This document shows, one piece after another, positions 1 through 64,000 of a stretch of DNA of 64,000 bases (the stretch's first letter is position 1; each line of letters opens with the position of its first letter). The DNA lies in the NCBI GenBank assembly GCA_031362415.1, contig JANLSK010000056.1, positions 24,814 through 88,813 on the forward strand. The letters are read 5' to 3'. Both the position numbers and the translations under genes were made by a program. This DNA is from Actinomycetes bacterium. Its GTDB lineage: Bacteria; Actinomycetota; Acidimicrobiia; IMCC26256; VFJJ01. The notes under the pieces were generated by a model that was given only the letters and a program-made list of their open reading frames with translations, made no database searches and was not told the DNA's origin.

Positions 1-366
1 TTCGTGAAGAACCTGGTGTTCCTCGACGGAGCCATCGCCCGGCTGGCGCCCGATCTCGATCTGCTGGCCGAGATCGTCAATGTCCACCTGTACTTCGCCC
101 AAACCCACGGTGAGCGGATCGTGCGCGAAGCCGGCCTCGACCCGACCGCCGCCGGCACCGTCGACATCGACTACGTCAAGGCATCGATGGGTCTCACCCC
201 CGACGTGCAGACCCTGACGTACCACGACGTGAGGGAACGACGCGAGGTCATCAAACGCCGCATGGAGGAGGCCCGGGCCCGATCGAGCCGCAAGGCGTCC
301 CGAGCAGGGCGCGCCGAACGAGGGCTGCGGTCCAAGCTCCGCCTCCCGGGCGGACGCGCTCGTTAG
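1..366 (+). CDS. ABC1/UbiB-type kinase family protein, C-terminal fragment (5' end outside window)
   Basis: The frame is open from base 1 to the stop at 364-366 and has high GC3. The tail NLVFLDGAIARLAPDLDLL...VHLYF resembles the C-terminal region of ABC1/AarF kinases. Assignment is by eye only. Confidence 0.45.
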   Translation, partial: FVKNLVFLDGAIARLAPDLDLLAEIVNVHLYFAQTHGERIVREAGLDPTAAGTVDIDYVKASMGLTPDVQTLTYHDVRERREVIKRRMEEARARSSRKASRAGRAERGLRSKLRLPGGRAR

Positions 367-413
367 CATCCGCACCATGCAGGCACCTTCCTAGGCCGGT
401 CCCCCAACCAGCC

Positions 414-2021
414 GTGCTGTTCCCCACGATCCGGTTCGCCGTCTTCTTCGGTGTGGTGCTCGGCATCAGCTGGCTGCTCGCTCGCTGGCCCCCCTGGTGG
501 AAGCGCTTCGTCCTCGTTGCGAGCTACGCCTTCTATGCCGGGTGGGACTGGCGGTTCGTCGGCCTCGTCGTCGCCTCCACCCTGTTCAACCAGGCCATGG
601 CCACGCGTATCCATCGGAGCGCGAGTCGTCGCGCGGCGAAGGGTCTCCTGCTCGTTGCCGTGGTTGCCAACCTGGGGATGCTCGGGTACTTCAAGTACTA
701 CGGATTCTTCGCGTCGTCGCTCGTGAACCTCTTCCGGGACTGGGGTGTCGAGCTCCCGCTGCCGGTCGTGCAGGTGATCCTCCCGGTCGGAATCTCGTTC
801 TTCACGTTCCACGCCCTCAGCTACGTGATCGACGTGTATCGCGGCACGCTGACGCCCGCTCGTCTCATCGACTTCGCGGTGTACATCGCATTCTTCCCCC
901 ATCTCGTGGCCGGCCCGATCGTGCGCGCCTCGGAGCTGGTACCGCAGCTGCGTCACCGGCTCGATCGCACCGGGGTCGACACCGGCCGGGCCGCGTTCCT
1001 CATCGTCGCTGGTCTGTTCAAGAAGGTCGTGCTGGCGAGCTACCTGTCGGATCACATCGTCGACCGGGTCTTCGCCAACCCCGAGCTGTACTCGGCCCCC
1101 GAGGTGCTCTTCGCCGTCTACGCCTACGCGATCCAGATCTACGCCGACTTCTCGGGCTACACCGACATCGCCATCGGCTGTGCCCTGCTCATGGGCATCC
1201 GCTTTCCCGACAACTTCAACGCACCCTACGCAGCCGTCAGCATCCAGGACTTCTGGCGCCGCTGGCACATGACGCTCTCCCGCTGGCTGCGCGACTACCT
1301 CTACGTCCCCCTCGGCGGATCGCGCCGGGGCCGGGCCCGTACTTACCTGAACCTGATGCTCACCATGGTGCTCGGTGGGCTCTGGCACGGTGCCGACTGG
1401 CGGTTCGTCGTGTGGGGCGGGCTGCACGGTGGAGGCCAGGCCGTCGAGACCGCGGTCCGCACGCGCCGAAACCGGGGTGTGCTCAAGCGCCGCGAACGTC
1501 TGGGCCTCGATCCCGCAGGAGCCGGCGAGGAACGGGACTCCTTGCGGCGACTGGCGTTGCTCAACAGGGGTCTTCCCGACTCGATGTCACGCGAAGCTCA
1601 GGTGACGGTGCTCGCCCAGGTCGACACCCGGGCCCGGCGACGCGAGGAAGCCCGGATCGTGCGCGCCGCACGGGGCTCGACGGGTGCCGGGCGCTGGATC
1701 GGCCGTATCGCCACGTTCCACTTCGTGTGCCTCGGGTGGATCTTCTTCCGGGCCGAATCGGTCGATCGGGCGTGGGCCATGTGTCGCCGCATCGTTGACG
1801 GGACCTGGGGCTCGGCCCCGCTCGTGACGCCCCTCCTGGTCGTCGCCATCGCCGGTGCACTCGTCTCGCAGTACGTCCCCGCCCGAGCGATGGCGGCGTT
1901 GCAGGGACGCTTCTCCCGCCTGGCCCCCGCCCTCCAAGGCGCCCTCGTCGGCTGCGCCTTCCTCGTCATCGACGTCCTCGGCCCCACCGGCGTCGCCCCC
2001 TTCATCTACTTCCAGTTCTGA
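414..2021 (+). CDS. MBOAT-family membrane O-acyltransferase (AlgI/PatA/DltB-like)
   Basis: 535-aa polytopic protein with an AlgI-like N-terminus (MLFPTIRFAVFFGVVL) and MBOAT core motifs (FWRRWHMTLSRWLRDYLYVPLGGSR, LGGLWHGADW). It has a basic insertion before the last TM helices. Confidence 0.85.
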   Translation: MLFPTIRFAVFFGVVLGISWLLARWPPWWKRFVLVASYAFYAGWDWRFVGLVVASTLFNQAMATRIHRSASRRAAKGLLLVAVVANLGMLGYFKYYGFFASSLVNLFRDWGVELPLPVVQVILPVGISFFTFHALSYVIDVYRGTLTPARLIDFAVYIAFFPHLVAGPIVRASELVPQLRHRLDRTGVDTGRAAFLIVAGLFKKVVLASYLSDHIVDRVFANPELYSAPEVLFAVYAYAIQIYADFSGYTDIAIGCALLMGIRFPDNFNAPYAAVSIQDFWRRWHMTLSRWLRDYLYVPLGGSRRGRARTYLNLMLTMVLGGLWHGADWRFVVWGGLHGGGQAVETAVRTRRNRGVLKRRERLGLDPAGAGEERDSLRRLALLNRGLPDSMSREAQVTVLAQVDTRARRREEARIVRAARGSTGAGRWIGRIATFHFVCLGWIFFRAESVDRAWAMCRRIVDGTWGSAPLVTPLLVVAIAGALVSQYVPARAMAALQGRFSRLAPALQGALVGCAFLVIDVLGPTGVAPFIYFQF

Positions 2022-2060
2022 GACCGGTTCCGACTCGGCGTGGCTCGCTGAAGGTGGACG

Positions 2061-2690
2061 ATGGCTGACGATCGGCGACATGACGACCTGTCCGAGCGGC
2101 TCCGCGACCATGTCGACGCTGTCGCTCCGATCACGTTGGACGAGGTTCGCGGATACCATTTGGTGTCGATCGCCGCCGACGCCGACGCCTGGCGCCCCAT
2201 CGCTGCGGCCCCCATCGAACCCCGCGCCGACCCCGCCATCGCCTGGACCGGAAGCGAGATGATCGTCTGGGGCGGTACCGGCGATGGGCCCCGCGCTCTC
2301 GCCGACGGCGCGGCGTACGACCCCGCGGGTGACTCCTGGCGCGTGATCGCTCCGAGCCCGCTCTCGGCGCGCGTCGGATCGGGTGCTGCCTGGACAGGCA
2401 GCGAGGTCATCGTCGTCGGTGGGCGGATGCGAGACGGCCGTGAGATCAACGACAGTGCCTCGTACGATCCGGTCGTCGACACCTGGGGCCCCTTCCCATC
2501 CATCATCGGACCGCAGCCGGTCGAGGTGGCGTGGACCGGCACCGAGCTCATCATCGTGCAGACCGGGGGCGAGGCGGGCGACGGCTGCGGCTTCTACCAC
2601 TACGTCCCCGCAGGTGACGGCTGGTCGCTTTCGTCGCCGACGCGGGGCTTCGGCGGTGGTGCCCGAGGCCCCCAGGCCTGGAGCGGATGA
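2061..2690 (+). CDS. Kelch-like beta-propeller repeat protein, part 1 (about 3 blades)
   Basis: The repeated blade signature AWTGSEMIVWGG / AWTGSEVIVVGG / AWTGTELIIV occurs at ~49-aa spacing. The ORF ends in an ATGA overlap with the next ORF. Confidence 0.6.
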   Translation: MADDRRHDDLSERLRDHVDAVAPITLDEVRGYHLVSIAADADAWRPIAAAPIEPRADPAIAWTGSEMIVWGGTGDGPRALADGAAYDPAGDSWRVIAPSPLSARVGSGAAWTGSEVIVVGGRMRDGREINDSASYDPVVDTWGPFPSIIGPQPVEVAWTGTELIIVQTGGEAGDGCGFYHYVPAGDGWSLSSPTRGFGGGARGPQAWSG

Positions 2691-3106
2691 ACGACACCGA
2701 CACGCTGGTGTGGACGGGGCGGGAGGTGCTGGCGCTCGGCACAGCGTGTGCTATCGGCGGCAACGTCGAAGCGCCCGATCTCGCCTACGACCCGCACACG
2801 GCGGGGTGGCGCAGCCTGCCGGTCCTGTCGTTCGACGATCGGCCTCGGTGCGGATCCGACGCGTTCTGGACGGGATCGCAGGTTGTCGTCTGGGGTGGCA
2901 GCGGGGGCAATGGGATCGTCGCCGACAATCGCGTTCGGGTCTACACCCCGCCCGCAGCACCAGTGGTCACCGCCACCACGACCACCACGGCCTCGATCGC
3001 ACCCACCGACCCGCTCGATGGTCTCGCGCTCGAGTCGTTCGCCGCCCGGGTCGTCGTCGAGGAGTACCTCGCGGCGTCGACCCCGCGGCCGCCGTCGAGT
3101 TCATGA
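2687..3106 (+). CDS. Kelch-like beta-propeller repeat protein, part 2 (about 2 blades plus Thr/Ala-rich tail)
   Basis: Contains VWTGREVLALG and FWTGSQVVVWGG blades. Its start overlaps the previous stop (ATGA at 2687-2690). Confidence 0.55.
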   Translation: MNDTDTLVWTGREVLALGTACAIGGNVEAPDLAYDPHTAGWRSLPVLSFDDRPRCGSDAFWTGSQVVVWGGSGGNGIVADNRVRVYTPPAAPVVTATTTTTASIAPTDPLDGLALESFAARVVVEEYLAASTPRPPSSS

Positions 3107-3350
3107 GCCCCGAGGTCGGCCACATCCTGAGCACCGGGCAGGTCGTGATGGGCGAGACCTCGGCGGCGCTGCGGGGCGCGCATGCTGGCGATGTGATCGA
3201 GGTCCTGGGGTGGAACGGCGCCGTCGGCGAAGAGCAGCTCGATCGAGCCCACGTCGGCGTCGTTGGCAACGAGCCCGATCGTCTCCCGGATTCAGTTCGC
3301 CGAGGTCGGCTGATTGCAGCGGTCCTGCGCTCGGTGCTCGCGAAAAGTGC
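3103..3350 (+). pseudogene. Possible 5' fragment of an unknown gene truncated by the IS insertion
   Basis: ATG at 3103 overlaps the stop of the preceding ORF (ATGA). The first ~50 codons are strongly GC3-biased (MSPEVGHILSTGQVVMGETSAALRGAHAGDVIEVLGWNG). The frame then degrades and runs into the left IS end without a stop. Confidence 0.25.
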
Positions 3351-3388
3351 AATTTCGGACTATCGCGATGATTGCGCAGTAGCTGCGG
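3351..3388. repeat. Left terminal inverted repeat of the IS
   Basis: aatttcggactatcgcgatgattgcgcagtagctgcgg matches the reverse complement of 4392-4441 in three blocks. Confidence 0.65.
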
Positions 3389-3391
3389 GAC

Positions 3392-4390
3392 GTGGTGGGA
3401 TGGGCGATGGCGAAACGGGAGCCGTGGCGGGTCGAGCCCGGGTTCGTGCTGGGTGGGCGGCATCATCCGCGCTCGGGTGGGGAGTTCGCGGCGTGGTTCT
3501 CCGACGAGGATGCGGCGGCGGCCTGGATCGCCGCGGTGCGCTGGGTCGACGGGGTCACCTGCCCCCGATGTGGGCTCGAGCTACCGGTGTCGGCGCCGGC
3601 GCAGGGGAAGAGCGGGTGGTGTGGATCGTGTCGCCGGGCATTCTCGGTCACCTCGGGCACCGTGCTCGGCCACACGAAGTTGCCTCTGCGAACGTGGCTG
3701 ACCGTGGCCTGGATGATGACCGAAGACGGTGCGGGGGTGCCGGCGACCGCGGTGCAACGGGCGCTCGGCGTCAGCTACGGCACGGCCTGGCACCTGCTCC
3801 ACAAGCTGCGATCGGTCATGGCGCAAGCGGCCAGCCCCCCGCTCGGTGGCGCCGTGGAGGTCGACGATGTGTTCCTGGGCGGTGTCAAGTACGACAGCGC
3901 CGCCGATCGCGACGATGGCGTGAGGACGCTTGTGGCCATCGCCGTCGAGTGCGTACCGGGGCGTCGCGACTCGACGGGGAGAACGCGCATCGCCCGTATC
4001 CCCAACCGTTCCGCAGCGAGCCTCCGCGAGTTCCTCACTGCCAACGTCGCGCCGGGCACGACGGTCTTGACCGACCGGTGGGCCGCCTACCGGGGGGCCT
4101 GTGCCGGTCGCTACGACCACCGTCCCAGCTCGCTGGTGAGGGTCGACGAGCACTCGCACACGACGCTGGCCCGGGTGATGAGGGTCGCATCGGCTCTCGA
4201 CCGGTGGATGCTGGACACCCATCAGCGAACCGTCGCCGACGAGCACCTCGGCGCCTATCTCGACGAGTTCGTGTTCCGCATCGACCCGGCAGCCGTCAGA
4301 GCACCCGGCCTGCTCTTCCATGGGCTCGTGACCCGCGTGCTGCACTGGGCGCCCGTTCGTCGGGTCGACGTCATCGGCGGGCGGGCCTGA
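3392..4390 (+). CDS. IS1595-family (ISXO2-like) DDE transposase with N-terminal zinc-ribbon
   Basis: Has CPRCG...CGSCRR zinc-ribbon cysteines, the HTH-like segment ALGVSYGTAWHLLHKLR, and the core motifs VEVDDVFLGG, LTDRWAAY and YLDEFVFR. It is full length (~330 aa). The alternative ATG at 3407 is possible. Confidence 0.85.
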   Translation: MVGWAMAKREPWRVEPGFVLGGRHHPRSGGEFAAWFSDEDAAAAWIAAVRWVDGVTCPRCGLELPVSAPAQGKSGWCGSCRRAFSVTSGTVLGHTKLPLRTWLTVAWMMTEDGAGVPATAVQRALGVSYGTAWHLLHKLRSVMAQAASPPLGGAVEVDDVFLGGVKYDSAADRDDGVRTLVAIAVECVPGRRDSTGRTRIARIPNRSAASLREFLTANVAPGTTVLTDRWAAYRGACAGRYDHRPSSLVRVDEHSHTTLARVMRVASALDRWMLDTHQRTVADEHLGAYLDEFVFRIDPAAVRAPGLLFHGLVTRVLHWAPVRRVDVIGGRA

Positions 4391-4391
4391 G

Positions 4392-4441
4392 CCGCAGCCC
4401 GAGTGCATCATCATCGCCATAGTCCGAATCGGGCCGAAATT
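4392..4441. repeat. Right terminal inverted repeat of the IS
   Basis: Its reverse complement reads aatttcgg[cccgattcgg]actatggcgatgatgatgcactcgggctgcgg. It carries a 10-nt partial internal duplication relative to the left end. Confidence 0.65.
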
Positions 4442-4611
4442 CGGGTGCGGACCGGAGCTGCGCCGACCCCGCAGCCCGACCGCCGCGGCCTGACCGCGCC
4501 GCCCGAACCAGGCCGATGACCTCGGCGCGGAGCTCGCGTGGACGACAATGGGGCTCCACACCGAATCACCGCCATCCCGGGGACGCACGCGTGCCGAGCA
4601 AGCCGATGCCT

Positions 4612-4647
4612 CCGACACCTCCGACCCTTCCGACACCTCCGACACCG
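4612..4647. repeat. 9-bp tandem repeat x4 (CCGACACCT-like)
   Basis: The units are ccgacacct ccgaccctt ccgacacct ccgacaccg. The repeat lies upstream of the most likely SGNH hydrolase start, or encodes PPTPPTLPTPPTP if an upstream start is used. Confidence 0.8.
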
Positions 4648-4680
4648 GAACCTCGCGTCGGCATCGGCGGGGGGCGGCGC

Positions 4681-5850
<1,170 letters not shown>

Positions 5851-5868
5851 CCGGACAAGGAGCCCGCC

Positions 5869-6729
5869 ATGTGCGGTCGGTACACCTCGGCGACCCCGCC
5901 GACCATGCTCGCCGAGCACTTCAAGGTCGAGAGCCTCCGGGCCGACGACCTGGGCGAGAACTACAACGTCGCGCCGACCAGTCGGGTCTACGCCGTGGCC
6001 CAGCACGAGCACCAGCGGACGCTGGGCACGTTTCGCTGGGGGCTCGTGCCGGCATGGGCGAAGGACCCGTCGATCGGCTCGAAGATGATCAACGCCCGGG
6101 CCGAGACGGTCGCCACCAAGAGCTCGTTCCGCCATGCGTTCAAGCGCAAGCGCTGCATCATCCCGGCCGACGGTTTCTACGAATGGCAGGTGATCGCCGG
6201 CCGTGACGACTCCGCCCGCAAGGTCGTCAAGCAGCCGGTGTGGATCCACCGGGTCGATGGGCAGCCGCTGGCCTTCGCCGGGTTGTGGGAGCTGTGGCGT
6301 CCGAGAACCACGGCGCCACAGGAGGACCAGCAGAGCGAGGAAGACGCCGAGACTCCGGAACCGCTGCGCACCTGCACCATCATCACCACGACCGCCAACG
6401 GCCGCTTGGCGCCGGTGCACAACCGGATGCCGGTGATCCTGCCCGAATCGGCGTGGCAGATGTGGCTCGACACGGGGTTCGACGATCTCGAGGTGCTGCA
6501 AGGCCTCCTGGTTCCGGCTGCCAACGAGATCGTCACGTTCCATCCGGTCAGCACCGCTGTCAACAGCGTCCGCAACCGGGGTCCCGAGCTCATCCGACCC
6601 TCAACGCTGGGAACGGAGCCTGGCGACATGGCGGAAGTACTGGGCCGCGACGACGAGGCTGGCTTTCGACTCGCCGGCGTGACGGTCGCCGAAGGCGAAC
6701 GGGATCTCGGCGACGCGCAGACCCGGTGA
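5869..6729 (+). CDS. SRAP-domain (SOS response-associated peptidase, YedK/HMCES-like) protein
   Basis: Starts MCGRY with the catalytic Cys2. Other motifs are NVAPT, FRWGLVPAWAK, INARAET, CIIPADGFYEW and NRMPVIL. The 3' end extends 129 bp into the convergent GT2 gene. Confidence 0.85.
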   Translation: MCGRYTSATPPTMLAEHFKVESLRADDLGENYNVAPTSRVYAVAQHEHQRTLGTFRWGLVPAWAKDPSIGSKMINARAETVATKSSFRHAFKRKRCIIPADGFYEWQVIAGRDDSARKVVKQPVWIHRVDGQPLAFAGLWELWRPRTTAPQEDQQSEEDAETPEPLRTCTIITTTANGRLAPVHNRMPVILPESAWQMWLDTGFDDLEVLQGLLVPAANEIVTFHPVSTAVNSVRNRGPELIRPSTLGTEPGDMAEVLGRDDEAGFRLAGVTVAEGERDLGDAQTR

Positions 6730-7425
6730 GCGCACGAGGATCTCGAGCAGGATCTTGAACCCGTCCGGGCGCAGCTCGCCGACCCTGATCGCTTGGTGGC
6801 GCACCATGAAGAAGCCGCTCATCGGGTCGCTCACCCCGTTCAGGTGACCCGGCAGGGCCAGCCGGGCGACATTGGTCATCAGGCGTGATATGGCCGTTCG
6901 AGCAAGGTCGAGGCCCTGGGACGAGCCCTGGGCGCAGTAGCGCGACGCCACCACGAGGTCGACCTCGCGACCCACCGAGCGGGCGCGATCGAACAGGGAG
7001 GGGACGAGCTCCGGCGGATGTTGCAGATCGCCATCGATCACGCAGATCCAGTCGGCCCCGGTCACCCGCAGCCCGTCGACGACCGCGCCACCGAGCCCGC
7101 CCCAGCGTTCCCCGGGGCGCCGGTGCACGCACCAGATCTCGCCATCCCAGGTCGATCGCACGTCTTCGATCGCCGCCGGGGTGTCGTCATCGGAGTCGTC
7201 GACGAAGAGGATCTCGCACACCACGCCGTCGTCCCGCACGTGCTCCAGGGCCCGGCCGAGGCGCCCGACCAGGGTCGCGACATTGCCCGCTTCGTTGCGG
7301 GTCGGGACGATGACCGCGAGGGTGAGACGGCGGGTCGGAAGCGGCGGGATGGCCGGCCGCAACGGCGGCGTCGCAACGGGCGCCTGGGTGGGGTTCGCAG
7401 CGGCGATGTCGTGTTCGATGGCCAT
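6601..7425 (-). CDS. GT2-family glycosyltransferase (polyprenol-phosphate sugar transferase-like)
   Basis: Motifs are LAVIVPTRNEAGN, FVDDSDDDT, IDGDLQHPP and GFKILLE. ATG 7425 was chosen as the first ATG after the non-coding-looking N-terminal extension of the ORF. Confidence 0.8.
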   Translation of the reverse strand: MAIEHDIAAANPTQAPVATPPLRPAIPPLPTRRLTLAVIVPTRNEAGNVATLVGRLGRALEHVRDDGVVCEILFVDDSDDDTPAAIEDVRSTWDGEIWCVHRRPGERWGGLGGAVVDGLRVTGADWICVIDGDLQHPPELVPSLFDRARSVGREVDLVVASRYCAQGSSQGLDLARTAISRLMTNVARLALPGHLNGVSDPMSGFFMVRHQAIRVGELRPDGFKILLEILVRSPGLRVAEIPFAFGDRHAGESKASLVVAAQYFRHVARLRSQR

Positions 7426-7522
7426 GGTCCCGTCCGTGGGTGCGCAGCGTGGGGTTGCGCAACCACATCGTCGGCCGGGGGGCCCGAGGATTAACGGCTG
7501 GACAGGTGCCATACTGCCGAGC

Positions 7523-9259
7523 ATGCCGACAGAGGGCCTCAACTTCGCCGATTTGTGGGAGAACATCGCCGATGCCGTGCCCGACGAGCCGGCAACCGTC
7601 CACGGTTCGCGGCGGCGCACGTGGCGGGAGTTCGACGACCGGTCGTCGCGTCTGGCCGAGGTGCTCCGGAGCAGCGGTCTGGGCCCGGGCTCGAAGGTCG
7701 CGTGCTACCTCCACAACTCCGATGCCTACCTCGAGACGCTCTTCGCCACGTTCAAGCTCAGGGGCGTGCCGGTGAACGTGAACTACCGCTACGTGGAAGG
7801 TGAGCTCGCCTACCTGCTCGACAACTCCGACGCCGAGGCGGTCGTCTTCGATGCCGACCTCACCGACCGGGTGGCGGGCGCCCGAAGCGGCGCCCCCATG
7901 CTCAAGGTGGCGCTGTCGGTGGCCGCCACCGAGGGCCCGACTCTTGGAGAGCCCACGCCCACGCACCCGGTTCCCGGGTGGGCGCTCGACCACGACCGCG
8001 CCCTTGCCGGGGCCGATCCGATGCCGCGCATCCACCGTTCGGACGAGGATCAGCTCTTCCTCTACACCGGCGGCACGACCGGGATGCCCAAGGGTGTCAT
8101 GTGGCGTCAGCGCGAGCTGCTCGAGCTCTTCTTGCCGCTCGTCGCGCTGTACGGAGCCTCGCCGCCGGCCACCAACGAAGGCGCCGGCGAGATGGCGCGG
8201 TTCCTGCGCGAGAGCGCCAACGTTCCCCGGCACCTCCCGGCAGCTCCGCTCATGCACGGAACGGGCCAGTTCTCGACACTGCAGCATCTCTCGTTCTCGG
8301 GCTCGATCGTCACGCTCACGCCCCGCCACTTCGATGCCGACCATCTCTGGCGGATCGTGCAGGCCGAGCGCGTCCGTACGATCGCCATCGTCGGCGACGC
8401 CTTCGCGCAGCCCATGCTCGACGCCCTCGACGCCGCCGTGGAACGGGGTGAGCCCTACGACCTCTCGTCGCTCTACATCATCATCAGCTCGGGCGTCATG
8501 TGGAGCGCACCCGTCAAGCAGGGCCTGCAGCGCCACGGCTCGATGATCCTCTTCGACAGCCTGGGATCGAGTGAGGGCATGGGGTTCGGAGCAGCCATCG
8601 TCGCTCCGGGCCAGGACGCCCCGACGGCGCGGTTCACCGTCGGCGATCAGGCCTGCGTGCTCGCGGCCGACGGTCGACGGATCGATCCCGGCTCAGGTGA
8701 GGTCGGCGTGCTCGCCGTTGGCGGCCCCCTGCCGCTCGGGTACTACAAGGATCCCGACAAGACCGCCACGACTTTCCCCGAAGTGAACGGCATCCGCTAC
8801 TCGATCCCGGGCGACTACGCGACCCCCGAGGCCGACGGTTCGATCACCCTCCTGGGGCGGGGCTCGGTGTGCATCAACACCGGAGGCGAGAAGGTCTATC
8901 CCGAGGAGGTCGAGGAGGCCCTGAAGGAGCATCCGGCGGTGCTCGACTGCACCGTTGTCGGTGTCCCCGACGAGCGGTTCGGCCAGGCCATCACGGCGGT
9001 GGTCTCGTTCGTGGCCTCATCCCACGGGGAGCGGCCAACTGACGCCGAGGTGCTGGCCTCGGTACGCGCCCGGCTGGCCGGCTACAAACGTCCTCGCCAT
9101 CTCGTGATGGTGCCCGAGGTGCGGAGGGGTCCCAACGGCAAGGCCGACTACGCCTGGGCCAAGCAGGTGGCACTCGCCGCGCTCTCTGGCCCCGGTCCCG
9201 GACCCGGTTCCGGCCCCGACCGTTCCATGGCCTCCGGTGGAGCTCCCCGTGGCTCCTGA
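7523..9259 (+). CDS. AMP-dependent acyl-CoA synthetase/ligase (FadD-like)
   Basis: AMP-binding motif LFLYTGGTTGMPKGV, plus GEKVYPEEVE and GKADY near the C-terminus. ATG 7523 follows a divergent intergenic region. Confidence 0.85.
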   Translation: MPTEGLNFADLWENIADAVPDEPATVHGSRRRTWREFDDRSSRLAEVLRSSGLGPGSKVACYLHNSDAYLETLFATFKLRGVPVNVNYRYVEGELAYLLDNSDAEAVVFDADLTDRVAGARSGAPMLKVALSVAATEGPTLGEPTPTHPVPGWALDHDRALAGADPMPRIHRSDEDQLFLYTGGTTGMPKGVMWRQRELLELFLPLVALYGASPPATNEGAGEMARFLRESANVPRHLPAAPLMHGTGQFSTLQHLSFSGSIVTLTPRHFDADHLWRIVQAERVRTIAIVGDAFAQPMLDALDAAVERGEPYDLSSLYIIISSGVMWSAPVKQGLQRHGSMILFDSLGSSEGMGFGAAIVAPGQDAPTARFTVGDQACVLAADGRRIDPGSGEVGVLAVGGPLPLGYYKDPDKTATTFPEVNGIRYSIPGDYATPEADGSITLLGRGSVCINTGGEKVYPEEVEEALKEHPAVLDCTVVGVPDERFGQAITAVVSFVASSHGERPTDAEVLASVRARLAGYKRPRHLVMVPEVRRGPNGKADYAWAKQVALAALSGPGPGPGSGPDRSMASGGAPRGS

Positions 9260-9866
9260 GCGGCTGCCGATGTTCCCTCTCGGGAGCCCGCTCGTGCCCG
9301 GCATGGGACTGCCCCTGCGGATCTTCGAGCCCCGCTACCGGGCCATGACCGTGGAGGTGCTCACCGGCTCGGGCGAGTTCGGCGTCGTGCTCATCGAGCG
9401 GGGCTTCGAGGTTGGTGGCGGCGACATCCGCTTCGACGTGGGCACCATCGCTCGGATCGTGCGGGCCGGCGAGACGCCCGACGGTCAGTTCGCGCTCGAG
9501 ACCGTGGGCACCGAGCGGATCCAGGTTCACGAATGGCTGTCCGAGGATCCATACCCGCTGGCGATGGTCGAGCGGCTCGCCGATCCGCCAGCGGGGCCCG
9601 ATGCCCCGACGGCTCGGCACGAGGTCGGACGGCTGCTGCGGCGGGTCCTGGCCCTGCGATCCGAGCTCGGGCATCCCTCGCCCGACGTGGATCTGCACGA
9701 CGATCCGGCCGTGGCGTCGTGGCACGCCGCCCTCGTCGCCGGCCTCGGCCCGCTCGACGTTCAGCGGCTCCTGGGCCTACGCGGTCCCGACGAGCGGCTG
9801 GCGGCGGTGGCCGAGAACCTCAAGGAGCTCGGTGAGGTCCTGGAGATGACGTTGCGGGCCGGCTGA
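9237..9866 (+). CDS. Lon protease N-terminal (LON substrate-binding/PUA-like) domain protein
   Basis: LPMFPLGSPLVPGMGLPLRIFEPRYRAM is typical of stand-alone Lon-N domain proteins. The start is uncertain (GTG 9237, GTG 9249 or ATG 9270). Confidence 0.7.
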   Translation: MELPVAPERLPMFPLGSPLVPGMGLPLRIFEPRYRAMTVEVLTGSGEFGVVLIERGFEVGGGDIRFDVGTIARIVRAGETPDGQFALETVGTERIQVHEWLSEDPYPLAMVERLADPPAGPDAPTARHEVGRLLRRVLALRSELGHPSPDVDLHDDPAVASWHAALVAGLGPLDVQRLLGLRGPDERLAAVAENLKELGEVLEMTLRAG

Positions 9867-9893
9867 GCGATCGCGGCTGGTAGGTTGCCCGCC

Positions 9894-10025
9894 ATGGACC
9901 CCGAGGACGCCTCCCAGGACGCTCGTGACGCTCACGATGCCCGTGATCTCGACGGGCGGGTCTCGGAGCTCGAGGCCGCCGTGGCTGCCATCGAGGCCGA
10001 CCTGCACGCCGTCGAGACCGACTGA
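9894..10025 (+). CDS. Possible 43-aa acidic coiled-coil micro-protein
   Basis: ATG to TGA ORF encoding MDPEDASQDARDAHDARDLDGRVSELEAAVAAIEADLHAVETD, with high GC3. It sits 12 bp upstream of the MoaD-like gene. I recognise no homology. Confidence 0.3.
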   Translation: MDPEDASQDARDAHDARDLDGRVSELEAAVAAIEADLHAVETD

Positions 10026-10037
10026 CCGGGAACCGGC

Positions 10038-10280
10038 GTGGCTCGACTGCTCCTGTTCGCCCAGGCCCGGGAGATCGCGGGACGGTCGTCCGACGACGTG
10101 GCCGGCTCGACGGTGGCCGAAGTGCTCGCCGCGGCAGTGGCGTCGTACGGCGACGTGTTCGCGACGCTTCTGGAGTGCTCCCGGGTGTGGGTGAACGGCG
10201 ACGAACCGCACGACGGTCTCGCCACCGTGGTGGGCGAGACCGACGAGGTGGCCATCATCCCCCCGGTGAGCGGCGGCTGA
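10038..10280 (+). CDS. MoaD/ThiS-family sulfur-carrier protein
   Basis: 80 aa ending in the diagnostic C-terminal Gly-Gly (IIPPVSGG). The profile is ubiquitin-like beta-grasp. Confidence 0.75.
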   Translation: MARLLLFAQAREIAGRSSDDVAGSTVAEVLAAAVASYGDVFATLLECSRVWVNGDEPHDGLATVVGETDEVAIIPPVSGG

Positions 10281-10295
10281 CCGGAGGTCGGAGCC

Positions 10296-11021
10296 TCAGC
10301 CGAGCACGATCGCGTTCAGGATGATGAACACGACGAGCAAGACGCCGCCGGCGATCAGCGTGTCCTTGTGGGTCTCGAGCATCTTCTTGGTGGGCCCGGG
10401 GCCCGTGCCCTGGATGAGGCCGAGGGCGTTGGCCTCGAAGGCCCCGACGATCACGACCGTGAGGATGAACCAGATGGCCCGTGCGCCGCCGCCCGGCTGT
10501 CCCCCGGTGTAGTTGCCGTGGCCGGCCGCGATCATGAAGAAGAGCATGGTGATCGACAGCAGGGTGTTGGTGCGGGACGCCAGCAGTGCTTTGCGACCGG
10601 CCGGGGCGGCGGCCGGGTCGGGCTCCTGCCCACTGGCCACACGCTCGGCGTTGGCGATCACGACCTGCTGGTTGGGCCAGATCACCATCCACACGTTGTA
10701 GAACATCACCAACGCCATGATGATGCCGGCCAGCAACGCACTGCCCTGGGGGCGCTTCCAGTACAAGCCCTGCTCTTCGACCGTTCCGATGATCAACACG
10801 CCGAACGCCACCGTGGCCACGGCCGCCCACCGGAACCACCAGAGGGCCTTGACGGCCAGCTTTCGGATGGCATCGGTGCGAGCCGGGGCCTCCATCTGGG
10901 CGAAGGCCGGTACCTGCACCAGGTTGAAGTAGTACAGCAACCCGATCCACGCGATACCGGACAAGACGTGACCGTATCGGAACAAAACGCTGTACAACCC
11001 GAACTTGTTGAAGAGATCCAT
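10296..11021 (-). CDS. Polytopic membrane protein with PuuD (urate hydroxylase) N-terminal-like domain
   Basis: About 6 TM helices. HVLSGIAWIGLLYYFNLVQ resembles the HV.GIAWIG..FYF signature of the PuuD N-terminal membrane domain. The function is uncertain. Confidence 0.5.
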   Translation of the reverse strand: MDLFNKFGLYSVLFRYGHVLSGIAWIGLLYYFNLVQVPAFAQMEAPARTDAIRKLAVKALWWFRWAAVATVAFGVLIIGTVEEQGLYWKRPQGSALLAGIIMALVMFYNVWMVIWPNQQVVIANAERVASGQEPDPAAAPAGRKALLASRTNTLLSITMLFFMIAAGHGNYTGGQPGGGARAIWFILTVVIVGAFEANALGLIQGTGPGPTKKMLETHKDTLIAGGVLLVVFIILNAIVLG

Positions 11022-11221
11022 GCACTCCCCCTGGTGAGACCCTCAGAAACTGGCGGCACACTATCGCCGTCGCGTGCCGTGCGCACGGTTCGGTCATCGA
11101 GCCCGCGTTGTCGAGGGGCCCCAGGCCGGCTACGGTGATGGTCGGCCGGTCCACGGACCGGCCTTCGCATGCTCCAACCGCTCCACCGAGACACCGGCAG
11201 CGCCGCAGCATCTGAATACCT

Positions 11222-12487
11222 ATGACGAACCTCCGACGTTCCTTTCGCTCGGTCGCCGTCGTCCTCGCCGTGGTGCTCGCTGGAGCGCTCCCAGCCGATG
11301 CAGGGACGAAGGAAGACTTCGAGGCCGCTCAGGCCCAGGTCGCCGCGCTGCGAACCGAGGCGGCGGAGGCCAACCAGCGGGTACAGGACGCCTATGCCCG
11401 CCGCGACGAGCTCCAGGACCAGATCGACGCCGTGAAGGCCGACATCGCGGCCACCCAGCAGCGCGTCGACGAGCTCCAAGCCCGAGCCGACGATCGTGCG
11501 GTCACGGCCTACGTGAGCGGTGCGATCTCCGGGGTCGCCGCGCTCGACGTCGATTCGATCATGGATTCCGCCCGGCGCACGACCCTGCTCGGGAACCTGG
11601 CCTCGGAAGACGCCAACGTGCTCGACTCCCTCACGGTGGCCAACGACGATCGGGAGGCCCAGGAACGGGCGCTCGAGGCACTCGAAGCCGAGCAGGTCGA
11701 CATTGCGGCCACGCTCGAGACCGAGGTGGCCGAGGCCCTGGCCAAGCTGGCAGAGGCCCAGGCCCTCGAGGCTGAGATCGAGCAGAAGTACCAGGCCGAG
11801 CTGGCCGCCTACCGAGCCGCGGTCGAGAAACGGCTTCGGGAGGAAGAAGCGAAGCGCGCGGCCGAGGCTGCAGCCCGAGAGCAGGCCCGGCGAGCGGCCC
11901 AGCGGGCCGAACGTGAGCGTCTCGCCGCCGAGAAGGCCGCCAGCGACGCCACCAGCACCACCACCACGACCGTCGCCCCCACGGGGCCCGACGGCAGCAC
12001 ATTGCCGCCCACCACGGCTCCAGCCGGCCCCACCGGCACCGGCACCGGTGGCGGCGCCAACACCGTCACCGGCACCACGACTGACGGCGACTGGTTGCCG
12101 ACCACCGCATGGTCGTGCCCGCAACCGGGTTCCGCCTTCTTCAACTCGTGGGGCGCGCCCCGCTCGGGCGGGCGGCGACACCAGGGCGTCGATCTGATGA
12201 TCGCCGAAGGCAGCCCCGTCATCGCGGTGGTCGGAGGGTCGGTGAGTCACCGAAATGGGGGGCTCGCCGGGGTCGGGGCCTGGCTGAACGGCGACGACGG
12301 CAACACGTACTTCTACGCCCACCTGCTCGAAGACTCGGTCACCGACGGCCGGGTCGAGCGGGGCGCGGCGTTCGCCAAATCGTCCGACAGCGGCAACGCC
12401 CGAGGTGTGCCCCACACCCACTTCGAGATCCACCCCGGCGGCGGCAAGGCCGTCAACCCCTACCCCGCCGCCGCCGCGTACTGCTGA
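11222..12487 (+). CDS. Secreted M23-family metallopeptidase with long N-terminal coiled coil
   Basis: A signal peptide (SVAVVLAVVLAGALPADA) is followed by a coiled-coil region. The M23 catalytic motifs are HQGVDL and HTHFEIHP. Confidence 0.85.
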   Translation: MTNLRRSFRSVAVVLAVVLAGALPADAGTKEDFEAAQAQVAALRTEAAEANQRVQDAYARRDELQDQIDAVKADIAATQQRVDELQARADDRAVTAYVSGAISGVAALDVDSIMDSARRTTLLGNLASEDANVLDSLTVANDDREAQERALEALEAEQVDIAATLETEVAEALAKLAEAQALEAEIEQKYQAELAAYRAAVEKRLREEEAKRAAEAAAREQARRAAQRAERERLAAEKAASDATSTTTTTVAPTGPDGSTLPPTTAPAGPTGTGTGGGANTVTGTTTDGDWLPTTAWSCPQPGSAFFNSWGAPRSGGRRHQGVDLMIAEGSPVIAVVGGSVSHRNGGLAGVGAWLNGDDGNTYFYAHLLEDSVTDGRVERGAAFAKSSDSGNARGVPHTHFEIHPGGGKAVNPYPAAAAYC

Positions 12488-12595
12488 TTTTTTTGGGGCG
12501 GGCCTCGGGCCTCCGGCCATCCCGCCGGTGTGGTTCGAGGGGGGTGCGGGGGCCGGTAACGTGGGGGAACCTGTCCGGCTGCCCGGAGCTCACTG

Positions 12596-13111
12596 ATGCC
12601 GATCACCCGTCTCGAACGTATTCGTCAAGCCGACTACCTCGTCGACCTCGAAAGCCGATCCACCGACGACCTGCGGCGCATGCGCGACGACTGCGTCGAG
12701 CTGGAGACCGAGGCCAGCTACCTGCGCCGCATGGCCCAGGGGCGCATCGACATCCTCCGCTCCGAGCAGACCCGCCGGGAAGCGGGCGAGGGCGGCTCGC
12801 TCGACGGGCTCATCAACGATCTGCCCCGCATCCTGGCCGGCGACGCACCCCGATCCGATGCCACCCACAGCCGCATCCCGGCGCTGATGGGCCCCCCCGA
12901 GACCGAGGAGCTCCGAGGGCTGTTCCCCGAGCTCAACGGCGACGCGACCCTCGCCAACGTGCCCTCCTTGTCCGATCCCGACCTCGATGGGGCCCTCGAA
13001 CGCTTCGGCGAGGCCGAACGGGCGGTGTCGTCCATCCGGCGCGAGCTCCACGGCGTGATCGACGCCATCGAGGCCCAGCTCACCAAGCGCATCCAGGCTG
13101 GCGTCGAGTAA
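12596..13111 (+). CDS. RsiG-like anti-sigma factor candidate (c-di-GMP-binding coiled coil)
   Basis: There are two helix motifs. The first is E37-x3-S-x2-R-x3-Q-x3-D52 (ETEASYLRRMAQGRID). The second is E141-x3-S-x2-R-x3-H-x3-D156 (ERAVSSIRRELHGVID). Confidence 0.65.
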   Translation: MPITRLERIRQADYLVDLESRSTDDLRRMRDDCVELETEASYLRRMAQGRIDILRSEQTRREAGEGGSLDGLINDLPRILAGDAPRSDATHSRIPALMGPPETEELRGLFPELNGDATLANVPSLSDPDLDGALERFGEAERAVSSIRRELHGVIDAIEAQLTKRIQAGVE

Positions 13112-13242
13112 CACCGAACGGCGCCGCACGCACCGGGCGCGTCAGATGCACCAATTGCCGGGAATCGAACGGCGTGATCGACGGTTCAAGCGAACGGCCG
13201 CCCGGGATCGGACGGGTCCGCCTCGCTAGCATCCGACGGATT

Positions 13243-14478
13243 ATGCCCGTGAGTCGTCTGGCCATCGTGAGCTTCCACACATCGCCGCTGGCCCAGCCGG
13301 GCATCGGTGACGGTGGCGGCATGAACGTGTACGTCGATTCCCTGGCCCGGGGTCTGGCTCGTGCTGGCGTGCACTGCGACGTGCTCACCCGGGCCGAGGC
13401 CTCGGGCCAAGATCCGGTCGTCGAGGTCGAGCCGGGGTACGTCGTGCGCCATCTGCGGGCCGGCCCGCTCCGCCCGGTGCCCAAGGAAGAGCTGCTGGGC
13501 CTGGTCCCCGAGTTCACCGACCGGATGGTCGAGCTGTACCGCCGCGACGATCGCCTCCGGCCCGATCTTCTGCACGGCAACTACTGGCTCTCGGGCCTGG
13601 CGTCGCACCGGGCCAAGCACGAGCTCGACCTGCCCATGGTGGCGACCTTCCACACCCTGGCCCGGGTCAAGGCCGAGACCGCGGCCGCTGACGAGCCCGA
13701 GCTCCGGGCCCGCAGCGAGGCCGAGATCGTCCGCTGCAGCGATCTCATCCTGGCCTCGACGCCCGAGGAGGCCGACCAGTTGGCTTCGTTGTACGACGCC
13801 GACCGGAATCGCATCGAGATCGTGCCCCCCGGCGTCGACCATCACGTCTTCCGGCCTGGCGATCGGCGGGCGGCTCGGACCATGCTCGGCCTCGATGGGC
13901 GCAACGTGGTGCTGTTCGTCGGTCGTATCCAGCCTCTCAAGGGTCTGGAGCTGGCGGTTCGGGCCTTCGCCCAGATCGCCCGGAACGACCCGTCGGCCGT
14001 CCTGGTGGTGATCGGGGGTCCAAGCGGCGCCGATGGACCGGCCGAGCTGGCCCGGGCCCAGGCCGTCGTCACCGAGCATGGGCTCAGCGCCCGCGTCCAG
14101 TTCCATCCTCCGCAGCCCCACGAGCGCCTCGTCACCTGGTATCGGGCTGCCGACGTGTGCCTCGTCCCCTCGCGGGCCGAGTCGTTCGGGCTGGTCGCGC
14201 TGGAGGCTGCCGCCTCGGGCACCCCGGTGGTCGCCGCCGCCGTCGGCGGTCTGCGCTCGATCATCCACGACGGGCTCACGGGTGTGCTCGTCGACGGCCG
14301 CGACCCGGCCGACTTCGCTGCCCCGCTCGAACGCCTCCTGCGCGATCCCGAGCGCCGGATCGAGATGGGACTCAGCGCCGCGGCCTCGGCCCGTCGATAC
14401 TCGTGGGACATGACGGCCGTCCGGCTGCGTCGTCTCTACGCCGACGTGATCGCCCGAACCCCGGTCCGATGCTTCTGA
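13243..14478 (+). CDS. mshA: D-inositol-3-phosphate glycosyltransferase (mycothiol biosynthesis, GT4)
   Basis: Motifs are VSFHTSPLAQPGIGDGGGMNVYV, YWLSGL and PSRAESFGLVALEAAASGTPVVA. It is followed by a ybjN-like gene, as is typical for mshA loci. Confidence 0.85.
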   Translation: MPVSRLAIVSFHTSPLAQPGIGDGGGMNVYVDSLARGLARAGVHCDVLTRAEASGQDPVVEVEPGYVVRHLRAGPLRPVPKEELLGLVPEFTDRMVELYRRDDRLRPDLLHGNYWLSGLASHRAKHELDLPMVATFHTLARVKAETAAADEPELRARSEAEIVRCSDLILASTPEEADQLASLYDADRNRIEIVPPGVDHHVFRPGDRRAARTMLGLDGRNVVLFVGRIQPLKGLELAVRAFAQIARNDPSAVLVVIGGPSGADGPAELARAQAVVTEHGLSARVQFHPPQPHERLVTWYRAADVCLVPSRAESFGLVALEAAASGTPVVAAAVGGLRSIIHDGLTGVLVDGRDPADFAAPLERLLRDPERRIEMGLSAAASARRYSWDMTAVRLRRLYADVIARTPVRCF

Positions 14479-14915
14479 GCCACGAGGCCCAGGAGACTCG
14501 GGCCCATCAGCTGCTCGTCGAGTACCTGGAAGGGACGATCGCCCGGGAGCCCTGGATCCAGCACGTCGAGCACGATCCCGAGCTCCGCCGCTGGTACGTG
14601 CGCTTCGGCTGCGACGGACGCGACGCCGCGACCATCTCCTTCGACCTTCACCAGCGCACGCTCCGCTACGAGCTGTACTTCCTTCCTGCGCCCCCCGAGC
14701 CCCGGATCGAGCTGTACGAGTGGCTCCTCCGGCGCAACCACGGCCTCTATGGCGCCCGGTTCTCGCTCGGCCCCGACGGCGACGTGTACCTCACCGGCCG
14801 GGTCGCGCTCGAGCACCTCGACGCCGTCGAGCTCGACCGGATCATCGGTGTGCTCTACCAGCTCACCGAGACGTGGTTCCAGCCCGCCATCGCCCTGGCG
14901 TTTCGGCGGGAATGA
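14469..14915 (+). CDS. YbjN-domain protein
   Basis: 148 aa. The start overlaps the mshA stop by 10 nt. The sequence pattern (WYVRF..., YELYFLP, GARFSLGPDGDVYLTGRV) is typical of actinobacterial YbjN-like proteins downstream of mshA. Confidence 0.6.
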   Translation: MLLSHEAQETRAHQLLVEYLEGTIAREPWIQHVEHDPELRRWYVRFGCDGRDAATISFDLHQRTLRYELYFLPAPPEPRIELYEWLLRRNHGLYGARFSLGPDGDVYLTGRVALEHLDAVELDRIIGVLYQLTETWFQPAIALAFRRE

Positions 14916-15068
14916 CCGTTTCGCAGGCCTGAGCGGAAGGCCCGGGTTGGCGCGACGCGAGGTGTCGTTCCGACGACGCCTGCGATGGTGCGCCGGGCGT
15001 GTCACGGGGACTACCGTGTCAGGTACAGCGATCGGAAGCCGGCTGTCATGAGGCCATCAGGTCAGGGC

Positions 15069-15086
15069 TTGTGAGCGTGTTCACGA
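15069..15086. promoter_or_regulatory. Candidate Rex operator (ROP) upstream of the b6c operon
   Basis: TTGTGAGCGTGTTCACGA matches 12 of the 14 specified positions of TTGTGAA-N4-TTCACAA. It lies 70 bp upstream of the ATG at 15156. Confidence 0.5.
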
Positions 15087-15155
15087 GCGCCCGGGGCAAC
15101 CGACCCGAGCGCAGAGCACCCTGCGCCGAGATACACACGAGAGGGAGGCGACTCC

Positions 15156-15203
15156 ATGGGGCGATGTGAGCGGGAGAGCGCCGAGGTGGGGTGCCTGCGA
15201 TGA
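15156..15203 (+). CDS. Possible 15-codon upstream ORF (MGRCERESAEVGCLR) coupled to the first operon gene
   Basis: A strong SD (GAGGGAGG, 15141-15148) lies 7 nt before the ATG. Its TGA overlaps the ATG at 15200 (ATGA). Confidence 0.3.
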   Translation: MGRCERESAEVGCLR

Positions 15204-15730
15204 GCACGCTGCTCGCGATCAAGATCGAGATCACCTGGGACACCATCAACCCCGTGCAGTGGTCGGGGCCGGCCACTCGCCTGAACGTCTCGATCATCCT
15301 CCTCGTGCTCTTCGTGGCCGCGTTCATGGGTATCATCAAGCGCAAGCCCAAGCCCGAGACCGAGGCCACGTGGGCCGGCTCGATGGCCTTGGCCGTGCTG
15401 GTGTTCGCCGGCATGATGCTGGGCTACGGCGTGGTTCCCCACGAGTGGCTCACCTATGCCGACACCATCTTGGAGTGGAACGACGACAAGTTCCTCTTCC
15501 AACACACAGACAACGTCCCCACCGACTTCACGCTGCGGGCGCTGCGCGACATCGTCGCCACCGTGATCTACGTGGTCGTGCTCGTCGGTAACGTCGTCAT
15601 GTTCGGCATGTGGCAGAAGCGCCCCACCGCCGCGGCACTGGCCGCCTCCCAGGCCAAGGCCGTCGAGGGTGGCGGCTCCCGTCCCGGTGGCATGTCCCGC
15701 TTCGGCCGTCCCATCACCAAGAAGGCCTGA
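15200..15730 (+). CDS. Hypothetical 3-TM membrane protein, first large gene of the b6c operon
   Basis: Predicted TM helices are VSIILLVLFVAAFMGII, GSMALAVLVFAGMMLGYGVV and IVATVIYVVVLVGNVVMFGMW. No family was recognised. An in-frame GTG at 15191 is also possible. Confidence 0.6.
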   Translation: MSTLLAIKIEITWDTINPVQWSGPATRLNVSIILLVLFVAAFMGIIKRKPKPETEATWAGSMALAVLVFAGMMLGYGVVPHEWLTYADTILEWNDDKFLFQHTDNVPTDFTLRALRDIVATVIYVVVLVGNVVMFGMWQKRPTAAALAASQAKAVEGGGSRPGGMSRFGRPITKKA

Positions 15731-15737
15731 GCGCCTC

Positions 15738-16160
15738 ATGGCCCGGTCCGACGCCAACCCGCCGATGCCCGAGTTCTCCTCGGCGTATCACCTCCAGGAG
15801 GTCGACCCGTCGTGGTTGACCCAGGCGGTGAAGCCCAAGCAGTTCCTGCACATTGATCAGCAGGAATGCATCATGTGCGAGGGCTGTGTCGACATCTGCC
15901 CGTGGAAGTGCATCCACATGCTCTCGGTCGATGCCATCGAGGGCGCGGTCAACACCGATCGGCCCGGCGACGATCCGGCCGACACCGTGTTCTTCGTGGT
16001 GGACGAGGACGTGTGCACGCGCTGCGCACTGTGCGTCGACCGCTGCCCGACCGGTGTGATCATCCTGGGCAAGACCGTCGCCGGTGGCGTGGGCACGGTC
16101 AAGGGCGATCCGCACCAGCGAGACAACAACCACGGCTACGCCTACGGCCTGCGGTTCTAA
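15738..16160 (+). CDS. 2x[4Fe-4S] dicluster ferredoxin-domain protein (no signal peptide)
   Basis: Carries CIMCEGCVDICP and CTRCALCVDRCP. It lies 7 bp after the previous gene and 11 bp before the cytochrome b6-like gene. Confidence 0.8.
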   Translation: MARSDANPPMPEFSSAYHLQEVDPSWLTQAVKPKQFLHIDQQECIMCEGCVDICPWKCIHMLSVDAIEGAVNTDRPGDDPADTVFFVVDEDVCTRCALCVDRCPTGVIILGKTVAGGVGTVKGDPHQRDNNHGYAYGLRF

Positions 16161-16171
16161 GGGGGACCTGG

Positions 16172-16945
16172 GTGGCGAACGGAACTGGCGACGGGCTCAA
16201 GACCAAGATGCTTGAGCAGTCGGAGAAGATGAAGGCATCACAGGCCTGGGGCGCGATCTTCCGCCCCGGCTCGGTGTTCCGCAAGGGGTACACCGACAGC
16301 CCCCGAAACCGGTCGTACGTGATCATGAACAGCGTGCTCTACCACCTCCACCCCGTAAAGGTGAAGCGCCACGCGGTCAAGGTCTCCTACACCCTGTGCC
16401 TGGGTGGCCTGTCGTTCTTCTTGTTCATCCTGCTCACGGTCACGGGCATCTTCTTGATGTTCTTCTACCGACCGACCGCCGCCCAGGCGTGGGACGACGT
16501 GAAGACCCTCGAGACGGCCGTCACCTTCGGCTCGCTGGTGCGCAACATGCACCGATGGGCCGCGCACCTCATGGTGCTGTCGGTGTTCTTGCACATGGCC
16601 CGGGTCTTCTACCACGGGGCGTACAAGCCGCCTCGCGAGTTCAACTGGGTGATCGGCGTCATGCTGCTCATGCTCACCCTGTTGCTCTCGTTCACCGGCT
16701 ACCTGCTGCCCTGGGACCAGTTGGCCCTGTGGGCGGTCACGGTGGGCACGAACATGATGGGCTACACGCCGGTCTTCGGTCGAGAGGTGCGCTTCGTGCT
16801 CCTCGGCGGTAAGGAGATCGACTCCCCGACGTTGTTGCGCTGGTACGTCCTCCACGTCTTGATGCTGCCCTTCGTCATCGTCATCTTCATGGCGATCCAC
16901 TTCTGGCGAGTCCGCAAGGACGGCGGCATCTCCGGTCCTCTGTGA
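16172..16945 (+). CDS. qcrB: Cytochrome b6-like subunit (N-terminal 4-helix cytochrome b) of a Rieske/cyt b complex
   Basis: The haem-ligand His pairs lie in VRNMHRWAAHLMVLSVFLHMARVFYHG and WYVLHVLMLPFVIVIFMAIHFW. The C-terminus RKDGGISGPL is as in b6. YTLCLGG aligns with b6 FYCLGG, the haem ci cysteine. The start is GTG 16172 (SD GGGGGA) or ATG 16208. Confidence 0.85.
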   Translation: MANGTGDGLKTKMLEQSEKMKASQAWGAIFRPGSVFRKGYTDSPRNRSYVIMNSVLYHLHPVKVKRHAVKVSYTLCLGGLSFFLFILLTVTGIFLMFFYRPTAAQAWDDVKTLETAVTFGSLVRNMHRWAAHLMVLSVFLHMARVFYHGAYKPPREFNWVIGVMLLMLTLLLSFTGYLLPWDQLALWAVTVGTNMMGYTPVFGREVRFVLLGGKEIDSPTLLRWYVLHVLMLPFVIVIFMAIHFWRVRKDGGISGPL

Positions 16946-16993
16946 GGCCGGTCACGGTGTCTCTGTTCATGCGACCCTTCCTGGGAGCAGGCA

Positions 16994-17902
16994 ATGGCTG
17001 AAGTTCCCGAACATCTCCTCCAACGCAGTCGAGAGCGCCGCAAGGCGCTTGGCCTCGACGTCCCCGGTGACGAGGGCGGCGTGGCTCCGCCCGAACCGGA
17101 TCCGAGCGCCGAGGCCCTGGCGACTGAGGCCCCGGCGGCAGGTGCTGTCGCGTCGGCGGCGTCCGACGTGACCCCGGTGGCAGCCTCCTCGGAGTCGGAG
17201 GCCGTGGCGGCTGCCGCGCCGGCAGCCGCGTCAGCAGCACCGGCCGAGGGCGCGAGCAAGATCCCGGCGCACCTGCTGGAGCGGTCGAAGAAGCGGAAGG
17301 TTGGTGCCACGGCGGGCGCGTCCGCAGGCGGCGGTGGCAGCGCGGTGGCCACGGCTGCGGCGGCCACGGCGGTGGCGGCTCCGCCGGCCACGGCCACGGG
17401 CCCCGGCGGGCACACCCAGCGCCTGCTCACGGTGGTCAAGGCCGGCTCGATCCAACAGACCAAAGCCGACCCGGTCGACAAGGTTCACGTTTGGCCGCAC
17501 CTGCTGGTCATGGAGTTCACCGCCATGTTGTTGCTCATGGCGTTGCTCACGGTGTTCTCGGCCATCGTGCGCGCACCCCTCCTGGAGCTCGCCGACTTCA
17601 ACCGCACTCCCAACCCGTCCAAGGCCCCCTGGTACTTCCTCGGTCTCCAAGAGCTCCTCACCATGTTCCACCCCATGGTGGCCGGCGTCACCATTCCAGG
17701 TGTGGCTCTGGGGTTGCTCGGCGTGGCCCCGTTCATCGACAAGACCACGTCGAACAAGCCGTCCGATCGCAAGTTCGCCATCTGCATCTTCACCCTCTTC
17801 ATGATGTTCTGGGCCATTCTCGTGATCATCGGCTCGTTCTTCCGCGGCGAAGGCTTCAACTTCGTGTTCCCGTGGGAGTCGGGACTGTTCTTCGACCTGT
17901 GA
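16994..17902 (+). CDS. Subunit-IV-like protein (C-terminal cytochrome b domain) with long Ala-rich N-terminal extension
   Basis: Three TM helices carry the P(E)WY-type motif APWYFLGLQELL. The ~150-aa N-terminal low-complexity region holds two copies of a P-x-HLL-x-RS-x-x-R-K/R motif. Confidence 0.8.
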   Translation: MAEVPEHLLQRSRERRKALGLDVPGDEGGVAPPEPDPSAEALATEAPAAGAVASAASDVTPVAASSESEAVAAAAPAAASAAPAEGASKIPAHLLERSKKRKVGATAGASAGGGGSAVATAAAATAVAAPPATATGPGGHTQRLLTVVKAGSIQQTKADPVDKVHVWPHLLVMEFTAMLLLMALLTVFSAIVRAPLLELADFNRTPNPSKAPWYFLGLQELLTMFHPMVAGVTIPGVALGLLGVAPFIDKTTSNKPSDRKFAICIFTLFMMFWAILVIIGSFFRGEGFNFVFPWESGLFFDL

Positions 17903-17907
17903 TGCCC

Positions 17908-17986
17908 GCACCCGTGACGCCTGAGACGACTGTGACGCCCCTGTGACACCCGTGACGACTGTGATGCCTGAGACGACTGTGAGAGC
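17908..17986. repeat. Intergenic GTGA-rich repeat cluster with three exact copies of GACGACTGTGA
   Basis: The 11-mer occurs at 17925-17935, 17954-17964 and 17972-17982, inside the 137-bp spacer between the subunit IV and Rieske genes. Confidence 0.85.
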
Positions 17987-18039
17987 CGTTGCACTGTCGT
18001 GCACCGCTGCACGCAGCGCACGGCACAGAGGAGCCTGAG

Positions 18040-18906
18040 ATGGAAGCTGCCGACGTCCTGCTCATCGCCATCCCCGTGGTGATCATCCTCGCCGCCGTGG
18101 TGCTCATCGCCACGAGCCGTCGCCGTGACACCGGTGCCACCCTGCACGCCGAGGCCCGCCGTCGCGACCGTCGTAAGCCGGCCTACGCGCCCGGAACGAT
18201 GAGCGAGTCCGACGTGACCGCGGCTGCTCGCGACCGTTCCGACGCTTCGCGAGAGCTCGTCTCCGCCGCCGCCGGCACCGTGGCCACCCGAGGTACGGCT
18301 CTGGCCCGGCGCGACCCCGACGAGGTCGCGGTGAGCCGGCGTCAGTTCTTCAACCGGGGCATCGTGGGCATGATGGGCCTCGGCCTGGGCGGCTTCGGCG
18401 CCGCCTCGGTGGCGTTTCTCTGGCCGGGTCTTTCGGTGGGAGGATTCGGTTCGCAGGTGAAGACGCCGCTGTCGCTCGACGACATCAAGGCCGAGATCCT
18501 CGGCAAGCGGGCGCCGTTCTATGTGCCTGAGGCCCGCTCCTACCTTGTGATCTACCCCCAGGACGCCGAGACCATCGAAGCGGCCCGGGCCGTCTACAAG
18601 CCCCGGATCGTCGAGAGCATGGAGCAGCTCGGCATCGCCGCGCTGTACCAGAAGTGCGTCCACCTGGGCTGTCGGGTGCCGTGGTGCGCGTCGTCGCAGT
18701 GGTTCGAATGCCCGTGCCACGGCTCGAAGTACAACAAGGTCGGTGAAAAGCGCGGCGGACCGGCGCCTCGCGGACTCGACCACTGGCCCGTCGAGCTCAA
18801 CGACGACGGCACGGTCACCATCGACACCGGCGGCGCGGTGTTCATTGGTCCGGTGATCGGCACCGACACCATCGCCCAGCAAGCCGAGGGTCCGCCGTGC
18901 GTGTGA
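18040..18906 (+). CDS. qcrA: Rieske [2Fe-2S] subunit
   Basis: Cluster boxes are CVHLGCRV and CPCHGSKY. A twin-arginine-like SRRQFFNRG precedes a TM helix, and there is an extra N-terminal TM helix. ATG 18040 follows an SD GAGGAG. Confidence 0.9.
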   Translation: MEAADVLLIAIPVVIILAAVVLIATSRRRDTGATLHAEARRRDRRKPAYAPGTMSESDVTAAARDRSDASRELVSAAAGTVATRGTALARRDPDEVAVSRRQFFNRGIVGMMGLGLGGFGAASVAFLWPGLSVGGFGSQVKTPLSLDDIKAEILGKRAPFYVPEARSYLVIYPQDAETIEAARAVYKPRIVESMEQLGIAALYQKCVHLGCRVPWCASSQWFECPCHGSKYNKVGEKRGGPAPRGLDHWPVELNDDGTVTIDTGGAVFIGPVIGTDTIAQQAEGPPCV

Positions 18907-18946
18907 ACCCCGTAGCCCGTCGCCAACCCGTCACCCCGAGGCCACC

Positions 18947-19999
18947 GTGCTCAAGACCACGCTGATCGTCCTCAACATCGTCGTCGTCGTCGGCCTCATC
19001 GGCGTGATCGTCGGCGCGTCGGTGGCCAAGTCCAAGCGCACCACCACCCCGGCCAACCTGGCGCCGCACTACGCCGACGACGTGCTCGAGAATCAGCACC
19101 TCTCGCGGGTGCTGGGCTGGGCGCTGCTGATGGTGGCCATCGTGGCCATTGCGCTGCCCGCCTACTGGTTGCTGATCCCCGAGATCCAGTCGCGCCACAG
19201 CGACGCCTTCGGCGAGCGGGCCGTGGCCCAGGGCGCAGCGGCGTTCCAGTCGACTGAGATCGACCCCCTGGCCTTGGGCTGCGCCGACTGCCACGGCGCC
19301 AAAGGCGAGGGCGGGGCGGCCACGTACGTGTACGACGATCCGATCACCGACCGCAAGTACAGCTTGGCCTGGCAGGCGCCGCCGCTCGACACCGTGATGC
19401 TGCGCTTTCCCCGTGAGCAGGTGGCCAACCTCATCATCTACGGCCGCCCGGGATCGCCCATGCCCGCCTGGGGAATCGAAGGCGGAGGGCCGGTCAACAC
19501 CCAGGGCGTCGAAGACCTGCTGGCGTTCATCGACTCGATCCAGATCACGCCGGCCGCGGCCCAGGCCCGGGCTCTCGAACAGCTCGAGACGGCCCGGAAG
19601 GCCAACCCCGATGCCAGCGACGGCGAGCTGTTGTTCAACCTCAACTGCGCGCGCTGCCACACCCAGGGCTGGTCGATTGCGGCGGCGTACGCCAGCGCGA
19701 GTCAGCCCGACGGTCAAGGGGGTGCCGGCCAGCCCTTGCCCATGATTCCCGGGGGCGGGGCCTACGGTCCGTCCCTGCTCGACGGTCGGGTCGTGCGCCA
19801 GTTCCCTGCTGTCGAAGACCACGTGAGCTTCATCGAGAGCGGTTCGGAGTTCCAGGTGGGTTACGGCGTGCGGGGCATCGGCTCGGGCGGCATGCCCGGG
19901 TATGCCGATCTGCTCACCGAGGAGCAGATCGCCGCCATCGTCGAGTACGAGCGCACGTTGACCACACCGGCCGACGCCTCCGCGGAGGCCGGCGCATGA
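18947..19999 (+). CDS. Membrane-anchored dihaem cytochrome c (QcrC-like)
   Basis: Two CxxCH motifs (CADCHG, CARCHT) with candidate Met ligands (SPMPAWG, GGMPGY). There are two N-terminal TM helices and a GTG start. Confidence 0.85.
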   Translation: MLKTTLIVLNIVVVVGLIGVIVGASVAKSKRTTTPANLAPHYADDVLENQHLSRVLGWALLMVAIVAIALPAYWLLIPEIQSRHSDAFGERAVAQGAAAFQSTEIDPLALGCADCHGAKGEGGAATYVYDDPITDRKYSLAWQAPPLDTVMLRFPREQVANLIIYGRPGSPMPAWGIEGGGPVNTQGVEDLLAFIDSIQITPAAAQARALEQLETARKANPDASDGELLFNLNCARCHTQGWSIAAAYASASQPDGQGGAGQPLPMIPGGGAYGPSLLDGRVVRQFPAVEDHVSFIESGSEFQVGYGVRGIGSGGMPGYADLLTEEQIAAIVEYERTLTTPADASAEAGA

Positions 20000-20078
20000 C
20001 CTCCACCGCCAGGGTCCGAGACCACCACATCTCCTGTATACCCAGCTACCTCAGCAACCTCAGCCGGACGGTGATCCT

Positions 20079-20885
20079 GTGAGCATCTCCGCGATCTTGG
20101 CCCAAGCCCACGGCGGCGGGGGCGACGGCTTGTGGGACCCCAAGATCAAGGGGTACCTCACCGTCATCATGGCGGTCGGGCTGTTCTGCGGCTCGGTGTA
20201 CCTCCTCATGTGGACCAACATGGGCTCGTCGCAGGCCTTCCTCATTGCCTCCTCGGCCATCTTCGGCATCATGATGATCCTCTCGAGCCTGTGGGTCACC
20301 GGCCAGTTCCACCAGGCGTACAAGGGGCGGCAGCCTTCCTGGAAGCTCGAGGAGATCCTCCCTGCCGGAGCGGCCTACGCCGACTCGAGCGTGGGCCAGA
20401 TCGCCAACCTCGACCCCGTGGCATCGAAGGCCACCGCCCTCGACGCCGGCCAGATCCGGCCCGACCTCGAGTCGATCATCGCCGGCGACGACGCCGACGA
20501 GGCCGTCAAGCTCTTCACCAAGGTCGAGGACTTCGAGGTCGTCACCACCTACAAGGTGGGCGGCGAGCGCAAGATGCCCATCTGGTGGTCGAACAAGCCG
20601 GCGTTCGCCGCCATCGAGGTGTGCACCCACACCGTGAAGGCGCCCGACTTCGACGTCGTCAACGACGTGTTCCGGCCCGAGTGCGATCCCACGATCCCCA
20701 ACCAGGTCGTGATCCTCTATCGTGACCTCGGCTCCGATCGCCTCTGGTCGGGGATGGTGTTCTTCGCCTCCAGCCTCATGTTCGGCGGAACCCTGTACCT
20801 GCTCTACGTCCTCGAGATCCGCCAGCGTCAGCAGAAGGCGGCCCTGGTGCTCGCCTCCTCCGACGCCGCGCCCGCCAAGGTCTAG
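20079..20885 (+). CDS. Hypothetical 3-TM membrane protein with a ~150-aa extracytoplasmic domain
   Basis: Same strand, 79 bp after the cytochrome c gene. It has high GC3 and clear TM segments. No family was recognised. Confidence 0.6.
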   Translation: MSISAILAQAHGGGGDGLWDPKIKGYLTVIMAVGLFCGSVYLLMWTNMGSSQAFLIASSAIFGIMMILSSLWVTGQFHQAYKGRQPSWKLEEILPAGAAYADSSVGQIANLDPVASKATALDAGQIRPDLESIIAGDDADEAVKLFTKVEDFEVVTTYKVGGERKMPIWWSNKPAFAAIEVCTHTVKAPDFDVVNDVFRPECDPTIPNQVVILYRDLGSDRLWSGMVFFASSLMFGGTLYLLYVLEIRQRQQKAALVLASSDAAPAKV

Positions 20886-20894
20886 GAGATCCCG

Positions 20895-21131
20895 ATGCGC
20901 AGCCGCTTCCGCTCGCTCCTGGCCCTCGTCGTGCTCGTGATGGCGTTCGTGGTCTCGTTCGCCTCGCCGGCCATGGCGGAGACCAAGCCCCAGCTCATCG
21001 ACGGCTCCGAAGACGGCGCACTGGCCTTCGTGGCCTTCGCCGCCATGTGCATGGTCTTCATAGGCCTGCTCTTCGCAGTCGACAAGGTCCGCCAGCGGGC
21101 CGAGGACGAGCGCGACAAGAAGGACGCCTAA
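20895..21131 (+). CDS. Small secreted/membrane protein (signal peptide plus C-terminal TM helix)
   Basis: 78 aa with a cleavable-looking signal (FASPAMAE), the TM helix LAFVAFAAMCMVFIGLLFAV and a basic tail. It lies 9 bp after the previous gene. Confidence 0.55.
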   Translation: MRSRFRSLLALVVLVMAFVVSFASPAMAETKPQLIDGSEDGALAFVAFAAMCMVFIGLLFAVDKVRQRAEDERDKKDA

Positions 21132-21157
21132 GCCGTCGGCGTTCCCGCCGCAACGGC
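21132..21157. terminator. Candidate bidirectional hairpin terminator filling the convergent gap
   Basis: gccgtcggcg-ttcc-cgccgcaacggc folds to a ~9-bp stem with a 2-nt bulge. It occupies exactly the 26 bp between the stops of the small protein gene and hemL. Confidence 0.4.
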
Positions 21158-22438
21158 CTACAGGCTGTCGGCCACCTCGGTGGCGGCGGCCAGCGTGAGG
21201 TCGATGTCGGCGTCGGTGTGGGCCAGGCTCACGAACAGGGTCTCGAAGGCACTCGGCGCGAAGTACACGCCTCGATCGAGCATCCCGTGGAAGAACCGGC
21301 CGTAGCGCTCGGCGTCGGCGCCTTGGGCCTGGCCGTAGTCGGCCACCGGTGCGTCGGCGAAGAACAGCCCGGTGAGCGTGGTGACCCGGGGCACCTGCAC
21401 CGCCAGCCCGGCCGCGGTGAGCGCGCTCCTCAGACCATCGGCGAACCGGCGCGCCGACGCCTCGAGGCGGGTGTAGGACGCGTCGTCGAGCTCGGCCAGC
21501 ACGGCCAGGCCCGCGGCCGTCGCCAACGGATTCCCCGACAGCGTGCCCGCCTGGTACACGGGGCCCTGCGGAGCAAGACAGCCCATCACGTCGGCGCGGC
21601 CGCCGAACGCGGCCAGCGGGAGCCCGCCGCCCGCCACCTTGCCGAAGCACGACAGGTCGGGCGCAACGGCGAACAGGCCCTGGGCCCCGCCGAGCGCGAC
21701 GCGAAACCCCGTGATCACCTCGTCGAAGATCAACAGCGTCCCGGTGCTGGTGCACAGCTCACGCAGATGGGCGAGGAACCCGTCGGCCGCAGGCACCAGG
21801 CCCATGTTCCCGGGCACCGGCTCCACGATCAACGCTGCGATCCTCGTGCCGTGAGCCGCCCACACGGCGTCGACGGCCGCCACGTCGTTCCACGGCACCA
21901 CCAGCGTGTCGCCCACCGCGGCTGCCGGCACTCCGGCCGTCGACGGGAGACCGAAGGTGGCGATCCCCGAGCCCGCTGCGGCCAGGAGGGCGTCGGCGTG
22001 GCCGTGGTAGCAGCCGGCGAACTTCACGATGGCGTCTCGCCCGGTGAAGCCCCGGGCCAGTCGCAGCGCCGACATGGTGGCTTCGGTGCCTGACGACACC
22101 AGCCGCACCCGTTCCATCGACGACACCCGCTCGGCGATGGCCTCGGCGAGCATCACCTCGCGCTCGGTCGGGGCGCCGAACGACGTGCCGTCGACGGCGG
22201 CACGGGTCACGGCCTCCACCACGGCCGGATGGGCGTGGCCCAGGATCGACGCGCCCCACGACTGCACGTAGTCGACGAGCCGGCGCCCGTCGGCCGTCTC
22301 CAGGTACGCCCCGGAACCCCTGGCCACGAAGAACGGCTCACCGCCGACGCCACCGAAGGCCCGCACGGGCGAGTTCACGCCGCCGGGGATGATGCGCTGG
22401 GCGCGTTCGAACAACTCGTGCGACCGGGGATCGGTCAT
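21158..22438 (-). CDS. hemL: Glutamate-1-semialdehyde 2,1-aminomutase
   Basis: [21 protein letters not shown] and the class-III aminotransferase body. ATG 22438 was chosen; the ORF extends further upstream. Confidence 0.9.
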
Positions 22439-22475
22439 CGGGTCAGGTCCATGGCGGTCTCGGTGGATTCGGTGG

Positions 22476-23456
22476 TCATCCGTTGAGCTCCTCGGCGATC
22501 TCGCGGGCCAGGTAGGTGAGGATGATGTCGGCGCCGGCCCGCTTGATGGAGACCAGGTGCTCCCAGGCAACCTGGTGCCCGTCGATCCAGCCGTTGGCGG
22601 CCGCCGCCTTGAGCATCGAGTACTCGCCGCTCACGTGGTAGGCGGCCAGGGGGACGTTGACGACCGAGCGCACCTCGGCGATGACGTCGAGATACGACAG
22701 GGCCGGCTTGACCATCACCATGTCGGCGCCCTCGTCGATGTCGAGCAGCACCTCGTCGATGGCTTCGCGGGCGTTGGCGGGGTCCATCTGGTAGCCCCGG
22801 CGATCGCCGAATTGCGGGGCGCACTCGCCGGCGTCGCGGAACGGGCCGTACTCGGCCGAGGCGTACTTGACCGCGTACGACAGCACGAGGCGGTCGTCGA
22901 AGCCGGCATCGTCGAGCGCTCCCCGGATGGCGCCGACCATCCCGTCCATCATGCCCGAGGGGGCGATGACGTCGGCCCCGGCGGTGGCCTGGGCCACACA
23001 GATCGAGCGGAGGCGGTCGAGGGTGGCGTCGTTGTCGACCTCGCCGGCGGCGGTGAGGATGCCACAGTGCCCGTGGTCGGTGTACTCGTCGAGGCAGGTG
23101 TCGACCATGAGCACGAGCGAGTCGCCCACCTCGTCGCGCAGGTTCCGCAGCGCCACCTGCACGACCCCGACACCATCGACGGCCGCCGAACCCCGCCCGT
23201 CCTTGGCCGCGGGGATACCGAAGAGGATGACGGCCGGCACCCCGAGATCGCACAGGGCTCGCACCTCCTTGCGGAGGCTCTCCTGGGTGTGCTGCACCAC
23301 CCCGGGCATCGAGAGGATGGGCTCGGGCCCGGTGAGGCCCTCCTTCACGAAGAGGGGAGCGACGAGATCGTCGACCCTCACCGAGTGCTCGGCGACGAGG
23401 CGGCGCAACGCCGGGGTGCGCCGGAGCCGGCGGAGACGGCGGGTGGGGAAGGTCAT
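22476..23456 (-). CDS. hemB: Porphobilinogen synthase (delta-aminolevulinate dehydratase)
   Basis: [15 protein letters not shown] at the N-terminus, followed by [11 protein letters not shown] and [11 protein letters not shown]. Confidence 0.9.
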
Positions 23457-23460
23457 GGCG

Positions 23461-24603
23461 TCATCGTAACGGCCGGGCCCTCGGACCCAGGAGGCCGACC
23501 GCGGCGGCGACGACCCCGGGAATCGTGTGCGGATCGGCCTCCACGGCCACGGTGAGGCCGGCGTGGCGGGCCGCGGTCGAGGTGATCGGCCCGATCGTCA
23601 CGATCGGCGGGTGCGGACTCGGGAGGGAGCCGCCCAGGGCCGTCGCGACCACCTGGCACCAGCCAGTGACCGTGGAGGCCGAGGTGAACGTGACGGCGTC
23701 GACGGCACCGGTGCTCGACAACGCCTCGACGGCCTCGGGCGACGGTCGCGCGGCGGTGGTCTGATACACGGGCAGCACCTCCACCGAGTAGCCCAGGCGG
23801 GCCAGACCCTCGGGCAGCACGTCGCGAGCCACGAGCGCCCGAGCGATGAGCACCCTCGGTGCGCCCGGGTCGGCGGTGTCGCCTGGGCCGGCGGTGTCGG
23901 CGGTGTCGGCGGGGTCAGTAGGGTCCTCGGGGCCGCCGGCACCCGTGGGGCCCGTGGGGCCCGTGGGGCCAGGGGTGCCGGCGGACTGAGCAGGAGGGAA
24001 GGCCGCCAGCAGGGCCTCGGCCACGAACCGCTCGGGGACCAGATCGGCGCCGACACCGTGCCGGGCGAGCGCCCTCGCGGTTCCCGGACCGATGACGGCG
24101 ATCCGGCAGCCGGCGAGAGCCCGGGCATCGCGGCCTTGGCCCTCGAGCCCGATCGAGAAGAACCGCTCGACGCCGTTGGGCGAGGTGAAGATGATCCAGG
24201 CGTACTCGGCCAGGTCGGCCGGGACGACGAAGTCGATGTCCGAGACGACGATCGTGGGAACCACCAGCGTCGAGGCGCCCAGCCCGGTCAGCGCCCTCAC
24301 CAGCTCCGACGCCTGATCGCTCGACCGTGTCACGGCGATCACGCGCCCGTACAGCGGCCAGCGGCCCAACAGCGCGTCGTCGACCAGGAGACCGTGGGAA
24401 TCGTCGGTGGTGTCCGGGGTGCCAGGGGTCCCAGGGGTCCCGGGGGTGCCGGCCCGTCCCGTGAGTTCCCGTCCCGCGTGTGCCCGCCGGACGACGACCG
24501 TCCGACCGAGATCGTGGAGCCGACGGGCGTGCACGGCCCAGGGCCCGGGTTGGCGGGGATCGCCCGGGGCCTCCACCTCGACCTTGACGGGCGGCTCGGT
24601 CAC
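23461..24603 (-). CDS. hemD: Uroporphyrinogen-III synthase with N-terminal extension and low-complexity inserts
   Basis: HemD body motifs are RVIAVTRSSDQ, IIFTSPNGV, IAVIGPGTARAL and VTFTSASTV. GTG 24603 overlaps the hemC stop (GTGA). Inserts are GTPGTPGTPGTP and GPTGPTGPTG (9-bp repeat at 23942-23968). A TTG start at 24369 is the alternative. Confidence 0.75.
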   Translation of the reverse strand: MTEPPVKVEVEAPGDPRQPGPWAVHARRLHDLGRTVVVRRAHAGRELTGRAGTPGTPGTPGTPDTTDDSHGLLVDDALLGRWPLYGRVIAVTRSSDQASELVRALTGLGASTLVVPTIVVSDIDFVVPADLAEYAWIIFTSPNGVERFFSIGLEGQGRDARALAGCRIAVIGPGTARALARHGVGADLVPERFVAEALLAAFPPAQSAGTPGPTGPTGPTGAGGPEDPTDPADTADTAGPGDTADPGAPRVLIARALVARDVLPEGLARLGYSVEVLPVYQTTAARPSPEAVEALSSTGAVDAVTFTSASTVTGWCQVVATALGGSLPSPHPPIVTIGPITSTAARHAGLTVAVEADPHTIPGVVAAAVGLLGPRARPLR

Positions 24604-25505
24604 TGACCGGAGGCCGCCAGCGCCGCGTCGGCCTGCACGGTCGCGGCCACCGCCCGGCCCGCCTCGCTGGGCACGAGCGCTGCAGCGCGTCGGCGTACCA
24701 CCCACGATCCGTCGTGCGCGGCCAGGAGCGCCTCGATCAGGACCCGGCCCGAGCCCGTGGGATCGAGCACGGCCAGGGCCCCGCACGGCAGATCGCACCC
24801 GCCCCCCAGTTCGGCGAGGAAGGCCCGCTCGGCGGTGACCGCGGCCCGGGCGTCGGGCCGGTCGATCGCGCTGCACCATTCCACGGTCTGCTCATCGTCG
24901 CGGCGGCATTCGACGGCGACAGCGCCCTGGCCCACCTGCGGGAGCATCACCGACGGCTCGAGCAACTCGGTGAGATGCTCACTCCAGCCCAGACGGATGA
25001 ACGCCGCCGCGGCCACGACGACAGCGTCGAAGTCGGCGGCCCGGGCCAGGCGGGCGGCCATGTTTCCTCGCAGCTCGTGGAACACGATGTCGGGCCTGAT
25101 CGCGGCGAGCTGAGCGCGCCGGCGCACCGAACCCGTGGCGACCGTCCCACCATGAGGGATGTCGTCGAGGGTCGAGCCCACGAGGGCGTCCCTCACGTCC
25201 TCACGCTCGGGCACGGCGCCCAGCACCAGCCCCGGTGCCAGATGTGACGGCAGGTCCTTGGCTGAGTGCACGGCCACGTCGGCTCGGCCGTCGAGCAGGG
25301 CTTCCTCGACCTCCTTGGCGAACACACCGGTCCCGCCCAGAGCCGAGATCGGGACGTCGGTGCTGCGGTCGCCGACGGTCGAGACCACGACCAGCTCGGT
25401 CTCGACGCCGCAGGTCTCGGTGAGCCGGCGGGCGACCAACCCGGCCTGCCACCGGGCCAACGGGCTCCCACGGGTGGCGATACGGACCCTCGGCGGGATG
25501 CTCAC
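24600..25505 (-). CDS. hemC: Hydroxymethylbilane synthase (porphobilinogen deaminase)
   Basis: Motifs are RIATRGSPLARWQA and DVAVHSAKDLP. GTG 25505 overlaps the hemA stop (GTGA). Confidence 0.9.
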   Translation of the reverse strand: MSIPPRVRIATRGSPLARWQAGLVARRLTETCGVETELVVVSTVGDRSTDVPISALGGTGVFAKEVEEALLDGRADVAVHSAKDLPSHLAPGLVLGAVPEREDVRDALVGSTLDDIPHGGTVATGSVRRRAQLAAIRPDIVFHELRGNMAARLARAADFDAVVVAAAAFIRLGWSEHLTELLEPSVMLPQVGQGAVAVECRRDDEQTVEWCSAIDRPDARAAVTAERAFLAELGGGCDLPCGALAVLDPTGSGRVLIEALLAAHDGSWVVRRRAAALVPSEAGRAVAATVQADAALAASGQ

Positions 25506-26758
25506 AGGTCGAACAGGGCCGTGAGCAGGTCGCGCCATGCGGCGTGGTCGTCAGCACTGGCGGCCTTCAGACGCATGGTGGGCTCGTGGAGCAGCTTGTT
25601 GACGATGCCCCTGGTCAAAGCCTCGATGGCCTCACGCGAGCGGGGGTCGAGCTCCGAGAACCGGTGGGCGTAGCGGTCGAGCTCGGCGAGGCGGATCTCC
25701 TCGGCCCGCTCGCGCAACGCCACCACGAGCGGAGCGGCTTCGCGGGCGACCCGATCTTCCCGAAAGCGGGCCAGCTCGTTGCCGATGATCTCGCGGGCCC
25801 GCGGAAGCTCGGCCCGGCGGGTGTCGAGGACCCGGTCGGCGTGCGACTCGAGATGGCTCATGTCGATGACGGTCACCCCGTCAACGCCCGCCGCGCCCGG
25901 ATCGACGTCGCGGGGCACGGCGATGTCGATGATCAGCAACGGACGAGACGGTCGTCCGGCCATGGCCGACGCGATGTCGTCGACGGTGACCACGAAGTCG
26001 GGCGCGCCGGTGGACGTGAGGAGCACGTCGGCCCGGGCGATCACCGATCGAAGCTGGTCGAGGCCGATCCCGCGGCCGCCGATCCGGGCGGCTAGCTCCA
26101 CGGCCCGCTCGGGGGATCGGTTGGCGACGGTGACCTCGCCGGCGGCCGCGTCGGCCAGCGCGGCGGCCATCCCCTCGCCCATCACGCCGGCCCCGACGAG
26201 CACGATGTTGGCGCCGGCGAGCGATCCGAGCAGGGATGAGGCCACGGCGACCGCGGTGGTCGAGATGGAGACCGAGCCCCGGCCGATGGCGGTTTCGGTG
26301 CGGATGCGCTTGCCCACCTCGACCGCGTGCCGGAACGTGCGCGAGAGGCTCTGGAGTGCCGTCCCCTCCCGCTCGGCCAGCAGCCATGCGTCGCGGACCT
26401 GACCGAGCACCTCCGACTCGCCGATGATCATCGAGTCGAGGCCGGCGGCCACGGCGAACAGGTGCGAGACCGCAGCGTCGTCGTGGTAGGTGTAGAGGTG
26501 CGAGGTGAGCGTGTTGGTGTCGCAGCCGGCCTGGGTGGCGAGGAACTCGACGGCGTCTTGCACCCCGGGATGGAACTTCGTACAGCGGGCGTACACCTCG
26601 GTCCGGTTGCACGTGGAGAGCACGACGGCCTCGGCCAGGTGCTCACGCTCGGCCAGGTCGTGGAGCGCCTTGGGCACGAGCGACGGGTTGATCGCCAGGC
26701 GCTCGAGCAGGTTGAGCGGTGCGCTGTTGTGATTGAGACCCACGACGACGAGCGACAT
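25502..26758 (-). CDS. hemA: Glutamyl-tRNA reductase
   Basis: Motifs are VVGLNHNSAPLNLLERL, LSTCNRTEVY and VGAGVMGE. Confidence 0.9.
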   Translation of the reverse strand: MSLVVVGLNHNSAPLNLLERLAINPSLVPKALHDLAEREHLAEAVVLSTCNRTEVYARCTKFHPGVQDAVEFLATQAGCDTNTLTSHLYTYHDDAAVSHLFAVAAGLDSMIIGESEVLGQVRDAWLLAEREGTALQSLSRTFRHAVEVGKRIRTETAIGRGSVSISTTAVAVASSLLGSLAGANIVLVGAGVMGEGMAAALADAAAGEVTVANRSPERAVELAARIGGRGIGLDQLRSVIARADVLLTSTGAPDFVVTVDDIASAMAGRPSRPLLIIDIAVPRDVDPGAAGVDGVTVIDMSHLESHADRVLDTRRAELPRAREIIGNELARFREDRVAREAAPLVVALRERAEEIRLAELDRYAHRFSELDPRSREAIEALTRGIVNKLLHEPTMRLKAASADDHAAWRDLLTALFDL

Positions 26759-26767
26759 GTCGGCTCC

Positions 26768-27517
26768 TCACCCCACCGCTTCGACGGTGGTGCCGACCGA
26801 GACGGAGGTGCCGACAGCGACGGTGGTGCCGACAGCGAAGCTGTCGAGGCGGCGCCGATGGTAGAAGGACAGGATCTGCAGTTCGATGGCCAGATCGACG
26901 TCACGCACCAGCACCTCGGCAGGCACGCTCAAGACGGTGGGCGCGAAGTTCAGGATCGACGTGACCCCGGCTCGCACGAGGCGGTCGGCCACCGATTGCG
27001 AGGCCGGTGCCGGCACGGCCAGGACGGCGATGGCCACGGCCCGCTCGTGAACGATCCGGTCGAGCTCGTCGAGATGCTCGATCGGCCGGTCGGCGACCAT
27101 GGTCCCCACCTTGGCGGGATCGCTGTCGAGCAGCGCGGCGATGCGAAAGCCTCGGGCCGAGAACCCGCCGTAGTTGGCCAGGGCCTGACCCAGGTTCCCG
27201 ATCCCGACGATGGCGACGGCCCAGTCGTTGGTGAGCCCCAGCTCCTGGGAGATCTGGTACAGGAGGAACTCGACGTCGTATCCGACACCGCGGGTGCCGT
27301 ACGAGCCGAGATAGCTGAGATCCTTGCGGACCTTGGCGGCGTTGACGCCAGCCAGCTCGGCGAGGCGATCGGAGGAGATGGTCGTCGTCTTGTGTTCGAC
27401 CGACGCCAGGAGCACACGGAAGTAGACGGGCAGCCGAGCGACGGTGGCCTCGGGGATTTTCCGACGGGTGCGCTCACCGGAGACCCGGCTGGCGAGGCCA
27501 CCTCGCTCCACGGTCAC
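26768..27517 (-). CDS. rex: Redox-sensing transcriptional repressor Rex
   Basis: Motifs are IPEATVARLPVYFR, SSDRLAELAGVNAAKVRKDLSYLGSYGTRGVGYDV and the Rossmann segment IVGIGNLGQALANY. It is the first gene of the hem operon, as in Streptomyces. Confidence 0.9.
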   Translation of the reverse strand: MTVERGGLASRVSGERTRRKIPEATVARLPVYFRVLLASVEHKTTTISSDRLAELAGVNAAKVRKDLSYLGSYGTRGVGYDVEFLLYQISQELGLTNDWAVAIVGIGNLGQALANYGGFSARGFRIAALLDSDPAKVGTMVADRPIEHLDELDRIVHERAVAIAVLAVPAPASQSVADRLVRAGVTSILNFAPTVLSVPAEVLVRDVDLAIELQILSFYHRRRLDSFAVGTTVAVGTSVSVGTTVEAVG

Positions 27518-27598
27518 GAACCAGCTCGGGTCCGGTCGGGGCAGTCGCCGACGTGTCGCTCCGGGTAACGGCTGACCATCGCCGAGATATTAGTGCGC

Positions 27599-27616
27599 TT
27601 GTGAATCGAATCCCAA
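27599..27616. promoter_or_regulatory. Candidate Rex operator upstream of rex (autoregulation)
   Basis: In TTGTGAATCGAATCCCAA the left half-site is perfect and the right half matches 5/7. It lies 82 bp upstream of the rex ATG and overlaps a plausible minus-strand promoter (TTGGGA-N18-TAATAT, -10 at 27592-27587). Confidence 0.45.
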
Positions 27617-27645
27617 GGCGGCTGGTATGGCGGCAAGCAGGGCCC

Positions 27646-27679
27646 GGTGGCCCGGGAGGCGTGGGCCTCCCGGGCCACC
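27646..27679. terminator. Perfect 15-bp GC-rich hairpin downstream of the cupredoxin gene
   Basis: ggtggcccgggaggc-gtgg-gcctcccgggccacc. There is no U-tract. It sits between the cupredoxin stop (27721) and the rex promoter region. Confidence 0.6.
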
Positions 27680-27720
27680 AGATCCAAGCCCTGCACGCCA
27701 CTCTCAGGACCCTCGCCGTC

Positions 27721-28176
27721 TCAGGCGACGGTGAGGGTGCCCGTCATCGCTGCGTGGAAGTTGCAGTGGTAGGCGTAGGTGCCTGCTGCGGCTGCGGTGT
27801 ACTCGAATGTGGCACCGCCGGCCAGGCTGCCGGAGTCGGTGGAGCCGTCGTCGAAGGTGACCGTGTGGGCAGCGCCGTCGTCGTTGGTGAAGACGATGGT
27901 GGAGCCGACGGTCGCGCTCAGCGCGGCCGGTGAGAACGCGAAGTCCTTGATGGACACCGCGGCCCCCTCGGCCGGAGCCTCGTCGGCAGGCACCGCATCG
28001 CCCGCCGAGTCGTCGCCCGCGGGCGGGACCGTCGTGGTGTCGTCGGCCGGAGTCGTGGTGCCGTCGGTGCTGACTGACGTCTCGGTGCCCCCGCCCGAGT
28101 CGTCGTCGTCGCCGCAGGCCGCCAGAGCCAGGATGGCTGTGGCCGAGATGGCCAGGAGCATTCGATGGTGACGCAT
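27721..28176 (-). CDS. Cupredoxin (amicyanin/halocyanin-like type-1 copper) lipoprotein
   Basis: A lipobox (ILALAAC) is followed by a D/T/G-rich linker. The copper ligand pattern is HTVTF ... YHCNFHAAM (C-x2-H-x2-M). ATG 28176 follows an SD AAGGGGA. Confidence 0.8.
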   Translation of the reverse strand: MRHHRMLLAISATAILALAACGDDDDSGGGTETSVSTDGTTTPADDTTTVPPAGDDSAGDAVPADEAPAEGAAVSIKDFAFSPAALSATVGSTIVFTNDDGAAHTVTFDDGSTDSGSLAGGATFEYTAAAAGTYAYHCNFHAAMTGTLTVA

Positions 28177-28313
28177 GTGATGTCCCCTTGATTGTGGATG
28201 CAATGGTCCGACCCGGCGAACCCACTGACATGGTCGCGAGCTCGACCGCCGGGCGCTCGACGGTAGCGCCCAAGCGGAGCGGCCTTGGTTCACCCCGCTA
28301 CGCTCGCTCCACC

Positions 28314-29048
28314 ATGGTCTCGGGCCTGGCCTTTCTCGCCACCGCCATCGCCACGCTGTTCTGGGAGGCGATGCTGGTCCGCTACACGCGGCGCCGTCGA
28401 CCCCATGAGGGGGTCTGGACGGTCGCTCTGGCCATGTTCGCCGGAGCGACGACCGCCCTGGCGGTCGGGGCCTCCACCGGCTGGGATGCGCCGACGTTCC
28501 GGGTCTTCTACCTCCTGGGAGCCATCCTCAACGTCCCCTGGCTGGCCCTGGGCACGATCTACCTGCTGGGCTCGGAGCGTCTGGCCCGGGCCTGTCGAAC
28601 GGTGCTGCTGCTGTTCACCGGGGTGGCCATCGGGGCGGTGTTCGTGGCCCCGATCAAGGGCGTCGTGCCCCGCACCGTGATCCCCTCGGGCCACGATCTC
28701 TTCGGCCCGTTCCCGCGCATCCTGACCGCAATCGGCAGCGGCGTCGGCGCCATCGTCATCCTCGTCGGAGCGATTTGGTCGATCTGGTCGGCGCTGCGGG
28801 AAGCGCGGACCGGTGCTGCTCCGAGGCACGATGGCGTCGCCTCGCCGGTCCGCACCGCATGGTCGAACGGGGCCATCGCGCTGGGAACGCTCGTACTGTC
28901 GTCGGGTGGCCTCTGGCAGGGCATCGTGGGCGACGACGAGGCCTTCACCATCTCCCTGGTGCTGGGGATCGCCGTGATCCACCTGGGGTTCGTGATCTCG
29001 ACCCGGAACGCCGAGTCCACCCGGACCCTGGCGCCCGTCGGAGGCTGA
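28314..29048 (+). CDS. Hypothetical polytopic membrane protein (~7 TM)
   Basis: Consistently hydrophobic helices and high GC3. No family was recognised. The start is uncertain: the ORF opens at 28188 and ATG 28314 precedes the first TM helix. Confidence 0.6.
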   Translation: MVSGLAFLATAIATLFWEAMLVRYTRRRRPHEGVWTVALAMFAGATTALAVGASTGWDAPTFRVFYLLGAILNVPWLALGTIYLLGSERLARACRTVLLLFTGVAIGAVFVAPIKGVVPRTVIPSGHDLFGPFPRILTAIGSGVGAIVILVGAIWSIWSALREARTGAAPRHDGVASPVRTAWSNGAIALGTLVLSSGGLWQGIVGDDEAFTISLVLGIAVIHLGFVISTRNAESTRTLAPVGG

Positions 29049-29175
29049 GTCCAGGCTTCGTCCCCATTTGCCCACTCTCCGTGGTGAATCGGGTTCAAGC
29101 GTCGGACGGGGTACCGCCGATACATCTTCTGGAACACGAAACGCCGGCCTCACCGCAGCGAATCAGGTTCCGACA

Positions 29176-29316
29176 GGCCGTCACCGCCGGGGTTCCGGTA
29201 CGTGGGGGTGGGCGTGTTGTCCGGTCGTACCCATCCGGGGACGATCGGGCAGACAGCCTCCCAGCCCGCCCCGACCACGCCCACCCCCTCGACGGGAACC
29301 CCGGCGAGTGACGGTC
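29176..29316. repeat. 141-bp long imperfect inverted repeat (41-bp arms, 59-bp spacer)
   Basis: The left arm (29176-29216) pairs with the right arm (29276-29316). The pairing is a 13-bp perfect inner stem (gggggtgggcgtg/cacgcccaccccc), an internal loop, a 12-bp perfect stem (cgccggggttcc/ggaaccccggcg), a 1-nt bulge and a 9-bp stem with one mismatch. Confidence 0.85.
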
Positions 29317-29384
29317 TCGTCTTCCAACTGCCCCCGCCGTGTGCGCTCCGGCGATCACCCCTCCGGCGTCGGCCCGGGTGCGGG

Positions 29385-29474
29385 TCAGCGGCTCTGGAAC
29401 ACGAACTGGATGATCGCCGCGCCCAGGATCATGGCGAGCAGGATGGCGATGGCGATGGTGGTGCCGGACCGCAT
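29385..29474 (-). CDS. Possible 29-aa single-TM micro-protein (MRSGTTIAIAILLAMILGAAIIQFVFQSR)
   Basis: The ATG is preceded at 8 nt by GAGGAG (29488-29483). The ORF has GC3-rich codons and a hydrophobic core. It is below the ORF-track length cutoff. Confidence 0.4.
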   Translation of the reverse strand: MRSGTTIAIAILLAMILGAAIIQFVFQSR

Positions 29475-29486
29475 GGGCGTGACTCC

Positions 29487-29523
29487 TCAGGGATTCAGGG
29501 ATTCAGGGATTCAGGGATTCAGG
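29487..29523. repeat. Octanucleotide tandem repeat (TCAGGGAT) x4.6
   Basis: Four exact 8-bp units plus a 5-nt partial unit. The last unit contains the DUF62 stop codon and the first overlaps the SD of the micro-ORF. Confidence 0.95.
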
Positions 29524-30334
29524 TGGGAGGGAGCAGCGTGACGGGGGTGTTGGCGTGCAGGTGCAGGGCCTCGGCGGCCGACGCCTGGTTGAGCGCCAGC
29601 GCAACGAGCCCATAGCTGTCGACGAGGGCCACCAGCTCGGCCGGACGGGCGTCGGCGAAGGTGCCGACCCAACGGGCCAGCCGGGTCTGGTCGCGCACCT
29701 TCACCTCGATCGCCGCGCCGACGTCGAACCCGAGCTGGCGCAGCTCGTCGGGCTCCACGTTGAGCTGGGCGTTGCCGTAGCCGTCGATCCAGAGGACCTC
29801 GCCGGCGATGCCGTCACCGTGGGGACGTGTGAGCGGCAGGATCGACGGCATCAGCCCGTGCACGTCGATGGGATCGCCCAGGTCGAACAGCTCGACGCCC
29901 GTCGCCAGCGTGGCTGCGGCCGGGGCGAAGATGTCACGACCGGCAAAGGTGGGGCCGGCGGCCTCGATGTGGTAGTCGGTGTTGGTGAGCGACACGGCAC
30001 GCGACGCCCCGCCGAGCATGGCGACCGCCGGGGCCAGCAGCCCGTTGTCGGGGCCCACCAGGAAGCCCGTCTCGACCTCGACGGCGATGGCCCGACGGGC
30101 GGTACCCACGGTGGGGTCGACGACGGCGAGGATCACGCCCGGAGGCAGGTACTGCGCAGCCCGGGCCAGGGTGAGCGAACCGGCACGCACGTCGAAGGCG
30201 GCGATGTCGTGGGTGACGTCGATGATCGCCACGCCGGAGGCCAGGCGCATCATCACGGCCTTGCACACGCCGACGAACTCGTCGCGGGTGCCGTAGTCGG
30301 AGAGGAAGGAGATGACGCTGGGCGCTTCGGCCAT
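29519..30334 (-). CDS. SAM hydrolase / SAM-dependent halogenase family protein (DUF62, adenosyl-hydroxide transferase-like)
   Basis: Motifs are ISFLSDYGTRDEFVGVCKAVM, VVDPTVGT, GPDNGLL, GRDIFAPAAA and VLWIDGYGN. ATG 30334 was chosen. Confidence 0.75.
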   Translation of the reverse strand: MAEAPSVISFLSDYGTRDEFVGVCKAVMMRLASGVAIIDVTHDIAAFDVRAGSLTLARAAQYLPPGVILAVVDPTVGTARRAIAVEVETGFLVGPDNGLLAPAVAMLGGASRAVSLTNTDYHIEAAGPTFAGRDIFAPAAATLATGVELFDLGDPIDVHGLMPSILPLTRPHGDGIAGEVLWIDGYGNAQLNVEPDELRQLGFDVGAAIEVKVRDQTRLARWVGTFADARPAELVALVDSYGLVALALNQASAAEALHLHANTPVTLLPPT

Positions 30335-30431
30335 GCTCCAAGGATCGGCGACGCCCCCGAGCCCGGACGAACCGGGTGCTCGATTTCCTCGGGCCCCTCG
30401 GGTCCCTCGGCCGCTGGCCTGCGGACCCTGA

Positions 30432-30626
30432 CTACGCCGTCTCGGTGTAGCGCGACTCGAGGTAGGCGTCGACATCGGTGTCGCGGACCCGGAACGACCG
30501 ACCGACGCGTACCGCGGGCAGCTCACCGGCCTTGATGAGGCGGTAGATCGTCATCGACGACACGCGCATGAGGTCGGCGACCTCTTGGACCGTCAAGAAC
30601 CGGGCCTTGGCGAACGACTCCGTCAT
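30432..30626 (-). CDS. Small excisionase/MerR-type helix-turn-helix DNA-binding protein
   Basis: 64 aa. FLTVQEVADLMRVSSMTIYRLIKAGELPAVRVGRSFRV is a classic excisionase-family HTH. The position next to proC is conserved in actinobacteria. Confidence 0.8.
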   Translation of the reverse strand: MTESFAKARFLTVQEVADLMRVSSMTIYRLIKAGELPAVRVGRSFRVRDTDVDAYLESRYTETA

Positions 30627-30885
30627 GATGATGTGCCTCTGTTCCCTTGGTTGGTAAGGAGCTGCTCGGCCGCTGAGCTGGGGTGTCGCGGGCTGCTGTC
30701 GCCGCCTGCCGGCACGCTAGGCCGAGTGGTGCGAGATGTCCACTGGGAACAGTGTGTCACATGTTGCTGGGGTGGCTGCACGGCGGCCCGGAAGCCCGAC
30801 GCCCCCGCCGAAGCCTGTGCCGACGCCCTGGCCGAAGGCTCTCGGCTCCCAGCCGACCACGAACGTCGGCGTCTCAGGTAACCGC

Positions 30886-31695
30886 TCAGGTACCGGTGCC
30901 GAGCTGGCGCGAGCGCTCGGTGGCCGCGCTCACCGCGTCGAGGAAGGCCGCCCGGACGGCGTGGGACTCCAGGGCCCGGAGACCGGCGGCGGTGGTGCCT
31001 CCGGGCGAGGTGACCGCCGCACGCAGCGCCTCGGGCCCGTCCGGGCCCTGGGCCAGCAGGACGGCCGATCCCAGGAGGGTCTCGATGGTGAGCGTGGTGG
31101 CCACGTCACGGGGGAGGCCGTTCAACACGCCGGCCTCGATGAGGGCCTCGACCACGAGGAACACGTAGGCCGGACCCGATCCCGAGAGCCCGGTCACGGC
31201 GTCGAGGTGGCGCTCGGGCACCCGCACCACGATTCCCACCGCTTCCAGGATGGCCGCCGCCCGGTCGAGGTGATCGGCGGTTGCGCTGGTGCCCGCAGCG
31301 ATGGCCGTGACGCCCTTGCGCACGAGCGCCGGGGTGTTCGGCATCGCCCTCACGACGGGCTGGCCGACCAGGTGGGCCTCGATGCTCGCGATGGTGACGC
31401 CGGCCGCGATGGACAGCACCAGCGTGTCGAGGGTCACGGCGCCCGCCACCTCGTCGAGGGCCGCAGCCACGTCGCCGGGCTTGACGGCGACGACCACGAC
31501 CGATGCGCCCCGGGCCGCCCCTGCGGTGCTGGCGTCGACCGTCACCCCCGGGAATGCCGCGGCCAACTCAGCCCGGCGTGAGGGCACCACCTCGGCCACG
31601 GCAATGTCGCCGGCCCGATGGCCGCCCTGGAGCAGACCCCCGATCAGGACCTCGCCCATCCGTCCGCCACCCACCACCGTCAGCCGCGCCGTCAT
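30886..31695 (-). CDS. proC: Pyrroline-5-carboxylate reductase
   Basis: An N-terminal Rossmann segment (VVGGGRMGEVLIGGL) and the C-terminal signature VTSPGGTTAAGLRALE. Confidence 0.9.
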   Translation of the reverse strand: MTARLTVVGGGRMGEVLIGGLLQGGHRAGDIAVAEVVPSRRAELAAAFPGVTVDASTAGAARGASVVVVAVKPGDVAAALDEVAGAVTLDTLVLSIAAGVTIASIEAHLVGQPVVRAMPNTPALVRKGVTAIAAGTSATADHLDRAAAILEAVGIVVRVPERHLDAVTGLSGSGPAYVFLVVEALIEAGVLNGLPRDVATTLTIETLLGSAVLLAQGPDGPEALRAAVTSPGGTTAAGLRALESHAVRAAFLDAVSAATERSRQLGTGT

Positions 31696-31746
31696 GGCCC
31701 AGAGGGTACGCCGCGCCCCGAGCCGACTCCCGCCCGGAACCGGCGC

Positions 31747-32364
31747 CTACAGGAACGACGTGGGGTCGAACAGGTCGATGTCGATGATCCGTACCCGTGG
31801 CAGCACGTGGTTGAAGCACCGGGCGTCGTCCTCGAGGTCGAAGATCTGCAGCCCGCCGGCCGTGAGCTCGTTGTACTTCGAGTTCACGAACTCACGAAAC
31901 GCCAGGAGCCCCACCTGGCGGTCGCCGCCGAGCAGTGCGGTGAGCTGGGGTAGGAAATCGCCGTCGTGGCTTCCGAGGATGACGTGGCCCGGGCGGGTGG
32001 CCAGGGCCTCGAGCGTACGTTGGATGCCGACGTCGACGACCTTGACGCCGACGGGGCCCGAGAGCGGGATCGGCCGCAGCCCCATGGCCTGGAGGGCCTG
32101 GATGAACGAGGCCGGAAGGTTGCCGGAGCTGGCGTTGATGAAGAACAGCGCCTTCACCGGATGACCCCAGGTGCTTCGAGCGAAGTCGAGCACGCGCTCC
32201 CAGCGGGGTCGCTCTTCCGGTGCCGGGCGACGCCCGAGGACACTGATGCCGAGCGTGGCGTCGAGGTTCTCGCCGTCGAGCAGGAGGTACGTGACCGGCT
32301 CCGTCGATGGGGCCATGTCGTCGACGGCGACCTGCGGCGACAGACTCGGCTCGCTCTCGATCAT
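31747..32364 (-). CDS. NYN/LabA-like (PIN-related) domain protein
   Basis: Motifs are YLLLDGENLD, VDVGIQRTLEAL and VILGSHDGDFLPQL. Assignment is by eye and moderately confident. Confidence 0.5.
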   Translation of the reverse strand: MIESEPSLSPQVAVDDMAPSTEPVTYLLLDGENLDATLGISVLGRRPAPEERPRWERVLDFARSTWGHPVKALFFINASSGNLPASFIQALQAMGLRPIPLSGPVGVKVVDVGIQRTLEALATRPGHVILGSHDGDFLPQLTALLGGDRQVGLLAFREFVNSKYNELTAGGLQIFDLEDDARCFNHVLPRVRIIDIDLFDPTSFL

Positions 32365-32433
32365 CGATCTCCCTCGGCGTGGTGGACGACGCCGATCGTA
32401 CGACGTCGGGGCTCGCCCACCCGAGCGCCGTGG

Positions 32434-33210
32434 CTAGAGCATCAGGCCGCCGCCGACGGTGAAGACCTCGCCGTGGCAGTACGGCACCTCGTCGCTCAGG
32501 ATCCACGCCGCGGTGGCGGCGATCTCCTCGGGGGAGGCGTAGCGGCCGAGCGGGACGGCCTGGGCCATCACCGACTGGAAGGCCGGGCCGTCCATCCCGG
32601 CCAGGGCGCCCAGGCCGTCCTCGAGCGAGCGCATCATCCGGGTGTCGACCACGCCGGGGCACAGCGTGTTGACCCGGATGCCGAGCGGTCCGACCTCCAG
32701 CCCGAGCGAGCGGGCCATGCCCAGTACGGCGTGCTTGGAGGCGTTGTAGACCGCCGTCCCCGCGTTGCCCTGGAGCCCGGCGATCGAGGAGGTGACGAGG
32801 ATCGCACCCCCGTCGCCGTGGGCCAGGATGCCCTTCACAGCGGCCTGGGCGCTGAAGAAGGCCCCGAGCACGTTGACGTTGAAGACCCGGTGGTAGTCGG
32901 CTGCGCTGAAGTCGGCGATCGTGGCCACCTCGCATTCGACGCCTGCGTTGACGTGCGCGAGATCGAGGCGGCCGAAGGTGGAGATGGCCGCATCGACACC
33001 GCGGGCTGCGCCCTCGGCGGTGGTGATGTCGGAGCCCACGCCGACGGCCTCGCCGGGCAGGGAGGCGGCAACCCGCTGGGCCGCGACCTCGTCGATGTCG
33101 GACACCACGACCCGGGCGCCTTCCTCCGAGAGCCGCCGGGCTGTCGCCGACCCGATGCCGCCCGCAGCCCCCGTGACCAGTACCGCCTTGCCCGCCAGAC
33201 CTCGCAACAT
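32434..33210 (-). CDS. Short-chain dehydrogenase/reductase (SDR)
   Basis: The cofactor motif is VTGAAGGIG, with NNAG-like NAGV and the catalytic Y-x3-K in YNASKHAV. ATG 33210 follows an SD GGGAGG. Confidence 0.85.
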   Translation of the reverse strand: MLRGLAGKAVLVTGAAGGIGSATARRLSEEGARVVVSDIDEVAAQRVAASLPGEAVGVGSDITTAEGAARGVDAAISTFGRLDLAHVNAGVECEVATIADFSAADYHRVFNVNVLGAFFSAQAAVKGILAHGDGGAILVTSSIAGLQGNAGTAVYNASKHAVLGMARSLGLEVGPLGIRVNTLCPGVVDTRMMRSLEDGLGALAGMDGPAFQSVMAQAVPLGRYASPEEIAATAAWILSDEVPYCHGEVFTVGGGLML

Positions 33211-33635
33211 CGTGCCTCCCGATTCGGTCCCGTGACGGTCGGCCCCGAAGACGGTCGTCCCGCATGGAAGCCTGAGCGTCAGTGGCAGCCCGAGCGTATC
33301 GACACCCACCCGCTCGGCGCCTCCGAACGCGAACGGGCCCGAGGAACCATCGGACCACTCCGCACTTCCCCGAACGGAGTGATCGTCCTGCACCTCGGGC
33401 CTCGTCGTTGGCAGTTCCGTCGAGGCTTGTGGGCACCCGCCGGAACAGCGGACCGGACCCTAGCCGTGACCCTCGGAGCCGACAAGGGGGCATGTGACGT
33501 TTGCCCGAAGAGCCGGGAAACGGTGCGCCCCGACGGCGTCTCGACGGCACCTGACCGTCCGTCTCGGGGCCCACCGCGTGCCTCGTCGTCCCGCCCCGTC
33601 GCCCCATGCGGTCGGGCCGGGAACCAGTCGTCACA

Positions 33636-34901
33636 ATGGATGGCGTGGATGTGAGCGGGCAGCGATGGGACGTGCTCGTCGTCGGCGGCGGACCGGCCGG
33701 AGCCGCAGCGGCGTACTGGTTGGCGACGGCCGGGCATCGGGTCCTCGTCGTCGAGAAGAAGCGCTTCCCTCGGGAGAAGACCTGCGGTGACGGGCTCACG
33801 CCGCGAGCCGTCCACCAACTCGAGGAGATGGGGCTGGCGTCGGGGCTGGTGCCGTTCCACCGCTACGACGGGCTCCGGGCCGTGGCCCACGGCATCACCA
33901 TCGAGCTGAAGTGGCCCGAGCACCCGGTGTTCCCGTCGTACGGCTACGTGGTCCGACGTCGCGATCTCGATCAGATGGTCGCCGATCGGGCCGTCGAGGC
34001 CGGAGCGGTGTGCTGGCAGGAAGCCGAGGCCACGGCCCCGCTCCTCGAATCGGGGCTGCTCGCCGGGGCGATCGTCAAGCGCAAGGACCGGGGGACGGTC
34101 GAGGAGGTGCGGGCCCGCTACGTGGTCGTGGCCGACGGGGCCAACTCCCGCTTCGGACGGGCCCTGGGCACCAGTCGCGACCGGCGCCGCCCCCAAGGGA
34201 TGGCCATTCGCGGCTACTTCGCCAGCCCCCTCCACGACGAGCCCTGGATCGAGTCTGCCCTCGACGTTCGTGATCGCTCGGGTGCCTCCCTTCCCGGGTA
34301 CGGCTGGATCTTCCCGGTCGGCGACGGGACGGTCAACGTCGGCCTCGGCCTGCTGTCCACGTTCAAGGGCTGGAAGGACGTCAACACCACCCACCTGTTG
34401 AGCGAGTTCGCGGCCACGGCGCCGGAGTACTGGGGCATCTCGCCCGAGACGGCCTGCGGCGCGCCGACCGGGGGCCGTCTGCCCATGGGGGGCTCGGTGC
34501 ACCCCAAGCTCGGGCCCACCCATCTCGTGGTGGGCGACGCCTCCGGGGCCATCAACCCCTTCAACGGCGAGGGCATCGACTACGCCTACGAGACCGCCCG
34601 TGCCGCGGCCCGGTGCATCGACGACGCGCTCACGAGCGGTTCGGGGCTGGCGCTGCAGCAGTACCAGCGGTGGCTCGACGACGAGTACGCGATCTACTTC
34701 AAGGTGGCCCGGGCCTTCGCCCACGTGATCGGGAACCCGGCGCTCATGCGCGAGCTCACCCGGGTCGGGATGCAGTCGCGCACGCTCATGGAGTGGGTGC
34801 TGCGGATCATGGCCAACCTCTTGCGGCCCGACGAGCTGGGCGCCGCCGAGGCCGTCTATCGCAGTGTCGCCGCCCTGGCCCGGCTGGCCCCCGTCGACTG
34901 A
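33636..34901 (+). CDS. Geranylgeranyl reductase-family FAD-dependent oxidoreductase
   Basis: Motifs are WDVLVVGGGPAGAAAAYWLA, KTCGDGLTPRA and GDASGAINPFNGEGI. It lies directly upstream of nuoA. Confidence 0.8.
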   Translation: MDGVDVSGQRWDVLVVGGGPAGAAAAYWLATAGHRVLVVEKKRFPREKTCGDGLTPRAVHQLEEMGLASGLVPFHRYDGLRAVAHGITIELKWPEHPVFPSYGYVVRRRDLDQMVADRAVEAGAVCWQEAEATAPLLESGLLAGAIVKRKDRGTVEEVRARYVVVADGANSRFGRALGTSRDRRRPQGMAIRGYFASPLHDEPWIESALDVRDRSGASLPGYGWIFPVGDGTVNVGLGLLSTFKGWKDVNTTHLLSEFAATAPEYWGISPETACGAPTGGRLPMGGSVHPKLGPTHLVVGDASGAINPFNGEGIDYAYETARAAARCIDDALTSGSGLALQQYQRWLDDEYAIYFKVARAFAHVIGNPALMRELTRVGMQSRTLMEWVLRIMANLLRPDELGAAEAVYRSVAALARLAPVD

Positions 34902-34995
34902 GCCGTCTCGGGCGGGCCCTGGCCTCCAGGCGATCGCGTGCTGTGGCCGGCATCGATGTCGATGGTTCACTCGACAGGGGTGAGACTTCGCTAGC

Positions 34996-35484
34996 GTGGT
35001 CTCGATGGACGCATACCTTCCGCTTGTGGTGATGGTGATCCTGGGACTCCTGTTCGCGGCGGGGTCGTTCGTGGCGTCCACCTGGGCTGCGCCGTCCAAG
35101 CCCACGACGGCCAAGCGTGCGCCCTACGAGTGCGGGATCGTGCCCGAGACCGAGCCGGCCGAGCGGTTCCCGGTTCGCTTCTACCTCGTGGCCATGATCT
35201 TCATCGTCCTCGACATCGAGATCGTCTTCCTCTACCCGTTCGCCGTGATCCTCAGCGACCTCGGTGCCTTCGGGTTGGTGGAGATGGGGATCTTCGTGCT
35301 CGCGGTGGTGGTCGCGTTCGGCTACGTCCTGGCCTCGGGCGCCCTCGAATGGGGTCCGGTGCGCATCGCCGAGCGTTTTGCCACGCCCGTCCTGCGGGCC
35401 CAGGGCATGCCGCGCCCTCCCGAGCCCGACGCTGCCGCCGACGGCGAGAACGACGCTGCGCCGCAACCGGGAAGGGCGGCCTAG
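34996..35484 (+). CDS. nuoA: NADH-quinone oxidoreductase subunit A
   Basis: Three TM helices with the motifs PYECG and FDIEIVFLYP. It is the first of 14 co-directional nuo genes and has a C-terminal extension. Confidence 0.9.
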   Translation: MVSMDAYLPLVVMVILGLLFAAGSFVASTWAAPSKPTTAKRAPYECGIVPETEPAERFPVRFYLVAMIFIVLDIEIVFLYPFAVILSDLGAFGLVEMGIFVLAVVVAFGYVLASGALEWGPVRIAERFATPVLRAQGMPRPPEPDAAADGENDAAPQPGRAA

Positions 35485-35487
35485 GGC

Positions 35488-36018
35488 ATGGGGCTCGAGC
35501 AACTCAGCCAGAACTTCGTCACCGCTCGCCTCGAGAGCCTCATCAACTGGGGCCGCAAGAGCTCGGTGTGGCCGGCCACGTTCGGGCTGGCCTGTTGCGC
35601 GATCGAGATGATGGCCTCCGGGGCTGCCCACTACGACCTCTCCCGCTTCGGGATGGAGCTGTTCCGGGCCAGCCCCCGTCAGGCCGACCTCATGATCGTC
35701 GCCGGCCGGGTGAGCCAGAAGATGGCACCCGTCCTGCGTCAGGTCTACGACCAGATGGCCGAGCCCAAGTGGGTCATCAGCATGGGCGTGTGCGCCAGCA
35801 CCGGCGGGAAGTTCAACAACTACGCCATCGTGCAGGGGGTCGACCAGATCGTGCCGGTCGACGTGTACGTTCCCGGATGCCCACCCGGCCCCGAGACCCT
35901 GCTCCACGGCATCCTCACGCTCCACGAAAAGATCCAAGACGGCGAGATCTTCCGGCGACGCGAGTCGTCGGTCACCGGGGGCGCAGCGTTGACCCTCGAG
36001 GCAGCGGCCAGGACCTGA
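35488..36018 (+). CDS. nuoB: NADH-quinone oxidoreductase subunit B
   Basis: The N2-cluster cysteines lie in [16 protein letters not shown] and PGCPPGPE. Confidence 0.95.
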
Positions 36019-36130
36019 GGTTCGGGGCGCGAGCGACGGGGTGCCATCGCCGGGCGGCGCAGTACCAGGGCACCACGGGCACCACCCGGAGAACACAGCG
36101 ACAGCAGAACCACTCAGCAGGCGGGGGAAC

Positions 36131-36715
36131 GTGGCCGACGAGGCTCGTGAAGAAATGCACGAGGTCGAGAACGAGGCACCCGCCGAGGGGCCGGCGCGCC
36201 CGTCCGACGACGTCGCCGCGGCCGTGCTCGAAGCCTTCCCCGGCTCGGTGTTCGCGCTCTCGCACGGTCAGGCCGTCGTCTACGTCGACCGGGCCAACCT
36301 CCGAGACGTCGTGGGCTTCTTGCTCCTCGAGCAGCAGTTCACCCAGGTGGTCGACATCACCGGTGTCGACCAGAGCACCAACCCCGGTCGGTTCCTGGGC
36401 GACGGTGTGGCCCCGGAGCGCTTCGAGGTCGTGGCCAACTGCCTCTCGCACTGGCGCAACCGGCGCCTGCGGCTCATCGCCCAGGTGCCCGAGCACGATC
36501 CCGTCGTTCCCAGCCTGGTGCCCCTGTTCCCGGGCGTCGAGCTGGCCGAGCGTGAGATCTTCGACCTCATGGGGATCCGCTTCGACGGCCATCCCGACCT
36601 CACGCGGATCCTCCTCCCCGACGAGTGGGTCGGCCATCCCCTGCGCAAGGACGACGCCACGGCGAGGGTGCCCGTGCAGTTCAAGGCCGCCGGCAAGCCC
36701 CAGCCGAAGGTGTGA
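36131..36715 (+). CDS. nuoC: NADH-quinone oxidoreductase subunit C
   Basis: Motifs are EREIFDLMGIRFDGHPDL and HPLRKD. GTG 36131 follows an SD GGGGGAA; the ORF opens at 36041. Confidence 0.85.
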   Translation: MADEAREEMHEVENEAPAEGPARPSDDVAAAVLEAFPGSVFALSHGQAVVYVDRANLRDVVGFLLLEQQFTQVVDITGVDQSTNPGRFLGDGVAPERFEVVANCLSHWRNRRLRLIAQVPEHDPVVPSLVPLFPGVELAEREIFDLMGIRFDGHPDLTRILLPDEWVGHPLRKDDATARVPVQFKAAGKPQPKV

Positions 36716-36723
36716 GGAAGCCC

Positions 36724-38109
36724 ATGGGACTGCTCCGCCGCAGCACGAGCACCACCGACACGAGCGACGCGCCCGCCTTCGGGTCGGGCGACGAGCGCGA
36801 TGGGGCCGCGCCGAACGACGCCGCCGCGCTGCATCATCAGACCGACGAGGGCAGTCAGCTCATGCGGCCCTCGAAGGCCGCGACCGATGCTGCGGTGCGC
36901 GAGATCGTCCTCACCGGCGAGCTGTGGCCCGAGGTCGACCCCGACGACGAGACGATGATCGTCAACATGGGTCCGCAGCATCCGTCGACCCACGGCGTGC
37001 TGCGGGTGATGCTCGAGCTCGAGGGCGAGGTCGTGCTGCGCCTGAAGCCGGTGATCGGCTACCTCCACACCGGCATGGAGAAGACGGGCGAGGAGCTCAC
37101 CTACGTCCAGGGCGCCACCAACGTCACCCGCATGGACTATGCCGCCTCGCTGTTCAACGAGACCGTCTACGCCATGGCGGTCGAGCAGCTCCTCGAGCTC
37201 GAGCTGCCGTCCCGGGCGCAGTGGATCCGCATGCTCATGCACGAGCTCAACCGCATGTCGTCGCACCTGCTGTTCCTGGCGACCAACGGCATGGACCTGG
37301 GTTCCACCTCGGCCATGATCTACGGCTGGCGCGAACGCGAGGAGGTGTTGCGGTTCTTCGAGAAGGTCACCGGCCTGCGCATGAACCACAACTTCTTCCG
37401 GGTCGGGGGCTCGGCCGCCGACCTGCCCGACGGCTGGCAGGACGACGCGCTGGCGGTGTGCGACTCGGTCGAGTACGGCGTGGCCGAGATCGACGAGCTC
37501 CTCACCCACAACCCCATCTGGTTGGAGCGCACCGTCGGGATCGGGATCATCACCAGCTCCCAGGCCCTGGCTCTCGGCGCCTCGGGCCCGATCCTGCGTT
37601 CCACCGGGATCCCGTGGGATCTGCGCAAGGAACAGCCGTACCTGCCGTACGACCAGGTCGACTTCGACGTGATCTACGCCGAGAACGGCGACTGCTTCGA
37701 CCGGTACCGGATCAAGCTGGTGGAGATCCTGGAGTCGGCCAAGATCGTGCGTCAGTGCGTCGAGCACATGCCTGGCGGCGACTACCGGGTCCAGGACGGC
37801 AAGGTCACCCCGCCGCCCCGGGCCCGCATCGACGAGTCGATGGAAGCGCTCATCCACCATTTCAAGCTGTTCACCGAGGGCTTCAAGGTGCCGGCCGGCG
37901 AGACCTACGCTGCCGTCGAGGGTCCCCGGGGCGAGCTGGGCTGCTACCTGGTGAGCGACGGCACCGCCAAGCCGGCCCGTATGCACATCCGGGCTCCGAG
38001 CTTCTACAACCTGCAGACCGCAGGGGCCATGATGCACGGCGGCCTCGTGGCCGACGCCATCACCATCATCTCGAGCGTCGACCCCATCATGGGCGACGTC
38101 GACCGGTAG
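36724..38109 (+). CDS. nuoD: NADH-quinone oxidoreductase subunit D
   Basis: Motifs are NMGPQHPSTHGVLR, IGYLHTGMEK and TRMDY. It has an N-terminal ~60-aa extension. Confidence 0.95.
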   Translation: MGLLRRSTSTTDTSDAPAFGSGDERDGAAPNDAAALHHQTDEGSQLMRPSKAATDAAVREIVLTGELWPEVDPDDETMIVNMGPQHPSTHGVLRVMLELEGEVVLRLKPVIGYLHTGMEKTGEELTYVQGATNVTRMDYAASLFNETVYAMAVEQLLELELPSRAQWIRMLMHELNRMSSHLLFLATNGMDLGSTSAMIYGWREREEVLRFFEKVTGLRMNHNFFRVGGSAADLPDGWQDDALAVCDSVEYGVAEIDELLTHNPIWLERTVGIGIITSSQALALGASGPILRSTGIPWDLRKEQPYLPYDQVDFDVIYAENGDCFDRYRIKLVEILESAKIVRQCVEHMPGGDYRVQDGKVTPPPRARIDESMEALIHHFKLFTEGFKVPAGETYAAVEGPRGELGCYLVSDGTAKPARMHIRAPSFYNLQTAGAMMHGGLVADAITIISSVDPIMGDVDR

Positions 38110-38121
38110 GGGTCTGCAGAC

Positions 38122-38607
38122 GTGTTCAGCTCCGACAACCTCCAGCGGGCCCGCGAGATCATCTCCCGCTATCCGAGCTCGCGCTCGGCGCTGCTGCCGT
38201 TGCTGCACCTCGCCCAGGATCAAGACGGCTGGGTCAACGACGAGGCCATGACCGAGATCGCCGGTCTGCTCGAGCTCACCCGGTCCGACGTGTACGGCAC
38301 CTGCTCCTTCTACACCATGTTCAAGCTCGAACCGGTGGGCAAGTACGTGGTGTCGGTGTGCACGAACGTCACCTGCCTCGTCACCGGGGGACCGGCCATC
38401 TTGCATCACCTCGAAAAGGCCTACGCCGACGATGCCGACGTGTTCGTCGAGGAGGTCGAGTGTCTGGCCGCCTGCGGCGGGGCCCCGGCGCTCCAGGTGA
38501 ACTACGAGTACCACGAACGCCTGACGCCCCAGAGCGCCGAGCAGATCGTCGACGCTTATCGGTCGGGCCAGCGCACCGCCCGGCGACTCTCGGGAGGCCC
38601 GCGGTGA
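38122..38607 (+). CDS. nuoE: NADH-quinone oxidoreductase subunit E
   Basis: Thioredoxin-like 2Fe-2S subunit with VCTNVTC and CLAACGGAP. Confidence 0.9.
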   Translation: MFSSDNLQRAREIISRYPSSRSALLPLLHLAQDQDGWVNDEAMTEIAGLLELTRSDVYGTCSFYTMFKLEPVGKYVVSVCTNVTCLVTGGPAILHHLEKAYADDADVFVEEVECLAACGGAPALQVNYEYHERLTPQSAEQIVDAYRSGQRTARRLSGGPR

Positions 38608-39950
38608 CGCTCCAGGAGACCCGTCTGCTCACGAAGCGGATGAACGACCGGCCTGCCGATTCGTTCACGATGGAAGGCGCTCTGGCCACCGGGGCGTACG
38701 ACATGTTGCGCAAGGCCCTGCAGATGAAGTCGGCCGACGTGCAGGAAGAGGTCAAGACCTCGGGTCTGCGAGGGCGCGGCGGCGGCGGTTTCCCCACGGG
38801 TACGAAGTGGTCGTTCCTGCCCGCCGGGTTGTACCCGCGCTACCTCGTGGTCAACGCCGACGAGGGCGAGCCGTCCACGTTCAAGGACCGCGAGCTGATG
38901 GAGCGCGATCCCCATCAGCTCATCGAAGGCATCGCCATCTCGGCCTACGCCATCGAGTCGAACCTGGCCTTCATCTACCTGCGCGGCGAGATGGCCCACG
39001 CCAACGAGATCCTCACCCAGGCCCTCGCCGACGCGCGAGCCAAGGGATTCCTGGGTCAGAACATCCTCGGCTCGGGGTACGACCTCGACATCGTGCTCCA
39101 CCGCGGCGCCGGGGCCTACATCTGTGGCGAGGAGACCGCGCTGCTCGAATCGCTCGAAGGCCGACGGGGCATGCCGCGCATCCGGCCCCCGTTCCCGGCC
39201 GTCGCCGGCCTGTACGCCAAGCCCACCGTGGTCAACAACGTTGAGACGATGGCCACCGTGCCCCACATCGTCAGCATGGGCGGCGCCGAGTACGCCAAGA
39301 TCGGCGTGAACCGCTCCACGGGCACGCGGATGTTCTCGCTGTCGGGTCACGTCAACCGGCCCGGGAACTACGAGGTCGAGCTCGGGGCCACGTTCCGGGA
39401 GCTGATCGACGATCTCGGCGGCGGGGTCACGAACGGCGGCACCGTGAAGTTCTTCATCCCCGGCGGCGCATCGTCGCAGTGGCTCGTGAACGAGCATCTC
39501 GACGTTCCCCTCGACATGGACGAGGTGGGCAAGCTGGGCGTGATGCTGGGTTCGGGCGCGGTGATGGTCTTCGACCAGGACACCGATCCGCTGGCCGTCG
39601 CCTGGCGCCTCGTGAAGTTCTTCGCCCACGAGTCGTGCGGCAAGTGCACACCGTGTCGCGAGGGCACGGGCTGGGAGGAGAAGATCCTGTACCGGATCCT
39701 CCACGGCCAGGGCCGCCCGAGCGATCTCGATCTGCTGCTCGACATCGGCGACAACATCTCGCCCGGCCTCAACGCCCCCTTCAGCCAGACCACGATCTGC
39801 CCGCTCGGGCCGTCGTCGGTCTCGCCCATCGTGAGCCTCAACAAGTACTTCCGCGACGACGTCATCGCCCGGTGCACGCCGAGACTCGTCACGATGCTCA
39901 CCGGAAATGGGCTCGCCGGAAATGGGCTCGACGGGGGGCTCCACCGATGA
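38604..39950 (+). CDS. nuoF: NADH-quinone oxidoreductase subunit F
   Basis: The FMN/NADH site is GLRGRGGGGFPTG, and ESCGKCTPCREG ligates N3. The start overlaps the nuoE stop (GTGA). It is the last third of a spurious 1606-aa open frame. Confidence 0.95.
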   Translation: MTLQETRLLTKRMNDRPADSFTMEGALATGAYDMLRKALQMKSADVQEEVKTSGLRGRGGGGFPTGTKWSFLPAGLYPRYLVVNADEGEPSTFKDRELMERDPHQLIEGIAISAYAIESNLAFIYLRGEMAHANEILTQALADARAKGFLGQNILGSGYDLDIVLHRGAGAYICGEETALLESLEGRRGMPRIRPPFPAVAGLYAKPTVVNNVETMATVPHIVSMGGAEYAKIGVNRSTGTRMFSLSGHVNRPGNYEVELGATFRELIDDLGGGVTNGGTVKFFIPGGASSQWLVNEHLDVPLDMDEVGKLGVMLGSGAVMVFDQDTDPLAVAWRLVKFFAHESCGKCTPCREGTGWEEKILYRILHGQGRPSDLDLLLDIGDNISPGLNAPFSQTTICPLGPSSVSPIVSLNKYFRDDVIARCTPRLVTMLTGNGLAGNGLDGGLHR

Positions 39951-42658
39951 GCGCCGTGAACCCGCAGCCCCCGCCGGAGCTGGTGGAGCTCACGATCGAC
40001 GGTCATCTGGTGATGGTGCCCAAGGGCGCCAACCTGATCGACGTGGCCCAACGGCACGGGCACTACATCCCGCGCTTTTGCTGGCACGAGCGGATGAAGC
40101 CCGTCGGCATGTGCCGCATGTGCCTCATCGAGATCGAGGGCGTCCGGGGCTTGCCGCCGGCCTGTACCACCACGGTCACGCCGGGCATGGTGGTGCACAC
40201 CCAGGAGAGCTCGCCCAACGCCCGCAAGGCGCAAGAGGGCGTGCTCGAGTTCCTGCTCATCAACCACCCGCTCGACTGCCCGGTCTGCGACCGGGGCGGC
40301 GAGTGCCCCCTGCAAGACCACACCATCGCCCACGGGCCCGCCGAGTCGCGCTTCGTCGAGGAGAAGCGCCATTTCGCCAAGCCCATCCCCATCTCGCACG
40401 TCGTCGACCTCGATCGGGAGCGCTGCATCCTCTGTGCGCGCTGTACCCGCTTCGCCGACGAGATCGCCGGCGATCCGCTCATCTCGTTCGTCGAGCGGGG
40501 GGGCCACAGCCAGGTTCTCAACTATCCCGACGATCCGTTCTCGTCGTACTTCTCGGGAAACACGGTCCAGATCTGTCCGGTGGGGGCGCTCACGGCACGG
40601 CCCTACCGGTTCCGGGCCCGTCCCTGGGATCTCGAGAAGGCCGAGACCTCGTGTGTCACCTGCGCCGTGCAGTGCCGGGGCGAGGTGCACTCCACGACCA
40701 ACCAGATCGTGCGCCTGCTCGGCGTCGACTCCGACGCCGTGAACCACGGCTGGCTCTGCGACAAGGGCCGCTTCGGTTACGAGTGGGTCGAGTCACCGGC
40801 ACGAGTCACTGCGCCCATGGTGCGCAAGACGGCCGACGATGGCACGAGCGAGCTGGTCGAGGTGTCCTGGCCCGAGGCGCTCGACGCCGCGGCCCAGGGT
40901 CTGCAGGAGGTGGCACGGCTGCATCAGGCGTCATCGATCGGCGTGTTGGGCGGGGCCCGGGGGACCAACGAGGACGCCTACGTGTGGGCCCGCTTCGCCA
41001 AGGGCGTGCTGGGCACCGACAACGTCGACTGCCAACTCGGCGACGGCCTTCCGGCTGAGGTCGTGCTGGGCCTGCCCCGGGCGACGATCGCCGACTGCGA
41101 CCGGGCCCGGTCCGTGGTGCTGTTGGCGCCCGACCTGAAGGAAGAGCTCCCGGTCCTGTTCCTGCGGCTCAAGCGGGCGGCACAGGACCTCGGCGTGAAG
41201 CTCGTCGAGATCGGCGCCACCGACACCGGGCTCACCTCTCTGGCTGCCGCTACCGTGCGCCATCTCCCGGGCTCGGCCGCTGACGTGGTCGGTCGGCTCG
41301 TCGCCGCCATCGGCGGCACGGCCTCGGGTGACGGCCGGATCGATGCGGCCGCCGCGCTCCTCGGCGACGGCTCCGACGTGGTGGTCGTGTTGGGCCGGCC
41401 CAACCTGGCCGAGCCGGCCGACGCCACCGTGGCCGCAGCCGCCGCGCTGGCAACGCTCCCCGGCGTGCGGTTCCTGTCGGCGTTGCGCCGGAGCAACGTG
41501 CACGGCGCGCTCGACATGGGCCTGGCTCCCGGGCTGCTGCCCGGTCGGGTGTCGCTCGACGATGGCCGCGACGCGTTCACCGAGGCGTGGGGCTCAGTGC
41601 CCGAGGGCCGAGGCCGCGACGGTGCCGGGATGCTCCGGGCCGCGGCCGACGGGCAGCTGCACGGGCTGGTGCTGCTCGGCTCCGACCCCATGGCCGACTT
41701 CCCCGATCGGGCGCTGGCCGAACGGGCCCTGGCCTCGATCGGCTTCACCGTGGTGGTTGACGGGTTCCTGAGCGAATCGGCCAAGCGGGCCGACGTCGTG
41801 CTCCCGCCGGCGGTGTGGGGCGAGAAGTCGGGCTCGGCCACGAACATCGAGGGCCGGGTGCAGCGGCTCACCCGCCGGGTCACCGCAGCCGGTCGCACCA
41901 TGGACGATTGGCGGATCGCGGTGGAGCTGGCGGCCCGCTTCGACGTCGACTTCGACCTCGAGACCATCGACGAGGTGCAGAGCGAGATCGCCCGACTGGC
42001 TCCCGCCTACCGGGGCGTCGACAGCCATGTGATCAACGGCGCCCGCGACGGCGTTGTCGTTCCTCTGGCACCGGTCACCGTGGCCATCGGCCGCCGCCGC
42101 GCTGCGGCGACTGCTGACACCGATGCCGAGGGTGCTGAGGCAGCTGGTACTGAGGGTGCTGGTGCTGGCGCTTCTGGCGTTGAGGCCGAGCGTGCTGACA
42201 CGGCTGATGCCGCCGAGGCTGGCGCCGAGATGCCGGCCGCCGGTCCCGCGCTCCTCGTCTGGGACCGCTCGGCCCCCGCCGTGGCGCCCGTCACCCGCGA
42301 CTCCTACGCCGTTCGCCTGGTCGTGGCCCGGAAGCTCTACGACGCCGGGCGGGTGGTGGCCCAGGGCCCGTCGATCGTCGACCTGGCCCCGGGTCCGTTG
42401 CTCGAGCTCAACCCGTCCGACCTCGAGCACCTCGGCGTCATCGACGGGGGCACGGTCCGGGCATCGTCGAGCCGAGGGTCGGGCGTCTTCACCACACGGA
42501 GCACCAGGGGTGTGCCCGCGGGCACGGCCCGTCTGGCCCACAACCAGCCCGGCGACGACTCCGATCTGGTCGACATCGCCGAGGCGGTCACCGATCTCCG
42601 CCTCGAGACGGTGGGTGCCAGCGCCACGGTGGGCTTGTCCAAGGGAGGGGCCCGATGA
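39947..42658 (+). CDS. nuoG: NADH-quinone oxidoreductase subunit G
   Basis: Motifs are CRMCLIEIEG, HPLDCPVCDRGGECPLQD and CILCARCTRF, followed by a molybdopterin-like domain. It carries an Ala/Glu-rich insert. The start overlaps the nuoF stop (ATGA). Confidence 0.95.
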   Translation: MSAVNPQPPPELVELTIDGHLVMVPKGANLIDVAQRHGHYIPRFCWHERMKPVGMCRMCLIEIEGVRGLPPACTTTVTPGMVVHTQESSPNARKAQEGVLEFLLINHPLDCPVCDRGGECPLQDHTIAHGPAESRFVEEKRHFAKPIPISHVVDLDRERCILCARCTRFADEIAGDPLISFVERGGHSQVLNYPDDPFSSYFSGNTVQICPVGALTARPYRFRARPWDLEKAETSCVTCAVQCRGEVHSTTNQIVRLLGVDSDAVNHGWLCDKGRFGYEWVESPARVTAPMVRKTADDGTSELVEVSWPEALDAAAQGLQEVARLHQASSIGVLGGARGTNEDAYVWARFAKGVLGTDNVDCQLGDGLPAEVVLGLPRATIADCDRARSVVLLAPDLKEELPVLFLRLKRAAQDLGVKLVEIGATDTGLTSLAAATVRHLPGSAADVVGRLVAAIGGTASGDGRIDAAAALLGDGSDVVVVLGRPNLAEPADATVAAAAALATLPGVRFLSALRRSNVHGALDMGLAPGLLPGRVSLDDGRDAFTEAWGSVPEGRGRDGAGMLRAAADGQLHGLVLLGSDPMADFPDRALAERALASIGFTVVVDGFLSESAKRADVVLPPAVWGEKSGSATNIEGRVQRLTRRVTAAGRTMDDWRIAVELAARFDVDFDLETIDEVQSEIARLAPAYRGVDSHVINGARDGVVVPLAPVTVAIGRRRAAATADTDAEGAEAAGTEGAGAGASGVEAERADTADAAEAGAEMPAAGPALLVWDRSAPAVAPVTRDSYAVRLVVARKLYDAGRVVAQGPSIVDLAPGPLLELNPSDLEHLGVIDGGTVRASSSRGSGVFTTRSTRGVPAGTARLAHNQPGDDSDLVDIAEAVTDLRLETVGASATVGLSKGGAR

Positions 42659-43911
42659 TCAAGGATCCGCTCTGGGCCGACGGTGAGATAGACCTCGCCG
42701 ACGTCGTCATCATCATCGGCAAGGTGATCTTCGCCTTCGCGTTCCTCATGATCACCGTGGTGCTGTTCATCTGGTTCATGCGCAAGGTCATCAGCGACAT
42801 GCAGAACCGGGTGGGGCCCAACCGGGCCGGCCCGTTCGGCATCCTGCAAACCTTGGCCGACGGTGTGAAGCTGTTCATGAAAGAACAGTCGATCCCCGAG
42901 CAGGCCGACGAGCGGATCTTCAAGCTGGCCCCGTACCTCACGCTGTTGCCGGCCTTCCTGGCGTTCTGCGTGATCCCGTGGGGCACCCAGATCACCATCG
43001 CCGGCAACACCACGAACCTCCAGGTCGCCGAGATCCCCATGGGCGTGCTGTGGATCCTGGCGATGTCGGGCATCGGCGTGTACGGCGTGATGCTCGCTGG
43101 GTGGGCCTCGGGCTCGAAGTACCCGCTCCTGGGCGGCATCCGGGCCTCGGCCCAGGTGATCTCCTACGAGGCGGCGCTGGGCTTGGCCGTCATCGGTGCG
43201 GTCATCCGCTCCGAGAGCCTCTCGATGCAATCGTTCGTGGCCGTCCAGGCCTGGGACGGCCCGGGCTCGCTGCGCGACTGGCTGATCGCTTCGGCGCCCT
43301 TGTCGTTCTTCATCTTCGTGCTCGCCGCGCTGGCCGAGACGAACCAGCCGCCCTTCGACCTCGTGGAGGCCGAGCAGGAGCTCGTCGGTGGGTTCCACAC
43401 CGAATACACCGGCATCCGGTTCGCCATGTTCAACGTGGCCGAGTTCATGAACGTGGTCACGATGTCGGCCGTCGCCATCACGTTGTTCCTCGGTGGTCCC
43501 AACGGTCCCGGGACCGACCGGGCCGACAACTGGGGCGCGCTCATCTCCTTCGCCTGGTTCGTGGGCAAGCTCTGGGTGTTCCTGTTCGCGGTCGTGTGGC
43601 TGCGGGCCTCGGTTCCCCGACTGCGCTACGACCAGCTCATGGACCTGGGCTGGCGCAAGCTCATCCCCTTGTCACTCCTGTGGACGGGCATCCTCGCGGT
43701 CATCAAGGTCGGCCGGGCCGAGGACTGGGCGCCTGCGGTGTACCTCCCGGCATCCTTCGCTGGGGCCGGTCTCGTGGCCCTTTTCATCTACGCCTGCATG
43801 CCCAAGCGCGAGCTCGTGCCCGCGTCTGGCCCGGTCCCGAGCGCCCCGGAAGTCCCGGGAGCCCCGAGCTCCCCCACCGCCACAACGGTGAAGGAGGTGG
43901 CGCACCGATGA
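42655..43911 (+). CDS. nuoH: NADH-quinone oxidoreductase subunit H
   Basis: Polytopic, with the motifs MQNRVGPNRAGPFGILQ and ETNQPPFDLVEAEQELVGG. Confidence 0.95.
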   Translation: MIKDPLWADGEIDLADVVIIIGKVIFAFAFLMITVVLFIWFMRKVISDMQNRVGPNRAGPFGILQTLADGVKLFMKEQSIPEQADERIFKLAPYLTLLPAFLAFCVIPWGTQITIAGNTTNLQVAEIPMGVLWILAMSGIGVYGVMLAGWASGSKYPLLGGIRASAQVISYEAALGLAVIGAVIRSESLSMQSFVAVQAWDGPGSLRDWLIASAPLSFFIFVLAALAETNQPPFDLVEAEQELVGGFHTEYTGIRFAMFNVAEFMNVVTMSAVAITLFLGGPNGPGTDRADNWGALISFAWFVGKLWVFLFAVVWLRASVPRLRYDQLMDLGWRKLIPLSLLWTGILAVIKVGRAEDWAPAVYLPASFAGAGLVALFIYACMPKRELVPASGPVPSAPEVPGAPSSPTATTVKEVAHR

Positions 43912-44654
43912 GTCGATGGTCGGGGTTCGCGGTCACCTGGCGGCAGATGTTCAAGCCCCGGGTGACCATCCAGTACCCGGAGGTCAAGCGGCCCAAGCCC
44001 GAGCGCTTCCACGGCCGGCACGTCCTCAACCGGTACGAGGACGGCATGGAGAAGTGCATCGGCTGCGAGCTGTGCGCGGGCGTGTGCCCGGCCCGGTGCA
44101 TCTACGTGCGCGGAGCCGACAACTCAGCCGACGCCCCCGTCTCGCCGGGCGAGCGATTCGGCTTCGTCTACGAGATCAACTTCCTGCGCTGCATCCATTG
44201 CGATCTCTGCGTGGAGGCCTGCCCCACCGAGGCCATCACCGAGTCGAAGCTCTTCGAGTTCTCCTTCACGAACCGCCGTGACGCGATCTACACCAAGGCC
44301 GAGCTCCTCGTCGACGACGACGGACGCGCTCAGCGGATGCCTTGGGAGCACTGGGAGGGCCACGAGGACGACCGCACGTCGGCGTGGATGCGGGCCACGG
44401 CCCCGGCCGGTCAGGCGGCGTTCGAGGGTCGGGTGTCGTGGTCGGGCGAGCTGGGCTTTGGTGTGCGAGCGCCCGAGGCCGGCCAGACCGCTCCCGCCTG
44501 GACACCACCGGCGCATGTGCTCCCCCGTGGCCGTGGCGGAAACGACCACCACGGCCACGCGAGCCATGCGCACGACGACCACGGCGACCACGACCACGAT
44601 GCCCATGCCCACGACGGCCACGAGCACGATGACCACGACCACGGGGGGCACTGA
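43908..44654 (+). CDS. nuoI: NADH-quinone oxidoreductase subunit I with His/Asp-rich C-terminal tail
   Basis: Cluster motifs are [12 protein letters not shown] and [12 protein letters not shown]. The ~90-aa extension ends [35 protein letters not shown]. Confidence 0.95.
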
Positions 44655-45263
44655 GTGAGCGAAGTAGCCCAGTGGTTCGTCTTCATCGTCGCCTCGTCGG
44701 CGGCGATCGGGATGGCCGTCGGTGTCGTCACCCAGCGCAACCCGGTGCATGCCGCGCTGGCCTTGGTCGGCACGCTGTTCGCGGTGGCGGTCCTGTTCGT
44801 CATGCAGGAGGCGCACTTCCTCGCCGCGGTCCAGATCATCGTGTACGCCGGCGCCATCGTGGTGCTGTTCCTGTTCGTCATCATGCTGCTCGGCATCGAC
44901 AAGCACGAGGTGCTCGACGAATCGCTCCCGCTCCAGCGGATCATCGCGGGCGTCGTGGGTGTCGGATCGTTGGTGGTGGGCGCCATCATGCTGATCAAGG
45001 CCGACGCCGCGCCGCAGACGCCCACCGACTCCCCGTCGAGCATCTCGGGCACCGGCCTGGGCAACGTCGAGCACATCGGCCGCAGCCTCTTCAGCGACTA
45101 CCTGTGGGCCTTCGAGATCACGTCGGTGCTTCTGGTCATAGCGGTCGTCGGCGCGGTGGTGCTGGTACGGCGACGATCGGGCCCGGCGTCGGCCGACACC
45201 GACAACGACACCGGGACCGGCAATGGGGCCGAGTCCGGCGCGCCGGGGAAGGCCCGGGCGTGA
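44655..45263 (+). CDS. nuoJ: NADH-quinone oxidoreductase subunit J
   Basis: Five-TM pattern with [21 protein letters not shown] and [15 protein letters not shown]. Confidence 0.9.
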
Positions 45264-45568
45264 CGGCCATCGACCCCAACCTCTTTCTGGCCGTCGCCGC
45301 GATCATCTTCGTGATCGGGGCGGTCGGCCTGCTGACCCGCAAGAACGCACTGGTGATGTTCATGTGCGTCGAGCTGATGCTCAACGCCGTCAACCTCACC
45401 TTCGTCACGTTCTCCCGTGAGCTCGACGACATCGGCGGTCAGGTCACCGTGTTCTTCACGATGGTCGTCGCTGCCGCGGAGGTCTGTGTGGGCCTGGCCA
45501 TCATCGTGGCGATCTTCCGGCGCCGGCGCGGTGCCACCGCCGACGACCTCAACATCATGAAAGGCTGA
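45260..45568 (+). CDS. nuoK: NADH-quinone oxidoreductase subunit K
   Basis: About 100 aa with three TM helices. The motifs are [12 protein letters not shown] and [11 protein letters not shown]. The start overlaps the nuoJ stop (GTGA). Confidence 0.9.
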
Positions 45569-45578
45569 GGAGGAACCG

Positions 45579-47627
45579 ATGAACCTCCTCGAGACGTCAT
45601 GGTTGATCCCGGCGTTGCCCCTCCTGGGTGCCGTCACGCTCCTGTTCTTCGGTGGCCGATTCCTCAAGGAGCCCTTGGCCGGGATGCTGGCGACGGCCTG
45701 CATGGCCGGGTCGTTCGCCTGGACGGCCGTCCTGTTCGTGAAGATGTGGTCGCTCGATCCCGGGCAGCGCACCGTGGGCAAGCACCTCTTCGACTGGATG
45801 CCCGCCGGCGGTCTGAAGATCTCGGCCAGCCTCCTGCTCGATCCCCTGTCGATCACCTTCTTGTTGTTCATCACCGGCGTGGCCACGCTCATCCACTTGT
45901 ACGCCATCGGGTACATGCACGGTGATCCCCGGTTCAGCCGCTTCTTCTGCTACCTGAACCTGTTCGCCTTCTCCATGATCATCCTGGTGCTGGGCGGCAA
46001 CTTCCTCGTCACCTTCCTCGGCTGGGAGGGGGTCGGCACCTGCTCGTACCTGTTGATCTCGTTCTGGTTCGAGCGCCCGTCGGCCGCCACGGCGGGCAAG
46101 AAGGCGTTCATCGTCAACCGGGTCGGCGACTTCGGGTTCATGATCGCCGTGTTCTTGATCATCTCCCACCTCGGTACCGTCGAGTACTGGGGACCGGGGA
46201 ACGCCCTCGAAGGCGCCAGCACGCTCACCAACGGTGCGGCCACCGGCATCGCCCTCATGCTGTTCCTCGCCTGCACGGGCAAGAGCGCCCAGTTCCCCCT
46301 TCATGTCTGGCTCCCTGATGCCATGGAGGGCCCCACACCCGTCTCGGCGCTCATCCACGCCGCCACCATGGTCACGAGCGGGATCTTCCTCATCGCTCGG
46401 GCCCATCCGTTCTTCGAAGCCAGCGGCCAGGCCAGCCATGTGGTGGCCTGGGTCGGTGTGGGCACGGCGCTGCTCGCCGCCACCATCGCCATGGTGAAGA
46501 ACGACATCAAGCGAGTACTCGCGTACTCCACGCTCAGCCAGCTCGGGTACATGTTCATGGCGTTGGGCATCCACGCCTACTCCACGGCCATCTTCCACGT
46601 CGTCACCCACGCGTTCTTCAAGGCCTGCCTGTTCCTCGGGGCCGGCTCGGTGATCCACGGCATGCACGACGAGCAGGACATGCGCCGGATGGGGAACCTG
46701 CGCAAGTACATGCCCATCACCTACGCGACGTTCATGGTGGCCTGGCTGGCCATCGCCGGGGTGCCGCCGTTCTCGGGGTTCTGGTCGAAGGACGACATCC
46801 TCGCCAAGGCCTGGTTCCAGGGAACCACCGAGGGCAAGGCGTTGTGGGCCATCGGGTTGCTCACGGCCATGCTCACCGCCTTCTACATGACACGCCAGGT
46901 GGTCATGGTGTTCTTCGGCCATGAGCGCTTCGATCTCCCGGTCATCGCGGGCGGTTCCGACGACGGCCCCGCCGACGCCAGCGCCCACGGTGCCGGCGAA
47001 CATGGTGCCGATGGGGCCAAGGCCCACGACGACCACGGCCACGCCGGGGCGGGGCACCGTCGCCTCCCCCACGAGTCGCCGTGGATCATGACCCTGCCGC
47101 TGGTACTGCTCGCCGGGCTCTCGCTCGTGGGCGGCGTCATCAACCTGCCGTTCAAGGACAAGGGCTGGGGCGAGGGCCTCACGCACTGGTTGGAACCGGT
47201 CTTCGAAGGCGTGCACCATGTCGAGGAGAAGGGCTCCACGCTGTTCGCCTTGGCCACGGTCACGGTCGTGTTGAGCGCGGTGCTCGTGGGTGCGGCGTTC
47301 GCGGCCTACCGGCACATGAAGACCACACGCGACCCGGTGGTCGCCAGGATGGGGCCCGCCGCCGCGGTGCTCGACTCGGGCTACGGCGTCGATGCCGCGT
47401 ACGCCGCCCTCACCGTGGGCGTCGGGGGCCGCGCCGCCGAGCTGCTCGCCGGCCCCGTCGACCAGGGCGGAATCGACGGAGCGGTGAACGGTGTCGGCGA
47501 GCTCCTCCGGTCGGGGCTGGGGACGGGCGGCTCCCGACTCCAGTCCGGTTACGTCAGGAGGTACGCCGTCGGGATCCTCACCGGTTCGGTGGGCCTGGTC
47601 GTCTTCGCGGTGATCAAGGCCTGGTGA
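45579..47627 (+). CDS. nuoL: NADH-quinone oxidoreductase subunit L
   Basis: Antiporter-like subunit with WEGVGTCSYLLI and KSAQFPLHVWLPDAMEGPTPVSALIHAATMV. It has a His-rich loop (HGAGEHGADGAKAHDDHGHAGAGH). Confidence 0.95.
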   Translation: MNLLETSWLIPALPLLGAVTLLFFGGRFLKEPLAGMLATACMAGSFAWTAVLFVKMWSLDPGQRTVGKHLFDWMPAGGLKISASLLLDPLSITFLLFITGVATLIHLYAIGYMHGDPRFSRFFCYLNLFAFSMIILVLGGNFLVTFLGWEGVGTCSYLLISFWFERPSAATAGKKAFIVNRVGDFGFMIAVFLIISHLGTVEYWGPGNALEGASTLTNGAATGIALMLFLACTGKSAQFPLHVWLPDAMEGPTPVSALIHAATMVTSGIFLIARAHPFFEASGQASHVVAWVGVGTALLAATIAMVKNDIKRVLAYSTLSQLGYMFMALGIHAYSTAIFHVVTHAFFKACLFLGAGSVIHGMHDEQDMRRMGNLRKYMPITYATFMVAWLAIAGVPPFSGFWSKDDILAKAWFQGTTEGKALWAIGLLTAMLTAFYMTRQVVMVFFGHERFDLPVIAGGSDDGPADASAHGAGEHGADGAKAHDDHGHAGAGHRRLPHESPWIMTLPLVLLAGLSLVGGVINLPFKDKGWGEGLTHWLEPVFEGVHHVEEKGSTLFALATVTVVLSAVLVGAAFAAYRHMKTTRDPVVARMGPAAAVLDSGYGVDAAYAALTVGVGGRAAELLAGPVDQGGIDGAVNGVGELLRSGLGTGGSRLQSGYVRRYAVGILTGSVGLVVFAVIKAW

Positions 47628-47632
47628 CGACG

Positions 47633-49318
47633 ATGACCGACTTCCCCATCCTCACCGCGCTGGTGATCGTTCCGGCTCTCGGATCGCTCATCGTGACCCT
47701 CCTGCCCAAGCAGCGACCCGAGATCGTGCGGGCCTTCGGGTTCATCGCCATGATCGCCACGGCGGCTCTCGCCGGCTACCTCGTCTACGCCTTCGAGATC
47801 CAACAGCCCGAGTCGCTTCGCGACAGCTTCCAGTTCGTCGAAGACCACAGCTGGATCAACGACCTCGGGGTCAGGTACATCCTCGGCGTCGACGGCATCA
47901 GCTTGTTCATGGTGGCGCTCACCGGGTTGCTGTTCCCCTTGAGCCTGTTCGCTTCGGCCAAGGTCGAGCATCGGCTCAAGAGCTACATCGCATCGATGCT
48001 CCTCCTCGAAGCAGGGATCATGGGCGTATTCCTCGCCCTCGACCTGATCCTGTTCTTCGCCTTCTGGGAGGTGATGCTCGTCCCGATGTACTTCATCATC
48101 GTGGGCTGGGGTCACGAGCGTCGGGTCTACGCGGCGGTGAAGTTCTTCCTCTACACGATGGCCGGGTCGGCCGTCATGTTCGTGGGCATCCTCGCCGTAG
48201 CGCTCTTGCACAACTCGTCGGTGGGCTCGCTCACCTTCGACCTGCGCGTGCTGCAGGAGTGGAACGGCCTCGCCGAAAGCACGGCCCGCTGGCTGTTCCT
48301 GGCGTTCTTCATCTCCTTCGCCATCAAGGTCCCCCTGTTCCCCTTCCACACCTGGCTCCCCGACGCCCACGTCGAAGCGCCCACGGCAGGCTCGGTGATC
48401 CTGGCCGGGGTGCTGTTGAAGATGGGCACCTATGGGTTCTTGCGGTTCTCGCTCACCCTGTTCCCCCAGGCGTCGGTCGACCTGGCCTGGGTGATGCTCG
48501 TCCTGGCCACGATCGGCATCATCTACGGCGCCATCGTGGCCACCGTGCAGAAGGACATGAAGAAGCTCGTCGCCTACTCGTCGGTGGCCCACCTGGGCTT
48601 CGTGATCCTGGGGATCTTCGCCCTCACCAGTCAGGGGATCCAGGGCGGCATCTTCACCATGATCAGCCACGGGCTCACCACGGGAGCGCTCTTCCTCATC
48701 ATCGGGATGATGTACGAGCGCCGCCACACCCGCGACATAGCGGCGTTCGGCGGCGTGTGGAAGGTGGCCCCGCGCCTCGGCGGGTTCATGCTCGTGGCGG
48801 CGTTGGCCTCGGTGGGTCTCCCCGGCTTCTCGGGCTTCGTCGGCGAGTTCCTGGCGTTGGTGGGCGCGTTCTTGTCGAACCGGCCTTACGCCATCGTGAG
48901 CGCCGTCGGCGTGATCCTCGCTTCGGTCTATCTGCTGTGGATGTACCAGCGGGTCTTCACGGGCGAGCCCGAGGGCGAGAACCGCACCATCGCCGACCTC
49001 ACGTTGCGCGAGATGGCGACACTGGTGCCCCTGCTCGGTCTGAGCCTGTTCCTCGGCGTGTATCCCAAGCCGGTGCTGGAGCGGGTCGAGCCGTCGGTCA
49101 AGGCACTCATCACCCATGTGGAGCAGCGCTCCGACTGGTGCGAGAGCGACGAGACCGACCCCGCCGATCCCGAGGCGTGCCTCGTCGGCGATCGCTTCGA
49201 CACAGCGCCCGAGGTCGCCCCCGCGGCTGAGGGCGAGGGCGAACACGGCGCCGAGTCTGAGTCTGAGTCTGAGTCTGAAGAGCCCGAACCGGAAGGCGCA
49301 GAAGGAGGAGGTGGGTGA
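47633..49318 (+). CDS. nuoM: NADH-quinone oxidoreductase subunit M with acidic C-terminal tail
   Basis: Motifs are FWEVMLVPMYFII and KVPLFPFHTWLPDAHVEAPTAGSVILAGVLLK. The tail contains ESESESE, encoded by (GAGTCT)n. Confidence 0.95.
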   Translation: MTDFPILTALVIVPALGSLIVTLLPKQRPEIVRAFGFIAMIATAALAGYLVYAFEIQQPESLRDSFQFVEDHSWINDLGVRYILGVDGISLFMVALTGLLFPLSLFASAKVEHRLKSYIASMLLLEAGIMGVFLALDLILFFAFWEVMLVPMYFIIVGWGHERRVYAAVKFFLYTMAGSAVMFVGILAVALLHNSSVGSLTFDLRVLQEWNGLAESTARWLFLAFFISFAIKVPLFPFHTWLPDAHVEAPTAGSVILAGVLLKMGTYGFLRFSLTLFPQASVDLAWVMLVLATIGIIYGAIVATVQKDMKKLVAYSSVAHLGFVILGIFALTSQGIQGGIFTMISHGLTTGALFLIIGMMYERRHTRDIAAFGGVWKVAPRLGGFMLVAALASVGLPGFSGFVGEFLALVGAFLSNRPYAIVSAVGVILASVYLLWMYQRVFTGEPEGENRTIADLTLREMATLVPLLGLSLFLGVYPKPVLERVEPSVKALITHVEQRSDWCESDETDPADPEACLVGDRFDTAPEVAPAAEGEGEHGAESESESESEEPEPEGAEGGGG

Positions 49319-50874
49319 TGCCGTTCGTCCGTCCGGCCGTCGACTGGTACGCCATCGCCCCCGAGATCGCCATCTTCGGTGCTGGCCTGCTCATCGTGGC
49401 CTTCGCCGCGGTCACGCACCGAGCCCCGATCCTGGCCCGTCTGCACCTGTGGGTTGCGCTCACCGGCGTTGCCGTTGCCGGCGTCTTCATCTTCCCGATC
49501 TGGCACCGTTGGAACGAGGGGCTCGAAGCCGTCGATCGCGTTCCCAGCTACACCACGCTCAACGGAGCGGTCTCGATCGACGGGGCCTCGATCTTCCTCA
49601 AGGCCGTGGTGCTCATTGCCGTGTTGTTCGGGATCCTCATCGCGTGGAGCTACCTGAAACGCGAGAACCTCGAGAAGCCCGAGTACCTGGCGCTGTTGTT
49701 GTTCTCGGCCTCGGGCATGCTCATGATGACCTCGGCCAACGATCTGGTCGTGGTGTTCGTGTCGCTCGAGATCCTGTCGATCTCGTTGTACGTGCTGGCG
49801 GCGTTCCAACGGGCCAACGCCACGTCGCAGGAAGCGGCGATCAAGTACTTCGTGCTGGGAGCGTTCTCGTCGGCGATCTTCCTGTACGGCGTGGCGCTCG
49901 TCTACGGGGCCACGGGCAGCACGAACCTGGGCCAGATCTCCCGGGTCATCAACGACAGCCAGATCCAAGGCTCCACCTACGACGACAAGCTGATCTTGGT
50001 CGGCATCATGTTGTTGTTGGTGGGTCTGGGGTTCAAGGTCGCCGCCGTGCCGTTCCACATGTGGACGCCCGACGTGTACCAGGGCGCTCCCACACCGGTC
50101 ACCGGGTTCATGGCCGCCGGAGCCAAGATCGCCGCGTTCGCCGCGCTGCTGCGGGCGTTCTCGGTGAGCTTCCAGGGCAACCAGGACGACTGGCGGCCCG
50201 CCCTGTGGGCCGTCACCGTGCTCACCCTCGTCGTCGCCAGCGCCGTTGCCCTGGTGCAGAGCAACGTGAAGCGGATGCTCGCCTACTCGTCGATCAGCCA
50301 CGCCGGGTACATGCTCGTCGGCGTGCAGGTGGCCACGGTCGAGGGCACGGCGGCGGTCCTCACGTACCTGTTCGTCTACACGTTCCTCACGCTCGGCACC
50401 TTCACCGTGGTCACTCTCATGGCCCGCCAGGGCGACGAGGGCCACGAGCTCTCCGACTACCGGGGTCTCGCCGTCCGCGAGCCGTTGCTGGCGAAACTGC
50501 TGACCCTGTTTCTCCTGGCCCAGGCGGGCATCCCGCTCACGTCGGGGTTCATCGCCAAGCTCAAGGTCTTCCAGGCCGCCGTCGACCGCGAGGTCTACTC
50601 CCTGGCCGTCATCGGCATGCTGGCCTCGGTGGTGGCGGCGTTCGTCTACCTGCGCCTCATCGTCACCATGTTCACCGGTCCCGGGATCGACGAGCACCCC
50701 GAGCACGCAGATGTCGCCCACGGCGGTGGCACCGCGGTGGCGATCGCCGCGCCCCCTCGGGTGCGGGTCGACCTGGCCAGCGGCATCGTGCTGGCCCTCG
50801 CCGCCGCCGTCACCATCTTCGTCGGCATCCTCCCCAACGAGCTCCTCGAGTTCGCCAAGCGCTCGGTCTTCTAG
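49315..50874 (+). CDS. nuoN: NADH-quinone oxidoreductase subunit N
   Basis: Motifs are LEILSISLYVLA and KVAAVPFHMWTPDVYQGAPTPVTGFM. The start overlaps the nuoM stop (ATGA). Confidence 0.95.
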   Translation: MMPFVRPAVDWYAIAPEIAIFGAGLLIVAFAAVTHRAPILARLHLWVALTGVAVAGVFIFPIWHRWNEGLEAVDRVPSYTTLNGAVSIDGASIFLKAVVLIAVLFGILIAWSYLKRENLEKPEYLALLLFSASGMLMMTSANDLVVVFVSLEILSISLYVLAAFQRANATSQEAAIKYFVLGAFSSAIFLYGVALVYGATGSTNLGQISRVINDSQIQGSTYDDKLILVGIMLLLVGLGFKVAAVPFHMWTPDVYQGAPTPVTGFMAAGAKIAAFAALLRAFSVSFQGNQDDWRPALWAVTVLTLVVASAVALVQSNVKRMLAYSSISHAGYMLVGVQVATVEGTAAVLTYLFVYTFLTLGTFTVVTLMARQGDEGHELSDYRGLAVREPLLAKLLTLFLLAQAGIPLTSGFIAKLKVFQAAVDREVYSLAVIGMLASVVAAFVYLRLIVTMFTGPGIDEHPEHADVAHGGGTAVAIAAPPRVRVDLASGIVLALAAAVTIFVGILPNELLEFAKRSVF

Positions 50875-50920
50875 GCGGCGCGTCGCTGGCTCGGCGAGGT
50901 CTGGCTCCGAACACCCGGCC

Positions 50921-50967
50921 AGCACCTGTCGCTCAACCGCGAGGGTTGCCGTTCAGCGACAGGTGCT
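50921..50967. terminator. Hairpin downstream of nuoN (candidate operon terminator)
   Basis: agcacctgtcgctcaac ... gttcagcgacaggtgct forms a 17-bp stem with one mismatch and a 13-nt loop. It starts 47 bp after the nuoN stop and has no U-tract. Confidence 0.5.
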
Positions 50968-51022
50968 CGACGGGTGGAGCGCCTCGGGCGCCGCGGCTCA
51001 GCGCGAGCTGAGCCCCCCATCT

Positions 51023-51184
51023 TCACCCGTGATCGTCGGGGCCGCGGTCGACCCCCGCCTCGCCGAGGTTGGCCTCATGGGCGGCGCTGTGAGCTTCAGG
51101 GCGGCCCCTGAGGAACAAGGCAGCAGCCACGAGGACGATGCCGATGCCGAGGTACAGCAGGTCCTGGTGATCGCGTGCCGGCAT
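51023..51184 (-). CDS. Possible 53-aa single-TM protein downstream of the patatin gene
   Basis: ATG to TGA ORF (MPARDHQDLLYLGIGIVLVAAALFLRGRPEAHSAAHEANLGEAGVDRGPDDHG) with high GC3. It lies 24 bp after the patatin stop and has no obvious SD. Confidence 0.3.
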   Translation of the reverse strand: MPARDHQDLLYLGIGIVLVAAALFLRGRPEAHSAAHEANLGEAGVDRGPDDHG

Positions 51185-51208
51185 GGGCGACGAGCGCGCC
51201 GCGCAAGC

Positions 51209-52228
51209 TCAGCGGGGACGGCGGATGCGGGACGGGCGACGCTCGTCGGTCTCCACGGGATGCTCGTTGAGGAAGCGGGCTGCGTCGCGGTAGGCGGTCT
51301 CGCAGATGGCGTCGGCGCCGGAGAAGTCGAAGATCGTCCGGTCGTCGTCGGGGTGGGGGAGTTCGATCACCTCGATGTGCGCCGGGGCCGAGCCCCGCTC
51401 GATCTCCCAACGCTGCTTGCGGGCGATGGCGAAGGCCTGCAGGAGCGCGTCGCCGGGATGGCGGAGCTCGCGGGGCTTGATGACGCCCGAGACGTTGAGC
51501 ACGTACACCCGCACCGGCCCCGCTGGCCCCACCGAGGAGCCCCGACCCGGTGCCGCCGAATGGGCGAAGGCGTGGGCGACGGGGACGTTGTTCACCACGG
51601 CGCCGTCGATGAACCGACGACCGCAGTACTCGACGGGCGGCAGGAGCCCGGGGAGCGCCGTGGAGGCCATGAGCGCCGGCCGCAACAGACCGGCGGCGAA
51701 CACGGCCTCGTCGCCCGTCGCCAGATCGGTGGCGACGACCCGGAGCGGGACGGTGAGGTCGTGGAACGAGCCGGACGCGAAGCGCTCGACGAGCGCGGCG
51801 ATCCCGGTGTCGCGAATCACGTGGGTATCCTTGCGGACCACCTTCCACGTGCGCGACCACCGTCCACCGGGGAAGATGTCCTCGGCAGTGAGCGTCGACC
51901 AGACCTCGGCCAGGCGCTCGACGCTGGCCAGGGACGGGTCGGCAGCCAGGGCCGAGCCGTTGAGCGCACCGACCGAGGTCCCCACGATCACATCGGGCAC
52001 GATCTCGCGTTCGAGCAGCGCCCGGAGCATGCCGACCTGGGCGACGCCGTGGTTTCCACCGCCCGACATGACGAACGCCACCGTGGGTTGCCCGGCCATC
52101 CGGCGCAGGCGGGCCTGGTCAGCTCGATGCCGCAGCCGTCTGAACGCCAGGGTGTGCATCGTGGAACGGTCCTCCGCGCGCATCGCGCGATCACGCTTGT
52201 CGTACTGCATGGGTTCCTCGGTGAACAT
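51209..52228 (-). CDS. Patatin-like phospholipase
   Basis: The oxyanion motif is SGGGNHG, the nucleophile elbow is GTSVGA and the Asp motif is DGAVVNNVP. The start is uncertain (ATG 52210, 52228 or 52279). Confidence 0.85.
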   Translation of the reverse strand: MFTEEPMQYDKRDRAMRAEDRSTMHTLAFRRLRHRADQARLRRMAGQPTVAFVMSGGGNHGVAQVGMLRALLEREIVPDVIVGTSVGALNGSALAADPSLASVERLAEVWSTLTAEDIFPGGRWSRTWKVVRKDTHVIRDTGIAALVERFASGSFHDLTVPLRVVATDLATGDEAVFAAGLLRPALMASTALPGLLPPVEYCGRRFIDGAVVNNVPVAHAFAHSAAPGRGSSVGPAGPVRVYVLNVSGVIKPRELRHPGDALLQAFAIARKQRWEIERGSAPAHIEVIELPHPDDDRTIFDFSGADAICETAYRDAARFLNEHPVETDERRPSRIRRPR

Positions 52229-52355
52229 GTCGGCCCCCCGGTACGAGGGGCAAGGGGCGGGGGCACGGTGTTTGTTCATGATGACGGAATATCGGTGGAA
52301 CGGGGGGTCGGGCGCCATCGGGGTTCCGCGTTCGGACCCCCGTCGGTTGCCCGTC

Positions 52356-52373
52356 TCGTGAAGGCGTTCACGT
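52356..52373. promoter_or_regulatory. Candidate Rex operator in the patatin/nuoA2 divergent region
   Basis: TCGTGAAGGCGTTCACGT contains a perfect GTGAA-N4-TTCAC palindrome. It is followed immediately by TATACT (52374-52379), a -10-like hexamer facing nuoA2. Confidence 0.5.
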
Positions 52374-52585
52374 ATACTCGGCCGGCGTTGGCGAGGCACG
52401 TGGGGGTAGCCGAGCCGGGAGGTGGTCGTCCCAGGATTCGCCCGGTGAGGCGGTCGGGGCCCATCTCCCGGATCACTGTGTTCTTGCCCATAAGCGCACT
52501 GTTTCACGCCATCTGTGGCGGTCGAGCGGGAGTCGGAGGGCATCGTGATCGGAGGGCCGTGGCGATCCGGGCACTGACGGGGTCG

Positions 52586-52951
52586 GTGTACACCGACCAC
52601 ACGCAGGCGTACTTTGCCGTGTTCGTGTTCGTCCTCGCGGCACTGGGCATGGTTGGCGCCATGCTCGGTCTCGGACGCCTGATCCGACCGACGCGCCCTC
52701 AGGGCCAGAAGTACATCTCGTACGAGTCGGGAGCCGACCCGATCGGCGGATTCGGCCAGATGCACGTGCGGTACTACATCTACGCGCTGTTGTTCGTGAT
52801 CTTCGACGTCGAGGCGGTGTTCATCTTCCCCTGGGCCGTCGAGCTCGAGGCTCTTGGTGCATTCGGCCTGGTGGAGATGCTCATCTTCGTGGGCATCCTC
52901 GTGTTCGGCCTGGCCTACGCCTGGCGCAAGGGAGTGCTCCGATGGGCCTGA
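52586..52951 (+). CDS. nuoA: Complex-I-like subunit A, second copy
   Basis: Three TM helices with the motifs YESGADP and [11 protein letters not shown]. The start is uncertain (GTG 52586 or GTG 52559). Confidence 0.8.
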
Positions 52952-53469
52952 TCGAGTCGGGCCTGCTCCAGAAGAAGCCGCTCAAACCGGTCTCGTGGCT
53001 CCTCAACTACAGCCGCAAGTACTCCCTCTGGACCTTCCAGTGGGGCCTGGCCTGCTGCGCGATCGAGATGGGCGCCGCGCTCGCCGGTCCCCGCTACGAT
53101 GTGATGCGCTTGGGCGTCATCCCCTTCCCCGCCAGCCCCCGTCAAGCCGACCTGGTGGTGGTCTCGGGGACGGTCACCGACAAGATGGCCCCGTCGGTGC
53201 TGCGGCTCTACGAGCAGATGCCCGACCCCAAGTACGTGATCTCCATGGGCTCGTGCGCCAACTGCGGCGGCCCCTACTGGGACTCGTACTCGGTCACCAA
53301 GGGAATCGACCAGATCATCCCGGTCGACGTCTACGTTCCCGGATGCCCGCCGAGGCCCGAGGCGCTGATGGAAGCGATCGTGATCCTCCAGCAACGCATC
53401 CAGAACGAGGGTGTCGGTAACGACGAGCTCCGCCAGCGGTGGCGGGGAGAACCCATCCTGGTCGAGTAG
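52942..53469 (+). CDS. nuoB: Complex-I-like subunit B, second copy
   Basis: All N2 ligand cysteines are present in [18 protein letters not shown] and PGCPPRPE. Confidence 0.95.
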
Positions 53470-53561
53470 GCGAGACGGTCCGTAGGCGGTACCCGCCGGG
53501 CAGTGGCGGGCGGCGTGTCACAGCTGCTTCACAGAAGCTCCAGGTTCCCGGGGGACTCCAG

Positions 53562-54251
53562 GTGGTAGACGAGCAGACGGCCGACGAGGCCGCGACAACC
53601 GAGGGTTCCACGAGCGTGGCCACGATCGACGCCGCGGCCACCGCCGTCGGGGAGCTGCGCGAGCGCGTTGTCGCCGATCTGGGATCGGCCGTGGTGGCCC
53701 ACGAGGTCAACCACGGGGTCGTCACGGTGCGCGTCAGCACCGAGTCGTGGCGGCGAACCGCCGAGATCGTCCGCTCGAAGCTCGGCTTCAACTACCTCTC
53801 GTTCATCTCCGGCATCGACTGGATGCCCGCACCCAAGGTGGGCGGCGAGGAAGCATCGGGCGACACGTCGACGCCGGCTCAGCCCATGGACCAGACCTAC
53901 GGGGTGTGCGGCTCGGCCGGGCGCTTCCAGGTCTTCGCCGCCGTCATCTCGCTGTCGAAGAAGACGACGCTGGTGCTCAAGACCGATGTCTCCGAGACCG
54001 AGCCGATCGTGGCGTCATGGGTCCCCGTCTACCCGGGCGCCGACTGGCACGAGCGCGAGACGTGGGAGATGTACGGGTTCCGCTTCGACGGCCATCCGGG
54101 GCTGCGTCACCTCTACCTGCCCGGAGAGTTCGAGGGGTTCCCGCTGCGCAAGGACTTCCCGCTGCTGGCCCGTGAGGTCAAGCCCTGGCCGGGCCTGGTC
54201 GACGTCGAGCCGATGCCGGGCGTCGCCGACGGCGACGAGGCTGAGGAGTGA
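53562..54251 (+). CDS. nuoC: Complex-I-like subunit C, second copy
   Basis: Motifs are ERETWEMYGFRFDGHPGL and FPLRKDF. GTG 53562 follows an SD GGGGGA; the ORF opens at 53439. Confidence 0.85.
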   Translation: MVDEQTADEAATTEGSTSVATIDAAATAVGELRERVVADLGSAVVAHEVNHGVVTVRVSTESWRRTAEIVRSKLGFNYLSFISGIDWMPAPKVGGEEASGDTSTPAQPMDQTYGVCGSAGRFQVFAAVISLSKKTTLVLKTDVSETEPIVASWVPVYPGADWHERETWEMYGFRFDGHPGLRHLYLPGEFEGFPLRKDFPLLAREVKPWPGLVDVEPMPGVADGDEAEE

Positions 54252-54255
54252 GCAC

Positions 54256-55443
54256 GTGACGACCACCGAGATTCCCGGATCGCCCGGCTTCGAGATCGAC
54301 CCCCGGGCGTTGACCCCCCTGGCCGATCAGCGCCTCGACGTCGAGCTCCAGTCCGAGGACATGGTCCTCAACATCGGGCCCCAGCACCCAGCGACGCACG
54401 GGACGCTGCGCGTCGTCGTGAAGCTCGACGGCGAACGCGTCGTGTCGGCCGACCCGGTCATCGGCTACATGCACCGCGGCTACGAGAAGCTCACCGAGTA
54501 CCGCACCTACCCCCAGGTGACGACCCTCATCAACCGCATCGACTGGTTGTCGTCGTTCGCCAACGAGGTGCCGTTCATCCACGCCGCCGAGCGCATCATG
54601 GGCGTCGAGGCCCCGCCCCGGGCCGAATGGATCCGCACCGCGCTCACCGAGCTCTCGCGCATCGCCACCTTCATCCTCTTCCTCGGCGAGATGGGACTCC
54701 AGGTCGGAGCCATCACCCCGGCGTTCTACGGCTTCCGTGACCGCGAGCACGTCCTCAACCTCATCGAGGCCGTCACCGGCGGGCGCTTCCACCCCAACTT
54801 CAACCGCATCGGCGGCATCAAGGACGACCTGCCTGCGGGCTGGATCAACGAGACCCGCCGGGTCATGGGCCTCATGCTCGACTCGTGCGACCAGTTCGAG
54901 GATCTGGTGGCGGGCAACGAGATCTTCCAGGCCCGCACCCGGGGCTGCGGCATCATCCCCGCCGACGTGGGCGCCGCCTACGGGGTCTCGGGTTCGAACC
55001 TGCGGGCCTCGGGCGTCGACTGGGACCTGCGCCGTGACGGCCAGCCCTACCTGGCGTACCGCGAGCTCGACTGGAAGGTGTTCACCCATCCCGACGGCGA
55101 CACCTTCGCCCGCTACTGGGTGCGGCTGCAGGAGACCCGCGAAGCGATCCGCATGGTGTTGCAGATTCTCGACGGCCTCCCGGCGGGACCGGTCATGGCC
55201 AAGGTCCCCCGCATCATCAAGGTGCCGGCCGGCGAGGCCTGGGTGAACACCGAGAACCCGCTCGGCGAGATGGGCTACTACGTCATCTCGAAGGGGGCCA
55301 CGGGGCCGTTCCGGGTGAAGATCCGCACGGCGTCGTTCAGCAACGTCTCGATCCTGCCCTGGTTGCTCAAGGGCGTGTACGTTCCCGACATCGTGACCAT
55401 CCTCGCCGGGCTCTACTTCATCCTCGGAGACATCGACCGATGA
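54256..55443 (+). CDS. nuoD: Complex-I-like subunit D, second copy (HRG motif; Trp at the quinone-Tyr position)
   Basis: Motifs are NIGPQHPATHGTLR, IGYMHRGYEKLTEYRTY and NRIDWLS. GTG 54256 follows an SD GAGGAG. Confidence 0.9.
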   Translation: MTTTEIPGSPGFEIDPRALTPLADQRLDVELQSEDMVLNIGPQHPATHGTLRVVVKLDGERVVSADPVIGYMHRGYEKLTEYRTYPQVTTLINRIDWLSSFANEVPFIHAAERIMGVEAPPRAEWIRTALTELSRIATFILFLGEMGLQVGAITPAFYGFRDREHVLNLIEAVTGGRFHPNFNRIGGIKDDLPAGWINETRRVMGLMLDSCDQFEDLVAGNEIFQARTRGCGIIPADVGAAYGVSGSNLRASGVDWDLRRDGQPYLAYRELDWKVFTHPDGDTFARYWVRLQETREAIRMVLQILDGLPAGPVMAKVPRIIKVPAGEAWVNTENPLGEMGYYVISKGATGPFRVKIRTASFSNVSILPWLLKGVYVPDIVTILAGLYFILGDIDR

Positions 55444-55452
55444 GCTGCTCTG

Positions 55453-55518
55453 GTGCCGCCTCCAAGCACCTTCGGTGCGTCGGTGGCAAATTCGGGACCT
55501 CGCTCCGCTCGGCGGAAC
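55453..55518. repeat. Intergenic motif copy A (nuoD2-nuoH2 spacer)
   Basis: GTGCCGCCTCCAAG, then the hairpin GCACC-TTC-GGTGC, then a spacer, then GGGACCTCGCTCCGCTCGGCGGAAC. It is paralogous to 63184-63252. Confidence 0.75.
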
Positions 55519-55552
55519 GTCAACACCCAACCGCACGACTCGTTGCGAGAGG

Positions 55553-56614
55553 GTGCTGACCTTGGTTGACACGCTCGCGATTGGTTCCCACGTCCTCGCG
55601 GTCGACTTGGCCTGGGGATGGATCCTGGCCATCAAGACGGCCGTCGTCTTGAGCATCATCCCGTTCGGCGCGCTGCTGCTCGGCTACGTCTTCTTGCTCA
55701 AGATGATGAGCCACATGCAGAGCCGACTCGGGCCCATGGACCCGGGCGGGTTCCACGGCTGGTTCCAGCTCATCGGTGACGGCATCAAGTTCCTCCAGAA
55801 GGAGGACATCACCCCCGAGGGCGCCGACCGCCGCGTGTTCGCCATGGCGCCGGCGGTCATCCTCGTCTCCACGTTCCTCGTGTACATCGTGATCCCCGTC
55901 GGGCCCCGACTGATCGTGCGCGACCTCGACGTGGGCATCTTCTTCGCCCTGGCCGTGTCGTCGCTCTCGGTCATCGGCGTGCTCATGGCCGGCTGGGCCT
56001 CGGCCAACAAGTACGCACTCATCGGCGCCTTGCGGGCCGCCGGTCAGCTCATCGCCTACGAGCTCCCTCTGGTGCTGGCCACCGTCGGTGTCGTCATCCA
56101 GGCCGGCACCATGAGCCTCCAGGGCATCGTGCACGCCCAGCAGAACGGTGAGATCTTCGGCTGGGGCGGCATCGGCAACCCGTTCATCCTCACCCAGATC
56201 GTGGGCTTCCTCCTCTTCCTCACCGCGGCCCAGGCCGAGCTCACCCAGACGCCCTTCGACATGCCGGTCGCCGAGTCCGAGATCGTCGGCGGCTACTACG
56301 TGGAGTACACGGGCTTTCGTTTCCTGTTCTTCTTCATGGGCGAGTTCGGGACGGCCTTCGCCTTCGCCGGCATCGCCGCCACGCTGTTCCTCGGCGGCTG
56401 GTCGATCCCCTGGGTGGACGGGACCGCCGCCGACGTGCTGGGCCCGATCGTCATGCTCACCAAGGTGATGCTCGTGGCGTTCCTCATCTTCTGGGTGCGC
56501 TTCACCTATCCCCGGTTCCGTGAAGACCAGCTCCAGTCGATCGCGTGGAAGTACCTCATTCCGCTCTCGCTCGTGAACATTGTCGTCACCGGCATCTTGA
56601 AGGTGGCCGTCTGA
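55553..56614 (+). CDS. nuoH: Complex-I-like subunit H, second copy
   Basis: Motifs are [18 protein letters not shown] and [20 protein letters not shown]. The GTG 55553 start is tentative. Confidence 0.9.
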
Positions 56615-57108
56615 TGCCGAAGTTCCCCAAGCCCAAGCTCCCCGGCGTCATCAGCGGTCTGGGCATCACGTTCCGCACGATGCTCAAGCCGGCGGTGACC
56701 GTCCAGTACCCGCACGAGAAGGAAGAGCCCGTCACCCGGGCTCGAGGCGTCATCGCCCTCAAGGAAGAGAACTGCACGGCGTGCATGCTGTGCGGGCGAT
56801 CCTGCCCCGACTGGTGCATCTACATCGAGGGCCACAAGGAGAAGCGGCCGCCGCGCCGGGCCGGGGGCAAGCCCCGCACGGTCAACATCCTCGACCGCTT
56901 CGACATCGACTACGCGCTGTGCATGTACTGCGGGATCTGCGTCGAGGTGTGCCCGTTCGACGCCCTCTTCTGGACGCCGGAATTCGAGTACTCCGAGAAC
57001 CGCATCGCCGATCTCCTCCACGACAAGGACCGGCTGGGCGAGTGGATGGCCACCGTCCCCACCCCGCCGCCCCTCGAAGTCGGTGCCCTCGTGAAGGGGA
57101 AAAAGTAG
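56614..57108 (+). CDS. nuoI: Complex-I-like subunit I, second copy
   Basis: Cluster motifs are [12 protein letters not shown] and [12 protein letters not shown]. The start shares one nucleotide with the nuoH2 stop (TGATG). Confidence 0.95.
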
Positions 57109-57602
57109 TGGGCCCCGAGAACGTCGCCTTCGCCGTGATCGCCGCGTCCATGGTCTTCTCGGCCATTCGCGTGGTCACCACTCGCAACATCGTGCACGCC
57201 GCGCTGTACCTCGTGATCGTGCTGGCCGGGATCGCCGCGCAGTACATCCTCCTGGCTTCCGAGTTCCTGGCCTGGGTCCAGGTCCTCATCTACATCGGTG
57301 CGGTGCTGGTGCTGTTCCTGTTCGGGATCATGCTCACCAAGGCTCCCATGCGCGGCGACAACGACCTCGACAACGACCAGCGCTGGCCGGCGGCCATCGC
57401 GTCGTTGTTCCTCGCCGGGGTGCTCGGCACGATCCTCGTCGACGGCTACGGCGATGTCGAGATCGCCGAGCCCGAGCAGATCGTGCGCACCGGCGACCTG
57501 GGGCGCACCATTTTCCACGACTGGGTCATCCCCTTCGAGGTGGTCTCCATGCTCTTGCTGGGTGCGCTCATCGGCGCCATCGTGATCGCCCGGAGGGACT
57601 GA
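57108..57602 (+). CDS. nuoJ: Complex-I-like subunit J, second copy
   Basis: Motifs are WVQVLIYIGAVLVLFLFGIML and FEVVSMLLLGALIGA. The GTG shares one nucleotide with the nuoI2 stop (TAGTG). Confidence 0.9.
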   Translation: MGPENVAFAVIAASMVFSAIRVVTTRNIVHAALYLVIVLAGIAAQYILLASEFLAWVQVLIYIGAVLVLFLFGIMLTKAPMRGDNDLDNDQRWPAAIASLFLAGVLGTILVDGYGDVEIAEPEQIVRTGDLGRTIFHDWVIPFEVVSMLLLGALIGAIVIARRD

Positions 57603-57608
57603 CGCACG

Positions 57609-57911
57609 ATGGCGCTCAACCAGTTCCTCCTCCTCAGCCTGTTCCTGTTCTGCACCGGCGTCTACGGCGCGTTGGTCAGACGCAGCGGTGTGCTCGTGCT
57701 CATGAGCATCGAGCTCATGCTCAACGCCGCCAACTTGAACCTGGTGGCCTTCTCGGCCTTCTACAAGGGCGAGCTCTCCGGACAGGTCTTCGCGCTGTTC
57801 GTGATCGCCATCGCCGCCGCCGAGGTGGGCGTGGGTCTGGCCATCGTCCTGCTCCTGTATCGCAACCTGTCGTCGGCCGATCTCGATCGTGCCGACTCGA
57901 TGAAGGGCTGA
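57609..57911 (+). CDS. nuoK: Complex-I-like subunit K, second copy
   Basis: 100 aa, with [12 protein letters not shown] and [11 protein letters not shown]. Confidence 0.9.
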
Positions 57912-57921
57912 GGGAACTCGA

Positions 57922-60063
57922 ATGGCGCATTGGGCCTTCTTGATCCCGCTCGTCCCTGCGGTCTCGTACTTCGTGATCTTGCTGTTCGGCAAGCGCTTCG
58001 GGGAACGATGCTCGTACATCGGCATCGCGGCACTGAGCGCGGCGTGGGTCATGGCCGCGATCAACGTCTACCAGTGGATCGACCGGCGCGAGATCGTGCG
58101 CGAGTCGATCGAATGGTTCGAGTGGGGTGGCGGCTCGATCCGGGTCGGCACCCACGTCGACGGCCTGGCCACGATGATGCTCTTCGTCGTCACCTCGGTG
58201 TCGCTGCTCGTGCACGTCTACTCGCTCGAGTACCTACGCGGCGATCGGCGCTACACGCACTACTACGCGGCGCTGTCGTTGTTCTCGGCCTCGATGCTGA
58301 TGCTCGTCATCGCCGACAACACGCTGGCGCTGCTCACGTCGTGGGAGCTCGTCGGCCTGTGCTCGTTCATGCTCATCAGCCATTGGTGGGAGGACAAGGA
58401 CAACTCCAACGCCGGCCTCAAGGCGTTCATCACCAACCGGGTGGGCGACGTCGGGTTGATCGTCGGGATCATCATCCTGTACTTCGTCGCCGGGAAGACC
58501 TTCGACATCGACACCATCAACTCGGCCGCGCTGTCGGGCTCCATCCGCCACGGCACACTCCTCATCGCGGCGGTGTGCCTGCTGGCCGCGGTGTGCTCGA
58601 AGTCGGGTCAGGTACCGTTGCACATCTGGCTCCCCGATGCCATGGCCGGACCCACGCCGGTCTCCGCGCTCATCCACGCCGCCACCATGGTCGTGGCTGG
58701 CGTGTACATGGTGGCCCGGCTCTACGGCGTGTTCTTCGCCGGCTTATCGATCGACGAGGGGGGCATGAACCTCCTGGCGCTCGTCGGTGGCGTCACCATG
58801 GTCATCGGTGCGTCGATGGCCTTCGTGCAGAACGACATCAAGCGAGTGCTCGCGTACTCCACCATCTCCCAGCTCGGATACATGGTCGCGGCGTTGGGCG
58901 TCGGAGCGTGGACGGGCGGCGTCTTCCATCTCTTCACCCACGCATTCTTCAAGGCCTGTCTGTTCCTTGGAGCCGGTTCGCTCTCGCACGCCTGCCACCA
59001 CACGTTCGACATGCGTGAGATGGGTGGGCTGCGCAAGAAGATGCCCACCACGTTCCTCACGTTCACGATCGGCACGCTGGCGCTGGCTGGCGTACCGCCG
59101 CTCGCCGGCTTCTGGTCGAAGGACGAGATCCTCAACGGGGCCCGCGCCAACGACTTCCCGATCATCATGGTGCTGGGTTTCGTGGCCGCGATCATGACGG
59201 CTGCCTACATGGGCCGGGCGCTGTATCTCATCTTTTTCGGCCAGTACCGCGGCCACGCCCATCCTCACGAGTCGCCCAAGGTGATGATGATCCCGGTGTC
59301 GATCCTGGCCGGGCTTGCCGTCGTGGTCGGGCTCTTGAACGCTCCCTTCGCCGACTACCGGTTTGGGCAGTGGGTGAAGTTCGAGGTCGAGGTCGAGAAT
59401 CGGTACGGCGCCGCGGGCGAAGTCGCGGCGGCCGCTGAGGCTGAAGGTGAGCACGCGGCCGAGGGCGAGGTGGTGGCTGAGGCTGAGGGTGAGCACGCGG
59501 CCGAGGCTGAGCACGTGATCGTGCACTCCATCACCGAGATCAAGGAGTTGGCTCCCGGAGAGGTTGTCCTCTTCGAGCCCGAGGAGCACGAGTTCAACAT
59601 CGGCGTCGCCGGGAGCTCCGTGGCCATCGGCCTCGTCGGCTTGCTCATCGCGACCTGGATCTACCTCCTCCGCAAGGCGCCCAAGAACCTGCTGCTCGTC
59701 AATCCGTTCCGGGCGCTGTACACGCTCCTCCTCCAGAAGTACTACCTCGACAAGCTGGCCGTCGACGGAATCGCCAAGGGCACCGCCGGTCCCGTGGCCG
59801 ACGGCAGCTACTGGGTCAACCAGAAGATCATCGACGGCGCGGTCAACGGGGTCGGGGTCACGACCAAGAAGTACCTGGCGCCCTTCGCCTACGAGCAGCT
59901 CGACCAGTTCGTCGTCGATGGCCTGTACAACGGTCTGGGCGAGACCACCAAAGGCCTCGGGAGCGCGTTCCGCAAGCTGCAGAACGGTCGCATCCAGCGC
60001 TACGGCCTCTGGTTGTTCTTCGCTGTGGCCATCCTGGGCCTCGTCGTGGCGCTGCTCGCGTGA
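57922..60063 (+). CDS. nuoL: Complex-I-like subunit L, second copy
   Basis: Motifs are WELVGLCSFMLI and KSGQVPLHIWLPDAMAGPTPVSALIHAATMV. It has an acidic insert containing a 42-bp tandem duplication. Confidence 0.95.
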   Translation: MAHWAFLIPLVPAVSYFVILLFGKRFGERCSYIGIAALSAAWVMAAINVYQWIDRREIVRESIEWFEWGGGSIRVGTHVDGLATMMLFVVTSVSLLVHVYSLEYLRGDRRYTHYYAALSLFSASMLMLVIADNTLALLTSWELVGLCSFMLISHWWEDKDNSNAGLKAFITNRVGDVGLIVGIIILYFVAGKTFDIDTINSAALSGSIRHGTLLIAAVCLLAAVCSKSGQVPLHIWLPDAMAGPTPVSALIHAATMVVAGVYMVARLYGVFFAGLSIDEGGMNLLALVGGVTMVIGASMAFVQNDIKRVLAYSTISQLGYMVAALGVGAWTGGVFHLFTHAFFKACLFLGAGSLSHACHHTFDMREMGGLRKKMPTTFLTFTIGTLALAGVPPLAGFWSKDEILNGARANDFPIIMVLGFVAAIMTAAYMGRALYLIFFGQYRGHAHPHESPKVMMIPVSILAGLAVVVGLLNAPFADYRFGQWVKFEVEVENRYGAAGEVAAAAEAEGEHAAEGEVVAEAEGEHAAEAEHVIVHSITEIKELAPGEVVLFEPEEHEFNIGVAGSSVAIGLVGLLIATWIYLLRKAPKNLLLVNPFRALYTLLLQKYYLDKLAVDGIAKGTAGPVADGSYWVNQKIIDGAVNGVGVTTKKYLAPFAYEQLDQFVVDGLYNGLGETTKGLGSAFRKLQNGRIQRYGLWLFFAVAILGLVVALLA
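59434..59517. repeat. In-frame 42-bp tandem duplication inside nuoL2
   Basis: Units at 59434-59475 and 59476-59517 encode AEAEGEHAAEGEVV and AEAEGEHAAEAEHV, with few mismatches. Confidence 0.9.
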
Positions 60064-60124
60064 ACCGATCCTCGAACGTCGCCCGTCCCACACCTGAACG
60101 CATGAACCGAGAAGGATTCCCGGA

Positions 60125-61684
60125 ATGAACTGGTTCGACGACTGGGGTATCACGCTCACGGTGTTCATCCCCATCGTGGGAGCGATCATCCTCCTGCTCA
60201 TCCCGAAGAGCGAGGAGGAGACGATCAAGGGTGTCGCCCTGCTCACCTCGCTCGTCACCATGGGCTTCGCCATCGGACTCATGGCTGAGTTCGACTACGA
60301 CGACACGGCGAGGCTGCAGTTCGAGGTGAACAAGTCGTGGATCGACGTCATCAACAGCCGCTATCACGTGGCCCTCGATGGCATCAGTCTTCCTCTGGTT
60401 TTGCTCTCGGCGCTCATTATCGTGCTGTGCATCGTCTATTCGTGGAACCACTTTCCTGAACCCCACAACCCCAAGGCGCTCTTGGCGTTGATGCTCGTGC
60501 TCGAGACGGGCATGATCGGTACCTTTGTGGCCCAGGACCTCATCCTCTTCTTCATCTTCTTCGAGGTCGTTCTGCTCCCGATGTACTTCATGATCGGGGT
60601 GTGGGGCGGTAAGAACCGCGAGTACGCCTCGATCAAGTTCTTCCTCTTCACCCTGTTCGGTTCGGCGCTCATGCTCTTGAGCTTCCTGGCCGTGTACTTC
60701 AGCTCGAAGGATCCCGTCACCGGACAGCACACCTTCGACATCGTCACGCTGTCGACCGCGGGCGTGCTCGACGTCTCGAAGACCGCGGCGGTCGTCATGT
60801 TCGGCGGCATGTTCCTGGGCTTCGGGATCAAGGTCCCGATGTTCCCGTTCCACACCTGGCTCCCCGACGCGCACACCGAGGCGCCCACCGTCGGCTCGGT
60901 GATCCTGGCCGCAGTGCTCCTGAAGCTCGGGACCTACGGCTTCATCCGCATCGCCTTGCCGATCCTGCCCGAAGGGGCTCAGGAGTGGGCGCCCTACATC
61001 GGGCTCCTCGCCGTGATCGGCATCATCTACGGGGCGCTCAACTGTCTGGCCCAACGAGACGTGAAACGGCTCATCGCCTTCTCGTCGGTGGCGCACATGG
61101 GTTTCGTGATGCTCGGCATCGCCACGCTCACGACCGCCGGCATCAATGCCGCCGTGTTCGGCATGGTGGCCCACGGTCTCATCACCGGCTTGTTGTTCTT
61201 CGTAGCCGGCTCGATGCAAGAGCGCTACCACACCCGGGAGATGTCGAGGCTGGGAGGCTTGTTGATCTCCGCTCCCAAGATGGGCTGGATCCTGGGCTTC
61301 ACGGCCATGGCCTCGCTCGGACTCCCCGGCCTCGCCGGCTTCTGGGGCGAGTTTCCGGCGATCCTGGCGGCGTACGAGCCGCTGAGCGTGCTCTCGGAGG
61401 AGACCTTCCGAACGTACATGGTGATCGCCGCGGTCGGCACCGTGCTCGCCGCGGCCTACCTGCTCGTCATGTACCAACGGGTCGCCATGGGCGAGGTGCC
61501 CGAGGAGTTCAGGGACGAGCACATCCACGACGTGCACGGGCCTGAATGGATCGCCTGGGCCCCCATGCTGATCCTCATCCTGGCCCTCGGGATCTATCCG
61601 AAGCTGCTCTTCGGTATCACCGACGACGCGGTCAAGCACGTGACCGAGGGCATCGCCACCGCGCTCAACGCGACCGCGAAGTAG
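60125..61684 (+). CDS. nuoM: Complex-I-like subunit M, second copy
   Basis: Motifs are FFEVVLLPMYFMI and KVPMFPFHTWLPDAHTEAPTVGSVILAAVLLK. Confidence 0.95.
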   Translation: MNWFDDWGITLTVFIPIVGAIILLLIPKSEEETIKGVALLTSLVTMGFAIGLMAEFDYDDTARLQFEVNKSWIDVINSRYHVALDGISLPLVLLSALIIVLCIVYSWNHFPEPHNPKALLALMLVLETGMIGTFVAQDLILFFIFFEVVLLPMYFMIGVWGGKNREYASIKFFLFTLFGSALMLLSFLAVYFSSKDPVTGQHTFDIVTLSTAGVLDVSKTAAVVMFGGMFLGFGIKVPMFPFHTWLPDAHTEAPTVGSVILAAVLLKLGTYGFIRIALPILPEGAQEWAPYIGLLAVIGIIYGALNCLAQRDVKRLIAFSSVAHMGFVMLGIATLTTAGINAAVFGMVAHGLITGLLFFVAGSMQERYHTREMSRLGGLLISAPKMGWILGFTAMASLGLPGLAGFWGEFPAILAAYEPLSVLSEETFRTYMVIAAVGTVLAAAYLLVMYQRVAMGEVPEEFRDEHIHDVHGPEWIAWAPMLILILALGIYPKLLFGITDDAVKHVTEGIATALNATAK

Positions 61685-61690
61685 CGATCG

Positions 61691-63184
61691 GTGCTGAGCG
61701 TGGGCATCCCGGCACCCGACATCGACTACCACGCGCTCGCGCCCGAGATCGTGATCGTGGGCACGATCCTCGTGATCCTGCTCGTCGACTTGATCTTCGG
61801 CGATCGGGCGCGGGCCCAGGCGTCGCGGATCGCGGCGTTCGGCGTGCTTGGGGCGCTCATCCCCGTCCTCACGCTGGGGGCCGACGGCGGCGACGTCAGC
61901 ATGTTCAACGGCACGTTCGTCGTCGACAACTTCGCCCTCATCATGAAGGCGTTCTTTCTCGTCGTCACGTACCTGGTGATCCTGGTGTCGGTCGATGCCA
62001 TGTCCGAGAGCGACGTCGCCGAGCCCGAGTACTACGTCATGACCCTCACTGCGCTCCTCGGCATGATGGTCATGGGATCGAGCCGCGATCTCATCACGAT
62101 CTTCGTCGCCCTCGAGACGATCTCCATCCCCACCTACCTGCTGGCCGGATGGAAGAAGCACGAGCACAAGTCGAACGAGGCGATGCTCAAGTACTTCATC
62201 TTCGGCGTGTTGTCGTCGGCCGTGATGCTCTACGGCATGTCGCTCGTGTACGGCGCCACCGGTTCCACGTTGTTGTCGGTCATCTCCGAGGGCCCCCGCA
62301 CGAACCTCGGCCAGGACCTGGGCACGGTGATGAACGTGGGGATCTTCCTCACGCTGGTCGGCTTCGCCTTCAAGGTGAGCGCCGTACCGTTCCACTTCTG
62401 GACGCCCGACACCTACGAGGGCGCGCCAACGCCGGTCACGGCCTTCCTCTCGGTGGCATCGAAGGCCGGCGGCATGGTCGCCATCTTCTCGCTGATCTAC
62501 GCCGGTTTCTACGGCCGTACCGATGCCTGGCAGCCCATCATCTGGGTCATGGCGGCGCTGTCGATGACCGTGGGCAACATGATCGCGACGAAGCAGACGA
62601 ACATCGTCCGCATGCTCGCCTATTCGTCGATCGCCCAGGCCGGTTTCATGCTCGTGCCCTTTGCCGTTGCGCCCGAGGACGGGGCGAACTCATATCAGAG
62701 CGCCTTCTCGGCCACGGTCATCTACATGCTCATCTATGGCGCCATGAACATCGGGGCCTTCGCCACGCTCATGGCCATAGCCCGGCGTACCCGATCCGGG
62801 GAGATCACGAGCTTCTCGGGGCTTTTCAGCTACGCACCAACCCTGGCCATGATGATGTCGATCTTCCTCATGTCGCTCGCCGGTGTCCCGATCTTCGCCG
62901 GCTGGTTCGCCAAGTACGTCATGTTCCAGGCCACGATCGAGGGCGGCACCGGGATGGCCTATGCGCTCGGCATCGTCGCCGCGGTCAACTCGGTGATCGC
63001 GTTCTTCTACTACGGCAACGTCGTCCGGCTGATGTTCTTCCGGGAGCCCACCGTCGAGGACCGCTCCCCGATCCGGGTACCCACCGCGCTGGGCACGGCG
63101 ATCGCCCTGTGCGCCATCACGACCGTGGCCGTGGGGATCTACCCCGAGCTCTTCGCCCGCCTGGGCGAGCGCACACCGTTCTAG
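61691..63184 (+). CDS. nuoN: Complex-I-like subunit N, second copy
   Basis: Motifs are LETISIPTYLLA and KVSAVPFHFWTPDTYEGAPTPVTAFL. It has a GTG start. Confidence 0.95.
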   Translation: MLSVGIPAPDIDYHALAPEIVIVGTILVILLVDLIFGDRARAQASRIAAFGVLGALIPVLTLGADGGDVSMFNGTFVVDNFALIMKAFFLVVTYLVILVSVDAMSESDVAEPEYYVMTLTALLGMMVMGSSRDLITIFVALETISIPTYLLAGWKKHEHKSNEAMLKYFIFGVLSSAVMLYGMSLVYGATGSTLLSVISEGPRTNLGQDLGTVMNVGIFLTLVGFAFKVSAVPFHFWTPDTYEGAPTPVTAFLSVASKAGGMVAIFSLIYAGFYGRTDAWQPIIWVMAALSMTVGNMIATKQTNIVRMLAYSSIAQAGFMLVPFAVAPEDGANSYQSAFSATVIYMLIYGAMNIGAFATLMAIARRTRSGEITSFSGLFSYAPTLAMMMSIFLMSLAGVPIFAGWFAKYVMFQATIEGGTGMAYALGIVAAVNSVIAFFYYGNVVRLMFFREPTVEDRSPIRVPTALGTAIALCAITTVAVGIYPELFARLGERTPF

Positions 63185-63252
63185 TGCCGGCTCCAAGGCG
63201 CCTGGCGGCGCCGTCGCCGGCGCCGTCGGGACCTCGCTGCGCTCGGCGGAAC
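63184..63252. repeat. Intergenic motif copy B (nuoN2-midA spacer)
   Basis: GTGCCGGCTCCAAG, then the hairpin GGCGCC-TGGC-GGCGCC, then a spacer, then GGGACCTCGCTGCGCTCGGCGGAAC. An inverted partial copy (CGGCGAGCGGAGCG) follows at about 63279-63292. Confidence 0.75.
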
Positions 63253-63293
63253 CCCTGCACCGTGCCGGGTGGCGGTCGGCGAGCGGAGCGCAT

Positions 63294-64000
63294 GTGATTG
63301 CTGACCAGCTCCGAGAGCTGATCGAGCGGGTCGGCCCGCTCAGCTTCGAGACGTTCATGGATGCCGCGCTCTACGACGAGGGCGGCTTCTTCGCATCAGG
63401 CGGCGGGGCAGGCCGCGCTGGCGCCGACTTCATCACCAGCGTCGAGACGGGCAGCCTGTTCGGCGCGCTCGTGGCCCGTGAGATCGATCGGTGGTGGGAG
63501 CGCCTGGGCTGGCCCGAACCGTTCGTGGTCCTCGACGTGGGCGCCGGACGGGGCCAGCTGGCGCGTGACGTGCTGCGCGCCAGCCCGGCCTGTGCTGCGC
63601 AGTTGCGGTACGTGCTCGTCGAGCGATCGGCCATGCTCAGGGAGCTCCACCGTGACCACCTCCCCTGGGAGCCACCCGAGGACGTGCTGGGACCCACGGC
63701 CCCGGACGCAGACGAGGACGGAGACGCAGACGAAGACGAAGACGGAGACGACGCGGCCCCGGGTGGAGCCCCGGCCCGCCATCGTGGTCCCCTGGTCACC
63801 TCGTTGGCCGACCTGCCGGCGACCCCGATCACCGGTCTGATCATCGCCAACGAGCTGCTCGACAATCTTCCGTTCGTGCTCGCCGAGCGCACGTCGACGG
63901 GCTGGTCGGAGGTTCGGGTGGGCTTCGACGGTCTTCGCTTCGCCGAGTGTCTCGTGCCGGCCGGGCCGCCGCTGGTCGACCTGATCGGTCGACTCCTGCC
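63294..64000 (+). CDS. MidA/NDUFAF7-family (DUF185) SAM-dependent methyltransferase, 3' end outside window
   Basis: The frame is open from GTG 63294 to the window end and is not in the ORF track because no stop is reached. Motifs are LSFETFMDAALYDEGGFF, ADFITSVETGSLFG, LDVGAGRGQLARDVL and IIANELLDNLPF. It has an Asp/Glu/Gly-rich insert. Confidence 0.75.
   Translation, partial: MIADQLRELIERVGPLSFETFMDAALYDEGGFFASGGGAGRAGADFITSVETGSLFGALVAREIDRWWERLGWPEPFVVLDVGAGRGQLARDVLRASPACAAQLRYVLVERSAMLRELHRDHLPWEPPEDVLGPTAPDADEDGDADEDEDGDDAAPGGAPARHRGPLVTSLADLPATPITGLIIANELLDNLPFVLAERTSTGWSEVRVGFDGLRFAECLVPAGPPLVDLIGRLL

Follow-up and report, generated by a model that had tools for sequence, protein, structure and literature searches.

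An actinobacterial b6-type Rieske/cytochrome b operon that includes a dicluster ferredoxin gene

Firmicute b6c complexes (Bacillus QcrABC, heliobacteria) are non-oxygenic, menaquinol-oxidising enzymes with a PDWY or PEWY Qo motif and a cytochrome c that is either fused to subunit IV (SUIV) or monohaem, and we know of no ferredoxin gene in their operons. Nor, to our knowledge, does QcrB of the actinobacterial QcrCAB complex carry a haem ci cysteine. Covalent haem ci has been demonstrated for the Firmicute complexes (cited in PMC4122944), and QcrB is an unsplit protein of 535-573 aa whose Qo motif is listed as PDWY, not APWY (PMC4122944). An APWY clade with a CxGG motif already has members listed among the Actinobacteria, the acidimicrobial Ilumatobacter being one of them (Kao & Hunte 2014, PMC4122944), and subfamily G described in PMC5600118 (Dibrova et al. 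2013, 2017) is this same clade. The anammox complexes Kuste4569-4574 and Kustd1480-1485 (Kartal 2013; de Almeida 2016; PMC12954380) contain a cytoplasmic NAD(P) oxidoreductase subunit. In Kuenenia, a flavoprotein co-migrates with the Rieske/cytochrome b complex, and a further haem b, with a His ligand at matching spacing, has been predicted (PMC12954380).

The operon described here lies in a window of 64,000 nucleotides from an Actinomycetes bacterium (GCA_031362415.1, JANLSK010000056.1:24814-88813). ORF calls in the window placed eight co-directional genes at 15191-21131 on the + strand, with intergenic gaps of 7-137 nt (Table 1), in a respiratory neighbourhood that also contains two nuo operons and genes for haem biosynthesis. 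As a coding test, we counted synonymous and non-synonymous codon differences from the close relative GCA_009886115.1. The respective counts were 21 and 9 for p1, 15 and 0 for the ferredoxin, 40 and 4 for b6, 56 and 18 for SUIV, 62 and 27 for the Rieske protein, 72 and 48 for cytochrome c, 42 and 39 for m1, and 15 and 9 for m2. Thus, all eight genes are coding, and all are under purifying selection. An earlier note on this DNA had counted nine ORFs; eight are real genes with the gaps given above, while the ninth, a 15-codon uORF, found no support. The sole 15-codon ORF starts at 15156 rather than 15069, and its stop codon shares bases with the ATG at 15200. Across 71 relatives, no such uORF is conserved ahead of the 3-TM gene, and Rfam returned no match in the leader, indicating a chance ORF that is probably not a gene. 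The motifs read by the note were all recovered (MHRWAAHLM, LHVLMLPF, RKDGGISGPL, YTLCLGG, PWYFLGLQELL, CVHLGC/CPCHGS, RRQFF, CADCH and CARCH), and domain searches confirmed its assignments with hits to PF00033, PF00032, Rieske, two cytochrome c domains and a Fer4 dicluster, the last bearing CxxCxxCxxxCP twice. Since PF00033 and PF00032 fall on separate adjacent genes, encoding respectively a cytochrome b of four helices and two His pairs and a separate, three-helix SUIV, its description of a split b6-type Rieske/cytochrome b operon in an actinobacterial background was likewise correct.

Table 1. Features of the operon, in coordinates of the window
Feature	Coordinates	Strand	Basis or remark
15-codon uORF, MGRCERESAEVGCLR and stop	15156..15203	+	sequence reading; probably no gene
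p1, 179-aa 3-TM membrane protein	15191..15730	+	alternative ATG 15200
Ferredoxin, 140 aa, 2x[4Fe-4S], signal peptide absent	15738..16160	+	Pfam Fer4 families
Cytochrome b6-like subunit, 257 aa, 4 TMH	16172..16945	+	PF00033, E 1e-46
Subunit IV, 302 aa	16994..17902	+	PF00032
Rieske [2Fe-2S] protein, 288 aa	18040..18906	+	PF00355; ORF opens at 17989
Dihaem cytochrome c, membrane-anchored, 350 aa	18947..19999	+	two cytochrome c domains; CADCH, CARCH
m1, 268-aa membrane protein	20079..20885	+	orphan family
m2, 78 aa, signal peptide + one TM helix	20895..21131	+	orphan

The operon is class-wide and common to Acidimicrobiia-type actinobacteria. Of 80 species-level Actinomycetota genomes, ~78 share the gene order 3TM-Fd-b6-SUIV-Rieske-cyt c-m1; a relative occurs in more than 599 genomes. 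The ferredoxin gene is present in 78 of the 80, always directly 5' of b6, with p1 directly upstream of it in 72. The cytochrome c gene was found at 70 of the 80 loci and m1 at 59 (23-49% identity); m2, a called 78-aa gene that is kept in a close relative, was detectable at only 3 of the 80 more distant loci. Locus L011 has an orphan b6 gene without the rest of the cluster. The synteny survey that the earlier note had proposed thus found the ferredoxin, 3-TM and m1 genes next to split cytochrome b in nearly all of the 80 species genomes.

In the b6 subunit, cysteine C76 of the CLGG motif aligns gaplessly on Cys35 of five solved b6 proteins (phmmer: 2zt9, 6rqf, 1vf5, 7r0w and 1q90; E about 1e-47). 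Both C76 and the four His ligands are kept in 81 of 81 relatives. The proposed positional homology of this cysteine to the one that binds haem ci therefore stands, and C76 is a candidate ligand to which haem ci may be covalently attached; none of the known CCB maturation proteins was found. The N-terminal extension of b6, which would lie on the n-side, carries His58, a residue invariant across the wider clade. SUIV bears a ~165-aa Ala-rich, predicted cytoplasmic N-extension with HLLxRSxxRRK motifs, and its Qo motif, read as SKAPWYFLG in the window, is KAPWY in 73 of 73 relatives. The APWY motif places the complex, on sequence grounds, in the catalogued, biochemically uncharacterised APWY clade/subfamily G. 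That this architecture was not known for Actinobacteria is consequently true in part: a split APWY cytochrome b with CxGG was already on record (PMC4122944), but the ferredoxin-bearing minimal form is undescribed.

Within the cluster, only one gene is more conserved than that of the ferredoxin. All 8 of its cysteines are invariant (79/79), and the N- and C-terminal extensions outside the cluster-binding core are also conserved. In sister clusters, a 600-680-aa GltD-like NAD(P) flavoprotein (Fer4_20 + Pyr_redox_2 + C-terminal dicluster) is encoded directly 5' of b6 or of Rieske-b6; this is the anammox-type subunit (PMC12954380, PMC5600118). BLASTP aligned the ferredoxin with the C-terminal dicluster domain of these b6-adjacent flavoproteins at 37-39% identity (E 8e-14 to 1e-17), compared to 23% identity (E 1e-5) with the window's own NuoI (56524-57108), and its TIGR01971 score of 40.6 fell below the 113 that marks NuoI/NdhI membership. 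By homology, the ferredoxin corresponds, as a free protein, to the dicluster domain at the C-terminus of the sister-cluster flavoprotein, and for this reason the suggestion that it is a novel accessory subunit was not upheld. No flavin or NAD(P) domain was found in or near the cluster, and no partner gene for the ferredoxin is conserved nearby.

We considered whether the operon might encode an ordinary Q-cycle complex III, with the ferredoxin a co-transcribed soluble housekeeping protein that is neither a bound subunit nor a dedicated partner. The ferredoxin has no TM segment or membrane anchor, its core matches the generic dicluster ferredoxins FwdF, MvhB and NuoI/NdhI, and no evidence of binding was obtained, the structure prediction that bears on it having a pLDDT of just 37. 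However, in 78 of 80 species it occupies the same slot, after the 3-TM gene and before b6, with gaps of 7-11 nt (7 and 11 nt in the window), and its conservation exceeds that of the Rieske protein or cytochrome c and extends to the termini. Its specific homology, moreover, is to a flavoprotein domain encoded at the same position, and in Kuenenia this flavoprotein migrates together with the complex. A housekeeping ferredoxin is thus unlikely, and we infer instead that the protein is a cytoplasmic (n-side) subunit.

A role in biogenesis, for example in n-side haem ci attachment or assembly, would place the ferredoxin, and perhaps the 3-TM protein too, outside the mature enzyme. Haem ci attachment outside cyanobacteria and plastids has no known system and must act on the n-side (PMC5600118), the ferredoxin and 3-TM genes both precede b6, and the cysteine is invariant in this lineage. 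Nevertheless, FeS partners also lie upstream of Cys-less b6 genes (L087, L088, L138 and L162), Planctomycetota clusters that bear the b6 cysteine lack both the 3-TM gene and a separate ferredoxin gene, and the homologous sister-cluster domain sits in an NAD(P) flavoprotein, which transfers electrons and is no chaperone. These findings make a biogenesis factor improbable. The first two also mean that co-occurrence does not indicate a link between ferredoxin and haem ci, and the specific coupling of the two that the earlier note had in mind is not supported. A wire from His58 to the ferredoxin is similarly weakly grounded, because His58 is also kept in sister clusters that lack an FeS gene, and these make up about half of those whose upstream sequence is long enough.

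The Rieske protein, which is called as a 288-aa gene in the relative L085, has an additional TM helix at its N-terminus and an RRQFF anchor of TAT type. Ser246 (64/65) and Tyr248 (65/65) constitute a high-potential signature; in a menaquinone organism, anammox Rieske proteins that share this serine, and in one case the tyrosine too, have measured potentials of +303 and +335 mV (PMC12954380). The CxHxGC..CxCH motif and the extra Cys233 and Cys304 are present in 65 of 65. Since the RRxF motif is conserved (64/65), the Rieske TAT signal might also carry the ferredoxin to the p-side, in the way that the large subunit of arsenite oxidase is exported, and the ferredoxin would then serve the periplasmic high-potential branch; other TAT systems do export FeS partners that have no signal of their own. 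Export is nonetheless highly improbable. Clusters of the CxxCxxCxxxCP kind are of the low-potential type and ill-suited between Rieske and cytochrome c, the Planctomycetota ferredoxin domain is fused to the Rieske's cytoplasmic N-terminus, ahead of its TAT/TM segment, and the homologous sister-cluster domain forms part of an NAD(P)-binding flavoprotein and so has to be cytoplasmic.

In agreement with the earlier note, the 3-TM protein, m1 and m2 matched no Pfam, NCBIfam or PDB family. Residues W61, P83, W96, D120 and Q142 of p1 are conserved together with a C-terminal S..GRP; p1 has no conserved His and therefore no haem. It is absent from sister clusters and is a candidate lineage-specific accessory subunit. 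The layout of m1 is 2 N-terminal TM segments, a soluble domain and 1 C-terminal TM segment.

Taken together, the homology of the CLGG cysteine and the synteny of the ferredoxin, 3-TM and m1 genes with split cytochrome b make a ferredoxin-coupled complex the best reading, as had been proposed. The operon probably encodes a respiratory Rieske/cytochrome b complex, a menaquinol:cytochrome c oxidoreductase of the FeS-coupled b6 type, in an Acidimicrobiia-type actinomycete. In such a complex the ferredoxin would lie against the b6 dimer from the cytoplasmic side and connect a soluble redox partner in the cytoplasm with haems bH and ci on the n-side, and perhaps with another haem ligated by His58. 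Upon quinol oxidation at Qo, one electron would pass through Rieske and cytochrome cc to the oxidase, and the low-potential electron would either reduce menaquinone at Qi (Q cycle) or exit through the ferredoxin. We lean, tentatively and at somewhat under an even chance, towards exit, in which bifurcation at the Qo site would yield low-potential reductant; entry, with reduced ferredoxin passing electrons to menaquinone, is somewhat less likely.

The complex shares with cyanobacterial and plastid b6f a b6 that is ~47% identical, gapless over 187 residues, with a Cys35 equivalent, the RK(D/Q)GGISGPL C-terminus, a separate SUIV and a CxHLGC/CPCHGSxY Rieske. It differs in having APWY rather than PEWY, a dihaem cytochrome c rather than cytochrome f, a b6 N-terminus 41 residues longer and a dedicated ferredoxin in the operon. 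No hits to PetG/L/M/N were obtained in the cluster, and the models for b6f sensu stricto scored below their cut-offs (NF002990 b6, 212 versus 325; PetC, 70 versus 250), the Rieske protein matching b6f PetC models weakly.

With actinobacterial QcrCAB (bcc-aa3 supercomplex) the operon has in common an actinobacterial host, a membrane-anchored dihaem cytochrome c and a Rieske with extra N-terminal TM helices. We rejected identity with QcrCAB because cytochrome b is split and the QcrB, QcrA and QcrC models scored 115 (NF050120, cut-off 500), 25 (NF050121, 275) and 34 bits (NF050122, 200); the match of the cytochrome c to actinobacterial QcrC is correspondingly weak (33.6 versus 200 bits). Geobacter ExtO/ExtP/ExtQ belong to the same APWY-type lineage, and b6 passes the NCBIfam ExtP cut-off (312 versus 290). 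Identity with ExtP/ExtQ of extHIJKLMNOPQS was rejected as well: ExtQ scored 57, below 150, and no porin, rhodanese, selenocysteine or multihaem Ext genes were found in the window neighbourhood. Some database copies of b6 bear the ExtP name, which is an over-annotation here.

Members of the APWY clade/subfamily G likewise have split b6 and SUIV, APWY and, in short forms, CxGG, which reads T[LFY]CLGG here and typically WCMGG there. Surveys of the clade catalogued only cytochrome b and Rieske; in the parts of these surveys available to us, a stand-alone ferredoxin, the 3-TM/m1/m2 genes and a class-wide distribution are not described. The Actinomycetota hosts of the operon are taken to be aerobic heterotrophs. 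With the anammox complexes, the operon shares a b6-like cytochrome b with the haem cN cysteine, SUIV, a high-potential Rieske, an FeS-carrying, putatively cytoplasmic subunit encoded beside b6, and an N-terminal His and C-terminal Arg/Lys spaced as in the extra haem b site predicted there. In contrast to the anammox complexes, it encodes just the dicluster ferredoxin module (140 aa, without Fer4_20, FAD or NAD(P) domains), a cytochrome that is dihaem (two CxxCH motifs) and not multihaem, as against hexa- or octahaem, and lineage-specific extra membrane proteins. The operon would thus represent a class-wide minimal form, itself undescribed, of a known kind of FeS-coupled b6-type Rieske/cytochrome b complex.

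Eight closely packed genes, separated by gaps of 7-137 nt, make up the operon (see table) in a window whose G+C content is 65-70%. Pfam and NCBIfam confirmed the identities of the five assignable products. Neither library returned a match for the three-helix protein p1 or for the last two membrane proteins, m1 and m2, and PDB-sequence profile searches likewise yielded none, nor did Pfam scans run on each member of their alignments. A weak match of p1 to Ni_hydr_CYTB was rejected because no histidine is conserved. Relative to GCA_009886115.1, the nearest public relative, synonymous changes outnumbered non-synonymous changes in all eight genes, with respective counts of 15/0 for the ferredoxin, 40/4 for b6, 21/9 for p1 and 15/9 for m2. 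All eight can be taken as genuine genes. The 15-codon uORF that the earlier note had placed in front of them exists only as 15156-15203, where it overlaps the ATG at 15200; it has a conserved counterpart in 0 of 71 relatives, and we treat it as a chance ORF. Rfam gave no match in the operon leader or the whole window, and a promoter and terminator scan was uninformative.

Operon genes and neighbouring features of the window, with tblastn matches of the eight operon proteins in the best 80 of at least 599 relative loci
Feature	Position	Strand	Description	Loci with match
Operon	15191-21131	+	eight genes	
p1		+	179-aa three-helix membrane protein	72/80
Ferredoxin		+	140 aa, two CxxCxxCxxxCP motifs, signal peptide absent	78/80
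b6	16172-16945	+	257-aa cytochrome b	80/80
SUIV		+	302-aa subunit IV, long Ala-rich N-terminal extension (16994-17480)	77/80
Rieske	18040-18906	+	288 aa from ATG 18040 (ORF opens at 17989); extra N-terminal helix, RRQFF TAT-type anchor	71/80
Cytochrome c		+	350-aa membrane-anchored dihaem protein	70/80
m1		+	268-aa membrane protein	59/80
m2		+	78-aa membrane protein	3/80
hemL-hemB-hemD-hemC-hemA and Rex-like redox repressor gene	21158-27589	-	haem biosynthesis/rex cluster	
Flavoprotein gene	33555-34901		geranylgeranyl-reductase-like	
First nuo set	34984-50874	+	complex-I-type	
Second nuo set	~53421-63184	+	complex-I-type	
Transposase gene	3383-4390		IS1595 family (ISXO2-like)	

Two of the products carry further conserved features. 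The SUIV extension bears a basic motif, [EK][VI]P[EA]HLLxRSxxRRK, at aa 7-20 and again at aa 93-106. Among 73 SUIV homologues from actinobacteria, 55 have one or two copies, and the surrounding extension is cytoplasmic and elsewhere poorly conserved. In the Rieske protein, C233 (PWC) and C304 (C-terminal PPCV) are invariant in 65/65 homologues, in addition to the ligands of the cluster and the disulfide pair normally present, and may form a second disulfide.

In a phmmer search of all PDB chains, the top matches of the window b6 were cytochrome b6 proteins from cyanobacteria, algae and plants (E ~1e-47). Its alignment with solved b6 runs through 187 residues without a gap and places "ytlCLGG" on "ifyCLGG", the site of Cys35. 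All 81 actinobacterial homologues retain the CLGG cysteine, the four histidines that ligate the b haems, and RKDGGISGPL at the C-terminus. Given the gapless alignment and this invariance, the assignment of the CLGG residue as the positional homologue of the haem ci cysteine withstood the test of non-homology. Compared to plastid b6, the n-side N-terminus is ~40 residues longer in b6 of the whole APWY clade.

The Qo region of SUIV reads SKAPWYFLG in the window, with KAPWY in 73/73 relatives, and by this signature the complex is a member of the APWY clade. The available text of Kao & Hunte 2014 (PMC4122944) explicitly names the acidimicrobial Ilumatobacter coccineum among the clade members and describes none of them as characterised. 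The clade is equivalent to subfamily G in the scheme of Dibrova et al., where a short cytochrome b goes together with CxGG. Among clade members the CxGG cysteine is patchy: Actinomycetota have T[LFY]CLGG, Planctomycetota have TWCMGG, and elsewhere G, R, W or Y takes its place; unsplit cytochrome b forms are also present. None of the NCBIfam models for b6 of the plastid type, for PetC or for actinobacterial QcrA/B/C reached its cut-off. The b6 protein did exceed the equivalog cut-off for Geobacter ExtP, "selenite/tellurite reduction operon cytochrome ExtP" (312 vs 290), and because it scores just above this threshold some Acidimicrobiales database copies, such as protein P0008, bear the misleading name. 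The rest of the Geobacter ext cluster is absent around the b6 gene, and the naming is probably a systematic over-annotation.

A scan with the b6 alignment over one genome per GTDB species confirmed at least 599 relatives. The best 80 loci are all from Actinomycetota, mostly Acidimicrobiia, and include Microthrix, Ilumatobacter, Iamia, Ca. Actinomarina, sponge symbionts and one Egibacteraceae MAG. Gene order was constant wherever tblastn matches occurred in these 80, and most misses fell at contig ends. The claim that the ferredoxin is syntenic with split cytochrome b was thus borne out (see table). Across the same loci it is also better conserved, at 35-81% identity, than Rieske (33-60%) or cytochrome c (27-45%). 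Its eight cysteines are invariant among relatives, and its extensions are conserved at both the N-terminus (DANPPMPEF...VKPKQFLHIDQ) and the C-terminus (GDPH.R..HGYAYG.RF). That such a protein is a free soluble ferredoxin is the less likely reading. Apparent ferredoxin-b6 fusions in database proteins P0018, P0030 and P0341 have out-of-frame Arg/Pro-rich linkers; they are frameshift or gene-calling artefacts, not Rosetta-stone fusions, and confirm only that the two genes are adjacent. A normal-looking b6 gene, 87% identical, lies between unrelated genes in an Ilumatobacteraceae MAG (L011:10001-10720), with ferredoxin, SUIV and Rieske absent beside it; an orphan paralogue and a chimeric assembly are both possible explanations.

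Sister sequences that lack the cysteine served as seeds for a metagenome scan, which gave 80 loci. The b6 of these sister clusters is 50-65% identical to that of the window, and a 600-680-aa protein often lies directly upstream of b6 or Rieske-b6 (loci L088, L092, L124, L138, L148, L154 and L159). It combines Fer4_20 and a Pyr_redox_2 FAD/NAD(P) domain with a 2x[4Fe-4S] domain at its C-terminus, whose end lies immediately ahead of b6, and is the GltD/NfnB-like "NAD(P) oxidoreductase" of anammox b6-like Rieske/cytochrome b complexes. The anammox enzyme co-migrates with those complexes (PMC12954380), and an NAD(P) oxidoreductase has been noted for subfamily G generally (PMC5600118). The window ferredoxin is 37-39% identical to the C-terminal domain of the flavoprotein (E 8e-14 and 1e-17) in an alignment spanning both clusters and the loop between them, whereas its identity to the window NuoI is only 23% (E 1e-5). 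Small stand-alone ferredoxins also occur at three sister loci, L143, L165 and L162, the last in the order Rieske-Fd-b6. This homology and recurrence mark the actinobacterial ferredoxin as a pared-down version of an n-side FeS module that recurs in the APWY clade. Of the candidate accessory subunits, p1, m1 and m2 are lineage-specific; the ferredoxin, as a homologue of the flavoprotein domain, has a precedent. The genes adjoining the actinobacterial clusters include no conserved partner of the NAD(P) or flavin type.

Two Planctomycetota clusters lack a separate ferredoxin gene. One encodes a 353-aa Rieske protein (L081:6857-7918) with a cytoplasmic N-terminal ferredoxin domain (CIVCDAC...ECP), which has a single cluster and is unrelated to the window ferredoxin. 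In the Planctomycetota relatives L081 and L082 the cluster also includes genes for a protein with HEAT repeats and, beside COX2, for a multihaem cytochrome c of 1361-1534 aa.

FeS partners occur with b6 whether or not it has the cysteine (Cys-less at L087, L088, L138 and L162), and they are absent from about half of those sister clusters whose upstream sequence is long enough. Co-occurrence therefore gives no support for a specific link between the FeS module and haem ci. An LHxHP histidine in the n-side N-terminus is invariant across APWY-clade b6, including clusters without FeS genes. AlphaFold3 models of the anammox complexes predict an extra haem b at the b6 dimer interface, with His43 or His62 as its ligand and Arg247, or Arg266 together with Lys267, as the neutralising residues (PMC12954380). 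In L162, which has no loop deletion, the distances from this histidine to R and K of WRxRKDGG are 204 and 205, as in Kustd1481. The window equivalents H58, R248 and K249 are a possible extra cofactor site, mapped by spacing only.

The genes of the operon are those of a quinol:cytochrome c oxidoreductase whose Rieske protein is TAT-exported and whose cytochrome c is dihaem. We propose that the ferredoxin would bind the cytoplasmic face and link the n-side haems to a soluble partner; a role as a biogenesis factor, or export to the p-side by TAT hitch-hiking, is less likely. An AlphaFold2 model of the ferredoxin from a 44-sequence alignment was unusable (pLDDT 37). The Rieske residues Ser246 (64 of 65 homologues) and Tyr248 (65 of 65) are potential-raising hydrogen-bond donors. 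The anammox Rieske proteins share the serine, and one of them the tyrosine, and have potentials of +303 and +335 mV in a menaquinone organism (PMC12954380), which implies a very low-potential b-haem branch. If Acidimicrobiia use menaquinone, as taxonomic descriptions have it, bifurcation at the Qo site could by the same argument reduce a [4Fe-4S] ferredoxin, with menaquinol electrons divided between oxygen (via Rieske, cytochrome cc and oxidase) and the ferredoxin. Based on the Rieske residues and the anammox argument, we lean, at rather under an even chance, towards electrons leaving through the ferredoxin over entry. Entry, in which reduced ferredoxin would feed menaquinone via haem ci, is somewhat less likely, and the remaining probability falls to a role that is only structural or regulatory, or to no role at all. 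That a bound 2x[4Fe-4S] ferredoxin taps the low-potential branch of Acidimicrobiia complex III at all, in either direction, is a proposal held at clearly less than an even chance.

The surroundings of the operon are respiratory. The haem biosynthesis/rex cluster lies downstream and is convergent with it, and in 27-30 of the best 80 of at least 599 species loci hemL/hemB are no more than 10 kb away from the b6 cluster. The tandem nuo sets, each equipped with separate NuoC-like and NuoH genes and with several antiporter-like (Proton_antipo_M) subunit genes, are preceded by the geranylgeranyl-reductase-like flavoprotein gene. The transposase gene lies ~11 kb upstream of the operon.

The statement that this architecture is not described for Actinobacteria requires division. 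The literature already holds both the split CxGG/APWY cytochrome b of Actinobacteria and b6-type complexes coupled to FeS proteins. The literature text available, which excludes the operon figures of Dibrova 2013 (PMC3839093) and the Kao & Hunte supplements, holds no Acidimicrobiia-specific description, and we found in it no account of the class-wide operon with a stand-alone dicluster ferredoxin, of the homology to the flavoprotein domain or of p1, m1 and m2. Taken together, the operon is real, widespread and experimentally tractable; its core ideas were anticipated, and we infer its functions. The b6 genes named "ExtP selenite/tellurite reduction" in public genomes are flagged as a probable systematic mis-annotation.

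Acidimicrobiia are a globally abundant class, taken as aerobic actinobacteria, and among the hosts of the operon are aerobes that can be cultivated, for example Ilumatobacter and Iamia. If the proposal is true, an environmentally dominant actinobacterial class respires with a ferredoxin-bearing, probably three-haem b6-type complex III, not the textbook actinobacterial QcrCAB, and would offer a minimal, cultivable, non-photosynthetic model both for the long-debated n-side electron route from ferredoxin into b6f and for quinone-based bifurcation towards low-potential acceptors. With a single small FeS module and cultivable hosts, purification, haem staining, EPR, cryo-EM and genetics are realistic. 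Exchange between ferredoxin and the n-side haems is an old question for cyclic flow through b6f and has also been proposed for the anammox complexes, which are difficult to work with. In the present operon, a lone 140-aa protein makes up the putative FeS module.

Follow-up and report, generated by a model that had tools for sequence, protein, structure and literature searches.

A predicted 11-subunit complex I paralogue without an N-module and with a remodelled acceptor pocket in Acidimicrobiia

Characterised complex I relatives that lack NuoEFG receive their electrons from ferredoxin, flavodoxin or F420H2 (PMC4453560, PMC3144371). The arrangement analysed here is itself already known: a 14-gene and an 11-gene nuo operon in tandem, with an NDUFAF7-type gene downstream, have been published for Ca. 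Actinomarinales (PMC7771536; bioRxiv 10.1101/2021.02.01.429150), and a dispersed version for Streptomyces. Our locus, in a window of 64,000 nucleotides from a member of the same class, Acidimicrobiia, resembles that of Ca. Actinomarinales in having a 14-gene nuo operon (nuo1) near an EFG-less nuoABCDHIJKLMN operon (nuo2), then an NDUFAF7/PF02636 gene. However, heliorhodopsin and an Fe3+ ABC transporter are encoded there, whereas here the two operons are separated by a patatin-like gene, and the present lineage is of a high-GC, soil or freshwater type. The published work on Ca. Actinomarinales did not discuss acceptor-site residues or the specificity for the target arginine.

In Streptomyces, nuo2 is an operon of nuoA2, nuoB2 and nuoH2 to nuoN2 with a separate nuoD2 and no nuoC2, and in S. 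ambofaciens nuoJ2 is reportedly a pseudogene (PMC3765725, PMC8388888). The sequence-only reading had compared our operon with this set; the likeness holds as far as a second, N-module-less actinobacterial set beside a full nuoA-N is concerned but not for the layout, as here 11 genes are contiguous, intact and adjacent to nuo1. The same 11 subunits, including a NuoD without NiFe-ligating Cys pairs, make up the "ancestral" enzymes (Moparthi & Hagerhall 2011, PMC3144371; Desulfitobacterium hafniense, PMC11238625), which have been proposed as docking platforms for ferredoxin or other donors. That no donor is known for them agrees with the sequence-only reading. D. hafniense has the 11-subunit enzyme only, whereas here it coexists with nuo1. 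Cyanobacterial and chloroplast NDH-1, the ferredoxin:plastoquinone oxidoreductase (PDB 6HUM, 6NBY and others), also has an EFG-less 11-subunit core, but it needs the docking subunits NdhS, NdhV and NdhO as well as NdhL-Q, none of which was seen in the part of the genome covered. Archaeal Fpo/Fqo, the F420H2 dehydrogenase, shares the EFG-less core too.

Gene content and conservation of nuo2

The 11-gene nuo2 operon lies 1.7 kb past a complete nuoA-N, as the sequence-only reading had described, and Pfam and NCBIfam confirm its genes and their order. nuo1 (35005-50874, plus strand, delimited by ORF frames and start codons) is a canonical 14-gene operon that contains nuoE, nuoF and nuoG and is not part of nuo2; NuoD1 and NuoB1 match M. 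smegmatis complex I best. The 1711-bp gap between the end of nuoN1 (50874) and the start of nuoA2 (52586) is occupied by a minus-strand patatin-like phospholipase gene (51209 to ~52228; PF01734, E 1.8e-29), found at the same position in ~20 relatives and missing from others. nuo2 itself consists of 11 contiguous plus-strand ORFs (52586-63184) in the order A to N: nuoA2 (52586-52951; Oxidored_q4, PF00507, E 3e-34), nuoB2 (52942-53469; Oxidored_q6, PF01058), nuoC2 (53562-54251; Complex1_30kDa, PF00329, E 7e-32), nuoD2 (54256-55443; Complex1_49kDa, PF00346; identical to P0001), nuoH2 (55553-56614; NADHdh, PF00146, E 6e-98), nuoI2 (56614-57108; two Fer4 domains with two 4Fe-4S motifs), nuoJ2 (57108-57602; Oxidored_q3, PF00499, E 3e-40), nuoK2 (57609-57911; Oxidored_q2, PF00420), nuoL2 (57922-60063, 713 aa; PF00361 and PF00662), nuoM2 (60125-61684) and nuoN2 (61691-63184), the last three all with Proton_antipo_M (PF00361). 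NCBIfam models for NuoB (NF005012, 218 bits vs a cut-off of 116), NuoD, NuoH and NuoL (NF005141, 610 bits vs 556) are matched above their cut-offs. The start of nuoC2 is ambiguous, GTG 53562 being more likely than GTG 53439; its product is extended at the N-terminus by an acidic stretch and contains a ~25-aa insertion that relatives retain. nuoH2 starts at TTG 55553 with GAGAGGG ahead. In NuoI2, the loop between the two clusters is basic and conserved, and the C-terminal tail is rich in Lys.

Homologues of nuoE, F and G were found neither between nuoD2 and nuoH2 nor elsewhere in the nuo2 cluster. The 109-bp spacer from the nuoD2 stop (55443) to the nuoH2 start, whose length had been noted from the sequence, is ruled out as a nuoEFG relic: D2 and H2 abut in most relatives, and the spacer is filled by a window-specific repeat of ~85 nt (plus strand, 55454-55535), the second copy of which lies between nuoN2 and the following methyltransferase gene (plus strand, 63185-63275; both by alignment and nhmmer). 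A 25-nt core of the repeat occurs exactly twice in the window vs 0 expected; the repeat is absent from the relatives' loci, matches no Rfam family and has no significant fold. This local repeat insertion appears to be new, as full-text literature searches did not return it.

The nuo2 gene order recurs in 80/80 related species loci examined, and the closest relatives of the locus are Acidimicrobiia, not Streptomyces. Orthologues of nuoH1-N1 lie upstream of nuo2 in ~50 of the 80, with a nuoN1-nuoA2 gap of merely 112-190 bp in 12 loci, while nuo2 is apart from nuo1 in ~14 loci of the Poriferisocius type. Wherever a sampled region with the tandem layout reaches far enough upstream, a full nuo1 is present. 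Only three internal stops were found among ~750 orthologous nuo2 gene hits, and identities equal or exceed those of nuo1 genes, which supports purifying selection on nuo2; the degeneration that the sequence-only reading had allowed for was not seen. nuo1 and nuo2 are ancient paralogues, given their mutual identity of only 29-54%, and NuoD2 and NuoI2 lack the ~70-aa N-terminal extension of NuoD1 and the ~85-aa C-terminal region of NuoI1, respectively. At the level of sequence, then, nuo2 is shown to be a functional, anciently diverged complex I paralogue of the 11-subunit type without an N-module, and its operon has stayed intact throughout the class Acidimicrobiia, mostly right after a canonical nuoA-N.

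The acceptor pocket and the methyltransferase gene

The predicted membrane arm of nuo2 and its chain of Fe-S clusters (N6a, N6b, N2) are shown by alignment to be canonical. The intact N2 ligands, NuoI2 motifs and antiporter-like subunits pointed out from the sequence correspond to invariant or nearly invariant columns among 55-80 orthologues. NuoB2 has all four N2 ligands (C38, C39, C105, C135), and both CxxCxxCxxxCP motifs of NuoI2 are intact, with the Cys motifs in 76/76 orthologues. The FD.E motif of NuoA2 (71/71), seven acidic channel residues of NuoH2 (78/78) and E35 and E72 of NuoK2 (72/72) are invariant. The Glu, Lys and His pump residues are intact in NuoH2 and NuoK2 as well as in NuoL2 (E142, K227, H336, H340, K344, K400 and D401, all invariant), NuoM2 (E147, K236, E409) and NuoN2 (E142, K228, K258, K408).

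By contrast, comparative alignment shows a clade-specific remodelling of the predicted pocket that surrounds N2 and the acceptor site. Aligned to Nqo4 and NdhH, NuoD2 has Trp97 in place of the quinone-binding Tyr87 in 80/80 orthologues and Gln149 in place of its partner Asp139 in 78/80; a new Glu or Asp stands one helical turn earlier, at position 145 (Glu145 here; 78/80). Pro63 of NuoB2 replaces the pocket arginine PSST-Arg77 in 75/75 orthologues, and an extra Cys108 is present. The tyrosine has been termed "strictly conserved" (PMC8119997), and NdhH of NDH-1 retains both Tyr87 and Asp139. Outside the actinobacterial clade, the representatives nearest NuoD2 mostly retain the canonical Tyr87/Asp139 pair, with both residues present in 79 of the 137 that were scored at the two positions. 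The bacterial NuoDs with Trp (W-type) form one clade in a neighbour-joining tree, which is crude. It includes the Actinomarinales type, represented by P0148, a NuoD 57% identical to NuoD2 from a heliorhodopsin-linked 11-gene nuo contig whose context matches the published one, and an orphan nuoD in an actinobacterial fol/ftsH context (P0277), which probably represents the Streptomyces nuoD2 type. Groups with a complete operon have Gln or Glu at the Asp139 position (Glu in the Actinomarinales type, unlike the Gln with Glu145 here), whereas the orphan group has lost the acidic residue (Ala, Gly, Ser or Arg). Trp also occurs at the Tyr87 position in some archaeal homologues with C and D fused (annotated as Methanofastidiosia and Methanonatronarchaeales); phylogenetically these are separate, and their Trp arose independently. 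The clade-wide remodelling appears to be new, having turned up in none of our full-text literature searches.

Because Trp, Gln and Pro take the place of residues considered essential for binding quinone or for protonation, menaquinone reduction at this site is an assumption, and nuo2 cannot simply be called a quinone reductase, as it had been. It might instead not work as a forward quinone reductase at all, the pocket suiting another reaction such as reverse electron flow or a non-quinone acceptor; in one possible variant, the proton motive force would drive electrons from menaquinol to a low-potential acceptor, e.g., ferredoxin. The clade-wide loss of the tyrosine, the varied Asp139 position and the independent archaeal Trp fit this idea, as does the canonical nuo1 directly upstream in ~50/80 loci including the window, since forward NADH oxidation would already be covered at such tandem loci. 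We nevertheless consider it unlikely. His48, Arg94, Asp96, the beta1-beta2 loop, the C-terminal GDIDR and the acidic residues of NuoH2 are canonical, residue 145 offers a compensating acid, and no alternative acceptor candidate is evident. Tocilescu et al. reportedly found in 2010 that Y144W mutants were still active with short-chain quinones.

A Methyltransf_28 (MidA/NDUFAF7-type) gene follows nuo2, its 5' part (63294-64000, plus strand) running off the window. It was recognised by homology to a ~390-aa protein encoded after nuoN2 in relatives (48% identity over 232 aa), which matches PF02636 (E 2.3e-36). In 41 loci this gene follows nuoN2 in the same orientation at a distance of up to 3 kb (median gap 72 bp), and one copy also lies near an orphan W-type nuoD. 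Arg74 of NuoD2, the "HRG" arginine at the NDUFAF7-type target position, is present in 81/81 sequences, as in NdhH, but is Thr in NuoD1; conversely, NuoB1 has the compensating Arg at the Nqo6-R83 position (PMC8042128), which is Thr77 in NuoB2. A target arginine in NuoD2 and not in NuoD1 appears not to have been described, judging from full-text literature searches. NDUFAF7 methylates the equivalent Arg in mitochondria, and Paracoccus has the same modification (PMC3829151, PMC3750175). From synteny and homology we infer that the methyltransferase would dimethylate Arg74 during assembly, as NDUFAF7 does on NDUFS2.

Electron donors and the function of nuo2

Candidate donor genes (for ferredoxin, flavodoxin, FpoF or a hydrogenase) show no linkage to nuo2, either across the window or among the relatives' neighbourhoods. 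The ferredoxin at 15738-16160, put forward as a candidate by the sequence-only reading, makes a poor, though still conceivable, specific candidate, as it is embedded in a cytochrome b6/subunit IV/Rieske/cytochrome c operon 36 kb away. In the PDB, NuoD2 and NuoH2 have closer counterparts in Thermus and cyanobacteria than in any archaeon, and NuoD2 falls into the W-type clade. Among solved structures, NuoH2 matches cyanobacterial and chloroplast NdhA best, and NdhH comes second for NuoD2; in this crude bit-score ranking, NdhH and NdhA rank higher for NuoD2 and NuoH2 than for NuoD1. These rankings, the basic loop and Lys-rich tail of NuoI2 and the donors used by characterised EFG-less relatives speak for a soluble carrier such as ferredoxin.

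An FpoF/FrhB-like subunit encoded elsewhere could oxidise reduced F420 and feed nuo2 as in archaeal Fpo. This was proposed for Ca. Actinomarinales on the grounds that identity to M. mazei Fpo reaches 35%, and F420 is widespread in Actinobacteria (PMC7771536). FpoD, FpoH, FpoI and FpoL models do match nuo2 subunits, but the NCBIfam scores are far below the cut-offs (FpoD 341 vs 600, FpoH 247 vs 475, FpoL 410 vs 1050) and under those of generic Nuo models. With FpoO absent here, an FpoF/FrhB-like gene absent from the window and every inspected neighbourhood, and the nearest solved subunits not archaeal, F420H2 is a very improbable donor.

The tandem layout is equally compatible with borrowing of the single NuoEFG of nuo1, on which the Q-module and membrane arm of nuo2 would dock to give two NADH:menaquinone oxidoreductase isozymes; if so, these would differ in acceptor-site or pumping properties. 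Two isozymes are possible in genomes with one nuoEFG and two sets of the remaining genes (Spero et al., PMC4453560), the frequent position of nuo1 directly upstream fits, the short gaps in 12 loci are compatible with one transcript, and conserved genes for a dedicated donor are lacking both within and beside nuo2. Also in favour of sharing, a putative palindromic site resembling the operator of Rex, the NADH/NAD+ sensor (CGTGAAGGCGTTCACG, 52357-52372), lies 214 bp upstream of nuoA2. Such sites number four in the window vs 0.58 expected, a rex-like gene is located at 26768-27589, and upstream of nuoA2 in relatives they are enriched at ≤3 mismatches (14/69 loci vs 3.9% of background windows). 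Yet NuoG would have to be bound by Q-module paralogues with only 29-54% identity, the clade that holds NuoD2 branches off deeply, and the NuoD1 and NuoI1 extensions are missing. Moreover, the operons are apart in the Poriferisocius-type loci, occupy separate chromosomal locations in Streptomyces (PMC3765725) and are parted by a convergent gene in the window. Sharing of NuoEFG is thus possible but doubtful.

The best overall explanation, to which we give a probability of about 0.5, is that nuo2 encodes a proton-pumping, menaquinone-reducing enzyme fed by a soluble carrier, with methylated Arg74 and an altered acceptor site. A low-potential carrier, most likely ferredoxin, would dock on the surface left open by the missing NuoG and hand electrons singly to NuoI2/N6a, from where they would pass via N6b and then N2 to menaquinone lying against His48 and Trp97, with protons pumped via H2/A2/J2/K2 and L2/M2/N2. 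Having Trp for Tyr in the pocket would alter the protonation chemistry, and the acceptor site of this complex would operate with one protein proton donor, not two.

Conservation and layout of the nuo2 operon

The nuo2 operon consists of nuoA2, B2, C2, D2, H2, I2, J2, K2, L2, M2 and N2 in that order on the forward strand (52586–63184; Pfam and NCBIfam), and its proteins score above the curated cut-offs of the generic NuoB, NuoD, NuoH and NuoL NCBIfam models. Pfam and NCBIfam found no NuoE-, NuoF- or NuoG-like genes inside the cluster; the sole copies in the window belong to nuo1, the canonical 14-gene nuoA-N operon (35005–50874; open reading frames). An N-module of its own (NuoE, F and G), a hallmark of 14-subunit complex I, is therefore lacking in nuo2. 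The sequence-only reading had described eleven genes without nuoE, nuoF or nuoG and a 109-bp spacer between nuoD2 and nuoH2, and the Pfam and NCBIfam assignments and the ORF positions agree with it throughout. The most plausible start of nuoH2 is a TTG codon at 55553, preceded by the Shine-Dalgarno-like GAGAGGG and 109 bp from the nuoD2 stop codon.

Both operons lie on the same strand, 1.7 kb apart, and the gap is occupied by a gene for a patatin-like phospholipase (51209 to ~52228, reverse strand), which is transcribed towards nuo1 and away from nuo2. This gene stands at the same spot in about 20 relatives; others lack it, and their operons are 112–760 bp apart. A promoter and terminator scan of 50700–52700 found nothing, although such a scan carries little information for a high-GC actinobacterium, and the window has ~69% G+C. 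Directly upstream of nuoA1 lies a gene for a geranylgeranyl-reductase-like FAD protein (33555–34901, forward strand), and an IS1595-family transposase is encoded farther away at 3383–4390.

A one-genome-per-species scan with NuoD2 returned 592 relatives, of which the best 80 (73–85% identity) were used. Nearly all of these 80 belong to the Acidimicrobiia or are MAGs of unclassified Actinomycetota; Microthrix, Ilumatobacteraceae, Ca. Poriferisocius and Ca. Aldehydirespirator are among them. A few MAGs are named as other taxa, and Streptomyces is not among the best 80 of the 592. When the window proteins were placed on the 80 loci by tblastn, the gene order from A2 to N2 was invariant in every relative with a long enough contig. 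The genes nuoH1-N1 lie directly upstream of nuo2 in about 50 of the 80 loci, with a nuoN1-nuoA2 gap of just 112–190 bp in 12, while about 14 loci, such as that of Poriferisocius, have no nuo1 within 10 kb of nuo2. Clusters of flanking ORFs were kept only if they were same-strand and Pfam-supported, as antisense artefacts were many, which is typical of high-GC DNA.

Within the window, nuo1 and nuo2 proteins share 29–54% amino-acid identity, which indicates ancient paralogy rather than a recent duplication with later loss of nuoEFG. The possibility that nuo2 is degenerating, which had been named as an alternative, is rejected by the relatives: internal stops occur in only 3 of ~750 orthologous gene matches, and nuo2 proteins are conserved as much as or more than nuo1 proteins (median identity of 73% for NuoH2 versus 56% for NuoH1, and 69% for NuoM2 versus 56% for NuoM1). 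Because internal stops are almost nil in the other loci, the fragmented gene calls in two relatives (L081 and L084) probably reflect frameshift errors in the assemblies rather than decay.

The spacer between nuoD2 and nuoH2 is peculiar to this lineage, as the two genes abut or overlap in most relatives. It is filled by a GC-rich repeat of ~85 nt (55454–55535) that begins right after the nuoD2 stop codon; a second copy (63185–63275) follows right after the nuoN2 stop codon, before a methyltransferase gene. The two copies, the only ones in the window, share a near-identical 25-nt core, GGGACCTCGCTSCGCTCGGCGGAAC, and no copies occur at the loci of relatives. We considered whether the spacer is a relic of nuoEFG and rejected this, given the repeat that fills it, the second copy after nuoN2 and the relatives without a spacer. 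A structured or known RNA was likewise rejected, with no Rfam match, fold z-scores of -0.6 and -1.0, and none in relatives. The element is an intergenic repeat specific to this lineage and no remnant of nuoEFG.

Intact pump residues and a remodelled acceptor pocket

The energy-converting machinery encoded by nuo2 is canonical as judged from its conserved residues. The N2-cluster ligands of NuoB2 (C38, C39, C105 and C135) are invariant in the orthologue alignment, and 76/76 orthologues of NuoI2 carry its two CxxCxxCxxxCP motifs. NuoH2 has seven acidic residues, and NuoK2 two glutamates, that are invariant or nearly so. The antiporter-like subunits NuoL2, NuoM2 and NuoN2 conserve Glu in TM5, Lys in TM7, His/Lys in TM8 and Lys/Glu/Asp in TM12 to the same degree, and the nuo1 paralogues have identical residues. 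These conservation values are alignment-column counts over 55–78 orthologues, since stricter regex motif counts were misleadingly low. NuoD2 lacks NiFe-ligating cysteine pairs, with GPQHPATHG as its N-terminal motif and ILGDIDR at its C-terminus, and it scores negligibly against models of the NiFe hydrogenase large subunit; thus, nuo2 does not encode a membrane-bound hydrogenase. Its gene content, the absence of nuoE, nuoF and nuoG, the lack of NiFe cysteines, the Fe-S ligands and the pump residues are all those of an 11-subunit complex I relative without an N-module.

The acceptor site is different. In an alignment of NuoD2 with T. thermophilus Nqo4 and the cyanobacterial and chloroplast NdhH proteins, NuoD2 retains His38 (Nqo4 numbering; His48 in NuoD2) as well as His34, Arg84 and Asp86. 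Tyr87, the ligand of the quinone headgroup, is replaced by Trp97 (NRIDW), a Trp in 80/80 orthologues, and Asp139, the salt-bridge partner of His38, by Gln149 in 78/80, and the same number of orthologues share an additional acidic residue, Glu145, one helical turn before Gln149. NuoD2 therefore keeps only the histidine of the His38/Tyr87/Asp139 triad of 14-subunit complex I, which is fully canonical in NuoD1 of the same window. (NuoD1, encoded at 36712–38109, also has an N-terminal extension of ~70 aa relative to NuoD2 and Nqo4.) Reviews describe the tyrosine at the Tyr87 position as 'strictly conserved' and hold that the His-Asp pair triggers the coupling mechanism (PMC8119997). Full-text literature searches brought up no account of Trp occurring naturally at Tyr87, which does not prove that no such variant exists. 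The earlier proposal of a proton-pumping quinone reductase is thus only partly borne out: the pump residues are intact, but the Tyr and Asp of the quinone site are replaced.

NuoB2 is altered as well. Bovine PSST Arg-77 (FRASPRQ) is a hydroxylated arginine of the Q cavity (PMC3750175); the equivalent position is Pro in NuoB2 and in 75/75 orthologues, and Arg in NuoB1. An extra cysteine, Cys108, lies three residues past the third N2 ligand (GSCANCGG) in 73/75 orthologues, where NuoB1 has Thr, and it might serve as an alternative N2 ligand or tune the N2 potential.

Candidate electron donors and Rex-like sites

A ferredoxin-type donor is our leading but tentative reading, with a probability of about 0.4. 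Weak hints in the protein sequences would favour a soluble acidic carrier. The best solved relatives of NuoH2 are NdhA subunits of ferredoxin-dependent NDH-1; NuoD2 ranks Thermus first and NdhH second, and NuoD1 ranks mycobacterial and mitochondrial subunits first. Between its two clusters, NuoI2 has a basic loop that is conserved, and its C-terminal tail is rich in Lys; its net charge compared with that of NuoI1 gives a weak signal, which we do not count as strong evidence. The C-terminal tail of NuoI1 (nuoI1, 43908–44654) is ~50 aa long and rich in His and Asp. No genes for NdhL-Q, NdhS or NdhV, the NDH-1 subunits specific to oxygenic phototrophs, stand beside nuo2 in the window or in the locus neighbourhoods of relatives, and genes for FpoF/FrhB, flavodoxin, hydrogenase or 2-oxoacid:ferredoxin oxidoreductase are absent both from the 64-kb window and from beside nuo2 in relatives.

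The ferredoxin encoded at 15738–16160, which had been put forward as a candidate donor, fits poorly in this role. It is a 2×[4Fe-4S] protein in an unusual b6c-type respiratory cluster (15191–19999, forward strand), which also contains a small membrane ORF. Directly after its end at 16160 come genes for a cytochrome b6-like protein (PF00033), a subunit-IV-like protein (PF00032), a Rieske protein and a dihaem cytochrome c, and it most likely belongs to the b6c-type complex.

Transfer of electrons from F420H2 is very improbable. The nuo2 proteins score far below the NCBIfam cut-offs for Fpo subunits (FpoD 341/600, FpoH 247/475, FpoI 48/180 and FpoL 410/1050), and the window has no gene of the FrhB family, to which FpoF belongs, so that nuo2 does not have the features of an Fpo complex.

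Borrowing of NuoEFG from nuo1 would make nuo2 an NADH-oxidizing enzyme after all, and we regard it as unlikely, though less so than F420H2. The tandem nuo1-nuo2 layout, which is pervasive and has very short gaps in some lineages, speaks for it, as does a palindrome resembling a Rex operator, which lies 214 bp ahead of nuoA2. The window holds four palindromes of this type, TGTGAAnnnnTTCACA with ≤2 mismatches, against 0.58 expected. Three of them lie upstream of nuoA2 (52357–52372), of the rex-hemA-hemC string (27600–27615) and of the ferredoxin/b6c cluster (15070–15085); at the same threshold, the window scan found none upstream of nuoA1. The second of these sites is directly upstream of the rex-like gene itself (26768–27589, reverse strand), downstream of which runs a haem biosynthesis string of hemL, hemB, hemC and hemA (21158–27589, reverse strand). 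Among relatives, Rex-like sites before nuoA2 are modestly enriched (14/69 loci versus 3.9% of background windows).

Linked methyltransferase, distribution of W-type NuoD and significance

The gene that follows nuo2 encodes a methyltransferase of the MidA/NDUFAF7 type (PF02636). Its 5' part (63294–64000, forward strand) begins with GTG 110 bp past nuoN2 and runs off the window. The fragment shares 48% identity with a protein of ~390 aa encoded 3' of nuoN2 in relatives, and it was assigned through these orthologues, which match PF02636 at E 2.3e-36; such a gene stands behind nuoN2 in 41 loci at a median gap of 72 bp. In humans, NDUFAF7 dimethylates NDUFS2 at Arg-85, which is the R within the peptide KCDPHIGLLHRGTEK, and Paracoccus has the same modification whereas E. 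coli lacks it (PMC3829151, PMC3750175); the bovine motif is HRGxEK (PMC3750175). The corresponding arginine is Arg74 of NuoD2 (DPVIGYMHRGYEK), present in 81/81 sequences, whereas NuoD1 has Thr at this position, as does T. thermophilus. On this comparison, the presumptive target of the methyltransferase, which would be its site of symmetric dimethylation, is found in the NuoD2 paralogue only. T. thermophilus compensates for the absent arginine with Nqo6-Arg83 (PMC8042128); NuoB1 has precisely this arginine (AGRVS), as does M. smegmatis NuoB, and NuoB2 has Thr, as in mitochondria. The Arg/Thr pattern marks nuo1 as 'Thermus/Mycobacterium-type' and nuo2 as 'mitochondrial/Paracoccus-type' around N2. 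An NDUFAF7 neighbour had already been listed for Ca. Actinomarina (bioRxiv 10.1101/2021.02.01.429150), and we found no statement of its paralogue specificity in that work.

The distribution of NuoD proteins with Trp at the Tyr87 position (W-type) was surveyed in a library of representatives at 50% identity, and the target arginine is retained in 39/39 W-type representatives. The clusters nearest NuoD2 are 47–57% identical to it and combine this Trp with Glu at the Asp139 position. One of them (P0148, 57% identical), the only relative in which we saw a heliorhodopsin context, lies in the setting of heliorhodopsin, Fe-ABC and 11-gene nuo published for Ca. Actinomarinales, and another also stands in tandem behind a nuo1. 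In a remoter W-type group (36–39% identical), the Asp139 position is occupied by Ala, Gly, Ser or Arg. This group includes an orphan W-type nuoD-like gene (P0277; locus L083, 10001–11179) that is not part of a nuo operon and stands among actinobacterial panC, fol and ftsH genes. A two-component system is encoded upstream of it, a PF02636 methyltransferase gene lies at a distance of 5.5 kb, and the gene is probably an example of the 'nuoD2' type of Streptomyces. In a neighbour-joining tree, the bacterial W-type NuoDs group in a single clade, separate from every canonical Tyr/Asp NuoD. Two archaeal NuoC/D fusions (P0173 and P0200, annotated as Methanofastidiosia and Methanonatronarchaeales) carry Trp at Tyr87 with Asp139 retained; they fall outside this clade, so that the quinone tyrosine seems to have been lost convergently.

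Relatives of complex I with 11 subunits are widespread, including in Actinobacteria (PMC3144371). In Streptomyces, nuo2 is dispersed, lacks C2 and has D2 elsewhere (PMC3765725, PMC8388888), whereas it is contiguous and intact in the window. Ca. Actinomarinales share the tandem layout of nuo14, nuo11 and NDUFAF7 with the window but have heliorhodopsin and Fe3+ ABC transporter genes upstream of nuoA2, where the window has the patatin-like gene (PMC7771536; bioRxiv 10.1101/2021.02.01.429150). The nuo2 of the window is thus a new complete member of a known tandem group, from a different lineage of Acidimicrobiia. Three features seem not to have been reported before: the clade-wide remodelling of N2 and the acceptor pocket, the paralogue-specific arginine switch that ties the methyltransferase to NuoD2, and the Acidimicrobiia operon as the intact, contiguous form of the scattered nuo2 of Streptomyces.

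More speculatively, the actinobacterial nuo2 complexes without EFG (those of the window, Actinomarinales and Streptomyces types) could form a distinct functional class without canonical two-proton quinone reduction, working in reverse as a menaquinol:ferredoxin oxidoreductase driven by the proton motive force or using another acceptor; we consider this a long shot. The pocket of such a class would combine Trp in place of the universal Tyr with Gln, Glu or neither at the Asp position, Pro instead of the PSST Arg, and a dimethyl-Arg beside N2. If true, the reverse mode would supply low-potential electrons in aerobes.

The donor of complex I relatives without an N-module in non-photosynthetic bacteria is a long-standing question, which this locus sharpens rather than answers. 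A complete and strongly conserved 11-subunit enzyme is encoded beside a normal complex I in very widespread soil and aquatic Actinobacteria. The clade-wide replacement of a 'strictly conserved' quinone tyrosine amounts to a natural experiment on how coupling works in complex I, and the NDUFAF7-target arginine in the nuo2 paralogue only, together with a methyltransferase gene in the operon, offers a simple bacterial model for the modification. If the altered pocket means a different reaction, respiratory models of these abundant bacteria need revision.
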